64,000 nt of DNA from positions 1 through 64,000 of IMG/VR virus record IMGVR_UViG_2526164662_000021; one strand, written 5' to 3'. The translations under genes were made by a program, and so were the position numbers. Below the pieces are notes generated by a model. That model had not been told where the DNA came from. It saw nothing but the letters and a program-made list of their open reading frames with translations, and searched no databases. The DNA is from a virus (lineage: Duplodnaviria; Heunggongvirae; Uroviricota; Caudoviricetes). This document shows, piece by piece, positions 1 through 64,000 of the stretch (the first letter of the stretch is position 1; each line of letters starts with the position of its first letter).

Positions 1-28
1 AGTTCAATACCTTATCAGGTCAAATAGT

Positions 29-48
29 GATCACTTGATCATTTGATC
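29..48. promoter_or_regulatory. Cluster of three GATC (Dam) sites in the cre leader/promoter region
   Basis: GATC at 29-32, 37-40 and 45-48; P1 cre transcription is known to be Dam-sensitive. Confidence 0.5.
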
Positions 49-145
49 AAGGTTGCGCTACGTAAAATCTGCGAAATGTTGGCAGTGTTTGTGCTCCAGA
101 TTTCGCGTAGCGCACTTAGCACCACCAATCAATCAGAGGTGAAAA

Positions 146-367
146 ATGGGATATTCAGCTGCTAAAGTGTCCACTCATATTGAGCTTGAGAAAAACCGTG
201 GTTACTGGCGGGCAAAAGGGTTTGATCGTGATAGTTGTCAACTGTCATTATCGCGCGGTGAAGAGAAAATAGAACGCACGCGCGGTCGCTGGCGTTTCTA
301 TGACGAGAACCATAAACAGGTAAAGGCAGAGCCGATCCTGTACACTTTACTTAAAACCATTATCTGA
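146..367 (+). CDS. Hypothetical small protein (73 aa) in the cre leader
   Basis: ORF with AGAGGTG Shine-Dalgarno 5 nt before ATG; ends 8 nt before cre; no recognisable motif. Confidence 0.3.
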   Translation: MGYSAAKVSTHIELEKNRGYWRAKGFDRDSCQLSLSRGEEKIERTRGRWRFYDENHKQVKAEPILYTLLKTII

Positions 368-374
368 GTGTTAA

Positions 375-1406
375 ATGTCCAATTTACTGACCGTACACCA
401 AAATTTGCCTGCATTACCGGTCGATGCAACGAGTGATGAGGTTCGCAAGAACCTGATGGACATGTTCAGGGATCGCCAGGCGTTTTCTGAGCATACCTGG
501 AAAATGCTTCTGTCCGTTTGCCGGTCGTGGGCGGCATGGTGCAAGTTGAATAACCGGAAATGGTTTCCCGCAGAACCTGAAGATGTTCGCGATTATCTTC
601 TATATCTTCAGGCGCGCGGTCTGGCAGTAAAAACTATCCAGCAACATTTGGGCCAGCTAAACATGCTTCATCGTCGGTCCGGGCTGCCACGACCAAGTGA
701 CAGCAATGCTGTTTCACTGGTCATGCGGCGGATTCGAAAAGAAAACGTTGATGCCGGTGAACGTGCAAAACAGGCATTGGCGTTCGAACGCACTGATTTC
801 GACCAGGTTCGTTCACTCATGGAAAATAGCGATCGCTGCCAGGATATACGTAATCTGGCATTTCTGGGGATCGCTTATAACACCCTGTTACGTATAGCCG
901 AAATTGCCAGGATCAGGGTTAAAGATATCTCACGTACAGACGGTGGGAGAATGTTAATCCATATTGGCAGAACGAAAACGCTGGTTAGTACCGCGGGTGT
1001 AGAGAAGGCACTTAGCCTGGGGGTAACTAAACTGGTCGAGCGATGGATTTCTGTCTCTGGTGTGGCTGATGATCCGAATAACTACTTGTTTTGCCGTGTC
1101 AGAAAAAATGGCGTAGCTGCGCCATCTGCCACCAGCCAGCTATCAACTCGCGCCCTGGAAGGGATTTTTGAAGCAACTCATCGATTGATTTACGGCGCTA
1201 AGGATGACTCTGGTCAGAGATACCTGGCCTGGTCTGGACACAGTGCCCGTGTCGGAGCCGCGCGAGATATGGCCCGCGCCGGAGTTTCAATACCGGAGAT
1301 CATGCAAGCTGGTGGCTGGACCAACGTAAATATTGTCATGAACTATATCCGTAACCTGGATAGTGAAACAGGGGCAATGGTGCGCCTGCTGGAAGATGGC
1401 GATTAG
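375..1406 (+). CDS. cre: Cre tyrosine site-specific recombinase
   Basis: 343-aa translation recognised as P1 Cre (MSNLLTVHQNLPALPVD... LLEDGD). Confidence 0.97.
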   Translation: MSNLLTVHQNLPALPVDATSDEVRKNLMDMFRDRQAFSEHTWKMLLSVCRSWAAWCKLNNRKWFPAEPEDVRDYLLYLQARGLAVKTIQQHLGQLNMLHRRSGLPRPSDSNAVSLVMRRIRKENVDAGERAKQALAFERTDFDQVRSLMENSDRCQDIRNLAFLGIAYNTLLRIAEIARIRVKDISRTDGGRMLIHIGRTKTLVSTAGVEKALSLGVTKLVERWISVSGVADDPNNYLFCRVRKNGVAAPSATSQLSTRALEGIFEATHRLIYGAKDDSGQRYLAWSGHSARVGAARDMARAGVSIPEIMQAGGWTNVNIVMNYIRNLDSETGAMVRLLEDGD

Positions 1407-1423
1407 CCATTAACGCGTAAATG

Positions 1424-1440
1424 ATTGCTCTAATTCATTG
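1424..1440 (+). promoter_or_regulatory. C1 repressor operator-like site (ATTGCTCTAATTCATTG)
   Basis: Match to P1 C1 operator consensus ATTGCTCTAATAAATTT; 17 bp upstream of next ORF. Confidence 0.6.
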
Positions 1441-1456
1441 ATATTTATGGTGACAT

Positions 1457-1768
1457 ATGAGAAAGGATTTCAACATCGACGGAAAATATGTAGTGCTGTC
1501 TGTAAGCACTAATATTCAGTCGCCAGCCGTCATTGTCACTGTAAAGCTGAGCGATAGAATGCCTGATATTGACTCAATATCCGTTGCGTTCCCTGTCAAA
1601 AGTATGCGTGGTGCTGAACATTTCGTGATGAACGCCACCGAGGAAGAAGCACGGCGCGGTTTTGCTAAAGTGATGTCTGAGTTTGGCGAATTTTTGGGGT
1701 ACGTTGACAAAGTCCTCTCAATCAGTTCAGCAAGGTCCAAAGCGTTAACAGCTTCCATGATGAAATAA
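1457..1768 (+). CDS. cra: Hypothetical protein, position of P1 cra (cre-associated)
   Basis: 103-aa ORF directly downstream of cre, preceded by a C1 operator; assignment by synteny only. Confidence 0.5.
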   Translation: MRKDFNIDGKYVVLSVSTNIQSPAVIVTVKLSDRMPDIDSISVAFPVKSMRGAEHFVMNATEEEARRGFAKVMSEFGEFLGYVDKVLSISSARSKALTASMMK

Positions 1769-1773
1769 AAAAA

Positions 1774-1793
1774 AGCCTGGCAAGGAGCCAGGC
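1774..1793 (-). terminator. Hairpin with flanking A-run (terminator-like when read on minus strand)
   Basis: GCCTGGC-aagga-GCCAGGC stem preceded on plus strand by A8; no T-tract after it on plus strand. Confidence 0.35.
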
Positions 1794-1900
1794 TGCACAA
1801 AAGAGCGGGTTTGTATTCCGCATCCAATCAATCAAGAAGGAGTATAGCACACAGGTACTGAAGTGAAAAAATGTGATTCGCGATAAACAAAATATCTATC

Positions 1901-1917
1901 ATTGCTCTAATTGATTG
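1901..1917 (+). promoter_or_regulatory. C1 repressor operator-like site (ATTGCTCTAATTGATTG) upstream of ref
   Basis: Match to C1 operator consensus; P1 ref is known to be C1-controlled. Confidence 0.65.
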
Positions 1918-1984
1918 ATATAATTGAGCCGCAGTTTTTGTCAACTACGAAGACGTTGCCATTACTTCACTCCTTGACATCATT

Positions 1985-2010
1985 GGCGGCCATTAGGCCG
2001 CCTTTTTTTT
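1985..2010 (+). terminator. Intrinsic terminator/attenuator hairpin in the ref leader
   Basis: GGCGGCC-atta-GGCCGCC followed by T8; ends 6 nt before the ref ATG. Confidence 0.6.
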
Positions 2011-2015
2011 GCCAT

Positions 2016-2576
2016 ATGAAAACAATCGAACAAAAAATTGAACAGTGCCGCAAGTGGCAGAAGGCAGCCAGAGAACGGGCGATCGCTCGGCAACGGGAGA
2101 AGTTGGCTGATCCGGTCTGGCGAGAATCTCAATATCAGAAAATGCGGGATACTCTCGACCGCCGTATCGCTAAACAGAAAGAGCGCCCACCAGCCAGCAA
2201 AACGCGGAAAAGCGTGGTAAAAATAAAATCTCGTGGCTTGAAGGGGAGAACACCAACGGCGGAGGAACGGCGCGTCGCCAATGCTCTTGGCGCTCTCCCC
2301 TGCATTGCCTGCTATATGCATGGAGTAATATCTAATGAGGTGTCTCTGCACCATATCGCCGGTCGTACCGCGCCGGGTTGTCATAAAAAGCAATTGCCAC
2401 TTTGTAGATGGCACCACCAGCATGCAGCTCCGGCTGAAGTAAGAGAAAAATACCCATGGCTGGTCCCTGTTCATGCCGATGGTGTGGTTGGAGGCAAGAA
2501 AGAATTCACCTTGCTGAACAAGTCAGAGATGGAGTTACTGGCTGACGCCTATGAGATGGCAAACATCATGCACTAA
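2016..2576 (+). CDS. ref: Ref recombination-enhancement HNH endonuclease
   Basis: Translation from internal ATG (MKTIEQKIEQCRKWQ...) recognised as P1 Ref; Cys/His-rich HNH-like C-terminus (HHIAGRTAPGCHKK...CRWHH). Confidence 0.85.
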   Translation: MKTIEQKIEQCRKWQKAARERAIARQREKLADPVWRESQYQKMRDTLDRRIAKQKERPPASKTRKSVVKIKSRGLKGRTPTAEERRVANALGALPCIACYMHGVISNEVSLHHIAGRTAPGCHKKQLPLCRWHHQHAAPAEVREKYPWLVPVHADGVVGGKKEFTLLNKSEMELLADAYEMANIMH

Positions 2577-2764
2577 TAAATATATTATTTTTAATGATAA
2601 ATGATTGACAACTGACAAGTGACTTCAGTCAGAATCATCACACGCCCGGTACGGATGGATCCCTTTTCAAATATTCCATGGACGGCACAGTCTGAGTACC
2701 GGGCGCTACCTTCAGTTGTATTGCTAAGCCGCCGCTGGTGGCTTTTCTTTTTTGTAGGGGCGCT

Positions 2765-3406
2765 ATGGATAAGAAAATATGCGTTGTTTCAATGAGCGTC
2801 GGCAAACCGGCGTCAATGACTGCTGCATGGATCAACAATGAGCTGATAATGGCTGAGCGGACCAGCTACCCTGAACGCCGCCGCGATATGGAACTCCAGC
2901 TGCTGCGCGAATTGCGAGAAAAAGAGGAAAAGGGTTTTATCGTGCTGGTGGAAGAGGAAAACAGCTTTATTACCGGTCGAGTTGGCCAGCGTGTAAGGTT
3001 GCGTGATCCCTTCATGAACGGCAGACCGGTACTGATTGAAGCAATGCAGATTTACAAGGAATTGGAACGCCAGAAAGCGATCAAGTTACCGCGCAAGGAA
3101 TCCGGCAAATACATCCTTCACCAAAGCATCTTCGATTCCGAACACGATAAAAAAGGCGATGAATTTTTCAACATCAACTGGAGCGAAATAACGACAGAGC
3201 ATGTTCTGACGTTACTATGTTGCTTTGCGACGGAATACAACAACGTTGCCAGCGCCGACTACATCAGGGCAATGGCTGGAGAAGTTGAAGCCCGCCAGGA
3301 ACCATCGTTACTAAGTCCACTTATTAACATAATTCTGGGTACCCAGACACTGGAACAAAAAAAAGTGCCGAAAGGGGTATTAACAGGCAAGCATAATTAT
3401 TTCTAA
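2765..3406 (+). CDS. mat: Hypothetical protein, position of P1 mat (maturation control)
   Basis: Synteny after ref; start placed at first ATG (MDKKICVV), the longer ORF begins at a GTG; no motif recognised. Confidence 0.5.
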   Translation: MDKKICVVSMSVGKPASMTAAWINNELIMAERTSYPERRRDMELQLLRELREKEEKGFIVLVEEENSFITGRVGQRVRLRDPFMNGRPVLIEAMQIYKELERQKAIKLPRKESGKYILHQSIFDSEHDKKGDEFFNINWSEITTEHVLTLLCCFATEYNNVASADYIRAMAGEVEARQEPSLLSPLINIILGTQTLEQKKVPKGVLTGKHNYF

Positions 3407-3571
3407 TAATTTATAGTGGGGACTTTTGATGGTGTAAAACCCCATGAATTATTATTTTTTAGTTTTTTGATTCTATTTTTTTTGCATTACCCGTCATAAA
3501 AATGAGCTTGCTTACATAATAGAAAATTATTTTATCAACACTATTACAACAAACGATTATCACTGATAACA

Positions 3572-3597
3572 TGAGTCCTTTGAAAACAAAGGACTCA
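3572..3597 (+). promoter_or_regulatory. Perfect 11-bp stem hairpin covering the likely RBS of the GNAT gene
   Basis: TGAGTCCTTTG-aaaa-CAAAGGACTCA, ends 8 nt before the ATG at 3605. Confidence 0.5.
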
Positions 3598-3604
3598 CCA
3601 TACT

Positions 3605-4213
3605 ATGTCTAATACCTCGGCAAATGAAATTGTACCGCACTTACCGCTAATTTTCGAAAATGAAGCTAATGGGATTCTTCAGGATCTGGCCTATACTCCA
3701 TCGCTTATGGGGTTGATGATGTTCCCGACAGAAGAGGAGCTGAAAGCAGCGAGAAGCTACATAATTAACGTTTTTGAAGAGTGTTACCGAGCCGGTCATT
3801 TGCGCATTATGGGCTTTACTAATGAAGAAAACTTGTTCGGATACGCTTTAATCTTCGGACATCCATCGGGAAATTTTCCGTTGTACTGTCATAAAATATA
3901 TGTATATGAGCAATATCGTGGTAATGGACTTGGAAGTAATATACTGGCAGAAATACTTGCATTTCCAAATGAGGTCGCTTTGATTTGCCAGTCTGATTTG
4001 GTTCCTTTTTATGAATCAGCCGGAATGCACTTTAAAGGAAATTACACCACTCCATCAGTCGCCAATTTCAAAAAAACTCGCGGCATGTATGAGGGGCTTT
4101 GTTTGATGAGCACTGAAAAAAATGCAAACTCTAATGGTGTACCTATATTCATGCTGAACGATAACGATATTGATAACATCATACAGGCTATCGCATCATC
4201 GGCACCACGATAA
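3605..4213 (+). CDS. GNAT-family N-acetyltransferase (cargo gene in the slot where P1 has res/mod)
   Basis: 202 aa; GNAT motif A ...YVYEQYRGNGLGSNILAEIL...; AT-rich leader; no partner ORF. Confidence 0.75.
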   Translation: MSNTSANEIVPHLPLIFENEANGILQDLAYTPSLMGLMMFPTEEELKAARSYIINVFEECYRAGHLRIMGFTNEENLFGYALIFGHPSGNFPLYCHKIYVYEQYRGNGLGSNILAEILAFPNEVALICQSDLVPFYESAGMHFKGNYTTPSVANFKKTRGMYEGLCLMSTEKNANSNGVPIFMLNDNDIDNIIQAIASSAPR

Positions 4214-4295
4214 TATTAATAATTCATCTCGCCGCAGGAACTACAAACCAGTTGATTGTTTGTGAAACGCCCGGTGCAAACCGGGCCAACAAAAC

Positions 4296-4544
4296 TCAAT
4301 CAGCATTGAGAAGCAATGCATTATCTATGATGATCTGCTCCCATTCTTCGAATGCCCGGTCGCGGACGCCCTGGGGAACACTGTTTGTTTTGAAATCGAC
4401 GACTGTACGCCATTTCCCGTCCGGACGGTACATGCGCAGAGCTTTACTTCCCCCTTCCCTGCGCACCTCAACGTTATGCTTGTCAGCAAACTCTTGTAAT
4501 GCTCGTAGCGTCCCATGCTTTACTGTGTAGTATCGCTTTTTCAA
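4296..4544 (-). CDS. lxc: Lxc/Bof-like C1 co-repressor (82 aa)
   Basis: Size and position match P1 lxc (bof); 4-bp overlap with upstream ulx ORF. Confidence 0.6.
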   Translation of the reverse strand: MKKRYYTVKHGTLRALQEFADKHNVEVRREGGSKALRMYRPDGKWRTVVDFKTNSVPQGVRDRAFEEWEQIIIDNALLLNAD

Positions 4545-4981
4545 GTTTTCTCTCCAGCCTGTGCCAATGCTTCAACTTCCAAATCGTAAGACTCAAACTC
4601 ATAGTCCTGGTCGTCAACTTCTTCAGGCACTGGCAGTAAATGCCAGGCTGAGTATATCTGACCATTATCAAAACGCTCCTGGCTGTAGAGCGTCGCGGCT
4701 ATGAGTGTTAGCGCCGGGCGGTCATAACGGTAAATTTTGCGAACGTCACGGTCAACGAGACGACCGAAATTACCATAACCGCGCTCCAGTAATAATTTTT
4801 TAATTTCCGGCCAGTATGGACCATAGCTGCGGTACAGGCGGGGATTTTTCAGTAATCGCCCGCGTAGCCCTGACAGGAAGAAATCAACGTATTCGTCTTC
4901 TGTCTTTCCTAACAACGCTGTACGGAGTACCGCCTCAAGATATGTTTTATTCGGTTTTATTGTATCAGATAGTGTGGCCAT
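4541..4981 (-). CDS. ulx: Ulx-like protein (Dar anti-restriction accessory)
   Basis: 146-aa ORF between lxc and darB as in P1; synteny only. Confidence 0.55.
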   Translation of the reverse strand: MATLSDTIKPNKTYLEAVLRTALLGKTEDEYVDFFLSGLRGRLLKNPRLYRSYGPYWPEIKKLLLERGYGNFGRLVDRDVRKIYRYDRPALTLIAATLYSQERFDNGQIYSAWHLLPVPEEVDDQDYEFESYDLEVEALAQAGEKT

Positions 4982-5014
4982 ATTATGCGACGCCCGGCGA
5001 ACCGGGCGCTCCTG

Positions 5015-8000
5015 TTATGCGTATTGTTGGATGACGGCCAGAACGTCCGCCACGTTGTGTTTTGTCTCGATAATCCACCAGTTACCTGGGAAGTCGCTGT
5101 TCTTCGCCTTCGCTGGCAACCAGCGAGCGCCGAATTTCGCCTTGATTGCGTCTTTCGCACGGAAAAGAACCCCTTTCATGCCGGAGGCTTCCTGAAGCCC
5201 AAATACCTCGCCAGCGGCGAATTTTGGTGCGTACATCATCTTCAGGTCGGCGGTGGATACGCGATAATTCAGACCAAGAGACTGAGCTATGCTGGTGGCA
5301 TCACCCTGTATTGATGATAACTCTTCTTGTTTCTCGTTTCTGGCAGCAATTTCTTCCTCCGTGATGTTGCCAAGGGCCAGGTTTATCCGATCAGCGTCTG
5401 CCTGTTTCTCTTCATCGGTGCGCCCGGCAAGTACCGTGTTAATTCTGTGCAATATCTCCACATGATTCTTGCGCATGCTGAGCAATTCCGGCGTAACCTC
5501 GTTAAGGTCCACCAGCCCAAGGATGGCAAGGTCGGTAAACATTGATACCAGGTTGTAGGTCATGCGATAGCTGAGTTGCCCATAGGCTGATGGCAACTGC
5601 ACCGCATCCATTTTATAGGCATCCATAAATTTAGAGCCGTCGTTTACGACATCCGCAATTGCCGGTGTGATTTTTCCTGTGGTGGCGGCCTCCCTGATTG
5701 CTGTTACCCACGATTGAGTCAGCGCGGCGACTGCATGATTCAGATTGACTTTCCGTTCTGCTGCAATGCGCGCGCTTGCTGCGTCCATTGCCTGCTTGAT
5801 CTCGTCTTTATTGCTGTAAATGCCAATGGTGCCAAACTGTGCTGTGGTGATCTCATAATCTGACGCCCGGAACTCATTGGTACCGAAAATGGCATTGGTG
5901 ACTTCAAGTTCAGAATCCCCGTTACGAGTAGCCCCCTGGCTTGTTTTCTCCGGCATTCTGGCGATCGCATCCGCTATTTTCTCCTGAATTGCTTCAGGGG
6001 ATAGCGTATCTCCGTATGACGCGATTACATCGCCATAATTGGAGCCAAACAGTTCAACCAGGAATGCTTCTGCCGAACGGATCTGGCGGTTATTCCCTTC
6101 CGACATCATACCAAGCACCCATTTTGCAATTGACGACTTCAGCGCGCCGTCACGGCGATCCGGGTAAACCGCATGCTTCAGTGGGTCCGTATAGGTACCA
6201 ACAAAATCAATGCTATAGCCTGACTCTGTAGTCTGAACGCCGTATGAGTCAGTGATTTTGATCATGCCGCGCTGCTGGAAACGGTAGAAATCGTCACAGG
6301 AAACGATGTCGTTAATCCCGGCGATGGAGACGCCACCACTGATTTTCTGCATAACAGCATCTTCATCGGGAGTTACATCAACCTGTTTATCCAGCGTCTT
6401 CACATCCCAGTTACCAGATTTGGTGCCTTTGAAGGTGAAGATGATCTCCACGTCTGCGCGCTGGCTGTCGAAGTCCAGCGACTTAATGCGAACGATATCA
6501 CCGGCACAATCGTAGTATTGGCCTACACGCCATGAGCGATCGCCGATAACAAGGAACTCACTCGCATGGTTAACCAGGTCAGGATCAACATCCAGAATGC
6601 CTTTATTTAATGCATCCTCCACCAGCGGGCGCAGGCGTTTGATATCCGTCGCGGCCTTCTGAGTACGGTTCAATAATTTCTCATAGCGGGAGATGGCTTG
6701 AGAGATATTAGCCTTGCGCTGAATGGCGCTTTTCAACGACGCGCGATACTGTGCTAACAACATACGGTCTGTGTGATGGACACTCCCCCAGCGTGCCTTC
6801 CAGTCTGCGTTATCCGCTGCCTTGGCCATTGCCGCCTGTTTGAATTTAGCTACCTCGGCGGTGGTCTTTTCAAGTTCCGCTTTGCTTCGCTCTAATTCAG
6901 CGGTAAGCACCTCCACATCCTCACCAGCTGCGTGCTGCGCCTTGATGTAGTTCTGAAGGTCGATAGTAGCCTGTTCTTTCTGGCGAGCGCGTTGCGCGGC
7001 TTTCGCCTTATCCATTTGAACCTGCATCATTGCCAGACGTTCGCCATCATCCTTAGCGGTATACATCTGCATTTCGATCATATCGTTGGCGTCGGCGTTC
7101 TCCATTTCTGACTTATCTGAACGGAGGATATCGGAGATCCAGCCTGCTTTACGCTTCAGCGTCTTCAGTCGGTATTCATCGAAAGAACCCTTGCCGCAGT
7201 AGTAGTGAACGCGAACGCTTGCACGGTTGGAGCCAACTCGGGCACCGCGACCGTTTCGTTGCGCAATACTGGCTGGAGTCCATGGCAACGTCAGATGATG
7301 GATGTCAGTCGTTCCTCGATGCAGGTTGATACCCACCTCTGCCTTTTTGTTGCAGATGATGATCGGAGTCCGGCCCTCCTGGAAGTCGGCTGCAATCTTT
7401 TCCAGACCGCCCAACGACATTTCATTTTGCTGCGCGATATAGGCGTCATACAGAGCCATTTGCTCGTTGTATTTCGCTATCTGTGCATCTGTTGGTTCAT
7501 CCGGTAACTCTTTCGGCGGTTTAACCGCTTTCAGTTTCTTACCGGTTTTACCTGCCTCGGCAACCGTCTGAGCATTCAGTATCCCCACCTTTGAAGGTTC
7601 AAGGTTAAGAGCATTGCAGATAATGCGCTTGAGCTTCTGGTGCTGCGTTTTTTCATCGGTGAAGATGATTTGCTTACCTTCCGGGAAAAACTCCTTCAGC
7701 GTGGCAATCAGCTTCGCGTATTTGGGCGTAACGGGGTGAGTTACGGTCTGTTCGTCAATGCCAAACCTGGCCAGGCGCTTATTCACTTCCTGCTCGAACG
7801 CTTCCGGAACCTGCAACTGAATAAACTCGCCCTTATCTATCAGGGAGTATTGCGATTGCTGCGTGATTGAATCATCACTGTCGTCGTCTTCGCTGGTGGC
7901 TTGTTTAGGCAAACTGTCTGCCAGCTGCTGCACCGCATCGGCGTACTCCGGCAGGAAACGATAGGTGATCCGGCGATAGTACAGGTCCATGTCAGTACAT

Positions 8001-11000
8001 ACGCGGTCCATATCCCTGATTATTGAGAAGATCGGACGGGCTTTCTCGTGCTCAATCACGCCGTCTTCATTGACCGAGGTCGTTACACCATTGTTGGCTT
8101 TGGCCGCCGCTTCCGCCTGCTGACGCAATTCTTCATACGCCGCCAGTTGTTCTTCAGTAAGTGGTGCATCCTGCTGGTGTTCGTCCAGTTCCGGGATCTC
8201 CACGGTATCCTTAACGTCTTCCGCCGTTTTAAGCGTTGTCCAGCGATGGAATATGCCGCGCAGCGCATCAAGGTTTTCAAAACCCACCAGCGCCATTTTT
8301 TCTTCAACTTCGCCGCTGATTTTCTGTACCGTTTCCAGCCTGGTCTTGCCGAAGAATTTTACGAAGTCATCAGGACTGTAGATCCCCATCTTCTGCCAGT
8401 ATTCCTTCGGCAGAACATGAGAAAGCATGTTGTATGCATCGATCGGGGTGTTAACGACTGGTGTTGCAGTCAGGAGAACCGGTCCGCGCCCGCCATTCTT
8501 TTTCATCAAGTACGCGTTTTTGATTGCCATATCTCGCGCCGATTGCGCCACCGCGCTGGTGGGCAGATAGGCCAGCTGTGACGCTTCGCGACCATTTTTA
8601 TAGCTATTGCGGTAGTTGTGGCCTTCGTCAGCAATCACGCTGTCGAAGCCCATATCCTCAAAGTACGGATACTTCTCTGCTTTTTCGGTACCGGTATCTG
8701 AATACTCCGACAATACCCGGCGACGCGCCGCCTCTTTGCGGTGGGAGTCGGAGTCCATTGCGCTGGCTACGCGCCCGGCGGCAACGAAGTCATAAAGCAT
8801 GTCTTGTGCATGCTCATCTACGGTGTCATCACGTAGCGGAATGCGGGCGTATTGTTCTTTGGTAAACACGACTGCACGGTAATTTGAGTGCGGGATCGCG
8901 TTCATCCGCGCCGTGATAGTGGCTTCATCTGCCAGCTTAAGAGCATCGCGCATAACTGGAGTGCCATCAGTACCAAGAACAGGTTTACCGTTCTCATTGA
9001 GCACCGGCACCTGGCGAATCTGATCGCCATCCATCAGCACATCAAGACCGACGAACAAGTAGTTACTGAATGCCTCTTCACTCAGGAATTCTTTTGCTTC
9101 GTAATACCAATTTTCCAGCACTGATTTAGGCACTACATACGCAGTACGGGTGGAGCGACCGTTCTCATAGTTGAACGCCTCAAGCGCCAGCGCGGTCGTG
9201 GTTTTACCCAGCCCGGTGCCGAAGCCCAGGATGCCGCGCCCATCTTCGGACAGTCGGCGCACCTCGCTATTCTGGTAATCAAATGGCTGGCGCTTACCGC
9301 TTAATCCCTTCAACCCAAGCGGATCGCCAGAGTGTTCATACGGGATATTGCTATTGAACACATCGTTGTATTTGGCAACCAGCTCATCGTAGCGATCGTG
9401 CGTCTTGATCCACTTATTGAACTGGTCCTCAAGCAGTGCCATCTGCTCGCGGTAGCCGTTCGCCGTCGCGCTATCTTTGCCACCGATACGCGCACCATTG
9501 AGATACTTTTCCAGCTGTGCCGGGAACCCGGTCGCGTTTTCACCTGATTTACGGTCCCACTCGTAGCGAATCTCACCTGTTTCTTTATCCTTGCGCTGGA
9601 CGACACCGTATCGGTGCCCGACGAACAGACCATCACCACCGTGATAGGTGTCAGAAACCATTTCGTCGCCTTCCAGCTGCACTGACTGCACATAGCGCAG
9701 ATCCGGATAGCCGTTTTCCTGCAAAAATTCCAGAATGACGGAACGGTCGAACCAACGGCTATTGAGCTTAAACCGGATATTCTCTGCTGGCGTCTTGATG
9801 CGCTTCTCTTCGATAGCTGCCAGCTGATTAAGGACGTTGTTCTTTACTGGACCGTCGGGGAGTGTGGCGAGGAATTCCTGTTTTGGAGCCACTATCTCGT
9901 TAATGTCGCCGCTGGTGGCGCGGGCGAACGGAACAATCCCGCCATACGGTGAAACCGCAATACCAGGGGTGCTGGCCAATAAATTAAGCAACTCTTCATC
10001 ACTGGCTGGCAGTTCGCCGGTAAACGCAAGGCGGAAATCATCGAGCTGGATTGGATCGCGGGTGAGATCGCTATAGAGATAACGCAGGGTGTCCTGATAG
10101 CTGGTGGAGTCATAACTTGCGCTGGAATCATGCGTAACCAGCTTCCCTGTCAGCTCGTCAGAAATAGTGCCATCCAGCTTAATTGCACCACGGAAAGCAA
10201 ACCAGGCGCGCGCACCGCTCCCCGACAATTTCGCTATCGGACCGCGACCGGGGTTACCAAAACGGTCAATCTCTGCCTGCAAACGGGATACCAGAGAAAG
10301 GCGCTGCTGTTCGATTTGTTCAGCACTATGCCCGGCGGCCTTCATGTCCTGATATTCAATTAACATCCGGCCAATCATCGCCCCGCGATACAAGCGTTCA
10401 CGGTATTTTTCAGGCTGGCTGTTAATCCAGTCCACCAGCTGCACCATATCGTCGCTGATTGATGTGGTGTACTTATCGCGGACATTTGCCATCTGGGTAA
10501 ATGTCATGCCGAGACGGCCTTCTGTTGTAGTCAGGTTACGCTGAAGAGCCTCCCAGCTATCCGCGCCATAACTGGCAGCATCGATCTTAAGTTCCTTCCC
10601 GGCATCAGCTTCAATCCAGCGACCACCAGCATATTTTTGCCATACGCCATTAATCAGGCGCATTTCCCCTTCACCAACAACGTCTGCGGTCGGTGACGGT
10701 TCAGCCATATCGAGCAAAGACCAGTCGATACGGCTTTCGAAACGATGAATCAGCTTCGCTTTAAGAGCCTGGTTATCAATCTGACCGTCGGCACGAACCT
10801 CAATACGCCCCTGGAAGCCCTTTTCCTGGGTGCCATGAACAAACCGGCGGCCATCCTTTTCAAACCACTTGCCAGAAATAAACGTTGGCCAAAGCACATT
10901 TGCCGATTCGAGAGTGCTTTCATCCACCAGGGGGATTTTCTCAGCCATCTCTGCCGGATGTTTGCGCATCAGCACCACATCAACAACTGTACTGGTCCCG

Positions 11001-11782
11001 TTTGCGTCAAAAGTACCGGTAGGCAAGCGGTGGGCACCAAGAAATTCAGCTTTCCGTGATAGGCGCAGGCGTAACCGCTTCATGTTTGAACCTGAAACAA
11101 TGGACGGCGGCACAATCACGCACATGAATCCGCCTGGCTTTATCTTGTCCAGCATGCGGAGCATGAAGTAAGAACCCATGTCCGTTTCTTCTGCGTAAGG
11201 CTTATCGATGTTGCGTGTGTTATCACGACCACCGAACGGAACGTTACCCACAACATGGTCGAATGAATCGTTAGGCGTGCTTACAGCCAGTTGTTCGAAC
11301 GGAGAAATCTGTACGCTGTCTTCCGGGTGCAACAGCTGGTTTATACGACCGGAAACACTGCTGATCTCAGTCGCGGTCATCACCGTACCAACCGGTTTTG
11401 TCTCATTAAAAACGCCGGTTCCCGCCGATGGTTCCAGAGTGTTACCTACGTCCGCGCCGTAGAGCTTCATGATCTCCCAGACACCTTCAGCGATCGGCTT
11501 TGGTGTGTAATATTCGGAGACGGACCCGCCAATGCCGCCTTCGCCGGTGTACCCAGCCAGGATCTGGCGCTGTTCATCTGTCAGTGTCGCGCCGTCCACC
11601 AGCGAATTAAGCAAATCTATCGCCTTCTGATTCGCCTCCCGGCGTAGTCGGTCATAGCTTTTGCCTTCCACCTTTTCCACGCCGTATCTAATCGGCGCTC
11701 GGTGAGATGTTATTGCACTAATGTATTTCAATATTTCGCTGACACTTGAACAGCGAAACACCCCCATAGATAGCTTGTTCAT
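5015..11782 (-). CDS. darB: DarB anti-restriction protein (methyltransferase-helicase fusion)
   Basis: 2255 aa; N-terminal MTase-like motif VVGNVPFGG; helicase Walker A GFGTGLGKTT and DEGH box; size matches P1 DarB. Confidence 0.93.
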   Translation of the reverse strand: MNKLSMGVFRCSSVSEILKYISAITSHRAPIRYGVEKVEGKSYDRLRREANQKAIDLLNSLVDGATLTDEQRQILAGYTGEGGIGGSVSEYYTPKPIAEGVWEIMKLYGADVGNTLEPSAGTGVFNETKPVGTVMTATEISSVSGRINQLLHPEDSVQISPFEQLAVSTPNDSFDHVVGNVPFGGRDNTRNIDKPYAEETDMGSYFMLRMLDKIKPGGFMCVIVPPSIVSGSNMKRLRLRLSRKAEFLGAHRLPTGTFDANGTSTVVDVVLMRKHPAEMAEKIPLVDESTLESANVLWPTFISGKWFEKDGRRFVHGTQEKGFQGRIEVRADGQIDNQALKAKLIHRFESRIDWSLLDMAEPSPTADVVGEGEMRLINGVWQKYAGGRWIEADAGKELKIDAASYGADSWEALQRNLTTTEGRLGMTFTQMANVRDKYTTSISDDMVQLVDWINSQPEKYRERLYRGAMIGRMLIEYQDMKAAGHSAEQIEQQRLSLVSRLQAEIDRFGNPGRGPIAKLSGSGARAWFAFRGAIKLDGTISDELTGKLVTHDSSASYDSTSYQDTLRYLYSDLTRDPIQLDDFRLAFTGELPASDEELLNLLASTPGIAVSPYGGIVPFARATSGDINEIVAPKQEFLATLPDGPVKNNVLNQLAAIEEKRIKTPAENIRFKLNSRWFDRSVILEFLQENGYPDLRYVQSVQLEGDEMVSDTYHGGDGLFVGHRYGVVQRKDKETGEIRYEWDRKSGENATGFPAQLEKYLNGARIGGKDSATANGYREQMALLEDQFNKWIKTHDRYDELVAKYNDVFNSNIPYEHSGDPLGLKGLSGKRQPFDYQNSEVRRLSEDGRGILGFGTGLGKTTTALALEAFNYENGRSTRTAYVVPKSVLENWYYEAKEFLSEEAFSNYLFVGLDVLMDGDQIRQVPVLNENGKPVLGTDGTPVMRDALKLADEATITARMNAIPHSNYRAVVFTKEQYARIPLRDDTVDEHAQDMLYDFVAAGRVASAMDSDSHRKEAARRRVLSEYSDTGTEKAEKYPYFEDMGFDSVIADEGHNYRNSYKNGREASQLAYLPTSAVAQSARDMAIKNAYLMKKNGGRGPVLLTATPVVNTPIDAYNMLSHVLPKEYWQKMGIYSPDDFVKFFGKTRLETVQKISGEVEEKMALVGFENLDALRGIFHRWTTLKTAEDVKDTVEIPELDEHQQDAPLTEEQLAAYEELRQQAEAAAKANNGVTTSVNEDGVIEHEKARPIFSIIRDMDRVCTDMDLYYRRITYRFLPEYADAVQQLADSLPKQATSEDDDSDDSITQQSQYSLIDKGEFIQLQVPEAFEQEVNKRLARFGIDEQTVTHPVTPKYAKLIATLKEFFPEGKQIIFTDEKTQHQKLKRIICNALNLEPSKVGILNAQTVAEAGKTGKKLKAVKPPKELPDEPTDAQIAKYNEQMALYDAYIAQQNEMSLGGLEKIAADFQEGRTPIIICNKKAEVGINLHRGTTDIHHLTLPWTPASIAQRNGRGARVGSNRASVRVHYYCGKGSFDEYRLKTLKRKAGWISDILRSDKSEMENADANDMIEMQMYTAKDDGERLAMMQVQMDKAKAAQRARQKEQATIDLQNYIKAQHAAGEDVEVLTAELERSKAELEKTTAEVAKFKQAAMAKAADNADWKARWGSVHHTDRMLLAQYRASLKSAIQRKANISQAISRYEKLLNRTQKAATDIKRLRPLVEDALNKGILDVDPDLVNHASEFLVIGDRSWRVGQYYDCAGDIVRIKSLDFDSQRADVEIIFTFKGTKSGNWDVKTLDKQVDVTPDEDAVMQKISGGVSIAGINDIVSCDDFYRFQQRGMIKITDSYGVQTTESGYSIDFVGTYTDPLKHAVYPDRRDGALKSSIAKWVLGMMSEGNNRQIRSAEAFLVELFGSNYGDVIASYGDTLSPEAIQEKIADAIARMPEKTSQGATRNGDSELEVTNAIFGTNEFRASDYEITTAQFGTIGIYSNKDEIKQAMDAASARIAAERKVNLNHAVAALTQSWVTAIREAATTGKITPAIADVVNDGSKFMDAYKMDAVQLPSAYGQLSYRMTYNLVSMFTDLAILGLVDLNEVTPELLSMRKNHVEILHRINTVLAGRTDEEKQADADRINLALGNITEEEIAARNEKQEELSSIQGDATSIAQSLGLNYRVSTADLKMMYAPKFAAGEVFGLQEASGMKGVLFRAKDAIKAKFGARWLPAKAKNSDFPGNWWIIETKHNVADVLAVIQQYA

Positions 11783-11849
11783 TGGTAATCCTTAACAAGT
11801 GACTAGTGTTAAATTTCCGTTCAAACACGATGCGAATTATTCTAATTAA

Positions 11850-14580
<2,731 letters not shown>

Positions 14581-14591
14581 CCACCAAAAAT

Positions 14592-14613
14592 AACCCCGGC
14601 AGCTGCCGGGGTT
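14592..14613. terminator. Bidirectional terminator between convergent pro and lyz
   Basis: Perfect palindrome AACCCCGGCAG/CTGCCGGGGTT flanked by A/T runs. Confidence 0.6.
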
Positions 14614-14627
14614 CTCGTTAACTATTA

Positions 14628-14879
14628 TCACCTTCGCCTGCGTGCCATATATTTGCGCACCGCGCGGCCTGGACAATCTGAAGCTGTTTCTTTCTGCTGC
14701 ATCAATCTCGCGGCCATGCTCAAAAATGTCAGGCACAGCCGAAGCCCGGCATACAATAGCGGTTCCAGTGGCCACGTCTCATTGAGCACATATACCGCCA
14801 TGAAAATCGAGTCGAAAACTATCGCCGCCAGCGATAACTTCATTGTCGAAAGTCGGCGGAGCTGCCTGAGTTTATTCAT
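14628..14879 (-). CDS. Hypothetical small hydrophobic protein
   Basis: 83-aa ORF overlapping lyz stop by 8 nt; hydrophobic stretches; weak support. Confidence 0.25.
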   Translation of the reverse strand: MNKLRQLRRLSTMKLSLAAIVFDSIFMAVYVLNETWPLEPLLYAGLRLCLTFLSMAARLMQQKETASDCPGRAVRKYMARRRR

Positions 14880-15429
14880 TGACCAGCCCCGTCAGGCAAA
14901 GCTGGCGTTCTTTTTCACGGCGAATCTTTAAACCTCGCAAGGGCACGCCGTTACTGTTCACGAAATCAGGGAGATGGTTACACATATTCACCCATTCCCC
15001 TTTCTGCGCCCACTTGTGGATGGACGTTTCGACTCGCATGCCTCGCGCTTTGCTGTAGTAGGTCCGTAAACTATTGCATCCCATATTGAATGCCGCGCTT
15101 GTCATTGCGCTGAAGGCATTATCGGGCATGTCTTTGCCCCGGAAGTGCTGATTAATACAGCGTTCAGCGATCAGGATATTCTTTTCCCAATCAGCGGCGA
15201 TTTGCTGGTCGTTTTTTCGAACACCCGGTGTAACTCCGTGGGTATTGCCAATCCCGTCAGTCCACACCCCCGCCGGGCACATGTATGGATCACGTCGGCA
15301 ACCTTCAGCGTTTCCGATAAGCTCAAGCCCCGCCTGGTTGGTTCGCACATTGCCATTACCCATCACGATGGTAATCATCACCGCGATAGCGCAAATTGCA
15401 CCGCCTCCTGCGGCTGTTTTTCCCTTCAT
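14872..15429 (-). CDS. lyz: SAR endolysin (T4-lysozyme-like, GH24)
   Basis: 185 aa from ATG at 15429; N-terminal SAR-like segment MKGKTAAGGGAICAIAVMITIV; catalytic region ELIGNAEGCRRDPYMCPAGVWTDGIGNT. Confidence 0.88.
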   Translation of the reverse strand: MKGKTAAGGGAICAIAVMITIVMGNGNVRTNQAGLELIGNAEGCRRDPYMCPAGVWTDGIGNTHGVTPGVRKNDQQIAADWEKNILIAERCINQHFRGKDMPDNAFSAMTSAAFNMGCNSLRTYYSKARGMRVETSIHKWAQKGEWVNMCNHLPDFVNSNGVPLRGLKIRREKERQLCLTGLVNE

Positions 15430-15562
15430 AAAGACCTCATAAGCGAATTTTTTACGCTCCAGGACAAACACCCATTCACAGCCAATACCGACTGACTCGA
15501 TCCCTTTAGAAGGCACAGGATAATGCAAATCACTTGTTAGCTACGTTTCAAAGATATACATT

Positions 15563-15579
15563 ATTGCTCTAATTAATTT
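15563..15579 (+). promoter_or_regulatory. C1 repressor operator-like site (ATTGCTCTAATTAATTT) upstream of ssb
   Basis: Consensus match 20 bp upstream of ssb start. Confidence 0.65.
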
Positions 15580-15598
15580 ATTTTATTAGGTAAGATAA

Positions 15599-16087
15599 GT
15601 GGCACAACGCGGTGTAAACAAAGTCATCCTGATTGGTACCCTGGGGCAAGACCCGGAGATCAGGTATATACCAAATGGCGGAGCGGTCGGAAGACTCAGC
15701 ATCGCAACGAATGAATCATGGCGCGACAAGCAAACGGGCCAACAGAAAGAGCAAACAGAATGGCATAGAGTCGTTTTGTTCGGGAAACTTGCTGAAATTG
15801 CGAGTGAGTATTTACGAAAAGGTTCTCAGGTCTACATCGAAGGGAAACTTAAAACCCGTAAGTGGACAGATGACGCCGGTGTAGAACGTTACACGACGGA
15901 AATTATCGTCAGCCAGGGCGGAACTATGCAAATGATCGGCGCCCGCCGCGACGATTCACAGTCCTCAAATGGCTGGGGGCAATCAAACCAACCTCAAAAC
16001 CACCAGCAATACAGCGGTGGCGGCAAACCTCAGAGCAGCGCCAATAACGAACCTCCAATGGACTTTGACGACGATATTCCGTTTTAG
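15599..16087 (+). CDS. ssb: Single-stranded DNA-binding protein
   Basis: OB-fold N-terminus [19 protein letters not shown], Gly/Gln-rich linker, acidic tail DFDDDIPF; GTG start. Confidence 0.95.
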
Positions 16088-16127
16088 AGTTAACTTGTGA
16101 GTTATTTGTAAATAGTTCATACACAGG

Positions 16128-16152
16128 CCCCTGTTAATACAGGGGATTTTTA
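16128..16152 (+). terminator. Intrinsic terminator after ssb
   Basis: CCCCTGT-taat-ACAGGGG followed by ATTTTTATTT. Confidence 0.65.
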
Positions 16153-16335
16153 TTTCTAGTAACTATAAGAGGTGTTAATTATTAATTGACAATCTTTAGT
16201 GTTTCGCGCACCTTGCAAGTATCCAATATTTACTGATTGTGGACGCATAAAGAAGATCCACAGCGTTACAAATTTGTATTTCTTTCTTCAGCAATTAAGC
16301 AGGCGACTTGCTCTATCCTGCCCAAAGGAACACGT

Positions 16336-17691
16336 ATGACACACTGCAAAGAAAATACTTGGTATGAGCGTCAAGGGTACAATACCACCCGCCCGAATGA
16401 GATAAGGTCGGAGTATGAACGTGATCTTTCCCGGTTAATCCACTCTTCCGCTTTTAGGAGATTACAATCGAAGACGCAGGTGTTGGGATTGGGCGAAAGC
16501 GATTTCTACCGTACGCGTCTAACTCACTCTATGGAAGTAGCGCAAATTGGCGGCGGTATCTTGTCTCAGTTGTCTAAGCGCGATACAGATGAGGGGGGTA
16601 AATTCTTACCTGACCCAAGCCTGATGCAGGCTATCTGCCTTGCTCATGATATAGGACATCCCCCCTTCGGTCATGGTGGTGAGGTCGCACTAAACTACTG
16701 CATGAGATCCTATGGCGGCTTTGAAGGTAACGGGCAGACACTGCGTATACTCTCCAAACTGGATAAGTACACCGAAACCAATGGGCTGGATCCCACCCGT
16801 AGACTTATTTTAGGCGTACTGAAATATCCAGCAAGCTATTCAGAGGTCGTCAATGAGAGGGCTTACAGCCAGTTACAGCCAAGAAGCAATGAGTGGTTGT
16901 TTAAATCATCCGAATTTAAGCCCCCGAAATGTTACCTGGACTCTGAGGAGAACACTGTTAGATTCGCACTCCAACCTTTTGATAGTGATGATGTTAAGTT
17001 ATTCAAAACGGTAAAATCTACCGCGTTGAATAAGCACAAGGAAACAATATATAAAGCACTGGATACAACGATTATGGACTTGGCTGATGAGATATCCTAC
17101 TCACTCCATGATCTTGAAGACGCAATTTCTCTGAAGATGATCGACAAAAAAATGTGGGAGGAGCACTTCGAGGACAAATCCCATTTATTTGCAGCTTGCC
17201 AATGCGACTCGTTTAATCTAAAAGCCGATGATGTAGCTGAAAAACTGTTCGGCGAAAGTTATCTACGCAAGGAGTGCATAGGGACACTTGTTCATCTGAT
17301 GATCACTAGCGTTAAGCTTGAAGTGCAGAACTCTGATTTCAAAAGTAAAATTTTACGCTATAAAGTGGCACTTCCTGCCGCGGTAGAAGAGTTACGTAAA
17401 GCCATTTTTGAGCTGGTTAGGAACAAAGTTATTCAGCACGAAAACGTCCAACTATTAGAGTTCAAAGGTCAGAAACTGATTGTGGAACTATTCAATGTAC
17501 TGGCAAATGACCCAATACGTTTTCTCCCGACAGAAACTCGAAAGAAATATAATCAAGAGGAAGCAAAAGGTGATGATAAAAAAATGCGCGTCATTTGCGA
17601 CTATGTTTCAGGCATGACAGATGATTACGCTACTCGACTGTATGAGAAAATATTTGTACCGAGAAAAGGCTCTATTTTTGATAGACTCTGA
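16336..17691 (+). CDS. dgt: dGTP triphosphohydrolase-like HD-domain protein (Dgt family)
   Basis: Motifs RTRLTHSMEVAQIGG and HDIGHPPFGHGGE typical of dGTPases; start set at ATG 16336 with AAGGAA RBS; AT-rich islet. Confidence 0.85.
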   Translation: MTHCKENTWYERQGYNTTRPNEIRSEYERDLSRLIHSSAFRRLQSKTQVLGLGESDFYRTRLTHSMEVAQIGGGILSQLSKRDTDEGGKFLPDPSLMQAICLAHDIGHPPFGHGGEVALNYCMRSYGGFEGNGQTLRILSKLDKYTETNGLDPTRRLILGVLKYPASYSEVVNERAYSQLQPRSNEWLFKSSEFKPPKCYLDSEENTVRFALQPFDSDDVKLFKTVKSTALNKHKETIYKALDTTIMDLADEISYSLHDLEDAISLKMIDKKMWEEHFEDKSHLFAACQCDSFNLKADDVAEKLFGESYLRKECIGTLVHLMITSVKLEVQNSDFKSKILRYKVALPAAVEELRKAIFELVRNKVIQHENVQLLEFKGQKLIVELFNVLANDPIRFLPTETRKKYNQEEAKGDDKKMRVICDYVSGMTDDYATRLYEKIFVPRKGSIFDRL

Positions 17692-17858
17692 TTTTTTTCT
17701 ATTATATAGTACGTAGCCGGGTTCCAGAACCGCATAAAATTAGATCTGGATATAATTCATTTAATTATCTGTTATATGCCAAACATAACGATATATAATA
17801 GTGGATTAGATGTTACAACTTGACGCAGAATAAATAGCTTTTATTGGCGCATGATGCA

Positions 17859-17882
17859 AACCCCGCAATGAAGCGGGGTTTT
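17859..17882 (+). terminator. Intrinsic terminator downstream of the dGTPase gene
   Basis: AACCCCGC-aatgaa-GCGGGGTT followed by TT. Confidence 0.55.
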
Positions 17883-17898
17883 AACTGTGGTAAATGAG

Positions 17899-18234
17899 TT
17901 ATAATCTTTTAATCAGGCTCTCAATATTAGTTGGTTCAAAGTAATGCTTATTAACCTCTCCATTTATGAGGAAACCGTCTTTTAGTAGTCGGTCTAGCTC
18001 ACGCTCTGCTTCTTTGTTGAACATACCTGGATATATTCTCTTGTACAACTGAAACGTACCATTCATATTCCTGTAAGCATTCTCAGCAATTTCAATGGAG
18101 ATTTCATTTCCGGCGTTAAATACAGGAATGAATATCTCAAGAATATCATTCTTTAACTTCTGTTTAAGTTTCTTTTTTTCAACAATATTAGAATAAAAGA
18201 TCCTAAAAAAAATGTGCAGATACCAGGAAGCCAA
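17899..18234 (-). CDS. Hypothetical protein (111 aa), convergent with dGTPase
   Basis: AT-rich ORF with TTG start; no motif recognised; may not be coding. Confidence 0.25.
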   Translation of the reverse strand: MASWYLHIFFRIFYSNIVEKKKLKQKLKNDILEIFIPVFNAGNEISIEIAENAYRNMNGTFQLYKRIYPGMFNKEAERELDRLLKDGFLINGEVNKHYFEPTNIESLIKRL

Positions 18235-18472
18235 TTATTAACGAAAACCTCAGACAAAGCGTCCACTATCTTACTCCAGAGTTAAGATTGATTCTCATAA
18301 CGCACAAACTCCGTTCAAGGCGATTTTTATATTACAAACTATACATAAACGCTGATCAATATCTCCAGATTTTGTGTGCCTGTGCATGAATATGCACTAA
18401 TCATAATCGACCAGAACTTCCGTTAATCGCTAAACTCGAACGATTCTAGCCACATAGACGATCTGTTAGTAT

Positions 18473-18781
18473 CTAATATACAAACTGATCCACATGATCA
18501 CCCAAATCATCGTCGTCGTCCTCATCGCCACCCTCTACTGCTGGCCAATCAACAAACCAGCCAGCGTAAAGATGCAGCGTTCGGAGAACATCACTTGCGG
18601 GAGCATCAAGGGTGTTAACGAATCCCATATAGCTATTGGGATTTGCCCCAGCTATGGCTTCAGCGATCATGTCCTCGGTAATGTCACCGGAGATAATGCT
18701 TAAACGCCCGGAAACTTCTTCATTATCATCAAATTCGATAATGGCATCTCCGCCTAATGGCGCTGCGATTTTAATCTGCAT
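18473..18781 (-). CDS. Hypothetical acidic protein at the position of P1 hxr
   Basis: 102-aa ORF overlapping ddrB 3' end; Asp-rich C-terminus; synteny only. Confidence 0.45.
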   Translation of the reverse strand: MQIKIAAPLGGDAIIEFDDNEEVSGRLSIISGDITEDMIAEAIAGANPNSYMGFVNTLDAPASDVLRTLHLYAGWFVDWPAVEGGDEDDDDDLGDHVDQFVY

Positions 18782-21758
18782 TATTTAGCTCCTTTGCCAC
18801 ACCTAATAACAGTTCCAGCAATCCGTCACCATTCATCAGTGATGCGGCAGCGGCCTCTTTGTCATGATACAACTGAAGAGCCATAGAGAATACTTCCGTT
18901 GCTGACGTTTTGGAAATAGTCGGTGATTTCTGCCGAATTTTCCCGGTGTTACTTACTGAGGCTGGCGGGTATACCTTCGCCATATAAATATTACTCAATC
19001 GAGATCTGAAGCACCATTCAGGCTTGCCACGCCCACCGATATTGACGAAAGATGGCTTATCCCCTTCAACATTGGCCTTCAGGAATGACCGGGCTTTCTC
19101 TAACAAACCAGGGTTACTGTACTCAAGATGATGACCCAGCTCGTGCCACAGTGCACTTGCATTTTCATCGTTCAAATTGACAGCAACAACACCATTAAGA
19201 TTTGCATATGCCCTTCCCTGGTGGTGAACTACCTTTGATAAGGTCGATATTTTCCCGCCGGTCAGGCGATAAATATCAGCAAGTTCCTTGCGCAGGTCTA
19301 TCCCACCATTCTGTCCAGCGCGGACTTCTTCCACTTCTTCTGTGATAAAAGAGTCGGCCCACTCAAGAGCTTTTTCTTCAGATACGGATGAGTTTGCGAT
19401 CGCACTGTTCATGGCAGATAACACTTTCTCGTGGACCGAACCCATACTTCGCTGATTCATTTGCCAGCGTGTCTGCGGGTTATATGAGAATCGCTTAAGT
19501 AGTTGGTCAAGCTGCTCAAGTTCTTCTTCACTGACATACTTTTTAGCCTCACCAATAATGCCAGGGAGAATATTGCCGTTAGGATTAAACGCTCGCGAAA
19601 GGAAGAGTTTCAGCGCCCCCATGCCCTCCGATGCTTCAATATCACCAATAACCCGGTTAACAATGGCCGCACTCTTCGGATTAGCATCCGCCAACGCTCT
19701 GGCTACGATTTGCAGGGACGATACGACCTCACGCTGCATATCAGTCCTGATCTCATCAATAAACTCTGGCGTTATGCCGTGCTCTTTAAGGATATCCCGG
19801 CCTTCCGCCGTTACCCCATCGATATCACCGACATGTTTATTAACACGACTTTGCAATGCCTTAAATGCCTTCAGAATTCCACGGGCATCATCCGCTTTAC
19901 TAACGGCCTTCCTGAATGCTGGCAAGAAGTCTGAGTTAACCTCATTTTGTTGATCGGCCCACTGAATGGAGGCTTCTTTCATCTCGTCCAGAGTCAGATC
20001 ACCCAACGCGGTATGGTCTGTGAATATGAGCGATAACCTCTGAACCATTTCTGCCAATGGTGATGCTGATTGCGCCGCGCTAAGGAATGCTTTCACTCTG
20101 GTTGGGCGAATGGAAAACCAGTCAATAGCTGGTGGCATATCTCCGTTTTTTATCGCCTGCGCTATCTCATCAAAGCCGTCGCGCCCAAGGGAGGATGCGT
20201 GATTTAACAATCCGCGAAGTAACGAATTGCTGATACCGAATAATCGGCACCATTTTTTCACGTCGGCAACAGGCATTCGAACAAAATGCGCAAGCACTTG
20301 TACAAGCTGTTCATCCTGGGGATCTGTGCGGGAAAGCAGCCTGATCAGATGAATAATGTCTTTGATGCCGGATGCCCGATGTAATAGCAAACTGGTATAC
20401 GGAGCAACACCGTTGTAACTACCGCCGGAAACGGACTCGAAAAGACCGCCGGATATCCCTTGCATGCCTTCGTTTTCCAGTTCCTGAGACACCTGGCGAA
20501 GGATATCCTGTAACGACACATCGCCGCCGCCAAACATATCCCCCAGCGCCTGGCCCTGGTGCTGTAACTCATCATTGATACGTTGAGCCATCAACTTAAA
20601 GGCGGTGGCCATACGCTTCGCGCTACGGTTATTCGCGACGATGAACAACGCGAGTGCTTTCACTTCCGGGGCCGTTTCGCTGAACATATCCCCCTGAGCA
20701 ATAACATCGGTAATATGCTGGCCTGACTCCTTCGATTGCCTTACCAGGTCTACCGCATCTTTCAATGCCTCCAGCGCCTTTTTATCGAGGCTATCCGCTG
20801 TCTCAATGCCATCAACAATAGTTGTCACAGCCTGCTTGTGCGCTTCTCCTGATAAAGCCTGCATCTGGACAAAATCATTGGCTGCCGCATTAAGCGCCGT
20901 CAGAACATTACGCATATCCGGATCAGGTTCTTCTGCAACCATCCTTACCAAGCGCGCATCCTTATATGCCTTGGCAAAGATCGCGTTTTGTATACGGTCT
21001 ACAAGTTGCCGTGTTGGTCGCCCATCTTCAGTTACAAGGCCAGCCGCCTGTGTGGCACCAACTTGCGTCATAAATCCGCGAATAAACGCGTCATTACTGC
21101 GGCTAAGCAGATCTCCACTTTCTGACGGGTTAAACAACGCCATCATCGCCGGTGTTATGCTGTCGGCATCAACAAAAGCCTTTTCACTGGCTGCCATTTC
21201 CTGGAGATCAGAAATATTTGAGTCCTTGGCAAACTGAACACGGTCAACCTTCGTTAACCGGCGGCGCACCAGTACCGGAGCCGTCATTGATTCAACCTTT
21301 TCAGGCCGTATGCCGAATTCGGTCGCATGTTCAATCAGGTACTCCCGATACCGATCCGCATTACCGTCCTGATAGGCTTTAATGATCCCCATGGTCCGCC
21401 CATTACCTGACTCAACGGCATTGTCCTCACCAATTATTGGCGCGCCATGGCTGGATAAACCGGAATCGGTAAGCTGGGCAGGACGCAAATCCTTGGATAT
21501 CTGGTTGACCTGAAGAAGGCTGGATGCGCGGGTCCGGTCGCGCGGCTGAAGTTCCTGGGGATAGTCTGGATTAATTTTCCCATCCAGAGTATTGGATACC
21601 AAAAGAACTGAGGCATCGACGATATCAAACGCTGTTTTTACCTCGTCTCCCTTCGCTGTCACCACATACGAAACCCGCCCATAATCGGGCAGGTTCTTTA
21701 GCAGCTCGATCAGCGTTTCTATGCTGGTGGCCATTACCACCTGATCGCTTAAGCTCAT
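18771..21758 (-). CDS. ddrB: DdrB-like Dar-system head protein
   Basis: 995-aa ORF downstream of ddrA/darA in one operon; contains an HELGHH (HExxH) motif near the C-terminus. Confidence 0.65.
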   Translation of the reverse strand: MSLSDQVVMATSIETLIELLKNLPDYGRVSYVVTAKGDEVKTAFDIVDASVLLVSNTLDGKINPDYPQELQPRDRTRASSLLQVNQISKDLRPAQLTDSGLSSHGAPIIGEDNAVESGNGRTMGIIKAYQDGNADRYREYLIEHATEFGIRPEKVESMTAPVLVRRRLTKVDRVQFAKDSNISDLQEMAASEKAFVDADSITPAMMALFNPSESGDLLSRSNDAFIRGFMTQVGATQAAGLVTEDGRPTRQLVDRIQNAIFAKAYKDARLVRMVAEEPDPDMRNVLTALNAAANDFVQMQALSGEAHKQAVTTIVDGIETADSLDKKALEALKDAVDLVRQSKESGQHITDVIAQGDMFSETAPEVKALALFIVANNRSAKRMATAFKLMAQRINDELQHQGQALGDMFGGGDVSLQDILRQVSQELENEGMQGISGGLFESVSGGSYNGVAPYTSLLLHRASGIKDIIHLIRLLSRTDPQDEQLVQVLAHFVRMPVADVKKWCRLFGISNSLLRGLLNHASSLGRDGFDEIAQAIKNGDMPPAIDWFSIRPTRVKAFLSAAQSASPLAEMVQRLSLIFTDHTALGDLTLDEMKEASIQWADQQNEVNSDFLPAFRKAVSKADDARGILKAFKALQSRVNKHVGDIDGVTAEGRDILKEHGITPEFIDEIRTDMQREVVSSLQIVARALADANPKSAAIVNRVIGDIEASEGMGALKLFLSRAFNPNGNILPGIIGEAKKYVSEEELEQLDQLLKRFSYNPQTRWQMNQRSMGSVHEKVLSAMNSAIANSSVSEEKALEWADSFITEEVEEVRAGQNGGIDLRKELADIYRLTGGKISTLSKVVHHQGRAYANLNGVVAVNLNDENASALWHELGHHLEYSNPGLLEKARSFLKANVEGDKPSFVNIGGRGKPEWCFRSRLSNIYMAKVYPPASVSNTGKIRQKSPTISKTSATEVFSMALQLYHDKEAAAASLMNGDGLLELLLGVAKELNNAD

Positions 21759-21770
21759 CCCTGTTACGCC

Positions 21771-22136
21771 TTATGCTGCCTCTTTAATGTTGGCGGCTAT
21801 CCATGCCGCCGTGTGCTGTTTAACCTGGTCCAGGTCGATGTATGTGCCAACATATTGACTCAAATCCTGCAAGGTACCGATAAATGCATCGGTGCTCTGA
21901 TCGACGAATTTATCAGCCAGGAAATCAGCAACCAGTTTTGGCACACCATCATGTTCCGAAGGTTGTTTTTCCTCGCCACTACCACCGCCGGACGCGCCGT
22001 ACCCCATCTGTTGCATGATCTGGTCAATTTCATCGCTGATATCCAGCAACTCCATACCACTCGCGGTAGCCGCTTTGGACATCAGAGCATCCAACTTATC
22101 GCTGAGATCCATTAACTCAATAGCTGATAGTGTCAT
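21771..22136 (-). CDS. ddrA: DdrA-like protein
   Basis: 121-aa ORF between darA and ddrB; synteny. Confidence 0.55.
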   Translation of the reverse strand: MTLSAIELMDLSDKLDALMSKAATASGMELLDISDEIDQIMQQMGYGASGGGSGEEKQPSEHDGVPKLVADFLADKFVDQSTDAFIGTLQDLSQYVGTYIDLDQVKQHTAAWIAANIKEAA

Positions 22137-24052
22137 GCCGCTACCCCCGCTTTCTGGATTGCTACCAACAGATCAGCCAGGTGGCGAGCTGCGCCGTTAA
22201 CCAGCTCTTCGTTTTCCTCAAAACGTCCGGCAGCCTGAAGGGGTGCAATCGCTTCCCGGACATTGCCCCGGGCGTTACGGATCTCCGCCATGTCAGTGCT
22301 TTGCATATCCATCACGTTATTGAGATATTCAATGGCTTTATTAGCCTCTGCATCTGCTTCGCTAACCGTTTCATCAGGCTGTGCCGGGGCCGGTTCTGGC
22401 TGAGTAATCTCACCGACTTCGGCCTGCAATGCATTGATCATGCTCTGCACCATTTTCTCGGTGCCAGCGCCCCCAGGAAACGCAATATTGGGGAAAGTTT
22501 TTTGAAACTGAGTTTTCAGCATTACGCGGAACTCGTCTGGTGAGCTGGTGGCCAGCTCCAGAGCTTTTTGTGCATATTTGCCAAACGGACCATTAGTAAG
22601 TGTCTTCGCCAGGAAATCGAAAGAATCCTCGCGAGGCAATAACTTCAGGTCGTACTCACTCATTTGCTGATCAGAAAGCGGGGTATCGTAAGTAGCAATG
22701 CCGTAGCGTGCATATTCATAATACGGGTCACCTTCATCAGGGCGCGGCAGAATTGCTTTGTTACCTTCAGGTATTGCGCCAGGGGCCGCCGGACGCATTT
22801 GCAGGGCATATCGATATGCACCTACAGAGACTTCTGGTTCAGGCGAAGAGCTACCGGTATCCTCCGCTGGTTCAGGTTCGACGTTTTCCGGTTTATGTTC
22901 TTCTGGTTGGACCAGGTATTCCGATACATTACCCGCTTTATAGGCTTTAAACAGCTTGCCGATCGCATCTGCCATGTCCACACCCTGTATGGATTTAGCC
23001 TTGATCATGTATACGCTGCCATCCGGATCGGTTAACTGGATATACCCTTCGCCGTCCCCAATGAATTGCTTCATTGATGCACCATTACTGAGCGTCGCTT
23101 CCCCGTCCATATGCATACGATTTTTGATACTGGCAAGGCGATCCGTCAGCGCGCGAGAGTGCCCACCAGTCATCCCCGCAGGGGCAATGGTATCGCGCCC
23201 ACCAGTGCGATTGAGCCGATCAATCTCCCCCTGCAAACGCTCATTCTCTTCATAAAGAGAATCCGCTTCCGATGCAACAGCGTTAATTTTCTGCTCCAGA
23301 TCTGCCTTCTGCCCTTCTACCGCTGCCACCTGATCCGCGAGGTCGCTCATGGCGTCCTCTTTCTGGTCACTGTCAGCCTGTAGTTGGGTTATTTCATCAA
23401 CAAGGGCTTTTTTCTTCTTCTGCGCACGCTGGAATTTTGCCGAGTTTTTCTCTGCAAGGTTGGCAAGTTTCATGGTGACCTGCGCCAGCGTCATATCACG
23501 TCCACTCATCGGAGCAACGGTGTGAGTAACGTCTTTTTTATTCAGTAAGAACTGGAAAGCAACCAGCGTATCGCTATTGGTGATCCGGTTTTCCGCTGTC
23601 GGGCTATGAAACAGAATGCTGATAGTCTGACCATCACTGAGCGGAATAATGGCTGGCAGGACCGGCAGCCCGTTAACGTTACGTGCCCGGCCAATTTCAG
23701 CACCGCCGATCGCGCGCGCGCCGCTCTGGGCCACCTCCCCCGTTTTATCACTCCCCGCAGAGATTCCGGTACCATTCAGCTTCTGGTTCAATGCCCGGAC
23801 AAATGCCTGCATGGTCCGGTGTAACTGCAAACGAGTAGAACTAATCGCCTCCAGTAAATCCGTAGCACACCAGTGGATCGGCGTGTCATAGAAGAACGTA
23901 GCCTCGATTTCCTCCAGGGTGTTGGATTCCGTCATCAGATAGCGGTCCTCACCGGCCATTAATGCGCGATATTCATCATCAGTCACTGGCGGGGGAAGCA
24001 CGTCAAGCCCAGGCTTGATCGTCACCCCTTTATTGATATTGAACTGTTCCAT
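22133..24052 (-). CDS. darA: DarA anti-restriction head protein precursor
   Basis: 639-aa ORF with coiled-coil middle region; position and size match P1 darA. Confidence 0.7.
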   Translation of the reverse strand: MEQFNINKGVTIKPGLDVLPPPVTDDEYRALMAGEDRYLMTESNTLEEIEATFFYDTPIHWCATDLLEAISSTRLQLHRTMQAFVRALNQKLNGTGISAGSDKTGEVAQSGARAIGGAEIGRARNVNGLPVLPAIIPLSDGQTISILFHSPTAENRITNSDTLVAFQFLLNKKDVTHTVAPMSGRDMTLAQVTMKLANLAEKNSAKFQRAQKKKKALVDEITQLQADSDQKEDAMSDLADQVAAVEGQKADLEQKINAVASEADSLYEENERLQGEIDRLNRTGGRDTIAPAGMTGGHSRALTDRLASIKNRMHMDGEATLSNGASMKQFIGDGEGYIQLTDPDGSVYMIKAKSIQGVDMADAIGKLFKAYKAGNVSEYLVQPEEHKPENVEPEPAEDTGSSSPEPEVSVGAYRYALQMRPAAPGAIPEGNKAILPRPDEGDPYYEYARYGIATYDTPLSDQQMSEYDLKLLPREDSFDFLAKTLTNGPFGKYAQKALELATSSPDEFRVMLKTQFQKTFPNIAFPGGAGTEKMVQSMINALQAEVGEITQPEPAPAQPDETVSEADAEANKAIEYLNNVMDMQSTDMAEIRNARGNVREAIAPLQAAGRFEENEELVNGAARHLADLLVAIQKAGVAA

Positions 24053-24053
24053 G

Positions 24054-24665
24054 TTAATTTCCTGCTTTCAGTTGCTTAAGACGAAGTTTGAGTTCGCCAT
24101 TCCGTGCCTTTTCGTTATTGAGTCGGCCCGTCTCCTTATCCAGCTTCGCCCGCAAATCAGTGATCTGCTGTTGATTGAAAGACACCGAATTCTGCGCGGA
24201 CTTATAAGCGGCAACCACCTGAGCATTCCGCTGTTTTGCTTCTTGCAGGCGCTGAAAGTTGGATTTAACTGCCGGTTTCTTGTCTACCGGATTGGCAACA
24301 CGCTTCGCTTTGGCGATCAGTGATTTCTGGAATTTTGCGGAGTTTTTACGGGCCGCCTGTCCCATGACGGTACCAAGCGTCTTGATATCCGGCGACTGAG
24401 CGTTAGGAATAGCTTTTCCATTCAGTTTCACAGACGATATATCGCCAGTATCGTTTACCTGTATGGCAAGAATTTGTCCGTCGTTAAGAACCAGCTTTGC
24501 GGTTTTAACTTTAACGCCATCTTTCGTTGTTGCGCGGTTGCTGGAGTCAACCTCAATTACCGTAACCCCGGTTTTATTGATCGCCGCGATAAGGGATTTC
24601 AGCCCCTTTTCATTAACCTGGTCAAAATCGACCGTTGCATACTTATTTTTCGTCATCTGACACAT
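24054..24665 (-). CDS. hdf: Hdf-like protein (DarA operon)
   Basis: 203-aa ORF immediately upstream of darA; coiled-coil C-terminus; synteny. Confidence 0.55.
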   Translation of the reverse strand: MCQMTKNKYATVDFDQVNEKGLKSLIAAINKTGVTVIEVDSSNRATTKDGVKVKTAKLVLNDGQILAIQVNDTGDISSVKLNGKAIPNAQSPDIKTLGTVMGQAARKNSAKFQKSLIAKAKRVANPVDKKPAVKSNFQRLQEAKQRNAQVVAAYKSAQNSVSFNQQQITDLRAKLDKETGRLNNEKARNGELKLRLKQLKAGN

Positions 24666-25086
24666 CCTGCGCGAGATTTATTACGTAACTTCTGCGGATT
24701 TGCTGAGTAACAGGGAAAATCCGATACAACGGGTTAATGAACGAGTCGCCATGCGTAACCATGACGTTGAAATGCCACAGTCGCTCTCCTTTACCCATAT
24801 ATTCAGTGGGTATGTACAACCATTCACTGTTTTCGCCCTGTTCAGCCGACGTCAGACAACGTTGTTCACCTTCAATCACTGTCGTCGGCTTCTGAACATC
24901 GCGGATCCAATATCTGACCGTTGCGCCGCGCAAAAACGGGAATTTAGACCGGTACTTGAACGGCACCCGGATGAAACCCGGTTTAATTTCCACATCACCA
25001 AGTTCTAAATGCGTGATGTCCTTGCGTTTTAGCAAATAGCGATCGGCTAAGGCTAACGCAAGAACGCATACACCCCAGCCAATCAT
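24643..25086 (-). CDS. lydB: LydB-like antiholin
   Basis: 147-aa ORF following the holin gene; synteny with P1 lydB. Confidence 0.55.
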   Translation of the reverse strand: MIGWGVCVLALALADRYLLKRKDITHLELGDVEIKPGFIRVPFKYRSKFPFLRGATVRYWIRDVQKPTTVIEGEQRCLTSAEQGENSEWLYIPTEYMGKGERLWHFNVMVTHGDSFINPLYRIFPVTQQIRRSYVINLAQDVSDDEK

Positions 25087-25412
25087 TTCCCGCCTCCCTT
25101 TTTCACCAAACTTGTAAGAACATTCAGAATGCTATCGATATTCACTCGTTTCATCCCTGAAATCACCTCATGACCGTTATTGCTGGCTATCGTTACCATT
25201 AAGTACGTAATTGATAACTCCCAGCCCTCGTGTTGCCCCAATAGGTACGCCACCGCGCCAGCTGTCACTGCAACAAAGATCTCCGTAACCAATCCCAACA
25301 AATTGCCAGACTGGCGACCGTCTCGGACATCCATCAGGAACGTGCCTATCCCACCAATTACTGAAAGCAGGAGCGCAATAGCAACTGGAGCTAATTCCTG
25401 TGTGTCAAGCAC
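25083..25412 (-). CDS. lydA: LydA-like holin
   Basis: 109 aa with hydrophobic transmembrane-like segments and a charged C-terminus; synteny. Confidence 0.6.
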   Translation of the reverse strand: MLDTQELAPVAIALLLSVIGGIGTFLMDVRDGRQSGNLLGLVTEIFVAVTAGAVAYLLGQHEGWELSITYLMVTIASNNGHEVISGMKRVNIDSILNVLTSLVKKGGGK

Positions 25413-25479
25413 AAGTTCCCTCCTACGTTGTCAGGAGGTAATGGTATGCAAAGTAACTTCTCAACCGGTCATTTGTTGC

Positions 25480-25761
25480 TTAAGAGGCATTTCTATTGAG
25501 GTACGAATCAATAATCCTTTGTAACTTTTCAAGAATGAGCCTGTTATTGATGCTGCAAATAATAGTCACGCAATTCTGAAGACTTTCATCCATACCCTTA
25601 TATTCCGCGAAATACATGCCTATAAAGCCTGCAAGTACGGCAGCAATACACTCGGCCATCAATTGCCTGCATGACGCTTCGTAACGTTTTTCACAAATCC
25701 CATTCAGAAACGAATGCACCCCGCCAAGGATGGAGAGGAGCATTATTGTGAAATCACACAT
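25480..25761 (-). CDS. Small membrane protein, holin-like (LydC position)
   Basis: 93 aa with two hydrophobic segments; first gene of the minus-strand operon. Confidence 0.4.
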   Translation of the reverse strand: MCDFTIMLLSILGGVHSFLNGICEKRYEASCRQLMAECIAAVLAGFIGMYFAEYKGMDESLQNCVTIICSINNRLILEKLQRIIDSYLNRNAS

Positions 25762-25888
25762 AACTATTTCCTTAATAGTGAATTAAATATCATTGGGAAA
25801 CGGTATGTACTTTGTGATTTCCACACATACTGGTTTTTGTTAATTAAAATCCGCAGCTTGCTATAAATAACGATAGTGAGCAGAAAAT

Positions 25889-26449
25889 ATGCTAATAGGC
25901 TATGTACGCGTATCAACAAATGAACAAAACACTGCTTTACAACGAAACGCTCTTGAAAGCGCAGGATGTGAGCTAATTTTTGAGGACAAGGCGAGCGGCA
26001 AAAAGGCTGAGCGCCCTGGGTTAAAAAAGGTACTCCGTATGCTTTCCAGAGGTGATACCCTGGTCGTATGGAAGTTAGACCGTCTTGGGCGCAGCATGCG
26101 TCACTTAGTTGTGCTGGTGGAAGAGCTGCGTGACAGAGGCATTAACTTCCGGAGTCTCACTGACTCCATCGACACCAGTACACCAATGGGGCGCTTTTTC
26201 TTTCACGTAATGGGGGCGCTGGCAGAAATGGAACGTGAGCTTATCGTTGAACGTACACGCGCTGGACTTGATGCAGCTCGCGCAGAAGGTCGTATAGGTG
26301 GGCGTCGGCCTAAATACCAAGAAGAAACATGGCAGCAAATGCGGCGATTGCTGGAGAAGGGCATCCCCCGTAAGCAGGTTGCAATCATCTATGATGTGGC
26401 TGTTTCCACGCTTTATAAGAAGTTTCCGGCGTCATCATTTCAATCCTAA
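25889..26449 (+). CDS. cin: Cin serine DNA invertase
   Basis: 186 aa; resolvase/invertase N-terminus MLIGYVRVSTNEQ with catalytic Ser; adjacent to the cix site. Confidence 0.95.
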   Translation: MLIGYVRVSTNEQNTALQRNALESAGCELIFEDKASGKKAERPGLKKVLRMLSRGDTLVVWKLDRLGRSMRHLVVLVEELRDRGINFRSLTDSIDTSTPMGRFFFHVMGALAEMERELIVERTRAGLDAARAEGRIGGRRPKYQEETWQQMRRLLEKGIPRKQVAIIYDVAVSTLYKKFPASSFQS

Positions 26450-26466
26450 ACCTTGGTTTAAGAGAA
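26441..26466. other. cix-like recombination site (left)
   Basis: CAATCCTAAACC-TT-GGTTTAAGAGAA, imperfect 12-2-12 palindrome of Hin/Gin/Cin type at the start of the inverted repeat. Confidence 0.7.
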
Positions 26467-26496
26467 CTCGGTACCAGCGGTGAAAAGATCCCCCTG

Positions 26497-29082
26497 TTGA
26501 GCACGGCTAACACATGGAGTGCGCGCCAGACTTTCAACGGCGGGATCACCGGAGCGCTGACAGGGAACGCCGACACCGCGACGAAATTGAAAACAAAAAG
26601 GTCGCTTCAAGTTGACCTCCAAAGTGATAACGCCATCGACTTTGATGGTTCATCAAATGCTCTTCTGGGCATAAAAGGTATTTTACCAATTACTCATGGG
26701 GGATTAGGTGCATCCAGCGTCTATGGAGGGCGTACTAATCTTGGATTAGGTGTTGCGGACATCCCCCAATTTAAGGGTATCAATCTTGTTAACTCAACAG
26801 ACTCTGATTTAGCGGCGTCAGGGATTGTAAGTGGTTATCTGAATAATTCAGCTGGGGTACAGAGGAGTCGTTTCAGAATTTATTCAGAGATAAGGAGTGA
26901 CAACCGCTCATGGCTAACATTACATCTACAATCTGATACCAACACCAATAAATATGCCGGATTAGACATTGACGGTAACTTTCTGATTACCGGGGATAGC
27001 AAATGCCGAGCATTAGAACCAACTGATGTAGCGTTAACAAGAAAAAATATTGATGTTTACAGCAAAGCCGAAGTAGACCTTAAAAAAGGGATGAAATTCA
27101 CCAGAGTCAATGCTCCTTCTGGAGCTGAAGAGGGTAAATTCTATCCTGTAGTCATCAAGAGATCTGCAACGAGCAATGGTGAACTTGCTTCTCGGGTTAT
27201 TATTTCCACTGCGCCGCGCCAAGCTGCACATCGCATGAACAACTGCGAATTCAATGGTTTTGTGATGCCTGCTGGTTGGAGTGACAGAGGGCGGTACGCA
27301 TACGGGATGTTCTGGCAATATCAGGATGCAGAACGGGCGATTCATTCTATTGCGATGAGCAATAAAGACGATGAAGTTAGCTCAGTTTTTTATATTGAAG
27401 GCGGAGCATTTCCTGTATGCGTTCTTGTGGAGGAGGGGCTTTCTGTTGTTGTCCCTACAACGGATTATATTGTGGGACAAACCACATATAAATGGGGGGC
27501 AACCAACCCTAAAGCTGAATGTATAGCTGCCGACATAATTATTGATTTTAGCAATGGTCGTGGTTTCTATAGCTCTGGAAACCTCAATGGTAATGCTGCA
27601 ACAGCAACTAAATTACAGACCGCCAGAACAATCAACGGAGTAACCTTCGATGGCACTACTGATATTTCGTTGACACCAGAGAACATTGGCGCGCTGTCAC
27701 TATCCGGAGGCACATTATTAGGAGGTCTGACAGCTCCTTTACTTACCACTAAAAGCGATCTTATTTTTAGTAGCCATACAAGCCGTCATATCCGCTTTAC
27801 ATATACGAAAAATGACGGCACAACACTAACTGATGGGTACATATTTAAAGATGGTGTCGATAACCCTAACAGACGACCAGGTATCCGGATAAATTGTGCT
27901 GCGCCGAATAAAGAAACCGGCAATGGTACTAATTCAGGTGATTGGATATTCGGCGAAGATGGCATTTTTACCATGCCGGGTGGCACTGTTCTTCGGGGAG
28001 GAATCAATAGCAATGGCGTGCCGCAAAGTGAGTATAAACATGACATGCTCACGTCAGTTGTTGACGATGCAAAAATGTATCTGCGACGTTTCCGCTCCAG
28101 CACAGGTGCAAGCATATGGCATGAAACAATAGAGAATAACGTTTATCGCTTATGCACAGGAACAACTGACGCTCAGGAAGAGTTAGTCTTGAGGACTGGT
28201 TCCTATGCGAAATTCGCTGGCGAGATTATTTCCAAATCGGCGAATGGTCTGCGCATTGCCTATGGCAACTATGGATTCTTTATCCGAAACGATGGTTCAA
28301 GCACATACTTCATGTTGACCGCCTCGGGTGACAATCTTGGAACATGGAATAGTTTAAGACCGCTTACCATTAACAACTCCAATGGTGCTGTTTCAATCGG
28401 TAATGGACTCAATGTAACTGGTGGCATCAATGGTAGCTTGAACGGCAATGCATCTACGGCTACAAAGTTACAAACTGCCAGAAAAATAAGTGGCGTGGCT
28501 TTTGATGGTTCCTCCGATATCACATTAAAAGCAAGTCATGTAGGTGCGTTTGCTCTAGGGCAAACAGGAAGCAGGGTTGCAAATGATAAAGCTGTTGGCT
28601 GGAATTGGAATAGCGGTGTTTATGATGCAGATATCAGCGGTGCATCGGCATTAATCCTCCACTTCAATATGAATGCTGGGAGTTGCCCTGCCGTACAGTT
28701 CCGTGTGAATTACAGGAACGGTGGTATTTTTTATCGTTCAGCCCGTGATGGTTATGGCTTTGAAGCTGACTGGTCCGAATTTTACACAACAACAAGAAAG
28801 CCATCGGCAAGTGATGTTGGAGCATATACAAAATCCGAATCAGATTCTCGTTACGCATTAAAAACAGCCTACGTTTCCAGTGTAAGATTGGGATCTGCTG
28901 CCAGTTATAAACCATCAAGCAATGGAGTTTCCTGGACTCAGAATCTAGGAAGCGGACTGGTTATGACAGGTATTATTGTTCAGGAAACAGGAAGTAATTC
29001 AGCTGATAATATCGGTGGTATTTATTATCGACCCGTCCAATATTGTATCAACGGAACCTGGTACACAGCAGCATCAGTATAA
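26497..29082 (+). CDS. Alternative tail-fibre variable part (Sv')
   Basis: 861-aa ORF starting inside the inverted repeat with the same N-terminal residues as the internal S segment (STANTWSARQTFNGGITGALTGNADTATKLKT). Confidence 0.8.
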   Translation: MSTANTWSARQTFNGGITGALTGNADTATKLKTKRSLQVDLQSDNAIDFDGSSNALLGIKGILPITHGGLGASSVYGGRTNLGLGVADIPQFKGINLVNSTDSDLAASGIVSGYLNNSAGVQRSRFRIYSEIRSDNRSWLTLHLQSDTNTNKYAGLDIDGNFLITGDSKCRALEPTDVALTRKNIDVYSKAEVDLKKGMKFTRVNAPSGAEEGKFYPVVIKRSATSNGELASRVIISTAPRQAAHRMNNCEFNGFVMPAGWSDRGRYAYGMFWQYQDAERAIHSIAMSNKDDEVSSVFYIEGGAFPVCVLVEEGLSVVVPTTDYIVGQTTYKWGATNPKAECIAADIIIDFSNGRGFYSSGNLNGNAATATKLQTARTINGVTFDGTTDISLTPENIGALSLSGGTLLGGLTAPLLTTKSDLIFSSHTSRHIRFTYTKNDGTTLTDGYIFKDGVDNPNRRPGIRINCAAPNKETGNGTNSGDWIFGEDGIFTMPGGTVLRGGINSNGVPQSEYKHDMLTSVVDDAKMYLRRFRSSTGASIWHETIENNVYRLCTGTTDAQEELVLRTGSYAKFAGEIISKSANGLRIAYGNYGFFIRNDGSSTYFMLTASGDNLGTWNSLRPLTINNSNGAVSIGNGLNVTGGINGSLNGNASTATKLQTARKISGVAFDGSSDITLKASHVGAFALGQTGSRVANDKAVGWNWNSGVYDADISGASALILHFNMNAGSCPAVQFRVNYRNGGIFYRSARDGYGFEADWSEFYTTTRKPSASDVGAYTKSESDSRYALKTAYVSSVRLGSAASYKPSSNGVSWTQNLGSGLVMTGIIVQETGSNSADNIGGIYYRPVQYCINGTWYTAASV

Positions 29083-29096
29083 AAAGGAGGCAGTAT

Positions 29097-29642
29097 ATGA
29101 ATAATTTTAAAAACTTCACTTCCTACACGCCGGGAGAAGATAAAAGAGAGCTTATTGATGCTGGAGTTTTATTCCTGCTGGATGAAAACAGTAATGACTG
29201 GTATGAATGTCAGAAATTTTTTCATGAGAATACGATAAAGATAGTTTATGACAGCGATAATATTGTCGTGAGTATTTCAAACGATGTTTCAACACTCTGG
29301 CCTGTGGGGGCATCTGTAGCAGAAATAGAAACTCTGCCTGATGGAGTAGATATTGATGGGAACTGGATATTTGACGGAGAAAATGTGGTTGAAAGAGTAA
29401 GAACCGCAGATGAGTTAAAAACCATGGCGGAATCAAGACGCACTGAGCGACTTAACAGCGCACGTCAACAGCTCGTGATTAGCCAGACAAAATTACTACG
29501 CGGCAGAATATTATCTGAAGATGAACAGTCTGCTCTTGACGCCTGGCTGGACTATATTGATGCAGTTAATGCATTGGATTTCAACACAATAACAGATAAA
29601 GCCTCTTTCAATGCGATCGCCTGGCCTACTGAGCCAGTTTAA
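29097..29642 (+). CDS. Tail-fibre assembly protein U'
   Basis: ATG at 29097 with AAAGGAGG RBS; N-terminus nearly identical to U. Confidence 0.75.
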   Translation: MNNFKNFTSYTPGEDKRELIDAGVLFLLDENSNDWYECQKFFHENTIKIVYDSDNIVVSISNDVSTLWPVGASVAEIETLPDGVDIDGNWIFDGENVVERVRTADELKTMAESRRTERLNSARQQLVISQTKLLRGRILSEDEQSALDAWLDYIDAVNALDFNTITDKASFNAIAWPTEPV

Positions 29643-29656
29643 AAGGGAAGTGAAAT

Positions 29657-29676
29657 AGGCCCGATAAATCGGGCCT
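29657..29676. terminator. Bidirectional terminator-like hairpin between convergent U' and U
   Basis: AGGCCCGA-taaa-TCGGGCCT. Confidence 0.5.
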
Positions 29677-29681
29677 TTACT

Positions 29682-39870: not shown

Positions 39871-40752
39871 TCAGCGTCCTGAATCGGTATACCCCCATAC
39901 AAAACCAGGTTGGACACTAAGGTCTGATAGCTTTTCAATCCCCACCTGTGGAATGAAGTCGGTAGCCCGAAAGGGCACCCACAGACGGGTATACGCACCC
40001 TCTGTGGACTCCTTTGTATCCTGGTTTGGGCATTTGTGCGGCGGGAGACGAAGACGCATTTCGCCTTTATCGATGTAGCACGGTAAACCATGTTCGAGCT
40101 TTTCATGAGCCAGCCGGATGTGTGCCGCCAGCTTCATAAATTCAGTATCAATGGCCATCCGTTTGATCGTTTCATAACGACGCTCAGCCTGCTCTTCACG
40201 AGTACCGCTAACATCGTTATAAAGTTCACACTGATAAGCGAATTCCCAAAAACGCAAATCAACGATCGCTTCTTTGAATTCCGCGTCGTCTTCAGGTGGC
40301 AATGCTGCACGGCGCATCTCCAGCATTTCCATTGCCCAACCATCAAGCGGCACGATACGCCATTGATAAGGCACGCCCTCTACAGACACCTCAATATCGT
40401 CAATGAAAGGTTCCACTTCCAGGACCTGGATATCTTCAGCCAGAGCATTCATATCGCAATCGTAATAATGCTCTTTACCGCAATGTTTACAGGTGTAGGT
40501 GAATGTCTCGACCGGTGTTTCACGGGAGCCAGTAAATATCCACCATAACGCGGTAATCCGGTCCTGCGCCGTCCATGTCAGGGGATCATATTTCGCGGGT
40601 TCAGCCAGCAAGGCTTTTAAATACGCCGTTGTCTGTTGTTCTTGTTCCTCCGGTGTTATCGAGTTGAAACGCATCGCATCAGCAATATTTGGCTGACGGA
40701 ACTGGATCAATTCAGTTGGCCGCGATGGTAGCGGGAAAAGAGGTAAAAGCAT
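39871..40752 (-). CDS. Putative morphogenetic protein (P1 pmgB position)
   Basis: 293-aa ORF; synteny. Confidence 0.4.
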   Translation of the reverse strand: MLLPLFPLPSRPTELIQFRQPNIADAMRFNSITPEEQEQQTTAYLKALLAEPAKYDPLTWTAQDRITALWWIFTGSRETPVETFTYTCKHCGKEHYYDCDMNALAEDIQVLEVEPFIDDIEVSVEGVPYQWRIVPLDGWAMEMLEMRRAALPPEDDAEFKEAIVDLRFWEFAYQCELYNDVSGTREEQAERRYETIKRMAIDTEFMKLAAHIRLAHEKLEHGLPCYIDKGEMRLRLPPHKCPNQDTKESTEGAYTRLWVPFRATDFIPQVGIEKLSDLSVQPGFVWGYTDSGR

Positions 40753-40766
40753 CCTTGCTCCTTAAT

Positions 40767-41378
40767 TCAAAGAGAAAAACTAAAGCCCAGAAGGGAAGCT
40801 AAAGAACTTGAGGATTGGTTAAACGTGCTGTGCAATGCGAAGGTCATTGGGAATGACTTAAATTCCGTAACCTGATCCCGCGCATAGGTGACATCGCCGG
40901 TAGTGACCGGGAATACCGTCATCTCATTTTCCAGTTTGGTTAAACCGGAGGACAGCAACCGATAAATACGCACATTGAGCAAATATTTAGACGGTATATT
41001 CCCGGTACCGTCCGGATTGATCACCCGACCTTTTGCCGTCTTAAACCAGTCCAAAACGAGGCCATCAACGGTATCCCTGACCATCATTGTTATCTGCCCA
41101 GGCGAACGCTCCGTTGGCTGAAGGATATTCCCTCCGCCGATTTTAATCGTTTCATATTCGATGCTGTAATCGTGGTAGGTAATGTCTTTAGCAAAGAAGT
41201 CTGCCCCCTCCAGACCATCAACTTCGACAGAGAACTGCCATCCTTGCGCGAACAGCATTTTGTTCATGATGATTGACGTCAGCTTACCAACTTCCCGCTC
41301 ACCAACGCCGGAGCCAAATAATGTCGTCGTTAATGCCGAAGATACATAAGACTTTACTGAAGCAACATTAAGCCCCAT
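40767..41378 (-). CDS. Phage structural protein (203 aa)
   Basis: Synteny with the P1 tail gene block; no motif recognised. Confidence 0.4.
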   Translation of the reverse strand: MGLNVASVKSYVSSALTTTLFGSGVGEREVGKLTSIIMNKMLFAQGWQFSVEVDGLEGADFFAKDITYHDYSIEYETIKIGGGNILQPTERSPGQITMMVRDTVDGLVLDWFKTAKGRVINPDGTGNIPSKYLLNVRIYRLLSSGLTKLENEMTVFPVTTGDVTYARDQVTEFKSFPMTFALHSTFNQSSSSLASLLGFSFSL

Positions 41379-41388
41379 ATCAGCCCCC

Positions 41389-41979
<591 letters not shown>

Positions 41980-42109
41980 TTAACCGATTCTACGAGTAGT
42001 CATTTGTTCATTGAGTAGGAATATTGTTGTCTGGGGGGTAATCAGTGTAGGTGGAATGAGGGATATGATATGGTTATCACATAATCAGGTTGTTTTGAGT
42101 AAAACAATA

Positions 42110-42136
42110 AAACGCCCTTTAATGGGCGTTTTTTTA
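42110..42136. terminator. Bidirectional intrinsic terminator downstream of simC
   Basis: ACGCCC-tttaat-GGGCGT flanked by A and T runs. Confidence 0.6.
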
Positions 42137-42164
42137 AAACTTAAATTGACTATCCTTTCAAATA

Positions 42165-42959
42165 CTATTTTAATTCTATGTAATTTTTAAATTCTCCCTC
42201 ATATTTATACATGATGCTATCAAATCCTTCCATTACATCAACGAATTGTTGTGAACATTCCGGCTTCCAAGGCGTACACTTACGAACCATATCCATTTTT
42301 TTCTTATCCTTCGTTGTATCGACTAAGGATAGGTACCCTATAAAATTCATCATCTGAACAGGATCTTGATTTGTGAATATATATTTGACGTTTTGCTTAG
42401 TAGGCGAAAAAGAATCAAAAGCAGGGAACATATATTCACCAGAAAAAGAGAGTGCAGCATCAATGACGTCTGTTGCAGGAGTGCAGTTGCTCAGAATTGG
42501 CACTAAGCTAAAATTAGCACCTGAGCACACTGCATATATATCATCCCCTTTTTTTAGTTTTAACAGAGAGTCTTGCTTTGAATCCAATATTTTCAATTTG
42601 ATATAATTTAGTGGCGTTGCATTTTCCCCTGGAGTAAATAACTCTACAATTGGTTTATTATTCACCATTCTTATGGATTTTATTTCACCATACACAATTG
42701 GAATTGTGTTCCATTTTTCCTGAGCAGCAAATTCATTATCTTTAAAATCATTAACCAACTCAGATGGCAAATGATAACCAAATTGATTGTTCATTGCTTT
42801 CGAAGCAAATCCAGACAAATAGAATGCCCTTACTAAATCATAATCTTTCTTTGAGGTAGAAAGCCAATCTGGCAATTTATTATCAGCTATCGCGCTTCCA
42901 GCAAAAATAGCACAAAAAAATGTTATTACATTAAACAATTTCATTTTCCATTCACTCAT
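42165..42959 (-). CDS. simC: Secreted protein, SimC-like (superinfection exclusion locus)
   Basis: Signal peptide MKLFNVITFFCAIFAGSAIA; AT-rich; position between pmgC and immI as P1 sim; start uncertain (42959 or 42944). Confidence 0.5.
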   Translation of the reverse strand: MSEWKMKLFNVITFFCAIFAGSAIADNKLPDWLSTSKKDYDLVRAFYLSGFASKAMNNQFGYHLPSELVNDFKDNEFAAQEKWNTIPIVYGEIKSIRMVNNKPIVELFTPGENATPLNYIKLKILDSKQDSLLKLKKGDDIYAVCSGANFSLVPILSNCTPATDVIDAALSFSGEYMFPAFDSFSPTKQNVKYIFTNQDPVQMMNFIGYLSLVDTTKDKKKMDMVRKCTPWKPECSQQFVDVMEGFDSIMYKYEGEFKNYIELK

Positions 42960-43287
42960 TAATCGGTTTAAACTCACTAATTAATTCACCAAGACTATTT
43001 GGGTATGCTTTATAAATAACATACTCCGAAGAGCCATCTGAATATTGGTAAACCCCATAACAGACCAGTTTATTTATTCCTTTATGAATAGTTTTTTGAT
43101 TATAAGAATCAACCACTGTTATTCCATATGACGATAATATTTCGTTATATTCTTCAATAAGAGCTTTTCTTGTTTCCACTGAATTACAATCTACCTTCGA
43201 AAAGTCAACTTCATCAGCAAAAACATTAAATGTTAAAAAGGAAAGCACTAAAAACAAACGAATCAGCATAAATCCACTCCTACGCAT
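42952..43287 (-). CDS. Small secreted protein, SimB-like
   Basis: 111 aa with signal peptide MLIRLFLVLSFLTFNVFA. Confidence 0.45.
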   Translation of the reverse strand: MRRSGFMLIRLFLVLSFLTFNVFADEVDFSKVDCNSVETRKALIEEYNEILSSYGITVVDSYNQKTIHKGINKLVCYGVYQYSDGSSEYVIYKAYPNSLGELISEFKPINE

Positions 43288-43290
43288 GGA

Positions 43291-43422
43291 TTAATAGTCA
43301 TTGATCGCAAAGGCGTAAACTTGCCAAAGGTATTTCGTATAATCGGTACAAATCTCCTTTACGCTTGATGCTGCATTAACAGTCCCAGCCATAAATAATA
43401 ACGATAGTAATAGTTTTCTCAT
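43291..43422 (-). CDS. 43-aa secreted peptide, SimA-like
   Basis: Hand-translated MRKLLLSLLFMAGTVNAASSVKEICTDYTKYLWQVYAFAINDY; below the ORF-track size cutoff. Confidence 0.3.
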   Translation of the reverse strand: MRKLLLSLLFMAGTVNAASSVKEICTDYTKYLWQVYAFAINDY

Positions 43423-43518
43423 TATAACCTCACCTGCCTTATAACCCATTTAGGGTACATATTTTCGCCTTTAAAAAAAAGAGGTTATTAGATCCAATTG
43501 TGTATTTATTAAGCAGAT

Positions 43519-43535
43519 AATGCTCTAATAAATTT
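43519..43535 (+). promoter_or_regulatory. C1 repressor operator (AATGCTCTAATAAATTT) at the immI promoter
   Basis: Near-perfect consensus match upstream of the c4-icd-ant operon. Confidence 0.7.
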
Positions 43536-43689
43536 GTATTTTTAAGTCACGAATGCTATCTTTTCGCATCATATTGACCTTTTAATCGTTCAGGCTTATA
43601 GTTCCGCCGTCGTAGCAAATTCTGCGACCGGGTTTAGCAGCCTGAATGATTGTGCGGACAGCCGCAGATATCCGATATTGCGGTATTTT

Positions 43690-43795
43690 TGTGTCCGTAA
43701 AACCGCGTTACGCCCAAATTATGGTGGGGCGTGATGGGGAGGCTTCGGCCTGCTGGTTTCACAATCGCCAGTCTGCTAACCCCGTCACGTCCTGC
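43690..43795 (+). ncRNA. c4: Candidate c4 antisense immunity RNA region
   Basis: Lies between the operator and icd; contains CCTGCTGG and CTGCTAA, complementary to GTAGCAGG and TTAGCAG at 43800-43819 just upstream of the icd RBS; exact ends not determined. Confidence 0.4.
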
Positions 43796-43849
43796 CACCT
43801 GTTTAGCAGCGGGTAGCAGGTTGTTAAACCTGATTGTGAGGCCGTAACT

Positions 43850-44071
43850 ATGGTTAATGCCAATCCTTGCGCACGCCCAGAATTCATCTGGCGTTTCTAT
43901 TCCTGTAAAAAACACCACTATCACTTCGTTATCGCAGCAACTGAAGACGAAGCACGCTCTCAATTGCCTGATGGCCCCTGCATTTTTACTGCCCGTTTTT
44001 CAACTAACTCGCGCAATTCACTTAGTTACTGGAGCCTCCCCTTCTCTGCCGACGTTCAGGGGGGTTTATGA
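43850..44071 (+). CDS. icd: Icd-like cell-division inhibitor
   Basis: 73-aa ORF whose stop overlaps the ant1 start (ATGA). Confidence 0.55.
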   Translation: MVNANPCARPEFIWRFYSCKKHHYHFVIAATEDEARSQLPDGPCIFTARFSTNSRNSLSYWSLPFSADVQGGL

Positions 44072-45111
44072 AAAAACCTCTCGTCACCCGTAATGACATA
44101 GCCGAAGCGATCGCCCTGCATACTGCCTGTATACCGACACGGGAGATCCCCGGCGCAATTGCCAACTATTTCATGATAACCAGGCGTTTTTATACCCGAA
44201 CAGATAAGGCTGTGATCAACAGGCTACTGATAGCCGAGATCAGGGATTATTTGATTGAACAAGGACGTCTACGTTACGCAACGGTGGCAGCAGAAATGAG
44301 AAAGGAGGCACATAGAATGACCAGTAATAATTTGAATGTTAAAAAACCAGCACCTGTTGCTTCAGCAACGCCAGCACCAGCCGTGAATGTCATCCCCACC
44401 ACCGGAGACACAATCGACAGCCTGACACTGTTAAAGATGGTCAATGAAGCGCGTAAGTTATGTGGGGAACCAGAGGTTCGGAACAACAAATTCATCGAAA
44501 AAATACTCGACGAATTAGAAGGTGAGGACGGTTACACAAAAAGTGCAACCGTGCCGCCAGGTGGCGGTACGCCTATGGTTGTCATAACCATGACCTACAA
44601 ACAAGCCCTGCGAGTCGCCGCGCGCGAATCGAAAGCGGTCCGCCGTTCGCTGATCGACAAACTGGAAGAATTGCAGCAGGCAAACTCCCCTACCCCATCG
44701 ATCCCCCAAACATTACCAGAAGCCCTACGCCTGGCTGCCGAGTTGGCAGAACAGAAATTGCAGCTGGAACAACAGCTGGTGGCCGCAGCCCCTAAAGTCG
44801 ATTTTGCCGACCGGGTATCAGTGGCTAATGGAATCCTGATCGGGAACTTTGCAAAGGTCGTTGGACTTAAGCAAAACGCCCTTTTCTCATGGTTGCGCCA
44901 GAACGGCATTCTCATGGCTTTTGGTGCGCGCAAAAACGTACCGCGCCAGCAGTACATTAACGCCGGGTATTTCACGGTGAAAGAAGTGGTGCTGGATGAT
45001 GAAAATGGCTACCAGATACGGCTGACGCCCCAATTAACGGGTAAAGGCCAGCAGTGGTTAACTCGCAAGCTACTTGATGCTGGTTTGTTAAAACCAGTAG
45101 CAATAGGTTAA
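44068..45111 (+). CDS. ant1: Antirepressor Ant1 (Ant2 expected from an in-frame internal start)
   Basis: 347 aa; C-terminal half homologous to the KilA C-terminal half (LPEALRLAA(E/D)LAEQK...GKGQQWL). Confidence 0.8.
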   Translation: MKKPLVTRNDIAEAIALHTACIPTREIPGAIANYFMITRRFYTRTDKAVINRLLIAEIRDYLIEQGRLRYATVAAEMRKEAHRMTSNNLNVKKPAPVASATPAPAVNVIPTTGDTIDSLTLLKMVNEARKLCGEPEVRNNKFIEKILDELEGEDGYTKSATVPPGGGTPMVVITMTYKQALRVAARESKAVRRSLIDKLEELQQANSPTPSIPQTLPEALRLAAELAEQKLQLEQQLVAAAPKVDFADRVSVANGILIGNFAKVVGLKQNALFSWLRQNGILMAFGARKNVPRQQYINAGYFTVKEVVLDDENGYQIRLTPQLTGKGQQWLTRKLLDAGLLKPVAIG

Positions 45112-45188
45112 CAAAAGAAAAAACCTGCCAGCAAACTGGCAGGTTTCTGAGCAGATCGACCAACCCGATCTGGATCGAGTCAGAAAAA

Positions 45189-45205
45189 TTTGCTCTAATA
45201 AATTT
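45189..45205 (+). promoter_or_regulatory. C1 repressor operator (TTTGCTCTAATAAATTT) upstream of kilA
   Basis: Consensus match 70 bp upstream of kilA. Confidence 0.7.
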
Positions 45206-45274
45206 CGTTTTCTAAGTGCAAAGAATCACCATTCCGAGCTGGTGATTGAAGGTTGATGCAAATTTGGAGAAAAA

Positions 45275-46075
45275 ATGCAACAAACATTCAATGCGGATAT
45301 GAATATATCAAACCTTCATCAAAATGTCGATCCTTCAACCACTCTGCCTGTTATTTGTGGTGTTGAAATTACGACCGACCGCGCTGGCCGTTACAACCTT
45401 AATGCTCTACACAGAGCGAGCGGACTCGGTGCCCATAAAGCGCCAGCTCAATGGCTAAGAACGCTGTCAGCCAAACAGCTCATCGAAGAGCTTGAAAAAG
45501 AAACTATGCAGAATTGCATAGTTTCGTTCGAAGGCCGTGGCGGCGGCACTTTTGCCCATGAATTGCTCGCTGTGGAGTACGCAGGCTGGATTTCTCCCGC
45601 GTTTCGGCTGAAGGTAAACCAGACATTTATCGACTATCGAGCCGGAAGATTACAACCTGCTATTCCGCAGAGTCTCCCTGAAGCTCTCCGTTTGGCTGCC
45701 GACCTGGCAGAGCAAAAGCAACGGCTGGAGCAAAAAATGCTTATGGATGCACCTAAAGTCGAATTCGCCGAACGCGTTGCTACCGCCAGCGGGGTTCTAA
45801 TCGGCAACTATGCCAAAGTGCTCGGCCTGGGCCAAAACTATCTCTTCACCTGGTTGCGTGATAACGGAATTCTGATCGCAACCGGTGAACGCAGGAACGT
45901 CCCCAAACAAGAATACATATCCCGTGGGTATTTCACCCTTAAAGAAACCGTGATCGATACAAGCAATGGAAGCAGGATTTCTTTCACGACTCGTATAACC
46001 GGCAAAGGTCAGCAGTGGCTTATGAAGCGATTGCTTGATGCTGGTGTGCTGGTGCCTGTCGCGGCGACGCGCTAA
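45275..46075 (+). CDS. kilA: KilA-like protein
   Basis: 266 aa; C-terminal domain shared with Ant; synteny before repL. Confidence 0.7.
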   Translation: MQQTFNADMNISNLHQNVDPSTTLPVICGVEITTDRAGRYNLNALHRASGLGAHKAPAQWLRTLSAKQLIEELEKETMQNCIVSFEGRGGGTFAHELLAVEYAGWISPAFRLKVNQTFIDYRAGRLQPAIPQSLPEALRLAADLAEQKQRLEQKMLMDAPKVEFAERVATASGVLIGNYAKVLGLGQNYLFTWLRDNGILIATGERRNVPKQEYISRGYFTLKETVIDTSNGSRISFTTRITGKGQQWLMKRLLDAGVLVPVAATR

Positions 46076-46104
46076 CAGACGTAGTAAGAACCACCAGCAT
46101 TGTA

Positions 46105-46950
46105 ATGCTGGCTAAAGTCACTTTCCTGAGCTGTATAACGATGAGCGATTTTACTTTTTCTGGCTATGAATTGGCCTGCTTTGTAACACACTCCGGTCTA
46201 TCCCGTAGCGCCGGGCATATCCTGTCGCAATGTGCAAATCTCGCGGCAACAACCAGTGAATACTTCATTCACAAGCCTCACCGCCTGCTCGCGGCAGAAA
46301 CTGGTTATAGCCAATCAACCGTCGTTCGTGCATTCCGTGAAGCTGTAAACAAAGGAATCCTGTCTGTAGAGATTGTTATCGGCGATCACCGTGAACGTCG
46401 CGCTAACCTGTACCGGTTTACACCATCCTTTTTGGCCTTCGCACAACAAGCCAAAAATGCGCTGATTGAAAGCAAATTAAAGATCTCTTCAGCGGCAACC
46501 AAGGTTAAAGCTGTTCTCGCTAAGACATTGGCTTTATTTAATTTTTTATCCACACCCCCATGTCAAAATGATACCCCCTCCCCCTGTCAGGATGACGTGG
46601 CAATAAAGAATAAGAAGTCACAAGTTAAAAAAACAAAAAGATCAGTTTCCGGCGGTGCCGGAACGACCAGACTCAAAAAATTGACTTCATGGATCGCTGA
46701 GGCAAAAGCAAAGGCTGACAATCTGCGGTTATCCAAAAAACGCGCTCAAAAACATGAGTTCAAGCAGAAAGTAGAGGCGGCAGCGCGGAAATATGCTTAC
46801 CTGAAGGACAAGCGTTCTCCTGATATTGGCGGGATATCAAACTTCGATAATCTGCCGCATTGCATGACGGTAAACGAAGCTCTTAATGCGGTTTTAGCCA
46901 AAAATAAAGATAACGAACAATGGGGTATACCGGCAGGATTCAGAGGGTGA
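46105..46950 (+). CDS. repL: RepL lytic replication initiator
   Basis: 281-aa ORF after kilA; size and position match P1 repL. Confidence 0.7.
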   Translation: MLAKVTFLSCITMSDFTFSGYELACFVTHSGLSRSAGHILSQCANLAATTSEYFIHKPHRLLAAETGYSQSTVVRAFREAVNKGILSVEIVIGDHRERRANLYRFTPSFLAFAQQAKNALIESKLKISSAATKVKAVLAKTLALFNFLSTPPCQNDTPSPCQDDVAIKNKKSQVKKTKRSVSGGAGTTRLKKLTSWIAEAKAKADNLRLSKKRAQKHEFKQKVEAAARKYAYLKDKRSPDIGGISNFDNLPHCMTVNEALNAVLAKNKDNEQWGIPAGFRG

Positions 46951-46953
46951 TAG

Positions 46954-46970
46954 ATTGCTCTAATCTGGAG
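46954..46970 (+). promoter_or_regulatory. Weak C1 operator-like half match (ATTGCTCTAATCTGGAG)
   Basis: First 11 nt match the consensus, remainder diverges. Confidence 0.3.
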
Positions 46971-47212
46971 TCACCTGGCGTTTTCAGTTTGAGGTCGGAG
47001 ATGCAATCTGATTTTTTACAGTTAGCGATCGCTTTTGCAGGGCATCTTTGAGACATATCCATATATAAAAACCCAAAGCCAGATCAAAACTTGTACTGAT
47101 AAAAACACAGCTAACCATCACAACTTGTAACGTTTATAATGAGTAAAAGAGTGATACATTGCTACTTTTACATATTTTTGACTCAATTCATGGATAGTAA
47201 TGGAGATGCATA

Positions 47213-48268
47213 ATGACTTATGCTGGCACACAAACAGCAGATAACGCCGGGGATACCATGAAATCGTATGCTATTTGGAATAATAAAGGTGGCGTAGGAA
47301 AGACCTACTTATCTTTCGCTATGGCCTGTGAATACGCAAGGCAAAATCCAGAAAAGCGTATTATTTTTGCAGATATGTGTCCGCAGGCTAACTTATCTGA
47401 AATATTGCTCGGCGGTAACGGTACTGGTGCTGCTAACCTCGCGAGCTTAATTCAACAACGAAAAACTGTCGGTGGGTACTTTGACAGAAGAACTCGCAGC
47501 CCCCACATGCTTACCGGTTCAGAAACAAGTTTCTTAATTCATGTCTCTGAAATTAACGGGCATGTCCCTGACAATGTATTTTTGATTGCAGGCGACCCAA
47601 GCCTGGAAGTTCAGGCGCAAGTAATCAATCAGTTAAGCAGCGTAAACTTACCAGTTGACTCATGGAAAAGCATCCACCTGTGGCTACGAGATTTGCTTGT
47701 TGCATGTGCACAACAACAAGGTATCGAAGAAACCATTTGCTTTATTGATTGCAACCCCAGTTTCTCTGCCTATACCGAACTATCACTGATAGCAGCAAAT
47801 GCAATTATAATACCTTGCTCAAGTGATGGTTCTTCGGCTCGAGCAGTGGATAACCTAAGCCAGTTGGTTTATGGCGTTGGAGTACAAAACGATTATCGTT
47901 CTGTTAACTTTTACGATCGGTGTCAACAGTTTGGTCTAGCGGTTCCTGTCATTCATTCTCTAGTTTTTAATCGTTCGACAGAGTATGACAAACGAGCAAG
48001 TAAAGCGTTTTCGGCAATGTTCGACGAAATCAGGGATAGAGCTGAAAATCTGCGGACGAATAAACCAACAGCGTTCCAAGGCGGAAATTTAAAAACGTTT
48101 ACTGTGCCAGATAACCATTCCGTAGCTATAGTATCTTCCCATCTAGGAAGACCTCTATTTGATATAAAACCCGGCAGATATCAGATCCATGACACTGAGC
48201 CACAAATCAATAATGAACCATTAGAAAGATATGGTGCAGCAATTGAACGTCTTGTTCAGAGTTTATAG
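47213..48268 (+). CDS. ParA/MinD-like P-loop ATPase (orphan)
   Basis: Deviant Walker A KGGVGKT near N-terminus; ATG with GGAGA RBS; no ParB or centromere adjacent. Confidence 0.7.
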   Translation: MTYAGTQTADNAGDTMKSYAIWNNKGGVGKTYLSFAMACEYARQNPEKRIIFADMCPQANLSEILLGGNGTGAANLASLIQQRKTVGGYFDRRTRSPHMLTGSETSFLIHVSEINGHVPDNVFLIAGDPSLEVQAQVINQLSSVNLPVDSWKSIHLWLRDLLVACAQQQGIEETICFIDCNPSFSAYTELSLIAANAIIIPCSSDGSSARAVDNLSQLVYGVGVQNDYRSVNFYDRCQQFGLAVPVIHSLVFNRSTEYDKRASKAFSAMFDEIRDRAENLRTNKPTAFQGGNLKTFTVPDNHSVAIVSSHLGRPLFDIKPGRYQIHDTEPQINNEPLERYGAAIERLVQSL

Positions 48269-48298
48269 TGGCTTATCTCAGTCATAATGGCTGAAAAA

Positions 48299-48328
48299 AG
48301 GCTGCAACAGAGGTTGCAGCCTTTTTTA
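48299..48328. terminator. Bidirectional intrinsic terminator
   Basis: AGGCTGCAAC-agag-GTTGCAGCCT flanked by A6 and T6. Confidence 0.65.
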
Positions 48329-48338
48329 TAAAATTACA

Positions 48339-48626
48339 TTAACAGATTGGTAGCGATAGTAAATTATTATTCCATCGATTGTCTGCATACGTTCTAATAA
48401 ACTGCCTTCCACCATTACCAGGATTAACGACCCCAACTTCTACACGATTACCTGCATTATCTGTTACATAGAATGTATGGAGATTATTATCAATAGCATT
48501 AATCACCTGCTCAACAGTCCATTTCCCATTGCCAGTATTAAATTGAGGACTTCCCACATGAGTAATATGCTCATGGATTGATTGCGAGCCGGAGAGGGTA
48601 ATGCAAGTAATGCGTACATCAGCCAT
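48339..48626 (-). CDS. DUF3892-like small protein
   Basis: 95 aa from ATG 48626 with AAGGAAG RBS; MADVRITCI...HITHVG...NNLLSLP pattern recalled for DUF3892. Confidence 0.5.
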   Translation of the reverse strand: MADVRITCITLSGSQSIHEHITHVGSPQFNTGNGKWTVEQVINAIDNNLHTFYVTDNAGNRVEVGVVNPGNGGRQFIRTYADNRWNNNLLSLPIC

Positions 48627-48916
48627 ATATACTTCCTTTATTCTATAGATTATAGGAATTGTGCCGCCTAAAAAACAAACAGCACAATAACAATAAAGAA
48701 ACATACACACAACAAAAACTAACGCTATTTATTGATAGATTTGCCTGATGAATACTAGCTCTCTTTGCTACCTAGCACTCAAACAAATAACAGAAGAAAG
48801 CCCCAGATAACATTACGCGTCCGGCAAGACGCTTAACATTAATCTGAGGCCACATCTATGCTTAGCATACGTAGATTAACCCTCTCCCCTTTTAAGGGGT
48901 AAGGAATTTTTTACTG

Positions 48917-49513
48917 CTATGCCGCCTTTCCAGTTATGGATTCAGCGACCAGAACAACCCCATGCTTACTTCGATCTGGGTGTTCACTCCATATCTCGGA
49001 TTCAGGAATACTTACCCCGTCATAGCAAACACGTTCGCCGTCAAACGGGTAATACTGAGCGGCATCGGTGTCGAGGATAAACACTTTTAGCTCGGAAGAG
49101 CGACGGGCGATGTGTTGCCAAAGAGCTTTTCCACCTTCGTATTGCTCATTATCACTGAGCAAAACAACACCAGCTTTTGAGGCTACGGTTTCGTAAACAA
49201 AAGTAGCTAAACCTACATCCCGGACAGTTCCATCAACCACAATACCTTCAATCTGGGCAACATCGCTATCCTCCCAAAACTTCCTTACCAGTACGCCTTC
49301 AAGCTGCGGACGACGTTGAAGTTCAAGAGTAGCGACAACCTTATGGCGCATATCACCATCGATAACAGAAGGCGCAGCCTCTATTACAGCTGCAAATGGG
49401 GTTTTGGAATCCCATATAACCTGGTAAAGCACACCCTGGATGGTAACTCCGTCCAGGATCGAAAATCGACGAGCGACAGTACCCGGGGAGTACGACATTG
49501 GAATCACAGCCAT
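48917..49513 (-). CDS. Hypothetical protein (198 aa)
   Basis: ATG at 49513 with AAAGGGGGA RBS; no motif recognised. Confidence 0.45.
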   Translation of the reverse strand: MAVIPMSYSPGTVARRFSILDGVTIQGVLYQVIWDSKTPFAAVIEAAPSVIDGDMRHKVVATLELQRRPQLEGVLVRKFWEDSDVAQIEGIVVDGTVRDVGLATFVYETVASKAGVVLLSDNEQYEGGKALWQHIARRSSELKVFILDTDAAQYYPFDGERVCYDGVSIPESEIWSEHPDRSKHGVVLVAESITGKAA

Positions 49514-49641
49514 TTTAGAGTCCCCCTTTAACAGTACAGGCACAAACATCTACCTCAATAATTGTAGTTTATTAGAACATTAATAATCTAACATAAAACT
49601 CCAGACAATGTTATCGATGCATTTTTATATAAAATAGTTAT

Positions 49642-49663
49642 AAAAAAAGCTCCCGTAGGAGCT
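49642..49663 (-). terminator. Intrinsic terminator (minus strand)
   Basis: AGCTCC-cgta-GGAGCT with T7 following on the minus strand. Confidence 0.55.
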
Positions 49664-49684
49664 TTAAAATACAAGGGATGACTC

Positions 49685-50194
49685 TTAATCCCAATCAATC
49701 CAGTTGTAGACGATACGAAGTGACGGGCGCACAGCGGCAGTCACATCTTCGGTACTAAAGTCGATTGCATCACTGTAGATTTTGCAGTCCAACATTTCAA
49801 TTGTTGTAGCAGCTTTTGTCACAGCGTTAACCCCGGAAGATTTGGATTCAGGGGTCGCAGCCATCGTGATATCAACATAGTCCTTCGCCGCAATGCGATC
49901 CTTAATGAACTGAAGAATATCACCTTCGATAGTCTCCACGCACTGGACCTGGATTTCCCCAGAGTTTCGAATTGGACCGTGCTGGTTGAACTTCACACCA
50001 TTCGGACCATAGTCCTCCACATCCTCGCGGGTCATTTCAGGGATTTGCGACGTGCGAACCAGTACGCTGATATCTTCATGGCCAGCAAAAGTGAGCTGGA
50101 ATTCAGAAGATACCAGTCGTTCACCTTTGGCCGCGTTGGCAGTATAGCGGCCCTTAATAAATTTACGGTTTCCCTTAGTGTTATTGTGCCCCAT
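49685..50194 (-). CDS. Phage structural protein (169 aa)
   Basis: Part of the late block upstream of sheath/capsid genes; synteny. Confidence 0.45.
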   Translation of the reverse strand: MGHNNTKGNRKFIKGRYTANAAKGERLVSSEFQLTFAGHEDISVLVRTSQIPEMTREDVEDYGPNGVKFNQHGPIRNSGEIQVQCVETIEGDILQFIKDRIAAKDYVDITMAATPESKSSGVNAVTKAATTIEMLDCKIYSDAIDFSTEDVTAAVRPSLRIVYNWIDWD

Positions 50195-50205
50195 ATAAAA
50201 TCCTT

Positions 50206-50787
50206 TTACTGGAACGCCCGAACAATATCGGAGCTGTTATATATCGAAGAACCGGTCAACTGGAGGTTGACGGTGTTTTTCAGGAAATATCCATTACTGT
50301 CCCTTGGCGCATCGAGATCAAAACTTAAGTCCTGGATGGCGACATCGGTGATGTTGATCCGGCGACCAATGTTTAGCGTCACGCGCTCCGGGATTCGACC
50401 ACCAACATTGGCCGCTTTTAGTTCCGGGCTAATCATGGCTGTCAACGCGGCGATAGCGCCTGAAACTTCAATGAATGGATTGTTCAAAGCAATGAAAGTT
50501 ACAGGCAGCGTGAACGTCGGCGGAGTCCCCCCTTCCCAAACCATTAAGCTATTCCAACGGGCAACCGATGTTGTTTCAGTACCTACTTGCACAAAACCAC
50601 CCAGAGCACCAGAAACAGATCCCATGGACATACCGGTAAACGGCGCTTCCCAATTCTGGGCCATGTTCATTGCCGCTCCCTGGCTGATATATCCGGTAAC
50701 CTGGTACTGAGAGTTCGTTAAAGTAACTTTCAGATATGGCGATACACCGTCAGCCTGGCTGTAAACCCCATAAGGTATAGGTGCCAT
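50206..50787 (-). CDS. Phage tail-associated structural protein (193 aa)
   Basis: Follows the sheath gene on the minus strand; AGGAGG RBS. Confidence 0.45.
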   Translation of the reverse strand: MAPIPYGVYSQADGVSPYLKVTLTNSQYQVTGYISQGAAMNMAQNWEAPFTGMSMGSVSGALGGFVQVGTETTSVARWNSLMVWEGGTPPTFTLPVTFIALNNPFIEVSGAIAALTAMISPELKAANVGGRIPERVTLNIGRRINITDVAIQDLSFDLDAPRDSNGYFLKNTVNLQLTGSSIYNSSDIVRAFQ

Positions 50788-50822
50788 TCAAGTTAAAGGC
50801 CGGAGTTCTCCGGCCTCCTCCT

Positions 50823-51638
50823 TTAGCCAAGGCGCTTACGGCGCAGTTTCATTGACTTTTTGCGGGCAAGTTTTGCCGCGCCGGTCTGGGCTTTTCGACG
50901 CGCTTTTTTCAGCGCCGATTTTTGAGCCGCAGTCAGACGTTTTTTACGCAGGCGTTTACGGATGAGTTTGATCTCACCGTTACGAACAACCTTCTTAAAT
51001 GCTTCAGTCAGCATTTCATCAGAAGTGCCAGCAACAACAAACGCCGCTTCCAGTTCGTCACGGTCGTCGCTATCTAAACCAGCGATAGAGGCACCAACAT
51101 CAGCGGCTGCGTCGTCGTCTTCATCGTCAGCCAGTGCTTCGATCAGGTCATCATCTACACCGCATGCTGCGAGGAAGTCAGCAACATTTGCCCATGCTTC
51201 GTTATAGGCATCGTCCTGTTCTTCTGTAACTTCGGAGTCGTCGTCATCAGAGATACCAGCGATAGCCTGAACGAAACCATCAAGGGAGTCGAAAGTCAGA
51301 TCACCGCTATCAGCCCAGGCGAAAACGGCGTCGGCCGCATCACTCAACGCATTCTGCATAGCACTTCGATTTGCAGCTTCCAGAATCATCTGGTGCGCCT
51401 GTTCGACGGTCCATTCTTTACCGTCTTTCCCTTCCAGGATTTGCTCAGGAGCCGGGGCAGATGGAACGTTATCGTTAGTCTGTGCCGCCGGTTCCGGATT
51501 ATTATTAATAACCGGATCTGTTGGCGGTTCGGCGCTTGCTCGGGCAGACTCCATCAGCTGCACAGGATCAGAGTTCAAAGCGAAACGGGACAGTCCATTC
51601 CCCAAAAATGCCCCGGATTGAAAAAAGTTTTTGCTCAT
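50823..51638 (-). CDS. Phage protein with poly-acidic core and poly-basic C-terminal tail
   Basis: 271 aa; Asp/Glu runs (DDEDDDAAAD) and KRLRKKRL...RRKRLG tail. Confidence 0.45.
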   Translation of the reverse strand: MSKNFFQSGAFLGNGLSRFALNSDPVQLMESARASAEPPTDPVINNNPEPAAQTNDNVPSAPAPEQILEGKDGKEWTVEQAHQMILEAANRSAMQNALSDAADAVFAWADSGDLTFDSLDGFVQAIAGISDDDDSEVTEEQDDAYNEAWANVADFLAACGVDDDLIEALADDEDDDAAADVGASIAGLDSDDRDELEAAFVVAGTSDEMLTEAFKKVVRNGEIKLIRKRLRKKRLTAAQKSALKKARRKAQTGAAKLARKKSMKLRRKRLG

Positions 51639-51647
51639 TGTATTCCC

Positions 51648-53237
51648 TTACTTAATAAGCAGCGGTACGCCCTGGATACGACGGGCTACGCCAGTCGGGC
51701 AGCAGGCCCAGACTACTTCCCATTTATCGAATTCCGCCTGCGTAACTTTCAGCACATACGGTTCTGTACCGTCAGCATCAGGATCACGAGGAGCCACCAG
51801 AGCGCCGGAGGCGACAAAGCGATCCAAAAGTTTGGTCATCCCTTTAGTCAGACCAGCGGCAGTAATACCGTCAGGGCTATGCTTCATCTGGCGGGCTAAC
51901 TGGACAAAGAAACGGCTGATTGCATTCATCAGGGATGGGACGTGCTGGAAGTGCAGATAGTTATCCTGCGTGCAGCAAGTTAAAGCATCGTCGATGATCA
52001 TCTGGCCAGAGGTGCCAACAGATACTTTATTGAGGCGGCCCTTAACCATTGCTTCTTCGTCCGGGGTATCTTCCGGATACAGCGGTTGAATTGACGCACG
52101 AGCAATGACGGCACGTTCTTCACCAGCCGGTGAGTAATGCCAACCGCCGACATCAGAGTTTTTCTTGACGCCACGAGCTTTCGCCGCATACGCCGCGCCA
52201 GACAGACCGAAGACCACACGGGATTGGGTCCATTTGTCTTTGCAGGAGAACGGGAAGTGATAGACAGCACAGCTTACATAATCGGTACCAAGTAAACCGG
52301 TATCTTCAACAGCAGAGAGCGCTTCCGTATACGTCAATGTCGGTTTGACATCAAAGAAGCCATCAATCAGGCGATCTGCACAGATTTTACCTAATGCGGT
52401 GATAGCCGCATTGTCATAGCAGCCCAGGCCGAGAACAGCGGTGTACATGTACGGCGCATTGTTCAGCACTTTCACCGCACGCAGGTAAGCAGCAGTGGAA
52501 ATGTTCGACTGATCGCCGTTGGTACCGCCAGTGAACGCCAGCGATTTTTTATTTGTTACTTTCGCCGTCGAAATCAGCTCTTCATTAACAACCGCGCGCA
52601 GATATTTAGAACGGGCTTCCAGAGCCGTAGGCAGATAACACAAGCGGCCCATGTCATCTTTCGCTTCTTCCGCCAAAGACACAGTGTGTGTCTCCAGGGT
52701 CGTTACCACGCCGAGCGAAGTCGTCTGGGTCAGTTTTAAGAGGAAGCGTTCATTACCCGCGCTGTCCGCTGTTGCCGTTTCGATGGTTAACTCACGGGTA
52801 GGTGAAATACACGGATCACCATCATCAACGTAGATAGCAAAGGCTTCGCCACTATCAAGTTCAATTTCAGAACCGTATGGCAACGCACTGTAAGCCGGTT
52901 CGCCTGATTCATCGAACATAATAATCGGGAACTTCGCATCATCCGGAACAGCACGAACAACATAACCTGACGTTTGCTGAATAGCTTCGTATACGTGGCG
53001 AATTGGTTCGAACTGTGAGCCGGAAGACGGCTTCAGCGGTTCGCCGAGAACATCTTCGTAATTGGACTCAGTAACCGCAAGAACAGTAAACGGCTTGCCA
53101 CGCGCAAATACGCCAATACCAGCCCACAAGCTGCTATTTAATGCAACACCGGTAGATAACGTCGCATCGGCATTGATCGGGCTAACAGCGACGCCGGATG
53201 CATTACCTAATGACTGTTGAATTGAATATTGAGACAT
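51648..53237 (-). CDS. Contractile tail sheath protein (P1 gene 22 position)
   Basis: 529-aa ORF adjacent to the capsid gene; size matches P1 sheath; synteny. Confidence 0.65.
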   Translation of the reverse strand: MSQYSIQQSLGNASGVAVSPINADATLSTGVALNSSLWAGIGVFARGKPFTVLAVTESNYEDVLGEPLKPSSGSQFEPIRHVYEAIQQTSGYVVRAVPDDAKFPIIMFDESGEPAYSALPYGSEIELDSGEAFAIYVDDGDPCISPTRELTIETATADSAGNERFLLKLTQTTSLGVVTTLETHTVSLAEEAKDDMGRLCYLPTALEARSKYLRAVVNEELISTAKVTNKKSLAFTGGTNGDQSNISTAAYLRAVKVLNNAPYMYTAVLGLGCYDNAAITALGKICADRLIDGFFDVKPTLTYTEALSAVEDTGLLGTDYVSCAVYHFPFSCKDKWTQSRVVFGLSGAAYAAKARGVKKNSDVGGWHYSPAGEERAVIARASIQPLYPEDTPDEEAMVKGRLNKVSVGTSGQMIIDDALTCCTQDNYLHFQHVPSLMNAISRFFVQLARQMKHSPDGITAAGLTKGMTKLLDRFVASGALVAPRDPDADGTEPYVLKVTQAEFDKWEVVWACCPTGVARRIQGVPLLIK

Positions 53238-53297
53238 AACTTTCCCTGTTATGCGCCCCGCACGGGGGCGCTATGTTAAACGGAGAACTTCCCCTGA

Positions 53298-55004
53298 TTA
53301 CTCAGAGTCACCGGCATCAATCGTGTCGCCGCTTATAAAGTTAAGCCCGCCTTTTTTGGCCATTGTCAGCGTTACACGAGTGAAGTAATCAGCGCCGTTG
53401 CGTGGGTGCATATCGTTGATAGCCGAACCCCACAGCGTGGTACGGTTGACCAGCGCCGGAGTGGTCGGATGCTGGAACGGGATGGCCGGGACAGCATCAC
53501 CAGTCACGAAGCCTGCTTTACCCGGATTTTCATCACGGACGTAGCACAGCACATCCATCGAGCTGAACTGAATGTTCTCTGTCGTTAAGTTCTTACAAAT
53601 ACCAGCAGGTACTTCGTACACTTTCACGTTACCGAACAGGGTACCGATGTAGTGAACATACGGAGTCTGGATATAGTCTTCGGCTGGCTGGAAGAAATCC
53701 TTCGGCAACTGTTTGAAGAAAGATGCTGCATCAGCGCCAGCAAACATCCCCATCGCACCAGAAGATTTAACGCGCTCAATAATGTCGCGATATACAGTCT
53801 GGAATTTGCCACGAATGATGGTTGCCCATACATCAAAGGACTGGTTAACCGGCAGAGCGATGTCAAAGGTGTCGGTCGCAAGAGTACGCCAGATCATGAT
53901 GCGGAGACGCAACATATCCTGTTCATGGGACAGGTATTCTTTCAGGGTGCGGAACTGTAGGGAACCCAGGTCCAGACCAAATTCACGCTGTGCTTCATAC
54001 GCCGCCTGTACCGTGTGCTCAGCCGCGATAACGAACTGGCTTGGGAACAGGGTGTATTTCTTCATTTCGTGGTTGATCAGCGGGATCAGCTCAGGAGCGG
54101 CTTCAATATTGATTTCCGTCTCAATTGCGATCTCAGTGCCTTTATCCGGCGCTTTGGAGAACGACAGGGCAATCTGACCAATGTTGTAGTTCAGAGAGCA
54201 AGTAACAGTGATTTGCTCACCAGCAGCATTAGTAAACGAGTGAAGTAGGCTGCCGGAACCGTTATCAACAACAGACTTAATACGGTTAACGTAGATGTTA
54301 GTGCGACCTTTTCGGATTGGTACATTCTGGCCTTCGAAGTCTTCCATCTTGAAGGTTGCGGTTTTGCTGGTGCCATCGGAGCTTGCCACCAGCACATAGC
54401 GGCGGCGTAACTGGCTGTACACACCGACGGATTGCATGTCCAGAACATCACCAGCAGCATAAGAACCAAAAGAGGAACCTGCCACGTTAAAGACTTCATA
54501 GATGTCGGACTGGTCACGCGTAACCGGAATGAAGGTACACGCATCAGCGGTAGCTGCCCCCAACTGAACAGGCAGGATCATCGCGAGGAATAAAGGCAGA
54601 CGCATAACACCGTCAGAAACGCTCATCATCTCTGCTGCGACGGATTCCAGCATCGCTTTATTAGTGGCATCCATGCTATTGCGGGTGGACTCAATCAGGC
54701 AGTTTTCCAGCGTCTGGTGGCAGGAGGCCAGAATTTCCGGACGCGGCATAGATTTATGTGCTGCGGCGTAGTCAGCCAGTGAACTTGCCCACGCTGTAGC
54801 GATTTGAGCGGTGGCATTATCAGAGATACCCGCAAAAACCGGGTCTTTACGTGCAGCTTCAAGGATAGATGCGGCACGCGCGGCATCATCTTTAATGAAT
54901 TGGTTATCAGTACCGAACTGCGCAGTGCTTGCCCAGCCAAGCACAGCTTTAGAGCGTTTTGCGATATCTGCAATACGATTCTGGTATTCGCGTAAGTTAC
55001 TCAA
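53298..55004 (-). CDS. Major capsid protein (P1 gene 23 position)
   Basis: About 568 aa; start set at second TTG after AAGGAAG RBS; synteny next to parS/parB. Confidence 0.65.
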   Translation of the reverse strand: MSNLREYQNRIADIAKRSKAVLGWASTAQFGTDNQFIKDDAARAASILEAARKDPVFAGISDNATAQIATAWASSLADYAAAHKSMPRPEILASCHQTLENCLIESTRNSMDATNKAMLESVAAEMMSVSDGVMRLPLFLAMILPVQLGAATADACTFIPVTRDQSDIYEVFNVAGSSFGSYAAGDVLDMQSVGVYSQLRRRYVLVASSDGTSKTATFKMEDFEGQNVPIRKGRTNIYVNRIKSVVDNGSGSLLHSFTNAAGEQITVTCSLNYNIGQIALSFSKAPDKGTEIAIETEINIEAAPELIPLINHEMKKYTLFPSQFVIAAEHTVQAAYEAQREFGLDLGSLQFRTLKEYLSHEQDMLRLRIMIWRTLATDTFDIALPVNQSFDVWATIIRGKFQTVYRDIIERVKSSGAMGMFAGADAASFFKQLPKDFFQPAEDYIQTPYVHYIGTLFGNVKVYEVPAGICKNLTTENIQFSSMDVLCYVRDENPGKAGFVTGDAVPAIPFQHPTTPALVNRTTLWGSAINDMHPRNGADYFTRVTLTMAKKGGLNFISGDTIDAGDSE

Positions 55005-55139
55005 TTTACTCTTCCTTAAACACAAGGCACTTGTGTGAATCCCTTTTCGGAAGAGATTTTATTGAAAGTCACTTGTTGACTTTCTCGTGACAAGCAATTT
55101 TTTTATTTTTTTCGGGAGTAGGGGAGGAAGGTAAAATCC

Positions 55140-55226
55140 AAGGTGAAATCGTGGCGATTTCACCTTGAAATTTTAGAGGGATTTACTTTAAAAACAGTAG
55201 TTTAATAGTGAAATTTGAATGGCGAA
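55140..55226. other. parS: parS partition centromere
   Basis: Box A heptamers GTGAAAT/ATTTCAC (55143-55149, 55157-55163, 55208-55214) and box B hexamers TGGCGA (55152-55157, 55220-55225) just downstream of parB. Confidence 0.8.
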
Positions 55227-55229
55227 AGT

Positions 55230-56231
55230 TTAAGGCTTCGGCTTTTTATCGAGGCTCTTTCTAAGGATATGCCCAATCATCCTGTCGAGTTCTTCCTGTA
55301 GCTCTTTTGAAAGTCGATTAAACTCATAAGAAAATGCACGGCCTTTCACGCGCTTCCTTGCAAAGCGATCCTTGTCCTCAAATTTCCATAATTCAGTAAC
55401 TACGGACTTATCTTTAGAACCTTTATCCGTGAGTAGTGAGGCTTCCTTTGTTATCAAGCGCAGGATTTTATTTTTAACTTCATCTTCGGCCATTTCTTCA
55501 ATGGATAAGATGTCGTTTATTTCCGGGGATATATTTTGAATAAGCTGATCAAACTCTAAATTCTTGTTCCCCATTTCGTCGCCAACAGCACAAAGCGTTT
55601 TGTAGTCCGAAAAGGTTAATTCCGACTGCACAGGGAAAAGGGCGACTAATTCTTCCGGAGCACTCGCTGCCTGGAGAGCACGCGTGACCTTCGCCTGAGA
55701 CAGCCCTTCTTTGGCTGCAATATCCTTCTGACTCATCCCATCATTTTTCATTCGCATCAAACGCAGACCTATTTCTCGAATGCTGTGCTGCAATGCTGTC
55801 TGAACGTCTTTCGCTAAATTTTGCGCTTCCTGAACGCTGATCTCCTGGTCCGTGACTAAAACCCGCAACCCTACGTTCTCTAAGATGGCAGAAGCTCGAC
55901 GCCGGGAACCATCCAAAATTTCAATTTTCCCTGTTGCCCGTCTAACACCTATTGCAGGGTAAAATTGCTGATGCTTAATAGTGCTTCGGATACTTTTTAA
56001 TGATTTTGGCGTAAGAGATGCCTGGTCACGCCCGTTGTTATGCTGATCAACAAAGGTATCGCTTTCTACCTGGTTCGGAGGTATTACCTCTTCAATAAAT
56101 GTGGCCTGGCGACCAGTTGATAACTTGAATACCTGCTCGACTCGATCGCCAGAGGCTGAAGAACTATCAAATCCGCTTAATATTGAAGGATTAAGGGTTC
56201 GCCCAATTGTTGGTCTGTTTTTCTTTGACAT
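55230..56231 (-). CDS. parB: ParB partition protein
   Basis: 333 aa as in P1 ParB; downstream of parA; parS follows. Confidence 0.9.
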   Translation of the reverse strand: MSKKNRPTIGRTLNPSILSGFDSSSASGDRVEQVFKLSTGRQATFIEEVIPPNQVESDTFVDQHNNGRDQASLTPKSLKSIRSTIKHQQFYPAIGVRRATGKIEILDGSRRRASAILENVGLRVLVTDQEISVQEAQNLAKDVQTALQHSIREIGLRLMRMKNDGMSQKDIAAKEGLSQAKVTRALQAASAPEELVALFPVQSELTFSDYKTLCAVGDEMGNKNLEFDQLIQNISPEINDILSIEEMAEDEVKNKILRLITKEASLLTDKGSKDKSVVTELWKFEDKDRFARKRVKGRAFSYEFNRLSKELQEELDRMIGHILRKSLDKKPKP

Positions 56232-56247
56232 GGGGGTTTCTTACTCC

Positions 56248-57444
56248 TCAGTTAGATCTGATAAATTCAATACGGTCAAAAACTGCTTTAGCAAAATCTT
56301 CCGCGGCAATTCGCGCGTTCTTCAATGCATCAGCACTACCAACATACGTTGCCGGGTTAGCTGAAATAACAGTGTCAAAAGACTCGCCGCAACGTTCAAA
56401 ACCGTCAAGGCGAGGGAGGACGACATCGAGCATATCCCCACCGAACACTTCTTTAGCCAGGCTATGGCAATACTTATGATCTGCCTTGTTACTCAACTTG
56501 GACATAAAACCAATGTTAGTCGCAAGCTGGCACTCGCAGCCTTCATCCGAAATGAGTTTCACCAACTCAGGAAGGCGGGCAACGTATTTAAGCGATGAGT
56601 GGAAATCGACAGTTGCTGGCGGCAGAGGTGTAAACAGTATATTGGCCGAGGCCAAAGCATTTTTCAGGAAGGCGTCAAGGTGAGGACCACTATCAACGAG
56701 GATAAAATCATAATCGCTCTTCAGCTTATCAATCACATTTTCTTTCAGGACAGCATGGATGTTCTGACCCGGTAGATGCTCATTGCACAGCTCTCTCCAA
56801 TCGGATGCAATAAAGGCATCGTCAATCGACGCAGGCATAACGTCAACCCCAGGTACAACAGAAGGAACAATAAACTCCTCTAACAGCTCTTCACGGCTTA
56901 CATTCTGCAACATAGCCTGTGCAGATGTTGCGTTTACGATACCAATAGAGTGTTTATGGCTTAAAAACATCGTTGCTGAAGATTGCGGATCAAGGTCAAT
57001 AACCAGAATCCTTAAATCTTCCATCAGAAGATGAGGGTGAGCACGCATTGCATGCGCCAGAGAAACCGTCGATACAGTTTTTGACACACCGCCTTTAAGA
57101 TTGGAGATGAAAATCACATACGCTTCGCTGTAGCGATCCCGGTATTTTGGCACTCCGCGATGTTCATATATGTCAATGATGTTCTGAATTGACATCGCAT
57201 ATTTCATTGAAGAGCCAGCAGGGCGCTTATCGAAAACATAACCCTTTTCTTCCATTTCACTTACAGCATAGTCAACGTTCGCTCGAGTCAGTAGAGGCAA
57301 TTTTGCCAGTGCCGCTTTCGCATAGACCTGGTAAAACTCGTTCGCGTGTAGCTCATCCTTTTGCAACTGTACTTGTTCAGTCAGAACATTGAGCATTCTG
57401 TTTGCTCTTTGAGCAACCTTGTGAAGCTGGCTGGAATCACTCAT
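56248..57444 (-). CDS. parA: ParA partition ATPase
   Basis: 398 aa (large ParA with N-terminal regulatory domain); Walker A KGGVSKT. Confidence 0.9.
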   Translation of the reverse strand: MSDSSQLHKVAQRANRMLNVLTEQVQLQKDELHANEFYQVYAKAALAKLPLLTRANVDYAVSEMEEKGYVFDKRPAGSSMKYAMSIQNIIDIYEHRGVPKYRDRYSEAYVIFISNLKGGVSKTVSTVSLAHAMRAHPHLLMEDLRILVIDLDPQSSATMFLSHKHSIGIVNATSAQAMLQNVSREELLEEFIVPSVVPGVDVMPASIDDAFIASDWRELCNEHLPGQNIHAVLKENVIDKLKSDYDFILVDSGPHLDAFLKNALASANILFTPLPPATVDFHSSLKYVARLPELVKLISDEGCECQLATNIGFMSKLSNKADHKYCHSLAKEVFGGDMLDVVLPRLDGFERCGESFDTVISANPATYVGSADALKNARIAAEDFAKAVFDRIEFIRSN

Positions 57445-57584
57445 CGAAAGTCATCCTTTATGCTGTATTTTTGAATTTAATTAAAAATGCTGCATAAAAT
57501 AATAATGTATGCGCAGATGCTTGTACATAGCATTCTCTGCATGTTTGATTCATTTTTCACGATTGAGAGTTGCAAGGCGGGCAC

Positions 57585-57605
57585 AAAAAAGCCCCGTTCA
57601 GGGGC
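57585..57605 (-). terminator. Intrinsic terminator after the T5orf172 gene
   Basis: GCCCC-tgaac-GGGGC followed by T6 on the minus strand, 8 nt after the stop. Confidence 0.6.
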
Positions 57606-57612
57606 ATCAGTG

Positions 57613-58422
57613 TTATTTGTTAAGAGCTGCGAATAATCGTTCGAAATCGATAGTATATATAGCACGCGTAAGCGCCGGAAGTTCAGCCTCAAAGTACCCG
57701 TGTCGATCGTAAAAGAAGGGACCAAAGAGCGAGGAATGTTGGATTCTACTTCGCCCCAGCCCGGACACACAGTTAAGTCCATTACCGGATAAAAGGCTAA
57801 AAAACTTCTCTGGATTATCGTGGTAAAGCTGGGAATCAATGGTGGCAGTTAACTCTTCCATAGGGAAGCACACCCGCCCAGTCTCCCAGGAATATTTAGT
57901 CCGAAGCGTAAACATCGCTTTCAGCAATTCACATTGAGCGCGGATCGCGTCAGGTTCATAGCCAGATATGGAGACATAAGCCACATCCCTCATTCCTGCG
58001 TCATCTTTGAAAGTCACGATAGAAGTAACATCCAGTTCTTTTTCGAAAGAGCGAGCAGCATCTACTGGACGCTGAAGTAAATCATTCGACTTAATCCGCT
58101 CAAGAATCCCTCCCCACATATCATTTAGGTATTCGATATGAGCCAAAACCTTATCAAGACACTCTCGTGTAAACCATTCAGTATGCCCGCCACCGGCGCT
58201 TTTCTCCCACGGCGCATTCCAGGGGAAAAAGGTTGCGTGTAAAGCCCGCTCAAGATTAACCATTGCCAAACGCGTACCACGATAGACCCGTGAAAGCGCA
58301 AAATCGGGACTCACTTGTAGCCCTTTAAACCGTGCCAATGGACCACATGAAATGCCGATTTTAAAAGTATCTCCGTTCTCCGGCACCAGAACGTAGAGGT
58401 AGTGTTGTTTCTCTTCTTGCAT
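57613..58422 (-). CDS. T5orf172 (GIY-YIG-like) domain protein with C-terminal domain of unknown function
   Basis: 269 aa; N-terminal YLYVL...GDTFKIGIS...RFKGLQ...LERALH...TEWF pattern; own terminator. Confidence 0.6.
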   Translation of the reverse strand: MQEEKQHYLYVLVPENGDTFKIGISCGPLARFKGLQVSPDFALSRVYRGTRLAMVNLERALHATFFPWNAPWEKSAGGGHTEWFTRECLDKVLAHIEYLNDMWGGILERIKSNDLLQRPVDAARSFEKELDVTSIVTFKDDAGMRDVAYVSISGYEPDAIRAQCELLKAMFTLRTKYSWETGRVCFPMEELTATIDSQLYHDNPEKFFSLLSGNGLNCVSGLGRSRIQHSSLFGPFFYDRHGYFEAELPALTRAIYTIDFERLFAALNK

Positions 58423-58457
58423 ATCAATACCACTGCTTGATGAGAACCGCGCAAATG

Positions 58458-58714
58458 TTGACTATGCGCGAAAGTTAATGTGAATAGTTGACTATGCGCG
58501 ATGTGACTACAGTCAAAAGTTGACTGTAGTCGATTTAACTCCACCAAAAATCGACTATGTAAGATATTGTCGGGAGAAACGTTGACTATACGCGATGAAA
58601 TGACCCTAAAAGCCATCTCAATAGCGACTTGCAGAATATTGACGCCAGCAAAAATCCACCAGCGTCAACGAATGTCGCCTATAGTCAACTTCTCGCTATC
58701 GCATATAGTCAATA
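58458..58714. repeat. incA-like iteron array downstream of repA
   Basis: At least 8 copies of TTGACTATGCGCGA-like repeats in both orientations. Confidence 0.8.
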
Positions 58715-59599
58715 TTATGGATTGCGCTTATGGATCTGGAAGCCGATTTTCCTGCCGTTTTTTATCTCTGAAAATTTAAGATATTCAATAGCTTCCAAAT
58801 CTTTCATAGCTTTTCTGATAACGCTATTTTGCACGCTAACGGATGATTTGAGATTAAGCCTTGCTCTAAGGCGCTCAATGCTGACAGGTGCCGGGTTGGC
58901 GGGTAGAGCCTCAAAGAATGTATACAGCACCTTGGCCGTCTCTTTGCGCCCGAGCTTATCCAGCATCTTCAGCTTCAGGATTCGCTTATAGTCAACATAG
59001 TAAAGTTCAGATAGCTGTTTCTGCGGCTGGATCTCGATAACATCAAGCTCGGTATTCAGGCTGCTATATGCCAACAAGTTGACGTTAATGTTATTGAGAT
59101 GACCTTTTGCCGCCGGGAAGCGGAATTTGACAACTGTCTGCTGAATGCGTGTCAGAGAGTCATCAATACTTTTACGGAACGCCTTTGAAAGGCGCTTACG
59201 TGGATAGCCGCATCGATCGGCAAACTCGGAGAATGGCAGGGTGATTATGCCGTCATCATCAGGTGCGTAGTCAAACAACGCGGAGGTTATGCCCACCCAC
59301 ACCTTAAAATCAGTATCCATATCCAGGCGTGGACCATGTATTTCAATTCCCTCATAGCCTTCCTGCTCAACAATTTTGAGGCTTGATAGTTCTTCGGTTG
59401 CGTTCGTTGTGTTTGTAGTAACTGACGATCCGCGACGTAGTGCCACATTGGTAGATTTTAAGGTTGGCACAAACACACCTAAGCGCAACAAAGCGATTGG
59501 TTGTATAGTGCTATTGTTATTGGGTTTCAGGCTGTGGATTTCTCCTGTATTTCCTGCAACTTCTTCAACGCTAAGGAAGCCTTTATTTTCTTCCGGCAT
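58715..59599 (-). CDS. repA: RepA iteron-binding replication initiator
   Basis: Rep_3-type protein (…GPRLDMDTDFKVW…); ATG at 59599 with GGAGAAA RBS; flanked by iterons. Confidence 0.85.
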   Translation of the reverse strand: MPEENKGFLSVEEVAGNTGEIHSLKPNNNSTIQPIALLRLGVFVPTLKSTNVALRRGSSVTTNTTNATEELSSLKIVEQEGYEGIEIHGPRLDMDTDFKVWVGITSALFDYAPDDDGIITLPFSEFADRCGYPRKRLSKAFRKSIDDSLTRIQQTVVKFRFPAAKGHLNNINVNLLAYSSLNTELDVIEIQPQKQLSELYYVDYKRILKLKMLDKLGRKETAKVLYTFFEALPANPAPVSIERLRARLNLKSSVSVQNSVIRKAMKDLEAIEYLKFSEIKNGRKIGFQIHKRNP

Positions 59600-59677
59600 C
59601 GTGGTTTCTCCATATGTGGCGCGGCCTGGCGTCATCTGGATTGCAGTTATCAACAACTGTGAATAGTCAGGCTCTAA

Positions 59678-59780
59678 AATCGCGTACAGTCAATGTTTCT
59701 GTCGCGTATAGTCAACAATAAATCGCGTGCAGTCAACAATAAATCGTGCACAGTCAACATAAAATCGCGTATAGTCAATG
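59678..59780. repeat. Origin iterons (incC-like), five repeats at ~21-bp spacing
   Basis: AATCGCGTACAGTCAAT-like repeats at about 59678, 59700, 59721, 59741, 59762. Confidence 0.8.
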
Positions 59781-59782
59781 TT

Positions 59783-59890
59783 GATCCCATTTCAGGCCAG
59801 AAATGGCGCGGCTTACAGCGATCCGGGATCTTCTTTGGATCTTCCTAGGTTCTCTTTAGGATCTGTTTATTGGATCTATGCTGTGGATAA
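59783..59890. other. Plasmid origin oriR accessory region: GATC repeats and DnaA box
   Basis: Six GATC sites, four as GGATCT repeats, plus TGTGGATAA (DnaA box) at 59882-59890. Confidence 0.75.
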
Positions 59891-59933
59891 GTTGAATAAA
59901 CCGGCCAATAAAGCCGGTTGGAAGGAAGCCGTA

Positions 59934-60326
59934 TTATTCTACGCTCTCGATAAGAAGACCATGTTCATAACATTTAAGCTCATCGCCTTCGTACAGGAAT
60001 TGGTATCCAACACCACCATCTTCATGGACATTAGGGAATAACTCATAACTCACTGAAGAGCAAATCACACCAATGCAGCGATCAACTCCTTCTCGTTCTT
60101 CAGTGCAGAAAAAATCCTCTTCGGTAAGAACATGAGTACATTGCTCATCAGCATAGGTCGGAAATACATGCTCAATGCAATCCGGGTGTTTTAAACCAAG
60201 CTGATCGGCAAGCTCGAAAGCACGACGGTATTGTTCAGATCCTGGCTTGCCAACAGTGATTTGCTCAATTTTGTAGATTGAAGTCGCTTTGTTGATAGTT
60301 TGCTTTACTGTTACTTTATCAGACAT
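59934..60326 (-). CDS. Hypothetical protein (130 aa; P1 upfA position)
   Basis: Synteny; Cys/His-containing, no motif recognised. Confidence 0.4.
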   Translation of the reverse strand: MSDKVTVKQTINKATSIYKIEQITVGKPGSEQYRRAFELADQLGLKHPDCIEHVFPTYADEQCTHVLTEEDFFCTEEREGVDRCIGVICSSVSYELFPNVHEDGGVGYQFLYEGDELKCYEHGLLIESVE

Positions 60327-60337
60327 AAAAATCCCTT

Positions 60338-60670
60338 TTAGTTACCGCTGATAGCGCGGTTGTAATCATTAACGTTGCGATTCTTCCTGTTAATCCCCAT
60401 CAGCATCGTTTCTGTATCAAGGATATAGGCTGGCAGATCATCAAAATATTCACTGCTAAACTCTGGCATCCTGCACATAAATGCACTTTTGGGGGCAGGG
60501 TGATTAACCTTTGTCGGCGTCGGCGTTAAATTCGCTGATCGACTCCCGGAGCAACCGCTGAGTGTCAACAGGAATGCGCTGGCGAACACTACCCGACGCA
60601 ACCAGTTGTTTCTGAACTTCAGCTTTTCGTTCCATTTGTCTGTCTGCATACTTCGCTTGTTCTGATTCAT
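60338..60670 (-). CDS. Lipoprotein (o-spanin-like; P1 mlp position)
   Basis: Signal peptide with lipobox LTLSGC; overlaps the 3' half of the upstream gene in another frame; start uncertain. Confidence 0.4.
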   Translation of the reverse strand: MNQNKRSMQTDKWNEKLKFRNNWLRRVVFASAFLLTLSGCSGSRSANLTPTPTKVNHPAPKSAFMCRMPEFSSEYFDDLPAYILDTETMLMGINRKNRNVNDYNRAISGN

Positions 60671-60926
60671 TTTTCACTTCCTGGCTGTGAAAATGTTGAT
60701 CCGCTTTATTCATCGTCTCAATGGTCTGGTTAAGATCAATGATTGACTTATCGCGCTCCTTAACAGCCTGATCAAGGCTGCCAATTTTTTCCAAGGCTTG
60801 CTTTAACTGATAACGTTCCCATGCAAACCCAGCACCAACAAGTGCGCAAATCAGGACAAGAACACCAGTAACAGCAAGTTTCTCCTTCAAAGACAAAGCT
60901 GTTTTTAACGTTGAAAAAAACGACAT
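60504..60926 (-). CDS. Type II membrane protein with coiled-coil (i-spanin-like)
   Basis: N-terminal TM helix LAVTGVLVLICALVGAGFAW then charged helical region. Confidence 0.45.
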   Translation of the reverse strand: MSFFSTLKTALSLKEKLAVTGVLVLICALVGAGFAWERYQLKQALEKIGSLDQAVKERDKSIIDLNQTIETMNKADQHFHSQEVKNESEQAKYADRQMERKAEVQKQLVASGSVRQRIPVDTQRLLRESISEFNADADKG

Positions 60927-60965
60927 TTCTTCCTCCTGAAGAAAAATTATCTGTGAAGTCCTTTG

Positions 60966-61754
60966 TTAAAGTGTCGCCTTGTTTAATTCATCAAGAACAG
61001 AATCAGGAACCAAAGCTGCGACTGCGCTGGCGGTGCTGGCCTTATTTGCTGATGCTTCCGCCAGCGCGGTTCCGATAGCATGGTTATAAGCAGTTATGGC
61101 TACGCTGGCGCTTTCCTTCGCTCGTTCATACTGCTGTTGCAATGCTGCTACCGGTACTGTTGTCTGGTCGAAAAAAGCACCAAATTGTTCAGTAGCTTCC
61201 TTCAGTGCTTCAACTTGTTGTTCTGTCAGTGCTGGTGGGGGAGTGACTGCGCCGCCACCTGAATCAGAGCCTGACGAGCTTCCTGAGCCTGTGTTAAGGG
61301 TCTGGTTAACGTCCCCCATAGCAGCGACTAAACTCGACGCATTAAGCGCATTTACAGCGTCCTCAAGCGATTTCGTTGTAGTCGCGTCACCAATGGCAAT
61401 AGAGATCGGCAGTTCTGAAACTTCTCGCTCATTAGCACGACAGTAAACATCCCAACCAATATCGAGTTGAAGGAGCATTGACAGATCAGCATAACCAGCC
61501 AACAGGTCCGCGTGCTGAGTTGCCAGCCCTCCAATATTCGTTAAACCGGTTGCGGTTGTTCTGATCGTTGAAACATAGCTGGTAATAGTGTCGGGATAGA
61601 CAATTGTATCCAGAATTAATCCGGTCAATTCTTCTGCAAGCAGTTTTGCTGTGTTAGCACTGTTTCGTGCCGATGTTATGGCACCAGGTGTTTTCATCCC
61701 ACCGGCGGCGGCCAATTTTTTATATGCGGATAACTGGTAGACTTTTTCCAGCAT
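60966..61754 (-). CDS. Hypothetical protein (P1 upfB position)
   Basis: 262 aa from ATG at 61754 with AGGAGA RBS; Ser/Gly-rich linker. Confidence 0.45.
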   Translation of the reverse strand: MLEKVYQLSAYKKLAAAGGMKTPGAITSARNSANTAKLLAEELTGLILDTIVYPDTITSYVSTIRTTATGLTNIGGLATQHADLLAGYADLSMLLQLDIGWDVYCRANEREVSELPISIAIGDATTTKSLEDAVNALNASSLVAAMGDVNQTLNTGSGSSSGSDSGGGAVTPPPALTEQQVEALKEATEQFGAFFDQTTVPVAALQQQYERAKESASVAITAYNHAIGTALAEASANKASTASAVAALVPDSVLDELNKATL

Positions 61755-61762
61755 GATATCTC

Positions 61763-62047
61763 CTAACTTACCTGAACCAGGCCGTCTCCGGACGCTACGG
61801 TAGATCCGCATGAAACAGGGTCACCAACGCATACGATCCCTTTACCATTGACGGTAAACCATGCCCTGGTTGATATAGCTTGCCCACCGTGCGTACTGTT
61901 TCCATCGGTATGCTGTGCATATTGCTTACCATCAACTAACACTTCGACTCCGTTGACTTTAAGTAGTGGTTCACTCTCTACAGGAGGCCTGGATGGGAAT
62001 CCTCCGTGCCCCGAACAAATGCTGTCTTTTGTTGCAATACTTGCCAC
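61763..62047 (-). CDS. PAAR-like domain protein
   Basis: 94 aa with repeated HGG and VNG elements and Cys-containing C-terminal VCVGDPVSCGST, resembling PAAR spike-tip proteins; GTG start. Confidence 0.45.
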   Translation of the reverse strand: MASIATKDSICSGHGGFPSRPPVESEPLLKVNGVEVLVDGKQYAQHTDGNSTHGGQAISTRAWFTVNGKGIVCVGDPVSCGSTVASGDGLVQVS

Positions 62048-62128
62048 GTCATCACCAATTATTTGCTCTGATTTTCGTTATTTTAACTCAGGTTGTTTGT
62101 GGTCTACATGGAGTTCAACTATTGCAAA

Positions 62129-62145
62129 ATTGCTCTAATAAATAT
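62129..62145 (+). promoter_or_regulatory. C1 repressor operator (ATTGCTCTAATAAATAT) upstream of uhr-hrdC
   Basis: Consensus match. Confidence 0.7.
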
Positions 62146-62216
62146 TGTTTTTTATGTCGTATTTTCGGTACCATTCAGCCATCGCCCTTCAATGGGCATT
62201 TGTTTGGAGTCGTCAG

Positions 62217-62501
62217 ATGCAGATGGAGCTAATAAGCCGCAAAGAGTTCGATAGCCGTGTAACCAGCGGTGAACTCGACAACTTGCAGGCTATCAAGGTG
62301 AAAGAAGGCTTTTGCCTCATTGGGAATCAGAGCGGAACAAATCGCGTTTTTATGCTTCGCCGTACGGATTTGAAGCCATTTGTCTGGAAGAACGAAATTG
62401 GTCCCAGCTCATACGCTCAAACGAGGGGGTGCCACAACCTGGCCTTTTTCTACAAAGACGAGCTTTCTGTGGTTGATATTCAAGGGTTACAACATGTTTA
62501 A
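62217..62501 (+). CDS. uhr: Uhr-like protein (upstream of hrdC)
   Basis: 94 aa from ATG at 62217; synteny. Confidence 0.45.
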
Positions 62502-63399
62502 GCACTGGAAAAACATTACTATTTATAAACTTTCTCGTGAGGCGGATCTGACCGACTTAGAAGATAAAAAGAAAATGATCCTTTTCACGCCATGCGGTAG
62601 TCAGGATATGGCCAAGTTCGGTTTTGTATCTCCATTTGGTGATAATTCCGAAGTTATCGCTATGCATGGAAATGGTTTTATCCTTGTTGAAGCAAAGCGC
62701 GAAACAAAAATTCTTCCCCCGCCGGTTATCCAGCGAGCTATTCAAGAAAAAATTGAAAAACTTGAGCAAGAACAAGCGCGTAAACTGAAGAAAACAGAGA
62801 AGGACTCCCTGAAAGACGAAGTTCTGCATTCTCTTCTGCCACGGGCTTTTTCAAAGTTTTCTGTTATCCAGGCGATCTACGACGGTTCAACTAAACGTAT
62901 CTATATCAATGCCAGCGCGCGGCAGGCAGAGGATATGCTCGCGCTTATGCGTAAGTCTCTGGGTTCTCTTCCTGTTGTTCCCCTGAGTGTTGAAAATCCC
63001 ATTGAATTAACGCTGACCGACTGGGTACGTGATGGTAGTGCTCCACAGGGATTTCAAATGGGGGATGCGGCAGAACTTAAGGCAGTGCTTGAGGATGGCG
63101 GTATTGCCCGAGTGAAAAAGCAGGATTTGGGAAGCGATGAAATTTCCACACACCTGGAAGCTGGCAAGCTCGTCACTAAGTTGGCACTCGACTGGCAGAA
63201 CCGCATTAAATTTACACTGGACCATAACTTCAGCCTTACCAGCGTCAAATTTGCGGATGAATTGCTTGATCAGAACTCTGATATTGATAGTGAAGATGTA
63301 GCGCAGCGACTGGACGCAGATTTCTTCCTGTTGACCAGTGAAATTTCGTGCCTGGTTGATGCTCTGGTAAATGCCCTTGGTGGAGAGGCTAAGCAGTGA
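62494..63399 (+). CDS. hrdC: RdgC-like recombination-associated protein
   Basis: 301 aa from ATG at 62494; recognised as RdgC family; P1 has an RdgC homologue (hrdC) here. Confidence 0.8.
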
Positions 63400-64000
63400 A
63401 AGAGCTGTGCTATGGATCTGTTTGCAGTGGAATTGAAGCCGCGAGTATTGCCTGGGAACCGTTGGGTATGCGTCCGGCGTGGTTTGCTGAAATCGAGCCT
63501 TTTCCATCTGCCGTTCTTGCGCACCGCTGGCCCCATGTCGCCAACCTTGGCGACATGACAAAACTTGCCAAAAAAGTCCTGGCTGGGGAAATCGAATCCC
63601 CTGATGTGCTCGTCGGGGGAACACCTTGTCAGGCATTCAGTATCGCTGGATTACGTGGTGGGCTTGATGATGAGCGTGGCGCGCTAACTTTAAAGTATGT
63701 GGAGCTTGCAAATGCAATTGACGACAAACGGGCTGAGTCATTTCTCAAACCGACAGTTATCGTCTGGGAAAATGTCCCAGGAGTCCTGTCATCGGCAGAT
63801 AACGCCTTCGGATGTTTCCTTGCCGGATTGGCTGGAGAAGATGCGCCATTTGAACCAGGTGATCGACCTGAATCAGGAAAAAGTAACGCGTTCTGGCGGT
63901 GGGATGGCAAAACCGGTTGCCATGCTCCAAAGTGGCCGCAGTGTGGTTGTATTTATGGACCGCAGCGAAAGGTGGCCTGGAGAATCCTTGATGCCCAATA
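63396..64000 (+). CDS. dmt: DNA methyltransferase, N-terminal part (C5-cytosine MTase motifs); truncated by window end
   Basis: Hand translation from GTG 63396: ...[12 protein letters not shown]... (PCQ motif) and ...ENVPG...; no stop before 64000. Confidence 0.7.

Follow-up and report, generated by a model that had tools for sequence, protein, structure and literature searches.

A palindrome over the predicted transcription start of a mobile acetyltransferase gene in a P1-like phage-plasmid

The gene for a GNAT N-acetyltransferase in a P1-like phage-plasmid is preceded by a perfect inverted repeat that holds its Shine-Dalgarno (SD) sequence, and a 13-codon upstream open reading frame (uORF) runs through this repeat and ends just past the GNAT start codon. 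In a preliminary description of the locus, this arrangement was taken to suggest conditional control of the GNAT gene or translational coupling. The question raised by the locus is which transcripts would carry the hairpin and whether the uORF has any part in the expression of the gene. The whole stretch of DNA that was analysed, 64,000 nucleotides of IMG/VR record IMGVR_UViG_2526164662_000021, is referred to as the window. The features of the region are collected in Table 1.

Table 1. Position of the features discussed in the text (window coordinates).
Feature	Position	Strand	Description
Late promoter LPmat	2617-2635	+	Lpa box AAGTGACTT at 2617-2625, -10 CAGAAT at 2630-2635; drives mat toward GNAT
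mat (maturation control)	2765-3406	+	Co-directional with GNAT; stop codon 198 nt before the GNAT ATG
Terminator-like structure after mat	3404-3460	+	Interrupted 20-bp stem, then U6AGU6; -13.6 kcal/mol
Weak -35-like TTACAA	3544-3549	+	17 nt upstream of the hexamer; not conserved in other lineages
Predicted extended -10, TG-a-TAACAT	3564-3572	+	TG at 3564-3565, hexamer at 3567-3572
uORF, 13 codons	3571-3612	+	Encodes MSPLKTKDSPYYV; judged not functional
Palindrome (hairpin), 26 bp	3572-3597	+	Perfect 11-bp stem, 100% complementary
Predicted start zone	3578-3583	+	Nominal +1 at 3579, in 5' arm and loop; from sigma-70 geometry
SD of GNAT, AAGGA	3589-3593	+	Within the 3' arm, at 11 nt from the ATG; pairs with the anti-SD at -5.3 kcal/mol
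GNAT N-acetyltransferase gene	3605-4213	+	202 aa; Pfam Acetyltransf_10 and Acetyltransf_1

The acetyltransferase cassette and its genomic setting

The window belongs to a P1-like phage-plasmid. It starts with Cre, followed by ref, mat and GNAT (+ strand) and then by lxc, ulx and darB on the - strand. Around mat, the sequence shares 96-97% identity with phages P1, P7, SJ46 and RCS47; for P1, this identity ends at about position 3351, within the 3' end of mat. The annotated P1 record has res and mod, a convergent pair of type III restriction-modification genes, between mat and lxc; in the window, the GNAT module (3352-4295) takes the place of these EcoPI genes. The module was found in 19 of 5,426 complete E. 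coli genomes and is plasmid-borne in every case. About 19 P1-like plasmids carry it at 97-100% identity, and none was found among deposited phage genomes.

Two further observations were made on this segment. The G-run at 2757-2760 is one base shorter than in P1 (GGGG instead of GGGGG), so that the annotated mat start of P1 (ATG 2655 in the window) is out of frame with the long mat reading frame. The gene probably starts here at ATG 2765 (213 aa), which matches the annotation of related plasmids. In the P1-like plasmid pHYEC7-mcr1 (NZ_KX518745.1; L004), the GNAT gene is broken by ISApl1 carrying mcr-1: homology stops at the equivalent of window position ~3890 and is followed by the ISApl1 transposase and mcr-1.1.

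The GNAT protein is identical to PDB 9S30 over residues 1-202 (E = 8.7e-137). Its next solved relatives, the arylalkylamine (AANAT) and diamine (SSAT-type) acetyltransferases, are reached only at E ~0.003. The protein falls in a PHROG family of unknown function, PADLOC gave no match for it, and no paper on 9S30, or on this GNAT in P1-like elements, was found in literature searches. The family is small (23 clusters), and its members share the position of the start codon in all orthologues. As a single-gene cassette, GNAT is also found in IncFII plasmids, chromosomes and other phage-like contigs, where its neighbours are ParE, DUF932, DUF4942 and phage lysozyme genes. A role as the toxin of a type II toxin-antitoxin pair (TacT/AtaT type) is not supported, as no partner ORF adjoins the gene and neither TacT nor AtaT is among the PDB matches at E up to 1. 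There is thus no particular reason to expect a toxin-like tight control.

The hairpin and the uORF

The palindrome consists of a 5' arm TGAGTCCTTTG (3572-3582), an AAAA loop (3583-3586) and a 3' arm CAAAGGACTCA (3587-3597); the preliminary description had given both its coordinates and its sequence exactly. The hairpin alone is predicted to fold with -15.5 kcal/mol. In a 101-nt context it is the dominant element, present in the MFE as well as in the centroid structure (z = -3.9), and none of 200 shuffles folds as well. The window has six distinct perfect stems that reach 11 bp or more with a loop of 3-8 nt, against a mean of 0.075 in dinucleotide shuffles, and the hairpin is therefore not a chance match. 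A search with Rfam covariance models, run up to E = 10, gave no match over 3540-3620. The hairpin is of an ordinary kind, and its function is putative.

Other hairpins of 11-19 bp, perfect or near-perfect and far above chance, were seen in the window at 14592-14613, 45121-45146, 45497-45528, 48294-48327, 55133-55173, 58505-58531 and 63534-63557. The one at 48294-48327 (AAAAAAGGCTGCAAC / GTTGCAGCCTTTTTT) resembles a bidirectional terminator.

By an anti-SD pairing scan, AAGGA is the only element complementary to the anti-SD within 20 nt before the GNAT ATG, which bears out the earlier statement that the stem holds the only SD-like element of the gene. A homologous (C/A)GAAGGA is retained in most orthologues, and the distance between SD and ATG is 11 nt in the window versus 7-8 nt in other lineages. 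With both arms present, opening the SD costs ~14 kcal/mol (13.8-14.6, quoted as 13.9) and opening the whole ribosome-binding site (RBS, -18 to +3) costs ~16 kcal/mol. If both arms are transcribed, the stem would therefore bury the SD. This part of the earlier proposal stands, in the sense that the hairpin probably sequesters the SD in read-through transcripts only; the coupling of GNAT to the uORF is not supported, as set out below.

A stable, GC-containing stem downstream of mat could also be an intrinsic terminator or attenuator that stops mat transcripts. This is hardly credible here, since both strands lack a U-tract (CCAUACUAUG comes directly after the stem), the stem was passed over by the terminator scan, and a better candidate lies at 3404-3460.

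The distribution of the hairpin was examined in orthologues taken with their flanks from plasmids, genomes, viral contigs and assemblies, at 97%, 85%, 74-76%, 67-71%, 62%, 56% and 45-55% protein identity. Only the shallow lineage of the window (lineage A, 97-100% identity) has the 11-bp stem and the ATG of the uORF. Every orthologue at 85% protein identity or below lacks the stem and has no complementary 5' arm, and RNAalifold applied to 12 leaders gave -0.7 kcal/mol, with no conserved structure and no SD-containing helix. Lineage A comprises two haplotypes, and the sole change near the stem, C3598T, is located just outside it. No changes are seen in the 26 nt of the palindrome versus ~1.3 expected, the spacer having ~5% variable sites; purifying selection on the stem cannot be inferred from this count because lineage A holds too little diversity.

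This narrow distribution is consistent with a neutral origin. The 3' arm is largely ancestral, as seen from CGAAGGACTCT in the orthologue L020 and CAAAGGACTCA in the window, and, compared with the ancestral CAGGCTTT(A/G), the 5' arm shows clustered changes that all raise complementarity. Template switching can make quasi-palindromes perfect, and clustered changes of this kind are its signature. The SD-bearing arm might have been copied in this way into the opposite arm, leaving a by-product with no selected role that would be harmless because the promoter would fire from inside the palindrome. Several separate changes would nevertheless be required (some in the 5' arm, a deletion in the loop and a G-to-A substitution in the 3' arm), the spacing of SD and ATG is also altered, and the orthologue L022 shows a comparable arrangement of independent origin. 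For the origin of the palindrome, this account is equally simple; that nothing else is involved appears possible but doubtful.

The uORF is present exactly where it had been described, with its TAA (3610-3612) 3-5 nt past the GNAT ATG and an overlap of ATGTCTAA. This stop codon corresponds to GNAT codons 2-3 read out of frame. The length of the uORF is unremarkable, since 60% of the + strand ATGs in the window are open for at least 13 codons. No SD was found for its start: the anti-SD pairing amounts to +0.3 kcal/mol, a value that 79% of random 20-mers match or better. In addition, two of the three bases of its ATG lie in the stem. All 11 other orthologue leaders lack an ATG at this position, where they read CAT-CAG, CAT-TGG, CAT-TGC or TAT-CGG.

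In a model built on the preliminary description, the main mRNA would start upstream of 3571, and translation of the uORF, or another trigger, would open the stem and couple ribosomes to the GNAT start. The locus has several properties that this model calls for, namely a strong stem containing the SD, a uORF stop only a few nucleotides past the GNAT ATG, and promoter-like sites upstream in lineage A (3426-3455, and 3555-3560, which would make the uORF nearly leaderless). Furthermore, constitutive SD-sequestering stems do occur in native mRNAs, as shown for IS200 tnpA (PMC4513863). The likeness to erm-type leaders and to stop-start coupled genes is that a short ORF runs through an SD-holding stem and its stop overlaps the downstream start; the uORF differs from them in having no initiation signals, in not being conserved and in lying partly upstream of the predicted transcription start. 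The model is considered unlikely. The uORF lacks an SD and has its AUG in the stem, both ATG and stem are missing from all other lineages, the best upstream promoter candidate lies inside the terminator-like hairpin, and a stem of -15.5 kcal/mol with no evident opener would just silence the gene. The proposed coupling is also at odds with the position of the ATG, which is upstream of the predicted transcription start. The uORF is most likely meaningless and would be a by-product of one C-to-G change beside the -10 hexamer.

The conserved motif and the predicted transcription start

All 13 orthologues of at least 56% identity have a motif of the form TG-N-TAA-Y-AT, the last base of which lies 27-34 nt upstream of the ATG. 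In a motif-anchored alignment it is the sole invariant block between -45 and +45, including in L022 and L025, the flanks of which are otherwise unalignable. The chance of finding the motif within a few bases of that position is estimated at ~3 in 10,000 per sequence. When sigma-70 candidates were ranked with a simple weight matrix, it came first or second in all orthologues but L023 (11 of 12), where it came third, and no other sigma-70 candidate is conserved in position.

The variable positions of the motif are N, the fourth hexamer base (-9) and the base after the hexamer; the TG, T(-12), A(-11) and T(-7) are invariant across the 13 orthologues. As these variable positions are the ones that the extended -10 model leaves free, the motif fits an extended -10 promoter. 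The upstream neighbours are divergent in L021, L024, L025 and L030, where the cassette must therefore carry its own promoter. The conserved motif is thus predicted to be the GNAT cassette's own sigma-70 extended -10 promoter. It resembles the TGnTATAAT class in the TG one base upstream of the hexamer, in a poor or absent -35 and in a fixed distance to the gene. It differs in its hexamer, which is TAACAT or TAATAT and matches only four of the six consensus positions.

Other interpretations of the motif were tried and rejected. The small palindrome CTGAT-aac-ATCAG is perfect only in lineage B, and substitutions break its symmetry, so that it is not a conserved RNA hairpin or operator. Compared by inspection with the consensus sequences of a C1 operator, a LexA box and sigma-28 and sigma-54 promoters, the motif fits none of them. 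In the window, the TG of the predicted promoter is overlapped by a second palindrome specific to the lineage, TTATCA-c-TGATAA (3557-3569). On the - strand, a promoter-like TTCAAA-17-GATAAT (3584 to 3556) would read back toward mat, its -35 being inside the big palindrome.

Transcription from sigma-70 promoters starts about 7 nt after the hexamer. The hexamer shares its last two bases with the uORF ATG (A and T), and the last one is at the same time the first base of the 5' arm. Because the hexamer ends at 3572, the uORF ATG would lie upstream of the start, and the start itself would be inside the 5' arm. The preliminary description had named an mRNA beginning downstream of the hairpin as the finding that would count against it; the start predicted here, within the 5' arm, would be of this kind.

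A UCAG after the -10 hexamer is complementary to the CUGA of GNAT codons 2-3 in 8-12 of 12 orthologues (alignment columns 18-21 and 57-60; window 3572-3575 and 3609-3612). This pairing shows few compensatory changes and is broken in the window, and its UCAG would lie upstream of the predicted start.

The effect of the start position was calculated by folding. For transcripts starting in 3578-3583, opening the SD costs 2.2-3.6 kcal/mol. A start at 3576-3577 leaves a stem of 6-7 bp, and 7 kcal/mol is then needed to open the SD. The predicted native transcripts of all 13 orthologues have an RBS opening cost of 2.4-6.1 kcal/mol, with 3.2 for the window. In a window transcript starting 100 nt upstream, this cost is 16.0 kcal/mol, a value reached by none of 200 shuffles of the upstream part.

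Relative to the predicted promoter, the palindrome extends from -7 to +19, and it might act as DNA, as an operator bound by a dimeric repressor. Its perfect symmetry (11-4-11) and its location over the start site are typical of repressor operators. However, no recurrence of the half-site beyond chance is seen in the window (23 matches at up to 2 mismatches versus 17 expected); it is absent from 31.5 kb of another P1-like plasmid and is found in 2.9 million viral contigs only at this same locus. The 31.5-kb region, from pB27_2, is not collinear with the window (AMR island) and served as extra backbone only. Moreover, the palindrome does not resemble the Lpa box AAGTNACTT, no regulator gene adjoins it, and it is missing from the orthologous cassettes. 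An operator is thus very unlikely.

Transcripts from upstream and comparison with known systems

An outside source of co-directional transcription does exist. LPmat is identical to the annotated LPmat of the P1 record AF234172, and the surrounding region with Pmat and Omat is identical to P1 over the stretch compared. Transcription of mat from LPmat and the C1-controlled Pmat thus runs in the direction of GNAT, and the gene ends 198 nt upstream. The spacer between mat and GNAT contains no Lpa box (AAGTNACTT, from the annotated LPmat); the box was taken from the annotated P1 record, as a de novo search for recurring 9-bp palindromes did not recover it.

The terminator-like structure after mat is made of UAAUAAUUU/AAUUAUUA and GGGG/CCCC stems. 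Its z is only -1.2, it was not called by the terminator scan, and it occurs in lineage A only. This structure encloses the best-scoring sigma-70-like site of the spacer, TTGATG-18-TATTAT (3426-3455), which is lineage-specific, and a weak GATTAT at 3555-3560 would start transcription at ~3567. Transcripts containing the complete hairpin are probably a minority, and the terminator-like structure may leave little read-through to insulate against.

The explanation that we favour, tentatively and with slightly less than even confidence, places the start of the cassette's own promoter within the palindrome, which would act physically as a read-through insulator for the GNAT cassette. With the extended -10 promoter (TGaTAACAT) that the cassette would bring, transcription would begin at ~3579, past the uORF ATG and within the 5' arm. 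The native mRNA would have a leader of ~26 nt and lack all but 0-5 nt of the 5' arm, so that no stem would form and translation would proceed from a free AAGGA. Both arms would be present only in transcripts initiated upstream, by read-through from mat (LPmat, Pmat) or from a promoter in the upstream spacer. In these, the 11-bp stem would bury the SD and should block translation. The palindrome would thus not be a switch on the main mRNA. We infer the transcription start, as well as insulation being selected rather than incidental; selection for insulation is uncertain.

Segments complementary to the SD region were also found at other loci. In L022, a perfect 7-nt anti-SD, CUCCCUG facing CAGGGAG, abuts the same promoter motif; opening the RBS costs 16.5 kcal/mol there, a value reached by 3 of 200 shuffles. 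The context is unrelated to that of the window, with a co-directional, unrelated gene 77 nt upstream. Lineage B has a perfect 7-nt anti-SD, CUCCUUC facing GAAGGAG, 147 nt behind mat, and here 17-41 of 200 shuffles reach the value. Upstream of the predicted start, the 7-nt anti-SD segments are positioned at 2440-2500 in L022, at ~2470-2540 in L001 and at ~2430-2500 in L002. Such segments are seen only where a co-directional gene lies upstream within less than 200 nt, and at no locus with divergent or distant upstream genes.

The anti-SD segments may have evolved independently where the cassette landed close behind a co-directional gene, with 11 bp in the window and shorter pairings in lineage B and L022, but we consider this improbable. 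The shuffle test of anti-SD selection is significant for the window, nominal for L022 and non-significant for lineage B, so that recurrent selection is at most suggestive. If this independent evolution is true, translational insulation would be selected and repeatedly reinvented in a single-gene mobile cassette, beyond insertion sequences. As a separate observation, the RBS of L005, L019, L021, L025 and L030 is more open in 140-nt transcripts than with nearly all upstream shuffles (189-200 of 200 cost at least as much), which suggests that the upstream sequence at these loci avoids pairing with the RBS.

The locus calls for caution in reading such features from sequence only, as a hairpin over an RBS together with a uORF may look like a textbook case and still span a promoter rather than an mRNA. 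Of modest practical use is the definition of a likely promoter and leader for a widely mobile GNAT with a solved structure (9S30). If the prediction holds, the cassette would be a non-transposase case of a classic mobile-element device, by which foreign transcripts are made untranslatable, in a P1-like phage-plasmid with strong late mat transcription running toward it.

This device is reportedly found in IS10 and IS50, where fold-back of the transposase mRNA inhibits its translation. The GNAT cassette shares with these elements an inverted repeat with the 3' arm over the RBS and a gene in a mobile unit that lands in many transcriptional contexts. In those elements the promoter fires within or after the 5' arm; for the cassette this is predicted, and its native transcripts would then be translatable, while external ones would fold and stay untranslated. 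It differs from them in carrying an acetyltransferase instead of a transposase, in a start that is predicted, and in a stem restricted to a single shallow lineage (a second, independent case is possible).

The left end of IS200 combines, for tnpA, a terminator against impinging transcription with an SD-sequestering stem-loop (PMC4513863). Two layers are seen at the GNAT cassette as well, the terminator-like hairpin (3404-3460) and the stem that would bury the SD. In IS200, the SD stem belongs to the native 5' UTR and represses the native mRNA (PMC4513863), whereas the native start of the GNAT cassette is predicted to exclude the 5' arm.

Follow-up and report, generated by a model that had tools for sequence, protein, structure and literature searches.

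A 10-mer repeated in a P1-like plasmid prophage very probably marks the known Lpa-dependent late promoters

The 10-mer ACAAGTGACT, which recurs in the 64,000-nucleotide stretch of viral DNA analysed here (the window), is very probably the core element of the late promoters that depend on Lpa in phage P1 and its relatives. The initial annotation had suggested that P1 late promoters use the 10-mer, as a conserved upstream element, in place of a -35 box, and this identification was supported by the P1 and P7 annotation and by the literature. In the P1 records AF234172 and AF234173 and in the P7 record AF503408, the position orthologous to 11797-11815 bears the label 'late promoter LPpro', and a '-22 region' AAGTGACTA and the -10 hexamer TAAATT are marked in it; the two other exact copies of the 10-mer are annotated in P1 as LPmat and LP23. 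Nothing in the sequence contradicts the reading as Lpa-dependent late promoters. The element is already known: it is textbook knowledge for P1, descriptions of the late promoter and of its activator Lpa, which works together with SspA of the host, go back to the early 1990s, and the reference genome carries the annotation. Inspection of the raw sequence recovered a genuine regulatory code, which is biologically nothing new. For the annotation of this P1-like plasmid prophage, it fixes the starts of seven late transcription units.

Three parts of the window were searched by megablast, and P1 (AF234172, AF234173 and NC_005856) and P7 were matched with about 98% identity, together with numerous P1-like plasmid prophages from E. 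coli and Salmonella. By these matches the window is a P1-like plasmid prophage. It is collinear with P1 between about coordinate 62 and coordinate 67016 and covers the part from cre to dmt, and lpa, pacA, the remaining late operons and four other P1 late promoters lie outside it. A tblastn search for lpa gave no match in the window (E values of at least 0.94), because the window stops at P1 coordinate 67016. From its relatives, we infer that lpa is present in this particular element; the gene adjoins pacA in both of the fully sequenced relatives that were examined, P1 and the Cronobacter phage JK004.

Three exact copies of ACAAGTGACT were found, at 2615-2624 (+), 11795-11804 (+) and 55067-55076 (-), in agreement with the coordinates first reported for them. 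The reported distances to the downstream genes were also about right, with 54 nt between the end of the 10-mer and the TTG start of prt at 11859, and 60 nt between the end of the 10-mer and the TTG start of gene 23 at 55006, which was placed by orthology to P1. The copies had further been described as lying 6-8 bp upstream of a -10-like hexamer at two of the three sites. The hexamer is indeed present, but at all three sites and with a gap of exactly 5 bp at each of them: the prt site reads ACAAGTGACT-AGTGT-TAAATT, the gene 23 site ACAAGTGACT-TTCAA-TAAAAT and the mat site ACAAGTGACT-TCAGT-CAGAAT. The hexamers of the prt and gene 23 sites are of the TANNNT type, and that of the mat site deviates at position 1. 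Three copies in 64 kb had been judged far above chance, which is correct only if the word is chosen beforehand. As a pre-specified word, ACAAGTGACT had a mean of 0.16 copies in dinucleotide shuffles, and none of 100 shuffles reached three copies. For 10-mers generally the claim fails, as 505 of them (strand-collapsed) occur at least three times in the window, compared with about 243 in Markov-1 random sequence. It is the position, the orientation and the fixed spacing to the -10 hexamer, rather than the copy number, that make the 10-mer significant.

The late promoters annotated in P1 number 11 (LPmat, LPpro, LPlyz, LPdar, LPs, LPsit, LP23, LP26, LPpmgL, LPhot and LPpac), and their alignment gave the consensus AACAAGTGACTT-N4-TAnAAT. 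Within it, a 9-base box, AAGTNACTT, forms a 4+1+4 palindrome and is followed by a 4-bp spacer and the -10 hexamer. The 10-mer corresponds to this box moved 2 bp upstream, which adds the conserved AC, and lacks its final T. The functional unit is the 9-bp palindrome AAGTNACTT, with the extended consensus AACAAGTGACTT, rather than the 10-mer as it was delimited. Seven of the 11 promoters map onto the window, each with 0-1 mismatch per 40 nt or with one indel (Table 1). The spacer between box and hexamer is 4 bp at all seven sites, and, judging from the orthologous features annotated in P1, each of the seven lies between genes and is directed at the adjacent late gene. The genes downstream are mat, prt-pro, lyz, lydA-darA, R-S-U, pmgC-sit and gene 23. 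By this orthology, LPpro is the promoter predicted to drive prt (portal) and pro, and LP23 the one predicted to drive gene 23 (major capsid protein).

Table 1. Late promoters mapped in the window, the candidate site upstream of ppfA, and the prt reading frame
Feature	Position	Strand	Box	Spacer	-10 hexamer	Context and basis
LPmat	2617..2635	+	AAGTGACTT (2617-2625)	CAGT	CAGAAT (2630-2635)	40-mer identical to P1; annotation
LPpro	11797..11815	+	AAGTGACTA (11797-11805)	GTGT	TAAATT (11810-11815)	P1/P7 annotation
LPlyz	15517..15535	-	AAGTGATTT		TATCCT	Upstream of lyz (lysozyme); 1 mismatch per 40 nt to P1
LPdar	25441..25459	-	AAGTTACTT		TACCAT	Upstream of lydA-lydB-hdf-darA; 40-mer identical to P1
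LPs (classical Ps)	33697..33715	-	AAGTTACTT		TACAAT	Upstream of tail-fibre genes R-S-U; 1 mismatch per 40 nt
LPsit	41987..42005	-	AAATGACTA		TAGAAT	Upstream of pmgC-tub-pmgB-sit tail operon; 40-mer identical
LP23	55056..55074	-	AAGTGACTT (55074-55066)	TCAA	TAAAAT (55061-55056)	40-mer identical to P1
Candidate late promoter	60946..60964	-	AAAGGACTT	CACA	GATAAT	Unannotated as late promoter in P1
prt ORF (putative portal protein)	11859..13568	+				TTG start, first gene past LPpro; ORF list, P1 annotation

The boxes of LPmat, LP23 and LPpro in the window are identical to the '-22 regions' annotated in P1. When tested for the palindrome, LPmat and LP23 were perfect (AAGTGACTT), and the LPpro box AAGTGACTA matched at three of four half-site positions. 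The AAGTNACTT box centred at -22, the 4-bp spacer, the type of -10 hexamer and the downstream genes are all shared between the window and P1. The differences are a one-base insertion of T just after the -10 hexamer of LPpro and single substitutions beside LPlyz and LPs; otherwise there is essentially none.

Relaxed searches raised the number of elements in the window from the three first noticed to seven in total, three exact and four with 1-2 changes. With up to one mismatch, ACAAGTGACT was found at 11 places (2.85 expected), six of which are annotated P1 late promoters. The composite motif ACAAGTGACT-N5-TANNNT with up to two mismatches was found at nine places (1.4 expected), including the seven late promoters known from the P1 annotation. 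A genome-wide matrix search, proposed in the initial annotation as a check, pointed the same way. A PWM built from the three exact sites was scanned over about 128,000 positions on both strands; the training sites ranked first, LPs, LPsit and LPlyz ranked 4th, 5th and 6th, and LPdar ranked 14th. LPpro had the top score both with this matrix and with a matrix built from ten P1 late promoters. The scores of LPs, LPsit and LPlyz (17.8-19.2) are above the mean random maximum of 14.6 (sd 2.0) and below the largest random value of 21.0, and it is the recovery of independently annotated promoters, rather than the score values, that is informative.

The other five copies with one mismatch, at 31129 (-), 33627 (+), 37203 (-), 55025 (-) and 58309 (-), were rejected as promoters, as they have no -10 hexamer at the right spacing. 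They are not among the matches to the composite motif, and none of them scored above 8 with the ten-promoter PWM; with the three-site PWM, the copy at 55025 ranked 15th, with a score of 11.8 that is within noise. The composite matches at 3586 (+) and 25129 (-), with two mismatches each, were also rejected, being at the level expected by chance. The latter site, 25129-25149 (-), reads ACGAGTGAAT-ATCGA-TAGCAT and lies within the 3'-terminal part of lydA, ahead of lydB. It is about 40 nt upstream of a RBS and an ATG, which by P1 coordinates is that of lydB. Although chance-level statistically, the site sits where an internal promoter serving the antiholin gene would be expected.

The motif is also conserved in a diverged relative. 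Cronobacter phage JK004 has about 72% DNA identity in the prt region, and its genome contains 10 matches to the composite motif (about 0.9 expected); by gene positions and sizes, some of them precede the JK004 orthologues of R, gene 23, gene 26, pacA, prt and lyz. Upstream of gene 23, the window and JK004 share 22 consecutive identical columns over GTCAACAAGTGACTTTCAATAA, which comprise the box, the spacer and most of the -10 hexamer. Upstream of prt, the box, spacer and -10 hexamer are kept save for one T-to-C change, and the flanks diverge. No other block of the prt and gene 23 upstream regions is as well conserved as the motif in these pairwise alignments. The Lpa orthologue of JK004, encoded next to pacA, has 67% amino-acid identity over 126 residues, and P1 Lpa matches the Pfam family PF25716, 'Late promoter-activating protein'. 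Among 78 P1-like contigs of IMG/VR, the box of LPmat is nearly invariant; the variation is at the first spacer base (C/G), at the central base of the palindrome (G/T) and in the flanks.

The presence, spacing, orientation, orthology and conservation of the elements come from the present analysis, and their dependence on Lpa and SspA and their start sites are taken from the literature. According to the established mechanism, host sigma-70 RNA polymerase would read the -10 hexamer with no usable -35 element, and the phage early protein Lpa (gp10), at the -22 box, would replace the -35 contact together with SspA, a host protein associated with RNA polymerase. In the P1 annotation, lpa is under the control of C1 via the operator Olpa. 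The late promoters would be silent in the plasmid prophage because lpa itself is repressed by C1, and they would fire only after derepression, when the head, tail, lysis and packaging operons would be switched on. Lehnherr et al. in 1991 and 1992 and Hansen et al. in 2003 reportedly found that mutations in the box or the -10 hexamer of Ps abolish activity, and that sigma-70 holoenzyme, Lpa and SspA are all required for activation in vitro. In the accepted model, Lpa contacts the -22 box directly. The site that Lpa binds is a conserved sequence whose centre is at -22, and SspA of the host is needed as co-activator (PMC3152322). In PMC1891329, which cites Hansen et al. 2003, Lpa is a DNA-binding protein with sequence specificity that is thought to act via RNA-polymerase-bound SspA, and SspA itself does not bind late-promoter DNA. 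Late transcription requires both proteins (PMC10695390, PMC1891329, PMC3152322), and the LP23 promoter, there named PL23, has been used on a plasmid as an Lpa-dependent reporter of the lytic state (PMC8546580). The sources differ on the main nature of Lpa, which is a DNA-binding protein in one (PMC1891329) and an RNA-polymerase-binding factor in another (PMC8198154).

Three other explanations of the repeated word were weighed. That a functionless short word happened to occur three times in 64 kb has a negligible probability. The copy number by itself is unremarkable and would allow it, but all three copies are intergenic and directed at the gene that follows, each with a gap of exactly 5 bp to a -10-like hexamer, the four near-copies share this geometry, the motif is kept in JK004 despite diverged flanks, and curated annotations place promoters at these same sites. 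Chance recurrence is effectively refuted by this regularity of position and orientation together with the conservation across species. The palindrome could instead be the operator of another regulator, a repressor or a host factor, rather than the target of the late activator, and a 4+1+4 palindrome over the core promoter is typical of the geometry of operators for dimeric repressors. This explanation is extremely improbable. The annotated C1 operators are separate from the boxes: Op(pro), in the P7 record, is about 70 bp upstream of LPpro and inside darB, and Omat is about 33 bp upstream of LPmat. Moreover, the box occurs only at late operons, an Lpa orthologue co-occurs with it in the diverged JK004, and the secondary literature assigns the site to Lpa (PMC10695390, PMC3152322).

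The sites might also be sigma-70 promoters with a weak or non-canonical -35 element that need no activator and have the box in common through shared ancestry or duplication of a cassette, which we consider very unlikely. In its favour, the P1 annotation predicts sigma-70 promoters near LP23 and near the candidate site upstream of ppfA, and LPmat overlaps another, Pmat, whose perfect -35 element TTGACA (2605-2610) is 19 bp upstream of the -10 hexamer of LPmat. LPmat is thus a partial exception to the missing -35 element. At the two other exact copies the evidence is against it: a consensus promoter scan found no acceptable -35 element to pair with the hexamer of LPpro or LP23, and no sigma-70-type promoter was called at LP23. 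The reported requirement of late transcription for Lpa and SspA (PMC10695390, PMC1891329, PMC3152322) also argues against it, and the use of LP23 as an Lpa-dependent reporter already points in that direction (PMC8546580). Duplicated promoter cassettes were rejected because the sequence outside the box and the -10 hexamer is unrelated among the promoters. Activator-independent transcription is unlikely for LPpro and LP23, which lack a -35 element, and possible as an additional mode at LPmat, which may not depend strictly on Lpa because it overlaps a predicted sigma-70 promoter with TTGACA.

As Lpa-dependent late promoters, the sites resemble those of other phages in some respects. The late promoters of P2 and P4 likewise have a poor or absent -35 element and are activated by Ogr/Delta with the host sigma-70 polymerase, and the Ogr site is near -55, further upstream than the P1 box. 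The late promoters of Mu, activated by protein C, also combine a poor or absent -35 element with a phage activator and the host sigma-70 polymerase (PMC3152322). However, the C site of Mu is at -30 to -55 (PMC3152322), whereas the P1 box is at -22, between the would-be -35 element and the -10 hexamer. The Mu C and Ogr/Delta proteins are unrelated to P1 Lpa, and P1 additionally needs host SspA. In the MglA-SspA/PigR system of Francisella, a polymerase-bound protein of the SspA family contacts a DNA-bound activator, and P1 Lpa/SspA was cited as the precedent (PMC1891329). That system differs in being a bacterial chromosomal regulon with another activator and another DNA site, and not a phage late switch.

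It is conceivable, though rather doubtful, that the annotation of the late regulon is incomplete, with a twelfth Lpa-type promoter at ppfA-mlp and a read-through leader behind LPmat. The candidate promoter was the best non-annotated match in the PWM searches, with scores of 15.0 and 15.5 that are at noise level. The full site, 60946-60969 (-), is TTAACAAAGGACTTCACAGATAAT, with the arrangement AACAAAGGACTT-CACA-GATAAT. Its box, AAAGGACTT, is degenerate, and 19 nt separate the end of its -10 hexamer from the ppfA start codon, the ATG at 60926. P1 annotates only a predicted sigma-70 promoter here, P1ppfA, which shares the -10 hexamer of the candidate. At the same place upstream of ppfA, JK004 has GACAAATGACCT-GGCG-GAAAAT, and the Salmonella plasmid pCFSAN001636, whose PpfA is 59% identical, has GACATATGACTT-GTCA-GAAAAT. 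The box and the -10 hexamer are conserved among the three, and the spacer is different in all of them. Membership of the candidate in the set of late promoters is uncertain. The ppfA ORF (60504-60926, -) and the mlp ORF (60338-60670, -) overlap; PpfA has an N-terminal hydrophobic segment, Mlp has a lipobox, and the P7 RefSeq record lists an 'Rz-like spanin' product in this region. The two genes look like a putative spanin pair, consisting of a membrane-anchored protein and an overlapping lipoprotein, and a late promoter would make sense for such genes.

Between LPmat and the ATG at 2766 there is a leader of about 125 nt (2642-2765, +). It was predicted to fold with an MFE of -39.4 kcal/mol (z -2.4) into a long hairpin and a terminator-like hairpin at 2726-2744, which is followed by a T-run to 2754; an 8-bp long-range stem is formed by CCCGGTAC and GTACCGGG. 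Transcripts from LPmat or Pmat may have to pass this conserved leader hairpin and the intrinsic terminator before they reach mat. If so, mat would be controlled by attenuation or antitermination, or LPmat would give rise to a short late RNA. The mat start annotated in P1 is an ATG that corresponds to position 2655 of the window. The G-run at 2757-2760 is GGGG in the window and GGGGG in P1, a difference that frameshifts the 5' extension of mat annotated in P1. Four Gs were found in 47 and five Gs in 31 of the P1-like contigs of IMG/VR; with both lengths this frequent, the reading frame ahead of the G-run is not conserved. The true start of mat is hence probably the ATG at 2766, and the P1 reference start is likely mis-annotated. 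If confirmed, the ppfA/mlp promoter and the leader and start of mat could refine the transcription map of P1.

A search of the whole window against Rfam at the gathering thresholds gave no match at any of the promoters or within the leader of mat. The only matches in the window were the C4 antisense RNA and its a1/b1 target, at 43596-43648 and 43717-43802 (+), as expected for the immI region of P1.

The 5' leader of gene 23 contains a perfect 7-bp hairpin at 55020-55036 (-), ACACAAG-TGC-CTTGTGT, just upstream of the gene 23 RBS. One arm of the hairpin is the one-mismatch copy of the 10-mer at 55025-55034, which has no -10 hexamer at the right spacing, and the hairpin is not conserved in JK004. 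This element probably forms a stem-loop in the leader rather than acting as a second promoter.

In JK004, three extra composite motifs, at 39411-39431 (-) of L006 and at 22127-22147 (-) and 36283-36303 (+) of L007, have no counterpart among the 11 annotated late promoters of P1. One of them is directed at ssb, opposite to LPlyz. These extra motifs suggest that the late regulon varies somewhat between P1-like lineages.

What the first reader, a model, noticed from the sequence alone, without database searches (positions are those of the whole stretch)
16088..18472. AT-rich islet carrying a dGTPase where P1 carries IS1
Between ssb and the hxr/ddrB end of the darA operon, where P1 has isaA-IS1-isaB, this element has a ~2.4 kb AT-rich insert. 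It has its own flanking terminators (16128-16152, 17859-17882), a 12-bp perfect palindrome TACAAATTTGTA (16267-16278) about 60 bp upstream of the start, and a 452-aa HD-domain protein with dGTPase motifs (RTRLTHSMEVAQIGG, HDIGHPPFGHGGE). dGTP triphosphohydrolases are an established anti-phage defence family that depletes dGTP; here one is cargo of a temperate phage, possibly for superinfection exclusion.
Basis: partly seen in the sequence, partly recalled or inferred. Interest (0 to 1): 0.65.

Follow-up and report, generated by a model that had tools for sequence, protein, structure and literature searches.

The report
Anti-phage dGTPase cargo in P1-like prophage

Summary
Window 16088-18472 lies exactly between the ssb stop and the hxr stop, where P1 has isaA-IS1-isaB. 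It is 39.8% G+C against about 49% in the flanks. It encodes a 451-aa HD-domain dGTPase (16336-17691, +) and a convergent small ORF (17899-18234, -).

The dGTPase is identical to RefSeq WP_000148485.1, named 'anti-phage deoxyguanosine triphosphatase'. It scores 571.5 bits on NCBIfam NF041026 (cut-off 400) and 493 bits on the PADLOC dGTPase model. It is 58-60% identical to the tested Shewanella Sp-dGTPase (PDB 9P8W) and about 80% identical to the chromosomal E. coli lineage that includes the tested G177 enzyme. All catalytic residues are kept, and it is not the host dgt.

The same islet sits at the same junctions in 52 PLSDB plasmids and in 64 of 5426 complete E. coli genomes, about 13% of those with this P1-type backbone. 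A 2025 preprint already lists dGTPase among the defences of P1-like phage-plasmids.

The ssb-hxr gap is a cargo hotspot. The islet is a mosaic of two unrelated modules. The palindrome is no more than chance.

Most likely function: dGTP depletion that protects the lysogen from other phages. No experiment exists on this allele.

Verdict: correct, ordinary, already known.

The parts
15599..16087 (+). ssb (P1 backbone, left flank). Its C1 operator-like site is at 15563-15579.
   Evidence: Pfam SSB, 136.7 bits. 95-98% identical to P1, P7 and SJ46 up to 16085-16091. The operator-like site has 1 mismatch to ATTGCTCTAATAAATTT.
16088..18472 (.). The 2385-bp cargo islet that replaces P1 isaA-IS1-isaB. 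It is a mosaic of two modules and has no terminal repeats.
   Evidence: No similarity to P1 over 16086-18473. 39.8% G+C. No flanking inverted or direct repeats of note. At least 99% identical in 52 plasmids.
16128..16152 (+). Terminator-like hairpin with a T-run after ssb. It lies inside the islet.
   Evidence: Found by the scanner. Folds at -12.9 kcal/mol, z = -2.8.
16267..16278 (.). 12-bp perfect palindrome TACAAATTTGTA. Not statistically notable.
   Evidence: 2 in the islet against 0.74 expected. It lies outside the stretch shared with the chromosomal homologue.
16278..17695 (+). Module A: the dGTPase gene plus 58 bp of leader, 79% identical in DNA to the chromosomal E. coli anti-phage dGTPase locus.
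   Evidence: blastn against L005, strain ABWA45. Alignment of the leader, including an AAGGA ribosome-binding site 7 nt before the ATG.
16336..17691 (+). dGTPase, 451 aa, identical to WP_000148485.1. Metal and catalytic residues: H64, H104-D105, H113, E116, D251.
   Evidence: dN/dS of 0.12 against the chromosomal homologue.
17858..17882 (.). G+C-rich hairpin between the two convergent genes, probably a two-way terminator.
   Evidence: Folds at -16.7 and -17.0 kcal/mol on the two strands, z = -3.8 and -4.3.
17899..18234 (-). Module B: small conserved ORF of unknown function. This is the 111-aa allele, identical to WP_244428495.1; the intact form is 122-132 aa with an N-terminal hydrophobic helix.
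   Evidence: DNA over 17900-18326 is 80% identical to a Salmonella island. No Pfam, PADLOC or NCBIfam hit.
18201..18202 (.). 1-bp deletion (GATACC to GATCC) relative to L001 and L002. It shifts the frame of the N-terminus of the small ORF.
   Evidence: Pairwise alignment. The 111-aa allele forms a 54-member cluster, so it is a circulating allele and not a read error.
18473..18781 (-). hxr (P1 backbone, right flank).
   Evidence: 95-97% identical to P1, P7 and SJ46 from 18474 onward. Annotated Hxr in P1.
18771..21758 (-). ddrB, at the end of the darA operon (P1 backbone).
   Evidence: 995-aa ORF. Colinear with P1 ddrB.

Best explanation
The insert is accessory cargo in the ssb-hxr cargo hotspot of a P1-like phage-plasmid. 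Its main gene encodes a stand-alone dGTP triphosphohydrolase of the Sp-dGTPase/Ec-dGTPase anti-phage family.

By homology, the enzyme binds a metal through H64, H104, D105 and D251, uses the H113/E116 dyad, and splits dGTP into deoxyguanosine and triphosphate. It probably acts as a hexamer, as Sp-dGTPase does.

If it is expressed from the prophage in the lysogen, it would starve an incoming lytic phage of dGTP. That would block the phage's DNA replication and protect both the host cell and the resident phage-plasmid.

Shown here:
- family membership;
- intact catalytic residues;
- purifying selection;
- fixed position in many P1-like elements.

Inferred:
- enzymatic activity and protection;
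- expression in the lysogen (the terminator after the C1-controlled ssb suggests transcription separate from ssb, but no strong sigma-70 promoter was found);
- that P1 itself escapes. A possible reason is that P1 keeps using host RNA polymerase, whereas escape mutants of T7 map to genes that modify host RNA polymerase.

The neighbouring small ORF is an unrelated passenger module.
For: - Family models: NCBIfam NF041026 'anti-phage deoxyguanosine triphosphatase' at 571.5 bits (cut-off 400) over the full length, and PADLOC dGTPase at 493 bits. Pfam finds HD plus HD_assoc.
- Closest solved structure: PDB 9P8W at 530 bits. The Clover preprint's data statement identifies 9P8W as Shewanella putrefaciens dGTPase. 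Identity is 58-60% over 435-450 columns, above the 45% line that Tal et al. used for homologues enriched near defence genes.
- Relation to a tested E. coli enzyme: the protein is 80% identical to the chromosomal E. coli enzyme of ABWA45. That enzyme is 98.5% identical, over the 133 residues available, to the G177 enzyme that protected E. coli in Tal et al..
- Selection: dN/dS is 0.12 against that lineage.
- Recurrence: the gene is intact, at the same junctions, in 52 PLSDB plasmids and 64 complete E. coli genomes.
- Hotspot: the ssb-hxr gap holds other accessory genes in P1, P7, SJ46, RCS47 and 813R1.
- Published experiments on relatives: mutating the HD motif of Sp-dGTPase (D101A) abolishes defence, and dGTP is depleted during T7 infection. 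Sp-dGTPase alone hydrolyses dGTP in vitro and forms a hexamer.
- Prior survey: DefenseFinder finds dGTPase on E. coli P1-like phage-plasmids.
Against: - No experiment exists on this allele. It is 80% identical to the nearest tested enzyme's lineage, not identical to it.
- Two of the six dGTPases cloned by Tal et al. gave no substantial protection, so family membership does not guarantee a phenotype.
- No convincing sigma-70 promoter lies between the ssb terminator and the ATG (and manual reading). Expression in the lysogen is therefore unproven.
- An enzyme that is active on its own in vitro should also hinder P1's own lytic replication. How that conflict is avoided is unknown.
Confidence: 0.8

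Rival explanations
1. The enzyme serves the phage during its own lytic cycle or establishment. For example, it might throttle host or competitor DNA synthesis, or reshape dNTP pools for P1 replication, instead of defending the lysogen.
For: The gene lies directly downstream of ssb, a C1-repressed replication gene. No independent strong promoter was found, so read-through from Pssb after induction is conceivable.
Against: A stable terminator hairpin separates it from ssb. P1 itself needs dGTP. Only about 13% of P1-type backbones carry the gene, so it is dispensable for the lytic cycle. Its closest relatives are chromosomal defence genes.
Confidence: 0.07
2. The dGTPase and the convergent small membrane-anchored ORF form a two-gene system, in which the small protein regulates or senses for the dGTPase, as CloB does for CloA in Clover.
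For: The two genes travel together in all P1-borne copies. Regulated dGTPase systems with a partner gene do exist.
Against: Homologues of the small ORF in Salmonella, Yersinia, Marinomonas, Rheinheimera, Vibrio, Enterobacter and another enterobacterium are never next to a dGTPase. The chromosomal dGTPase homologue lacks the small ORF. The two modules have separate DNA ancestries. The small ORF is convergent to the dGTPase, is not a nucleotidyltransferase, and in this window is frameshifted at its N-terminus. Related dGTPases work alone.
Confidence: 0.04
3. It is a housekeeping-type regulator of the dNTP pool or mutation rate, or an inert passenger with no selected function on the phage-plasmid.
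For: Bacterial dGTPases such as Dgt have non-defence roles. Some cloned family members gave no protection.
Against: It scores far below the Dgt equivalog cut-off (142.8 against 405) but above the anti-phage model cut-off. dN/dS is 0.12. It is intact in dozens of elements from several Escherichia species. It sits in a hotspot of accessory genes.
Confidence: 0.07

Closest known systems
Sp-dGTPase of Shewanella putrefaciens CN-32 (Tal et al., preprint 10.1101/2021.04.26.441389; crystal structure PDB 9P8W)
   Same: Same HD plus HD_assoc architecture and a similar length (451 against 462 aa). 58-60% identity over almost the full length. Identical motif blocks RTRLTHSMEVAQIG and CLAHDIGHPPFGHGGEVALNYCMR, and the LAD-ISYSLHD block. 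Single-gene system.
   Different: About 40% of residues differ. The host and context differ: Shewanella (its genomic context was not examined here) against an Escherichia phage-plasmid. Activity, oligomeric state and phage range were not measured for the window protein.
Ec-dGTPase of E. coli G177 and the chromosomal E. coli lineage (WP_057061554.1 in strain ABWA45)
   Same: Nearest tested relative. 83.5% identity over the 133 residues of G177 that are available, and 80% over the full length to ABWA45. The 58-bp leader and ribosome-binding site are shared. Both carry the RefSeq name anti-phage dGTPase.
   Different: The chromosomal copy lies in an island next to DNA adenine methylase, 8-oxoguanine glycosylase and queC-like genes near yjcB. 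It has no small ORF and a different upstream region. The P1-borne copy has a different promoter region, with its own terminator and the palindrome.
E. coli housekeeping Dgt (PDB 4X9E and 6OIY; NCBIfam NF003429)
   Same: Same HD-domain dNTP triphosphohydrolase superfamily and the same chemistry.
   Different: Only a local N-terminal match of 88 bits. 142.8 bits against a cut-off of 405 on the Dgt equivalog. Not the host gene.
Clover (CloA dGTPase plus CloB nucleotidyltransferase; preprint 10.1101/2025.07.09.663793)
   Same: An anti-phage dGTPase effector with the same HD and HE catalytic residues.
   Different: About 89 bits to CloA (9P8T). There is no nucleotidyltransferase gene in or beside the islet. 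CloA is an octamer and is inactive alone, whereas the Sp class is a hexamer and is active alone.
Octameric Vibrio dGTPase Vdg (PMC13519002; PDB 9VWA)
   Same: A defensive dGTPase.
   Different: 156 bits in two stretches and a shorter protein of 402 aa. It is a more distant branch than the Sp class.
The ssb-hxr variable locus of Punavirus (P1 isaA-IS1-isaB; P7 nmpC; RCS47 IS26-blaSHV-2; SJ46 Tad2-like gene plus isaA)
   Same: Same insertion point, bounded by the 3' ends of the convergent ssb and hxr genes.
   Different: Different cargo. Here there is no insertion sequence and no transposon ends, so exchange by recombination in the conserved flanks is the likely route (inference).

Membership tests
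Anti-phage dGTPase (Tal et al.; NCBIfam NF041026; PADLOC/DefenseFinder 'dGTPase') | HD phosphohydrolase domain plus C-terminal HD-associated domain, in a protein of more than 400 aa | tested here: met
   PF01966 HD (34 bits) and PF13286 HD_assoc (75.1 bits). 451 aa.
Anti-phage dGTPase (Tal et al.; NCBIfam NF041026; PADLOC/DefenseFinder 'dGTPase') | Score above the curated cut-off of the family model | tested here: met
   NF041026 at 571.5 bits against 400, covering model positions 1-425 of 425. NF003701 at 562.3 bits against 383. PADLOC PDLC02374 at 493.2 bits.
Anti-phage dGTPase (Tal et al.; NCBIfam NF041026; PADLOC/DefenseFinder 'dGTPase') | At least 45% identity to Sp-dGTPase over at least 90% of the length (the paper's line for homologues enriched near defence genes) | tested here: met
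   58-60% identity over 435-450 aligned columns, query residues 16-451. The criterion is quoted.
Anti-phage dGTPase (Tal et al.; NCBIfam NF041026; PADLOC/DefenseFinder 'dGTPase') | Metal-binding H...HD...D and the catalytic H/E dyad are conserved | tested here: met
   H64, H104-D105, H113, E116 and D251 lie in blocks identical to 9P8W. D105 corresponds to Sp D101, whose mutation abolishes defence.
Anti-phage dGTPase (Tal et al.; NCBIfam NF041026; PADLOC/DefenseFinder 'dGTPase') | Location in a defence island or in the accessory region of a mobile element | tested here: met
   It lies in the variable ssb-hxr cargo locus of a P1-like phage-plasmid. The chromosomal homologue lies in a variable island.
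Anti-phage dGTPase (Tal et al.; NCBIfam NF041026; PADLOC/DefenseFinder 'dGTPase') | Hydrolyses dGTP to dG plus PPPi and lowers phage plating in a way that depends on the HD motif | not testable with these tools
   This needs an enzyme assay, LC-MS and plaque assays. Published only for Sp-dGTPase and three other homologues.
Housekeeping Dgt (NF003429 / PRK04926) | Score above the equivalog cut-off, with full-length similarity to E. coli Dgt | tested here: not met
   142.8 bits against 405, in three fragments. 88 bits to 4X9E, over query residues 13-124 only.
Clover (CloA-CloB) | An adjacent Pol-beta-type nucleotidyltransferase partner gene (CloB) | tested here: not met
   The only neighbouring ORF is a 111-122-aa protein with no Pfam, PADLOC or NCBIfam hit. 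Similarity to CloA is 89 bits.
Transposon or insertion-sequence-borne cargo | Terminal inverted repeats, target-site duplication, and a transposase | tested here: not met
   No flanking repeats beyond chance-level 10-13-mers. No transposase ORF in 16088-18472.

The most novel reading that the evidence does not exclude
Two readings remain open, and both need experiments.

1. The small membrane-anchored ORF (17899-18234, -) may itself be an uncharacterised single-gene phage-exclusion or defence module. It has only 13 representatives at 50% identity among 1.84 billion proteins. In other genera it sits beside Mrr, SIR2_2, Eco57I-like, T5orf172 or anti-restriction genes. On this reading the islet is a two-defence cassette.

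2. The prophage-borne dGTPase may tell the resident P1 from invaders because P1 never shuts off host transcription. That would make this a natural model for how a temperate phage tolerates its own nucleotide-depleting defence.
Probability: 0.12. Interest if true: 0.5.

Novelty: already known. Interest (0 to 1): 0.2.

Why it matters
It is one more documented case of a temperate phage-plasmid carrying a nucleotide-depletion defence in a fixed cargo hotspot. About one in eight E. coli P1-type elements in complete genomes has it. That matters for phage therapy and for P1-based tools, because such lysogens may resist T7-like and other lytic phages.

One question is still open: how does a phage that must replicate its own 90-kb genome tolerate an enzyme that destroys dGTP? 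P1 lysogens with and without this islet would make that directly testable. The identification itself adds nothing new, since RefSeq and a 2025 survey already have it.

Tried and rejected
- Palindrome as an operator: rejected as evidence. 12-bp palindromes occur at or below the chance rate, and this one lies outside the region conserved with the chromosomal homologue.
- Promoter search: the sigma-70 scan found nothing between 16150 and 16336. By eye there is a perfect TTGACA at 16186-16191 but no acceptable -10, so no promoter is claimed.
- Transposon origin: no terminal repeats or target duplication.
- Rfam scan of 15400-18900: only a GIR1 chance hit, 19 bits against a gathering score of 100.
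- Small ORF function:
  - No Pfam, PADLOC or NCBIfam hit.
  - The AlphaFold model is of moderate confidence (pLDDT 71) and all-helical.
  - Foldseek against the PDB gave no match with E below 1.
  - A profile search of 1.84 billion representatives found only 13 relatives and no distant family.
- Partner hypothesis (small ORF with dGTPase): rejected after seven look-ups of genomic context.
- Other cargo at the hotspot (P1 IsaA and IsaB, the two 813R1 ORFs, the SJ46 ORFs): no PADLOC hits. Pfam gave only a Tad2-like domain in SJ46.
- Host dgt or a chimeric contig: rejected.
- Phage record vB_EcoM-673R5: it is a predicted prophage and not an isolated virion, and its paper does not mention the dGTPase.
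Full report
**1. What is there**

The window is a P1-like phage-plasmid. It is colinear with P1 at 95-98% identity from the cre end to dmt, apart from a few replaced segments. One replaced segment is 16086-18473.

Similarity to P1, P7, SJ46, 813R1 and MH422554 ends at 16085-16091, the stop codon of ssb. It resumes at 18474-18475, the stop codon of the convergently transcribed hxr. In P1 this gap holds isaA, IS1 and isaB.

The islet is 39.8% G+C, against 49.4% in both flanks and 47.2% for the window. The drop is concentrated in the non-coding parts, the 3' half of the dGTPase gene and the small ORF.

**2.

- The ORF runs from ATG 16336 to the stop at 17691 and encodes 451 aa, one fewer than stated. 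An AAGGA ribosome-binding site lies 7 nt upstream. The synthetic G177 gene of Tal et al. begins at the equivalent ATG.
- The hairpin after ssb (16128-16145 plus a T-run) is picked up by the scanner and is stable.
- The hairpin at 17858-17882 is stronger (-16.7 and -17.0 kcal/mol). It lies between the two convergent genes, with an A-run on one side and a T-run on the other, which suits a two-way terminator.
- The 12-bp palindrome is real but not informative. Perfect 12-mers of this kind are no more frequent than expected (12 in the window against about 17 expected). Half of simulated islets contain at least one. It also falls just outside the stretch conserved with the chromosomal homologue.
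- No convincing sigma-70 promoter was found upstream of the gene.

**3. Identity of the enzyme**

- Pfam finds HD and HD_assoc domains.
- NCBIfam NF041026 'anti-phage deoxyguanosine triphosphatase' scores 571.5 bits (cut-off 400) over the whole model. The housekeeping Dgt equivalog scores 142.8 bits (cut-off 405). The PADLOC dGTPase model scores 493 bits.
- The best solved structure is 9P8W at 530 bits. The Clover preprint's data statement identifies it as the Shewanella putrefaciens CN-32 dGTPase. Identity is 58-60% over nearly the full length.
- The metal ligands (H64, H104, D105, D251) and the H113/E116 dyad lie in blocks identical to 9P8W.
- Tal et al. showed several things for this family. 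Four of six cloned enzymes protected E. coli. Mutating D101 of Sp-dGTPase, which corresponds to D105 here, abolished defence. dGTP disappeared and deoxyguanosine rose during T7 infection. T7 escape mutants mapped to genes 5.7, 5.5 and 0.7, which act on host RNA polymerase.
- One protective enzyme came from E. coli G177. Its first 133 residues are 98.5% identical to a chromosomal E. coli dGTPase (strain ABWA45) and 83.5% identical to the window protein. Over the full length, the window protein is 80% identical to the ABWA45 enzyme.
- dN/dS between the two lineages is 0.12.
- The exact window sequence is RefSeq WP_000148485.1 and is already named 'anti-phage deoxyguanosine triphosphatase'.

**4. 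Not an artefact**

The whole islet recurs at 99% identity or more, at the same place, in several collections:
- 52 PLSDB plasmids of about 80-190 kb, mostly non-mobilizable. The one whose annotation was opened is IncY. Hosts are E. coli, E. albertii, E. fergusonii and one Cronobacter.
- The predicted prophage vB_EcoM-673R5.
- Plasmids of 64 of 5426 complete E. coli genomes.

The hxr-ddrB backbone is present in 480 of those genomes, so roughly 13% of such elements carry the islet. Eight chromosomes carry the 80%-identical homologue without the rest of the islet.

**5. Structure and origin of the islet**

The islet is a mosaic.
- 16278-17695 (the gene plus a 58-bp leader) matches the chromosomal dGTPase locus at 79%.
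- 17900-18326 (the small ORF plus about 90 bp upstream) matches a Salmonella chromosomal island at 80%.
- The remaining stretches (16088-16277, 17696-17899, 18327-18472) match nothing fetched.
- There are no terminal repeats and no transposase. Acquisition and spread through recombination in the conserved flanks is the likely route (inference).

The same gap holds other accessory genes in relatives:
- the porin gene nmpC in P7;
- two unknown ORFs in 813R1 and MH422554;
- a gene with a Tad2-like (anti-Thoeris) domain plus isaA in SJ46;
- an IS26-blaSHV-2 block in RCS47.

It is a general cargo hotspot between two convergent 3' ends.

**6. The small ORF**

The ORF at 17899-18234 (-) belongs to a real but narrow family.
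- There are 34 close clusters and only 13 representatives at 50% identity among 1.84 billion proteins.
- Members are 122-132 aa, with an N-terminal hydrophobic helix and an invariant KLxQKLKxDxLExFIPxFN core.
- In this window, a 1-bp deletion after 18201 shifts the frame of the N-terminus and leaves a 111-aa ORF. This allele is itself widespread, in a 54-member cluster, as WP_244428495.1.
- Its homologues sit beside different genes in every genus examined and never beside a dGTPase: anti-restriction, methylase and Eco57I-like genes; a polyvalent MuF protein; 5'-nucleotidase; Mrr, T5orf172 and HNH; SIR2_2 with a resolvase; and a Rep3 plasmid.
- No domain, defence-model or fold match was found.

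I treat it as an independent passenger of unknown function.

**7. Mechanism and its weak points**

The best-supported reading is dGTP depletion as a prophage-encoded defence for the lysogen, acting as in Sp-dGTPase. Two steps are inferred, not shown.

- Expression in the lysogen. ssb upstream is controlled by a C1 operator and is followed by a terminator inside the islet. This suggests separate transcription, but no promoter was identified.
- Compatibility with P1's own replication. Sp-dGTPase is active alone in vitro, so some form of control or tolerance must exist. P1's continued use of host RNA polymerase, in contrast with T7's shut-off that the escape mutants point to, is a possible reason. 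It is untested.

**8. Comparison and novelty**

The protein is a member of the stand-alone anti-phage dGTPase family. It is closer to the Sp and Ec enzymes than to Vdg (156 bits), CloA (89 bits) or Dgt (88 bits). It lacks the CloB partner that defines Clover.

A 2025 preprint that ran DefenseFinder on 846 P1-type contigs already states that E. coli P1-like phage-plasmids commonly carry dGTPase. Among 50,697 deposited phage genomes, only 673R5 has a close copy. This is probably because such elements are usually filed as plasmids (inference).

**9. Verdict**

The finding is correct and cleanly delimited, but it is ordinary and already recorded. Interest is low. What remains worth doing is experimental: protection, expression and self-tolerance.

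Noticed in passing
window 17899-18234 (-), with a 1-bp deletion after 18201: A small conserved ORF of unknown function. The intact form is 122-132 aa with an N-terminal hydrophobic helix. Here a 1-bp deletion shifts the frame at the N-terminus and gives a 111-aa allele (WP_244428495.1) that is itself common. The family is tiny: 13 representatives at 50% identity.
   Followed up: yes
L024:5001-5399, L029:5001-5384, L007:6001-6384, L011:6001-6399: Homologues of the small ORF lie beside defence-type or mobile-element genes that differ in every genus (Mrr_cat, T5orf172 and HNH; SIR2_2 with a resolvase; Antirestrict, N6_Mtase and Eco57I; an LPD/MuF polyvalent protein). It may be an unrecognised single-gene exclusion or defence module.
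   Followed up: partly
window 17678-17886 (+): A promoter-like site (TTGATA, 16 nt, TATTAT; 10 of 12 matches) lies right after the dGTPase stop. About 150 nt of AT-rich sequence follow, ending in the strong hairpin. The 177-nt stretch folds with z = -2.6. It could be a small RNA. There is no Rfam match, and no covariation can be tested because all copies are about 99% identical.
   Followed up: partly
window 3275-4291: In the mat-lxc interval, which in a res/mod-deleted P1 isolate (the comparison record) holds only two unnamed ORFs, this element has an unrelated 1-kb segment with a GNAT acetyltransferase ORF (3605-4213). No restriction-modification ORF of at least 70 aa was listed in this segment.
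   Followed up: partly
window 46965-49642: Another segment not shared with P1, downstream of repL in place of rlfA, rlfB and pmgF. It holds a ParA-like ATPase (47213-48268), a DUF3892 protein (48339-48710, -) and a 210-aa ORF (48917-49549, -). None has a PADLOC hit.
   Followed up: partly
window 55175-59795: The partition and replication region (parB, parA, repA) diverges from P1, with identity of about 65% or none. This fits a different incompatibility type. A near-identical plasmid is typed IncY.
   Followed up: no
L017:918-1763 (Salmonella phage SJ46): At the same ssb-hxr hotspot, SJ46 carries a 281-aa protein with a C-terminal Tad2-like (anti-Thoeris) domain next to isaA. The hotspot therefore holds anti-defence cargo in some relatives, as well as the defence gene found here.
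   Followed up: partly
L016:1091-2942 and L018:1086-2967: 813R1 and MH422554 carry a different two-gene cargo at this site (about 262 aa plus 356-364 aa, overlapping, one mis-annotated as 'terminase large subunit'). Neither has a Pfam or PADLOC hit.
   Followed up: partly
L006:5179-5892 (pTetA_020022 and at least five similar plasmids): In a subset of plasmids, similarity to the islet ends at window 18266. An IS1 sits directly upstream of the small ORF, followed by a truncated morphogenetic gene. This points to an IS1-mediated deletion of hxr and the dar region.
   Followed up: no
L001:3936-5289 (vB_EcoM-673R5): In this phage record the dGTPase is annotated as two fragments. The cause is single-base losses in G6 and C6 runs (window 16593 and 16660), which look like homopolymer sequencing errors and not a true pseudogene.
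   Followed up: partly
L005:3339-7515: The chromosomal E. coli homologue (ABWA45) lies next to a cluster annotated as PfkB kinase, 7-cyano-7-deazaguanine synthase, a dehydrogenase, 8-oxoguanine DNA glycosylase and DNA adenine methylase. This may be a guanine-modification or defence island.
   Followed up: no

Follow-up and report, generated by a model that had tools for sequence, protein, structure and literature searches.

The analyzed window is a stretch of 64,000 nucleotides from a P1-like phage-plasmid, and it carries a solo ParA-fold ATPase gene whose product we lean towards reading as a self-contained, mobile accessory anti-phage protein which acts as an ATP-locked dimer switch. By analogy with its relative GiPD474, the protein would most likely defend the lysogen against phages or exclude superinfection. 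Judged by its sequence, it is a ParA/MinD-fold protein from a separate clade, whose members keep both Walker A lysines and have an invariant Cys at the switch I position of the water-activating Asp. Annotation pipelines label such proteins as 'ParA family protein', and the evidence points to a separate functional class. The features of the region are as follows.

46954-46970, plus strand: putative C1 operator remnant at the Orlf/Op55 position (from the P1 Orlf annotation and comparison by eye)
47042-48791, no strand: 1.75-kb AT-rich cassette inserted in the variable slot between repL and bplB, with two convergent genes, one for the ATPase and one for a DUF3892 protein
47042-47212, plus strand: cassette-specific upstream region, the presumed site of the gene's own promoter
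47202-47205, plus strand: Shine-Dalgarno GGAG, 7 nt 5' of the ATG at 47213, read from the sequence
47213-48268, plus strand: solo ParA-fold ATPase gene, 351 aa, product identical to WP_000220354.1
48294-48327, no strand: bidirectional intrinsic terminator, serving both the ATPase and the DUF3892 gene, which converge on it
48339-48626, minus strand: DUF3892 gene, 95 aa (PGAP annotation; Pfam DUF3892, 5.3e-15)
55230-56231, minus strand: P1-type parB, true partition gene of the element
56248-57444, minus strand: P1-type parA, true partition gene of the element

The ATPase gene lies downstream of repL (46105-46950), convergent with the minus-strand DUF3892 gene, and it was judged to be real on the basis of thousands of homologues in the protein search, many of them with more than 55% identity. 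Its true start is uncertain, since an alternative in-frame ATG at 47258 (Met16) agrees with the start position of most homologues in the alignment and residues 1-13 are predicted to be disordered. The terminator has perfect 15-nt arms (48294-48308 and 48313-48327) with an A-run on the 5' side and a T-run on the 3' side, and its folding energy is -29.2 kcal/mol (z = -5.2 against shuffles). The original prediction of a 351-aa KGGVGKT ATPase with its own RBS and a strong bidirectional terminator was confirmed from the sequence. The scan of 47042-47212 for sigma-70 promoters gave chance-level results only, hence no promoter was assigned, and the Rfam search of 46500-49700 (E-value mode) gave no match above the gathering score, which leaves no recognisable ncRNA 5' of the gene. 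The region 47042-47212 is absent from the other P1-like phages and from the Serratia and Pseudomonas homologue loci; no conserved upstream DNA was found between homologue loci, and similarity at the DNA level was present only in the coding part 47245-48231. The operator remnant begins right after the repL stop and keeps the 11-nt core ATTGCTCTAAT (46954-46964), and its final 6 nt are unlike P1.

The GC content of the cassette is 39.7%, against 47.2% for the whole window. Homology to P1 DNA ends at 46964 and restarts at 49643 (46965-49642 being absent), homology to phage vB_EcoM-673R5 ends at 47041 and restarts at 48792, and homology to RCS47 ends at 46987 and restarts at 48792. The same position in P1, directly 3' of repL and the Orlf operator, is occupied by rlfA/rlfB, and a correspondence of the ATPase to these genes had been raised at the outset. 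It does not hold, because homology to P1 at the DNA level is broken over this interval and P1 rlfA is a DUF3800 protein which is unrelated to the ATPase; orthology to any other characterised P1 core protein was likewise not found. Of the PLSDB plasmid records, 697 match at least a portion of the 2.75 kb around the ATPase gene, and 42 have the cassette itself. Of 5,426 complete E. coli genomes, 39 carry it, in each case on a plasmid. The DNA-level search for the ATPase gene gave no match in P1 itself nor in any of 50,697 phage records. The ATPase gene has entered the repL-bplB slot in a minority of P1-like phage-plasmids, displacing rlfA/rlfB.

In P1-like plasmids the DUF3892 gene and the ATPase gene are inherited together, each of them being found in 42 PLSDB plasmid records with overlapping accessions among those listed. 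The DUF3892 gene was considered as a functional partner of the ATPase and rejected, as the ATPase homologues of eight other contexts have no DUF3892 gene beside them and the gene downstream of the phi297 homologue is not related to it. Its equivalence to P1 PmgF was also rejected, the two being unrelated.

The predicted 3D fold of the ATPase is that of ParA/MinD (SIMIBI class, deviant Walker A), and its structural neighbours include MinD, FlhG and FleN. The Walker A motif NNKGGVGKT (K25-T31) is of the deviant type with the signature lysine, and K25 and K30 align with K11 and K16 of Soj, so that both Walker A lysines are kept. Switch I reads D54-M-C56-P-Q58, with Cys where Soj has the catalytic Asp D40, and the Walker B-like motif is D179-C-N-P-S183. 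Among 240 close homologues the D-x-C-P-Q pattern was found in 233 and an Asp at the catalytic position in none. The canonical ParAs (P1 ParA, Soj, McdA and pSM19035 delta) differ from the ATPase in ParB/centromere and in the catalytic Asp, and about 100 residues of the ATPase are family-specific insertions in comparison with them. In the HMM subfamily check the ATPase stayed below the cut-off of both curated models, with 39.8 bits for NCBIfam NF041546 ParA_partition (cut-off 180, match limited to residues 20-63) and 21.3 bits for TIGR03371, the BcsQ model (cut-off 157.85). R254 falls one column off the Arg of the Soj 'DART' motif in the MAFFT alignment, which we take to be the DNA-binding R189, and is too ambiguous to use. 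A MinD-like C-terminal membrane helix is absent from the ATPase, the C-terminal helix, whose prediction is of high confidence, being read as packed on the domain. The protein has no fused effector domain, and when the longest homologues (450-595 aa) were searched for domain fusions their extra regions had no Pfam match. The clade of the ATPase keeps 55-60% identity across phyla with a mean column identity of 65%, and about 100 invariant columns in the homologue alignment indicate strong purifying selection across phyla.

The closest tested relative is GiPD474 (STM474_RS13505) of the prophage Gifsy-1 in Salmonella Typhimurium 4/74, described by Bosma, Noireaux and Bowden in 2025 (PMC12724215). 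Its sequence was recognised by the length of 361 aa, the GGVGKT at 29-34 and the published knock-out primer arms, which correspond to the N- and C-termini. GiPD474 needs no other prophage gene to restrict phages: the protection is about 5-log for T4 and Alf5, Felix O1 is restricted as well, the effect is seen in two species including E. coli K-12, and an action after adsorption is considered possible by its authors (PMC12724215). The full-length alignment of the ATPase with GiPD474 has 36% identity and 59% positives over 342 aa (E 7e-78), and the two proteins have in common WNNKGGVGKT, D-x-C-P-Q-x-N-x-SE-I-x-LGGNG, IDCNPSF, IIPC-x-x-D and NRS. Both are single-gene proteins of about 350-360 aa with the ParA/MinD/Soj fold and without fused effector domain or partner gene. 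Both reside in prophages, and in each case close homologues stand directly after cI. They fall in different clades, D-M-C-P-Q for the ATPase and D-A-C-P-Q for GiPD474, with 34-38% identity between the clades, and the D-M-C-P-Q clade, unlike that of GiPD474, reaches far beyond Enterobacteriaceae. The settings also differ, as the ATPase gene lies 3' of repL on a P1-like phage-plasmid and GiPD474 in a lambdoid immunity region. On sequence comparison the ATPase appears as a paralogue of GiPD474 at 36% identity, hence its specificity and even its function could differ. PADLOC 2.0 gave no match for the ATPase, the DUF3892 protein or a 210-aa ORF, a result which is uninformative rather than negative because GiPD474 itself was missed as well.

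Relatives of the ATPase occur in no fewer than 581 species genomes, archaea included, and in 143 viral contigs. The copies of Serratia (85% identical) and of the Pseudomonas phage phi297 (71% identical) both stand immediately 3' of cI on the same strand, and a cI-type repressor lies directly upstream of the relatives in 50 of 71 viral loci outside P1, where the nearest same-strand upstream ORF is an HTH+Peptidase_S24 repressor in 40 and a short HTH repressor in 10 (family counts from Pfam, with clusters assigned to loci by the G[DNHQ]SM motif). The present gene follows repL, unlike these cI-linked homologues in prophage immunity regions. The phi297 homologue was earlier read as a partition gene accounting for unstable lysogeny (PMC3564109). 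A constant neighbour gene was sought in about 150 other homologue loci and none was found; the neighbours are heterogeneous, and many chromosomal loci have housekeeping genes and not defence genes as immediate neighbours.

In a sister clade with the pattern D-L-C-P-Q, whose members are 37-40% identical to the ATPase, 4 viral and 9 genomic loci show translational coupling to a HEPN protein of the RiboL-PSP type. A HEPN ORF was found neither next to the present gene nor in D-M-C-P-Q loci, the D-L-C-P-Q clade being the only one that has it. Gene dyads of ParA/Soj and HEPN of the MAE_18760 type were predicted by Anantharaman et al. in 2013 (PMC3710099), and the D-L-C-P-Q/HEPN pair resembles this prediction by description. 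The ATPase of the D-L-C-P-Q/HEPN pair is of the same Cys-switch type as the solo ATPase and is likewise found in a phage or defence setting. As far as the accounts in PMC9879122 and PMC13043305 go, RemAIN consists of the ParA-like RemA, RemI and the HEPN protein RemN and occupies the Gifsy-1 slot of GiPD474. The present gene differs from the dyads and from RemAIN in having no HEPN gene and no constant neighbour. The E. coli cellulose secretion regulator BcsQ (PDB 6YAR) forms an ATP-locked dimer with weak ATPase activity (PMC7840130), and the Asp-to-Cys substitution of switch I is the sole feature which it shares with the ATPase. BcsQ lacks the cis Walker A lysine (T15) and requires BcsR and BcsE, whereas the ATPase keeps both lysines; about 100 aa of insertions differ between the two, and no bcs genes were found near the ATPase gene.

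The anti-phage role is favoured because the GiPD474 homologue blocks other phages alone, and the homologues share the cI-side slot of known prophage defence genes. The coupling of the sister clade to HEPN and the presence of RemAIN in the same Gifsy-1 slot favour it further, as do the lack of a partner gene and the patchy, mobile, foreign AT-rich cassette, while the Cys at the catalytic position, as in BcsQ, favours the ATP-locked switch. Counting against defence are the position of the gene beside the lytic replicon and a C1-operator remnant instead of an immunity repressor, the conservation of the clade (55-60% across phyla), which is unusual for a defence gene, and the housekeeping neighbours in many chromosomal loci. 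In the proposed mechanism, ATP binding would bring the ATPase into a sandwich dimer, which may persist for long since the protein, like BcsQ, has no catalytic base. This dimer would serve as a nucleotide-dependent switch, triggered or discharged in trans by a component of the infecting phage. From the HEPN wiring of the sister clade and of RemAIN, the ATPase probably does the sensing or the regulation. The dimer of the solo forms would itself have to block a post-adsorption step, for example by DNA coating or by sequestration of a phage replication or packaging factor, or else it would use a ubiquitous host factor.

The other explanations have to be weighed on the same evidence. An accessory partition or positioning ATPase, which places the P1 plasmid prophage or its lytic replication complexes on the nucleoid, would agree with the ParA fold, the retained Walker A lysines and the neighbourhood of the repL/oriL lytic replicon, and R254 lies within one residue of the Soj 'DART' Arg, which is not decisive. 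We consider this highly improbable, as the element already has complete parAB and no ParB, adaptor or centromere repeats lie near the gene: 46900-48900 contains no ParB-like ORF and no centromere-like repeat array, only short two-copy repeats at chance level, which agrees with the original prediction of an orphan gene. Its distinctness from the parAB-parS locus at 55-57 kb also stands, for the likeness to the window's own ParA is 30% over 69 aa in the P-loop region only. The gene is moreover missing from P1 and, at the DNA level, from the phage records, and the majority of the matching plasmid records lack it; the protein scores far below the cut-off of the curated ParA model, and the Asp required for the ParA ATPase cycle is a Cys. 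The suggested positioning of lytic replication complexes is unsupported, since the close homologues lie in integrated prophages by cI or are solitary in chromosomes. A role as orphan antitoxin or anti-defence protein, in which the solo half of a ParA-HEPN module neutralises HEPN toxins of hosts or rivals and shields the phage-plasmid, draws on the HEPN-coupled sister clade, on the solo forms being without an effector domain and on the ATPase having been proposed as the antitoxin of the dyad by Anantharaman et al. (PMC3710099). It is improbable all the same, as solo GiPD474 suffices for phage restriction in two species (PMC12724215), identity between the solo clades and the HEPN-linked clade is just 37-40%, and no cognate HEPN gene is known from E. 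coli hosts.

It would be quite surprising if the protein were a lysogenic-conversion factor which rewires a ParA/MinD-type process of the host (cell division, flagellar or pilus number, or BcsQ-like cellulose secretion), with phage resistance arising indirectly at the cell surface. The Asp-to-Cys change in common with BcsQ, the annotation of homologues in places as BcsQ or 'septum formation inhibitor-activating ATPase' and the structural neighbours MinD, FlhG and FleN speak for such a factor; the BcsQ score far under its cut-off, the 50-60% identical homologues in phyla and archaea without such host machineries, the lack of a predicted MinD-like membrane helix and the possible post-adsorption action of GiPD474 suggested by its authors (PMC12724215) speak against it. 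We give equally little credence to a selfish passenger of no benefit to phage or host, addiction-like or IS-associated and kept by its own mobility. The solitary and scattered distribution is consistent with it, as are the truncated copy of the ATPase gene on one plasmid pair among the PLSDB matches and the IS transposases, which are the sole recurrent neighbour family (IS1595 in 6 and IS1 in 4 of 92 neighbour proteins, and an IS3-type element in Desulfovibrio G20). However, about 100 alignment columns stay invariant from phylum to phylum, a sign of strong purifying selection which points to a selected biochemical function, and the cI-adjacent position is strongly non-random.

The present analysis marks the repL-bplB gap of P1-like phage-plasmids as a cargo slot, which matters because these phage-plasmids spread resistance genes among E. 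coli. GiPD474 becomes the sole tested member of a large and very conserved class. A more far-reaching reading, which we hold to be rather unlikely, is that the solo Cys-switch ParA ATPases are an ancient, ultra-conserved single-protein immune module of bacteria and some archaea, acting without nuclease, toxin or partner, whose hydrolysis-resistant ATP dimers would, for example, form on the DNA of the invader or on some replication or packaging intermediate that is universally conserved. If the immune-module reading is true, this sensor would have been elaborated into the HEPN-linked and RemAIN-type systems, and the P1 copy would be its first phage-plasmid example. Two results of the analysis, the link of the solo forms to HEPN-coupled relatives and the invariant Asp-to-Cys change in switch I, together open a route to how an effector-less ATPase blocks phages.

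The window is a P1-like phage-plasmid with ant1/kilA/repL, parAB and a block of tail genes. In elements of this type the gap that separates repL from bplB, 46965-49642 in the window, serves as a cargo slot. The order after repL in P1 is the Orlf operator, rlfA (encoding a DUF3800 protein), rlfB and pmgF, and the slot of P1 and P7 holds rlfA(rapA)-rlfB-pmgF. The homology between P1 and the window ends at 46964, within the Orlf operator, of which the 11-nt core ATTGCTCTAAT alone is kept, and restarts at 49643 in bplB. The original prediction had left open whether the orphan ATPase gene downstream of repL was rlfA/rlfB; this is ruled out, as P1 DNA homology is absent over 46965-49642, and the gene is cargo of the variable slot. 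The features of the slot and of the parAB locus are as follows.

47042-48791, no strand assigned: private cassette of 1.75 kb, absent from RCS47 and vB_EcoM-673R5, with the ATPase gene and the convergent DUF3892 gene
47202-47205, plus strand: GGAG (ribosome-binding site), 7 nt 5′ of the ATG
47213-48268, plus strand: ATPase gene, 351 aa, contains NNKGGVGKT
48294-48327, both strands: bidirectional hairpin terminator, perfect 15-bp stem with A-run and T-run flanks
48339-48626, minus strand: DUF3892 gene, 95 aa, phrog_8224, convergent on the ATPase gene with the terminator in common
48917-49549, minus strand: 210-aa ORF, phrog_7522 (198 aa in the PGAP annotation)
55230-56231, minus strand: genuine P1-type parB
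56248-57444, minus strand: genuine P1-type parA

The description of a 351-aa Walker A ATPase with its own ribosome-binding site and bidirectional terminator was confirmed; the hairpin (folding energy -29.2 kcal/mol, z = -5.2) closes both the ATPase gene and the DUF3892 gene. The start codon is given with a caveat, because the N-termini of most homologues correspond to Met16 (ATG at 47258), and disorder is predicted for residues 1-13. The cassette has a GC content of 39.7% vs 47.2% overall, and the DUF3892 gene accompanies the ATPase gene in all P1-like carriers and not in other settings. The window slot holds this cassette and the 210-aa ORF, that of RCS47 an IS605-family element (annotated ISEc46) followed by a gene whose product, a conserved protein without assigned function, matches the 210-aa one, and that of vB_EcoM-673R5 one hypothetical gene only, at the position of the 210-aa ORF. 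This ORF, for which no Pfam match was found, sits where P1 has pmgF in the window lineage, RCS47 and 673R5. Near the right cassette junction an 89-bp stretch (48797-48885) matches the mok (hok/sok) region in prophage Rac at 94% identity; the Rfam sok match is weak (20 bits vs gathering score 59), no Hok-like ORF of at least 40 aa is listed there, and the stretch probably represents a hok/sok module fragment.

A function as partition or positioning protein was given lower weight. Pfam assigned the N-terminal part only to AAA_31/CbiA and PHROG_164 (“ParA-like partition protein”) matched at 6.5e-43. The score on the curated ParA partition model was far too low (39.8 bits vs a cut-off of 180). Neither a ParB-like ORF nor a repeat array was found in 46900-48900, in agreement with the earlier reading, and the gene is indeed distinct from parAB at 55-57 kb, the likeness to the window parA being confined to the P-loop region. 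Between parA and a RepA-like ORF (58715-59656) there is also a 269-aa ORF (57613-58422, minus strand); P1 is not known to have a gene at the matching position.

Proteins with 55-61% identity occur in Desulfovibrio, Halomonas, Acidiferrobacter, Patescibacteria, Methylovirgula and others, and an alignment of 30 such homologues gave 65% mean column identity with about 100 invariant positions. The switch I of ParA, Soj and MinD is D-x-D-P-Q, in which the second Asp activates the attacking water. The window family has D-M-C-P-Q in its place, with C56 aligned to Soj D40, and both Walker A lysines are retained. At this position Cys was present in 233 of 240 retrieved homologues and Asp in none, while distant cluster representatives had Cys in 83 cases vs Asp in 5. 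No effector domain was recognisable in the longer homologues. The same Asp-to-Cys change is found in BcsQ (VDACPDN), which purifies as an ATP-loaded sandwich dimer with weak ATPase activity and whose hydrolysis is thought to require activation in trans (PMC7840130).

The nearest tested relative is GiPD474, the single-gene anti-phage ATPase of prophage Gifsy-1 in Salmonella Typhimurium 4/74. Its deletion restored plating of Felix O1, and its expression from a plasmid, also in E. coli K-12, reduced plating of T4 and Alf5 by about 5 logs, with T7, SP6, S16 and other phages not affected; the survey in that paper covered Enterobacteriaceae relatives at ≥ 70% identity only (PMC12724215). Sequence P0138 was identified as GiPD474 on the basis of its length (361 aa), GGVGKT at residues 29-34 and the homology arms in the primers published for the knock-out, which translate to residues 2-14 (DNGRVEATDRPTE) and the C-terminus (ALESDVSTVVKC). 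The alignment of GiPD474 with the window protein is full-length (36% identity, 59% positives, E 7e-78), and the two have in common the blocks WNNKGGVGKT, D-x-C-P-Q-x-N-x-SEI-x-LGGNG-x-G, IDCNPSF, IIPC-x-x-D and NRS. GiPD474 differs in belonging to a D-A-C-P-Q clade, sister to the D-M-C-P-Q clade of the window protein; within each of them conservation is high, and the members are widely scattered.

The slot 3′ of cI holds rexAB in lambda. The gene of an 85%-identical protein in a Serratia marcescens lambdoid prophage lies directly 3′ of a cI-type repressor on the same strand, as do those of Pseudomonas phage phi297 (71% identical), Salmonella phage S.Inf 5-2 and Klebsiella phage ST11-VIM1phi8.2. 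An IMG/VR scan gave 143 viral contigs with a relative, from which 80 loci were kept (9 P1-like, 71 other); the nearest same-strand upstream ORF in the non-P1-like loci was HTH+Peptidase_S24 in 40/71 and a short HTH repressor-like ORF in 10/71, as counted by Pfam families on 25 cluster representatives and extended from clusters to loci by eye via the G[DNHQ]SM motif. In Gifsy-1 this slot is occupied by remAIN (PMC9879122, PMC13043305) or gipd474.

Chromosomal copies stand alone: that of Desulfovibrio G20 lies between IS elements, that of Acidiferrobacter among toxin-antitoxin genes, IS elements and hsdM fragments, and others among housekeeping genes. In species-representative genomes, the 92 genes directly adjacent to D-M-C-P-Q genes are heterogeneous, with IS1595 (6) and IS1 (4) transposases as the only recurrent families; this ATPase thus has no conserved partner.

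The D-L-C-P-Q relatives (37-40% identical) form a sister clade. Their genes are followed, at spacings of -17 to +15 nt, by one for a conserved protein (about 200 aa) with the motif K-V-R-H-S-F-A-H-G (Rx4H). Three scanned viral-locus partners matched Pfam RiboL-PSP-HEPN (E 4.6e-10 to 1.9e-6, one just below the gathering score), and PADLOC 2.0 gave no significant match for the one partner submitted. The pair is a predicted two-gene, translationally coupled module, present at 4 viral loci (L044, L046, L047, L049) and in 9 genomes (loci L166, L167, L170-L172, L175, L177-L179), which are those of cyanobacteria, Frankia, Micromonospora, Luteolibacter and a Thiotrichaceae MAG. In its pairing of a ParA-like ATPase with a HEPN protein it resembles the ParA/Soj-HEPN dyad predicted to be a toxin-antitoxin or abortive-infection module (Anantharaman et al., PMC3710099). 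In Gifsy-1 RemAIN, too, a ParA-like ATPase (RemA) is grouped with a HEPN protein, here an anticodon nuclease, and with an immunity protein (PMC9879122, PMC13043305). Two further relatives precede other same-strand genes, a HipA-like kinase (Pfam HipA_2, 2.7e-16) at locus L080 (about 6190-6990) and a protein with sub-threshold GIY-YIG similarity (E 0.0033, 18.1 vs 22.6 bits) at L048 (about 6290-6790), which hints at pairing of the ATPase with various effectors. These contexts place this ATPase type in conflict systems and suggest that it is their sensing or regulatory part.

At the DNA level the ATPase gene was in no record of the phage collection (50,697 records). PLSDB has 697 plasmid records with similarity to some part of 46951-49700, 42 with the ATPase gene and 42 with the DUF3892 segment, the listed accessions of these last two sets overlapping; 39 of 5,426 complete E. 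coli genomes carry the gene, on a plasmid every time. Plasmid pP136-6 (NZ_CP080229.1, L001; 74.6 kb, MOB-suite type IncHI1B) is 100% identical to the window over 46951-49700, and may be a deleted P1-like derivative, or its typing may be an artefact. The pig ETEC plasmids CP122667.1 and NZ_CP122664.1 have the gene in two pieces, matching from gene nucleotide 309 at two places per record, which suggests disruption, e.g. by insertion. More widely, relatives occur in at least 581 of 185,579 species-representative genomes; the matches listed include Acidobacteriota, Planctomycetota, Chloroflexota, Spirochaetia, Nitrospirales, Bdellovibrionales, cyanobacteria, actinomycetes and Verrucomicrobiota, and archaeal MAGs of Hodarchaeota, Methanoperedenaceae and Micrarchaeota, many of them at 50-60% identity to the E. 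coli plasmid protein. A library of 1.84 billion representatives contained 186 clusters (50% identity) at E ≤ 1e-30.

The best-supported reading is that the window protein is a putative solo ATPase for defence or superinfection exclusion, of the same kind as GiPD474, and that its gene was probably acquired as cargo by a lineage of P1-like phage-plasmids. The motifs, the precedent of BcsQ and the modular gene contexts lead us to infer that ATP binding would form a sandwich dimer, long-lived for want of the catalytic base, and that a phage component may trigger or resolve it in trans, and that the dimer itself may block a post-adsorption step.

Several points stand against the defence reading: the identity to GiPD474 is just 36%, the gene lies next to the lytic replicon and follows the remnant of a C1 operator, which bears on expression in the lysogen, the degree of conservation is unusually high among defence genes, and many chromosomal neighbours are housekeeping genes. 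It is also possible, at lower weight, that the ATPase is an orphan antitoxin or anti-defence protein or a host-physiology conversion factor, or that its gene is a selfish passenger.

The solo ParA-like prophage defence ATPase is already known, the kind having been described in late 2025, and the window gene is a putative sister-clade member whose carrier is of a new type. Relative to the literature consulted, three features seem to be new: the invariant Asp-to-Cys signature, the connection of the solo with the HEPN-coupled clades, and the breadth of distribution. The finding can be explained without anything categorically new, and the mechanism of the family is cheap to test.

Follow-up and report, generated by a model that had tools for sequence, protein, structure and literature searches.

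We show here that the p0111-type replicon module of P1-like phage-plasmids carries at its left edge a gene for a predicted nuclease, a fixed passenger without which plasmid replication and partition can proceed. The window, i.e. the whole stretch of 64,000 nucleotides that was analysed, belongs to a P1-like phage-plasmid with a p0111-type replicon (RCS47/SJ46/JL22 group). Our tentative reading, to which we give a probability of roughly 40%, is that the gene encodes a free-standing, homing-endonuclease-like nuclease that is linked to the p0111 module and biases the inheritance of this module. The gene resembles a selfish or competing passenger more closely than a known defence system. Annotations of it exist, and the literature mentions it without a function. 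It corresponds to RCS47 gp090, JL22 gp57 and PHROG 2876, which occupy the same position with 96-100% identity; RefSeq labels the product "GIY-YIG nuclease family protein", and PHROG 2876 is filed without function. Two papers on phage-plasmids give no function for the gene, and we found no literature that links T5orf172 with P1-like elements. New here are the membership in a sharply bounded, recombining module, the orphan C-terminal domain, the dispensability and weak constraint of the gene and its homing-endonuclease-like profile. The features of the region are the following.

55230..56231, minus strand: parB (ORF listing)
56248..57444, minus strand: parA of the P1 type, its ParA 99.7% identical to P1 ParA
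57499..57527, minus strand: Ppar (TGTACA-17-TATTAT), outside the module, common to P1 and equal to the annotated P1 promoter
57547..~59900: p0111-type replicon module, ~2.35 kb, in place of P1 incA-repA-incC/oriR, with the nuclease gene as its left end
57585..57605, minus strand: intrinsic-terminator-like hairpin and T run, closing the gene within the module
57613..58422, minus strand: nuclease-type ORF, 269 aa, ATG start (ORF listing)
57616..58125, minus strand: orphan C-terminal domain (about residues 100-269), fast-evolving, possibly winged-helix DNA-binding
58168..58401, minus strand: N-terminal T5orf172 nuclease-type domain, residues 8-85 (Pfam PF10544)
58453..58595: repA-distal iterons of the GTTGACTATGCGCGA type, in opposite orientation to the origin iterons, with four good copies and a fifth that is degenerate
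58673..58713: two iterons directly 3' of the repA' stop codon, in origin-iteron orientation
58715..59599, minus strand: repA' (p0111 type, Rep_3 family), annotated in relatives with 294 aa
59675..59799: origin iterons, five copies with 21-22-bp spacing

Read along the minus strand, the order is origin iterons, repA', two iterons, inverted iterons, the nuclease ORF, its terminator, Ppar, parA and parB. The gene is flanked directly by essential genes, repA' and its iterons on one side and parA on the other, and the structural genes 23 and 22 are also among its neighbours. The distance from repA' to parA is 1271 bp with the nuclease gene included; the repA' ORF could start further out, at a TTG at 59656. 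The original prediction had placed a 269-aa ORF with its own intrinsic terminator between the last iteron and the par promoter, and this arrangement is what we find. The ATG follows the closest iteron (58453-58471) at a distance of 31 nt, and the hairpin GCCCCTGAACGGGGC followed by T6 (57605-57591) lies 8 nt past the stop codon. This hairpin is short; its stem has 5 bp, and shuffled sequence gives a comparable fold (z = -1.4). An Rfam search of 57000-60200 gave no match at E <= 0.1. The ORF is a real gene and not a chance ORF, because a syntenic homologue of 43% identity keeps the full frame and the population dN/dS is 0.32. This homologue, P0004, is the one distant relative that was recovered. 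It is encoded in the 95.7-kb P1-like contig L003, which has the same gene order as the window (repA'-gene-parA) and shares 84% identity with it in RepA', 89% in ParA and 80% in gp23. No close relative of L003 was found in PLSDB.

The gene had been described as an insertion between incA and parA. This is correct in so far as the gene is absent from P1, where Ppar and the first incA iteron are separated by ~190 bp that are all non-coding. However, a simple insertion into P1 incA-parA is ruled out, since the entire incA-repA-incC segment is replaced. In BLAST comparisons the identity to P1 is 99.2% up to 57546 and 95.4% from 59796 on, with a 59-bp trace inside repA as the sole similarity in between, and differences fixed between the replicon types extend to 59895. 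The 1.35 kb around the nuclease gene are 97.4-97.8% identical to RCS47, SJ46, JL22, phi456 and relatives, and reference P1 covers just the first 144-147 bases of them, comprising the start of parA and Ppar. RepA' and P1 RepA share 41% identity, and the iterons of the window (TTGACTATGCGCGA type) differ from P1 iterons; the classical IncY layout, in which a P1-type RepA and 19-bp incC/incA iterons directly precede Ppar-parAB, is not seen in the window. Ppar and parAB are of the P1 type, and ParA, ParB and gp23 are 99.7-100% identical to the P1 proteins. Because P1 homology breaks from 57546 to 59796 and both RepA and iterons differ, the nuclease gene is one end of a replacing replicon module. 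This module contains the terminator, the nuclease ORF, iterons, the divergent RepA' and the origin iterons, and its right end is the DnaA/GATC part of oriR.

The boundaries of the module were analysed in 45 p0111-type loci versus 56 IncY-type loci. Differences fixed between the two replicon types run from the left breakpoint through 59895. Linkage to replicon type has dropped to r2 <= 0.23 already 2 bp left of the module, and four-gamete sites are found at 57514, 32 bp outside the left edge, and, on the right, at 59911, 16 bp past the last fixed difference. We define the module as 57547 to ~59900 because fixed differences end and linkage to replicon type collapses there; its left boundary is 67 bp beyond the stop codon of the nuclease gene. 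Contig L003 and Cronobacter phage JK004, which belong to one clade, show this module swap again, with identical boundaries, and hence both module types, with and without the gene, occur in two diverged P1-like clades. The p0111 module adjoins a P1-type par in 44 of 44 loci sampled; in the same sample the IncY module stands beside a P1-type (25 loci) or a P7-type par (31 loci). Among the matches listed, the next-closest plasmid RepA is 49% identical and comes from IncFIB(K)-like Klebsiella plasmids, and no module donor outside the P1-like elements was found among them.

The position at a recombination boundary that was used in the same way twice is in line with a nuclease that influences module exchange. 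However, sharp boundaries need no nuclease, since linkage disequilibrium is low over the whole P1-like backbone (r2 ~0.02), and they may simply reflect frequent general recombination. The left flank also carries no fixed protective differences, so any target of the nuclease would have to be sought within the IncY module or at some other place.

Roughly half of the natural P1-like phage-plasmids have the p0111 module in place of the classical P1 replicon. Both replicon types, IncY and p0111, serve for typing P1-like elements. In PLSDB we find the module in 404 plasmids, mostly of 90-100 kb and non-mobilizable; the nuclease protein is encoded in 401 of these plasmids, and RepA' is present at >= 99% identity in 394 PLSDB plasmids. 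Among complete E. coli genomes the gene occurs in 412 of 5426, with 414 of its 421 places on plasmids. All 45 p0111-type loci carry it, two as partial copies only, and its position is identical in all carriers. A p0111-type replicon that lacks the gene was not seen, nor was a gene deletion in ~400 plasmids. Conversely, a homologue is absent from 68 of 68 loci recovered with P1 RepA, a set that comprises IncY-type and more distant loci, with both 67-86% identical variants and a third Rep type among them, and the gene is also absent from P7 and from JK004. Loss from P1 was considered and finds no trace, as relaxed tblastn and blastn-short searches of the IncY spacers gave no gene remnant in P1, P7, JK004, L100, L101, L112 and L116. 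The IncY and p0111 lists of IMG/VR have no isolate identifier listed in common, where the expected number is too small for this to carry meaning. The gene is thus variable among close relatives, but perfectly linked to replicon type. Because every p0111 module seen carries the gene, there is no empty-site polymorphism and its presence is confounded with the replicon type, which weighs against a homing-like reading. The same applies to the persistence of the gene while RepA' diverged by 16%; this retention suggests some benefit beyond pure selfish homing.

The N-terminal part of the protein had been matched by eye to the T5orf172 pattern, and the profile search agrees: PF10544 matches residues 8-85 with 27.5 bits (E = 4.6e-6, model positions 2-87 of 101), above its gathering cut-off of 20 bits. 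P1 holds no homologue with a known role and the T5orf172 HMM does match, the two points on which the original prediction could have failed. The protein also matches phrog_681, an endonuclease family, with E = 5.4e-9. The motifs of the domain are YLYVL, KIGIS, R31, E58-x3-H62 and TEWF (E82), and all of them recur unchanged in the homologue of 43% identity, the GIY-YIG-type residues Y10, R31 and E82 included, in which motif blocks of both domains are conserved along with the full-length frame. By motif inspection, and in analogy to the essential conserved Glu of the nuclease Odn (PMC8263062), R31 and E82 are a candidate catalytic pair. The canonical GIY-YIG profile PF01541 and the NCBIfam models gave no match to the protein. 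Profile searches with the N-terminal domain returned truncated alleles of the same gene only, and scans of genome contigs and viral contigs gave nothing but ~97%-identical copies.

The C-terminal ~170 aa are, as had been proposed, a domain to which no function is assigned. There was no Pfam, NCBIfam or PDB sequence match, and a HMMER profile of the domain run against 1.84 billion (1.84e9) representative proteins gave four matches, all members or fragments of the same family. A word-indexed protein search recovered just the own family and the one 43%-identical relative. Structure prediction of this domain went part of the way. Low-confidence models suggest that it is a winged helix, but both AF2 models are poor (pLDDT ~55), because the alignment has 2-3 sequences only. 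Both show a beta-alpha-beta-alpha3-beta3 pattern in the C-terminal region, with a weak fold-level resemblance to Rep WH1 domains. Foldseek searches of BFVD gave weak matches only; the best were viral T5orf172 proteins or Hef-like homing endonucleases, and further ones were to ICP1 ORF88 (Odn; E = 0.57) and to a COG5527 Rep protein. Mimicry of RepA by sequence was rejected, as BLASTP of the C-terminal domain (E = 5.1 with P1 RepA, E = 2.8 with RepA') and hhalign against a 9-sequence RepA profile (probability 0.2%) were both negative. We consider an architecture of nuclease plus winged-helix DNA-binding domain likely but unproven.

A domesticated protein has to be weighed at this point. CapR is a T5orf172-derived repressor (PMC8096241), and the protein described here might likewise be a regulator that no longer cuts DNA and instead binds it close to the iterons or to Ppar, tuning replication, partition or phage genes. 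Its location between the iterons and the par operator and the possible winged helix of the C-terminal domain fit such a role. We consider it very doubtful, because the candidate catalytic residues R31 and E82 are conserved, IncY elements with an identical par operon function without the gene, and frequent null alleles contradict a core regulatory role.

These null alleles set the gene apart from its neighbours. Intact copies are found in 36 of the 45 p0111-type loci. Nonsense alleles occur in seven, with three independent changes (S112* in five loci, W68* and Q228* in one each), a further locus has an insertion-type disruption at nt 293, and in another the contig ends within the gene. In a 231-kb plasmid only the final 86 codons are left, beside an IS1, and there are clusters of truncated proteins of 95-126 aa (111, 98, 97 and 95 aa among them). 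In the same loci, repA', parA and parB are essentially always intact. Since full-length p0111-type elements, L039 among them, carry nonsense alleles, the gene is not required for maintenance. Its population dN/dS of 0.32 compares with 0.02 for repA', 0.002 for parA and 0.05 for parB. In comparison with L003, dN is 0.52 for the gene (0.29 in the N-terminal and 0.71 in the C-terminal domain), 0.13 for repA' and 0.07 for parA. Taken together, the allele counts and dN/dS values indicate a coding gene that is somewhat constrained, dispensable and far less constrained than its neighbours.

One could take this for decay, with an old homing endonuclease or cargo gene that was fixed in the module, has no current function and drifts to loss. 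Several independent nonsense and insertion alleles would be expected of such a relic, as would the singleton substitutions at positions where the two lineages do not vary (P14L, P71S, E73G, T81A and G105V) and the nonsense alleles in full-length elements. Yet a dN/dS well under 1, the number of intact copies, the conservation of frame and motif blocks of both domains in a distant lineage and the lack of any deletion in the plasmids surveyed speak against it, and we regard a mere relic as unlikely.

How the gene would be expressed bears on any current role. Between repA' and the ATG of the nuclease gene we found neither a sigma-70-like promoter on the minus strand nor a terminator. The sequence upstream of the ATG shows nothing conserved between the window and L003, and the distance from the last iteron to the ATG is similar in both. 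Low-level transcription would reach the gene from the repA' promoter, which RepA autoregulates, probably as read-through across the iterons. We infer that it is co-transcribed with repA', and therefore it might be gated by RepA' at the iterons. The lack of a recognised promoter is a point against the homing-endonuclease-like reading.

We favour a homing-endonuclease-like nuclease linked to the p0111 module. The protein would be a DNA endonuclease that is directed by sequence and consists of two domains, the T5orf172/GIY-YIG-type one at the N-terminus and a rapidly diverging C-terminal one for DNA binding. Its substrate would be the DNA of relatives without the module, with IncY-type P1 elements that have the same par as the most plausible case. 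The break might then be repaired from the gene-carrying element, or the rival be displaced, and in either case the inheritance of the adjoining replicon module would be biased, by homing or by marker exclusion. Such an arrangement has parallels. The Seg proteins of phage T4, with the architecture of I-TevI, are free-standing, intergenic GIY-YIG homing endonucleases with an N-terminal catalytic and a C-terminal DNA-binding domain. The nuclease described here resembles them in its N-terminal GIY-YIG-type domain, its putative C-terminal DNA-binding domain and its free-standing intergenic position, and an effect on neighbouring genes through marker exclusion or co-conversion would likewise be expected for it. 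In contrast to the Seg proteins, it belongs to the T5orf172 subfamily, and its second motif reads KIG, without the Tyr of YIG.

Homing endonuclease genes of the T5orf172 type have been called in ICP1 and other phages by genomic signatures, namely a nuclease domain of the homing endonuclease type, variable presence, frequent stops or truncations and a site beside essential genes and at exchange boundaries (Barth, Dunham & Seed 2023, PMC10448857). All four signatures are seen in the nuclease gene of the p0111 module. As in the ICP1-type genes, a T5orf172 nuclease is joined to a separate targeting domain (putative here), so that the two functions would sit at opposite termini, in a free-standing gene that adjoins essential genes, that is variably present with stop-codon and truncated alleles and that lies at a boundary of genetic exchange of a phage genome. 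The weak constraint on the gene and the fast divergence of its C-terminal domain are also in line with the homing-endonuclease-like reading. There are clear differences, however. The nuclease domain of the window protein is N-terminal and its C-terminal domain is an orphan, it has neither a CapR/DUF723/DUF4397 zinc finger nor a CxxC motif, and the gene is single-copy per genome and sits inside a plasmid replicon module from which it is never absent.

T5orf172 nucleases also act in conflicts between mobile elements. The origin-directed nuclease Odn (ICP1 gp88), in which a conserved Glu is essential (E180A), acts against PLE; it is aimed at the origin iterons of the rival, and swapping of the replicon module is the escape route (Barth et al. 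2021, PMC8263062). The original prediction proposed a candidate defence or exclusion module. In this reading the protein would be a single-gene defence or exclusion effector that degrades incoming phage, plasmid or satellite DNA independently of the replicon module, to the advantage of the host or of the phage-plasmid. The precedent of Odn, the retention of the gene over a long divergence and an arms race that would fit the fast-evolving C-terminal domain and the high dN/dS speak for it, and phage-plasmids do carry defence cargo (bioRxiv 10.1101/2025.09.12.675607). We found no direct support for it. No PADLOC-DB v2 family matched the window protein or P0004 at E <= 1 (0 families), and with neither a PADLOC nor an NCBIfam match a known defence family was rejected. 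The gene lies outside defence islands and known variable cargo regions, between replication, partition and structural neighbours, and is strictly tied to one Rep type. About 20% of its copies are inactivated, and no methylase or immunity gene that could provide self/non-self discrimination is adjacent. A defence function independent of the replicon is thus rather improbable.

A closer counterpart of Odn on a plasmid can also be imagined. Here the winged-helix C-terminal domain would recognise IncY iterons or other sequence of the IncY module, the T5orf172 domain would cut and the rival, a co-resident P1 relative with the same par system, would be destroyed or converted, so that one replicon module would come to replace the other in natural P1-like phage-plasmids. 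The likeness lies in a T5orf172 nuclease placed where replicon modules, consisting of initiator and iterons, swap between related elements. In contrast to Odn, the C-terminal domain has no sequence similarity to initiators (P1 RepA, RepA') and the domain order is reversed, and target and activity, demonstrated for Odn, are hypothetical for the window protein. We judge this specific version decidedly unlikely. In the broader sense, an exclusion or competition role of the predicted nuclease is plausible and would be consistent with the homing-endonuclease-like signatures.

P1-like phage-plasmids commonly carry genes for ESBL and other resistances. Should the nuclease influence which of the replicon modules persists after an encounter between P1 relatives, this would account for the sharp bounds and the free reshuffling of the module, and the bias would also explain the coexistence of two incompatibility types. 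The Odn principle, in which a T5orf172 nuclease acts against a rival replicon and module swapping is the escape, would then extend to competition between plasmids. If the gene is a drifting selfish element instead, it would be an ordinary passenger, and the main value of the finding would be the corrected annotation of the region. The Odn precedent together with the homing-endonuclease-like profile gives a concrete and testable hypothesis.

The replicon module of the p0111 type differs from the classical P1-type (IncY) replicon in its origin half too. Window positions 59796-59895, the DnaA-box/GATC half of oriR, align with P1, and about 20 differences from the P1 sequence in this stretch are fixed between the replicon types. 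The swapped module takes in the functional origin as well as the iterons. For the initiator gene of this module, repA', a mechanical ORF call starts at a TTG and yields a protein of 313 aa; in relatives the gene is annotated from the ATG at 59599, giving 294 aa. The extra 19 codons (59599-59656) extend toward the origin iterons, whose array starts at 59675, and they are probably not translated. Within the repA' coding sequence itself there is a single copy of the p0111-type iteron, ATTCGCTTATAGTCAAC (58980-58996), a predicted site.

A start-site question also concerns the T5orf172 gene at the left end of the module. The database protein P0004, the 43%-identical homologue encoded on the diverged P1-like contig L003, carries an N-terminal extension of 41 aa. 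This extension is a gene-calling artefact: it is iteron DNA in translation (L003 8001-8123), with AYSQH repeated, and the true P0004 start aligns to M1 of the protein encoded in the window. The allele that the window carries is a rare one. Among the matching E. coli records only NZ_JBWDPX010000002.1, a 101-kb plasmid of E. coli HCP17S3_I4 from a pig, is 100% identical to it (57547-58460), and the remaining 411 records, counted as one per genome, are 95-99% identical to the window allele, with about 97% among the matches listed. We found two more independent disruptions of the gene. On the 231-kb plasmid pLR-46_1 (NZ_AP027538.1, 5001-5322) an IS1-bounded truncation has left no more than the last 86 codons, and in an IMG/VR contig (L044, position 6293) the gene is joined to unrelated sequence after nt 293.

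In the compared loci L004-L115, the p0111 module adjoins a partition operon (par) of the P1 type in all 44 cases (window 55230-57546), and IncY modules adjoin either P1-type (n=25) or P7-type par (n=31). Inside the P1-type par flanks, SNP linkage to the replicon type is close to nil. Two further IMG/VR contigs, L116 and L117 (6001-8476), encode a third Rep type that is 49% identical to RepA' and 41% identical to P1 RepA; a P7-type parA follows about 420 bp on, and the T5orf172 gene is absent. Taking these contigs as putative P1-like elements, this suggests that at least three replicon modules are in circulation at the locus.
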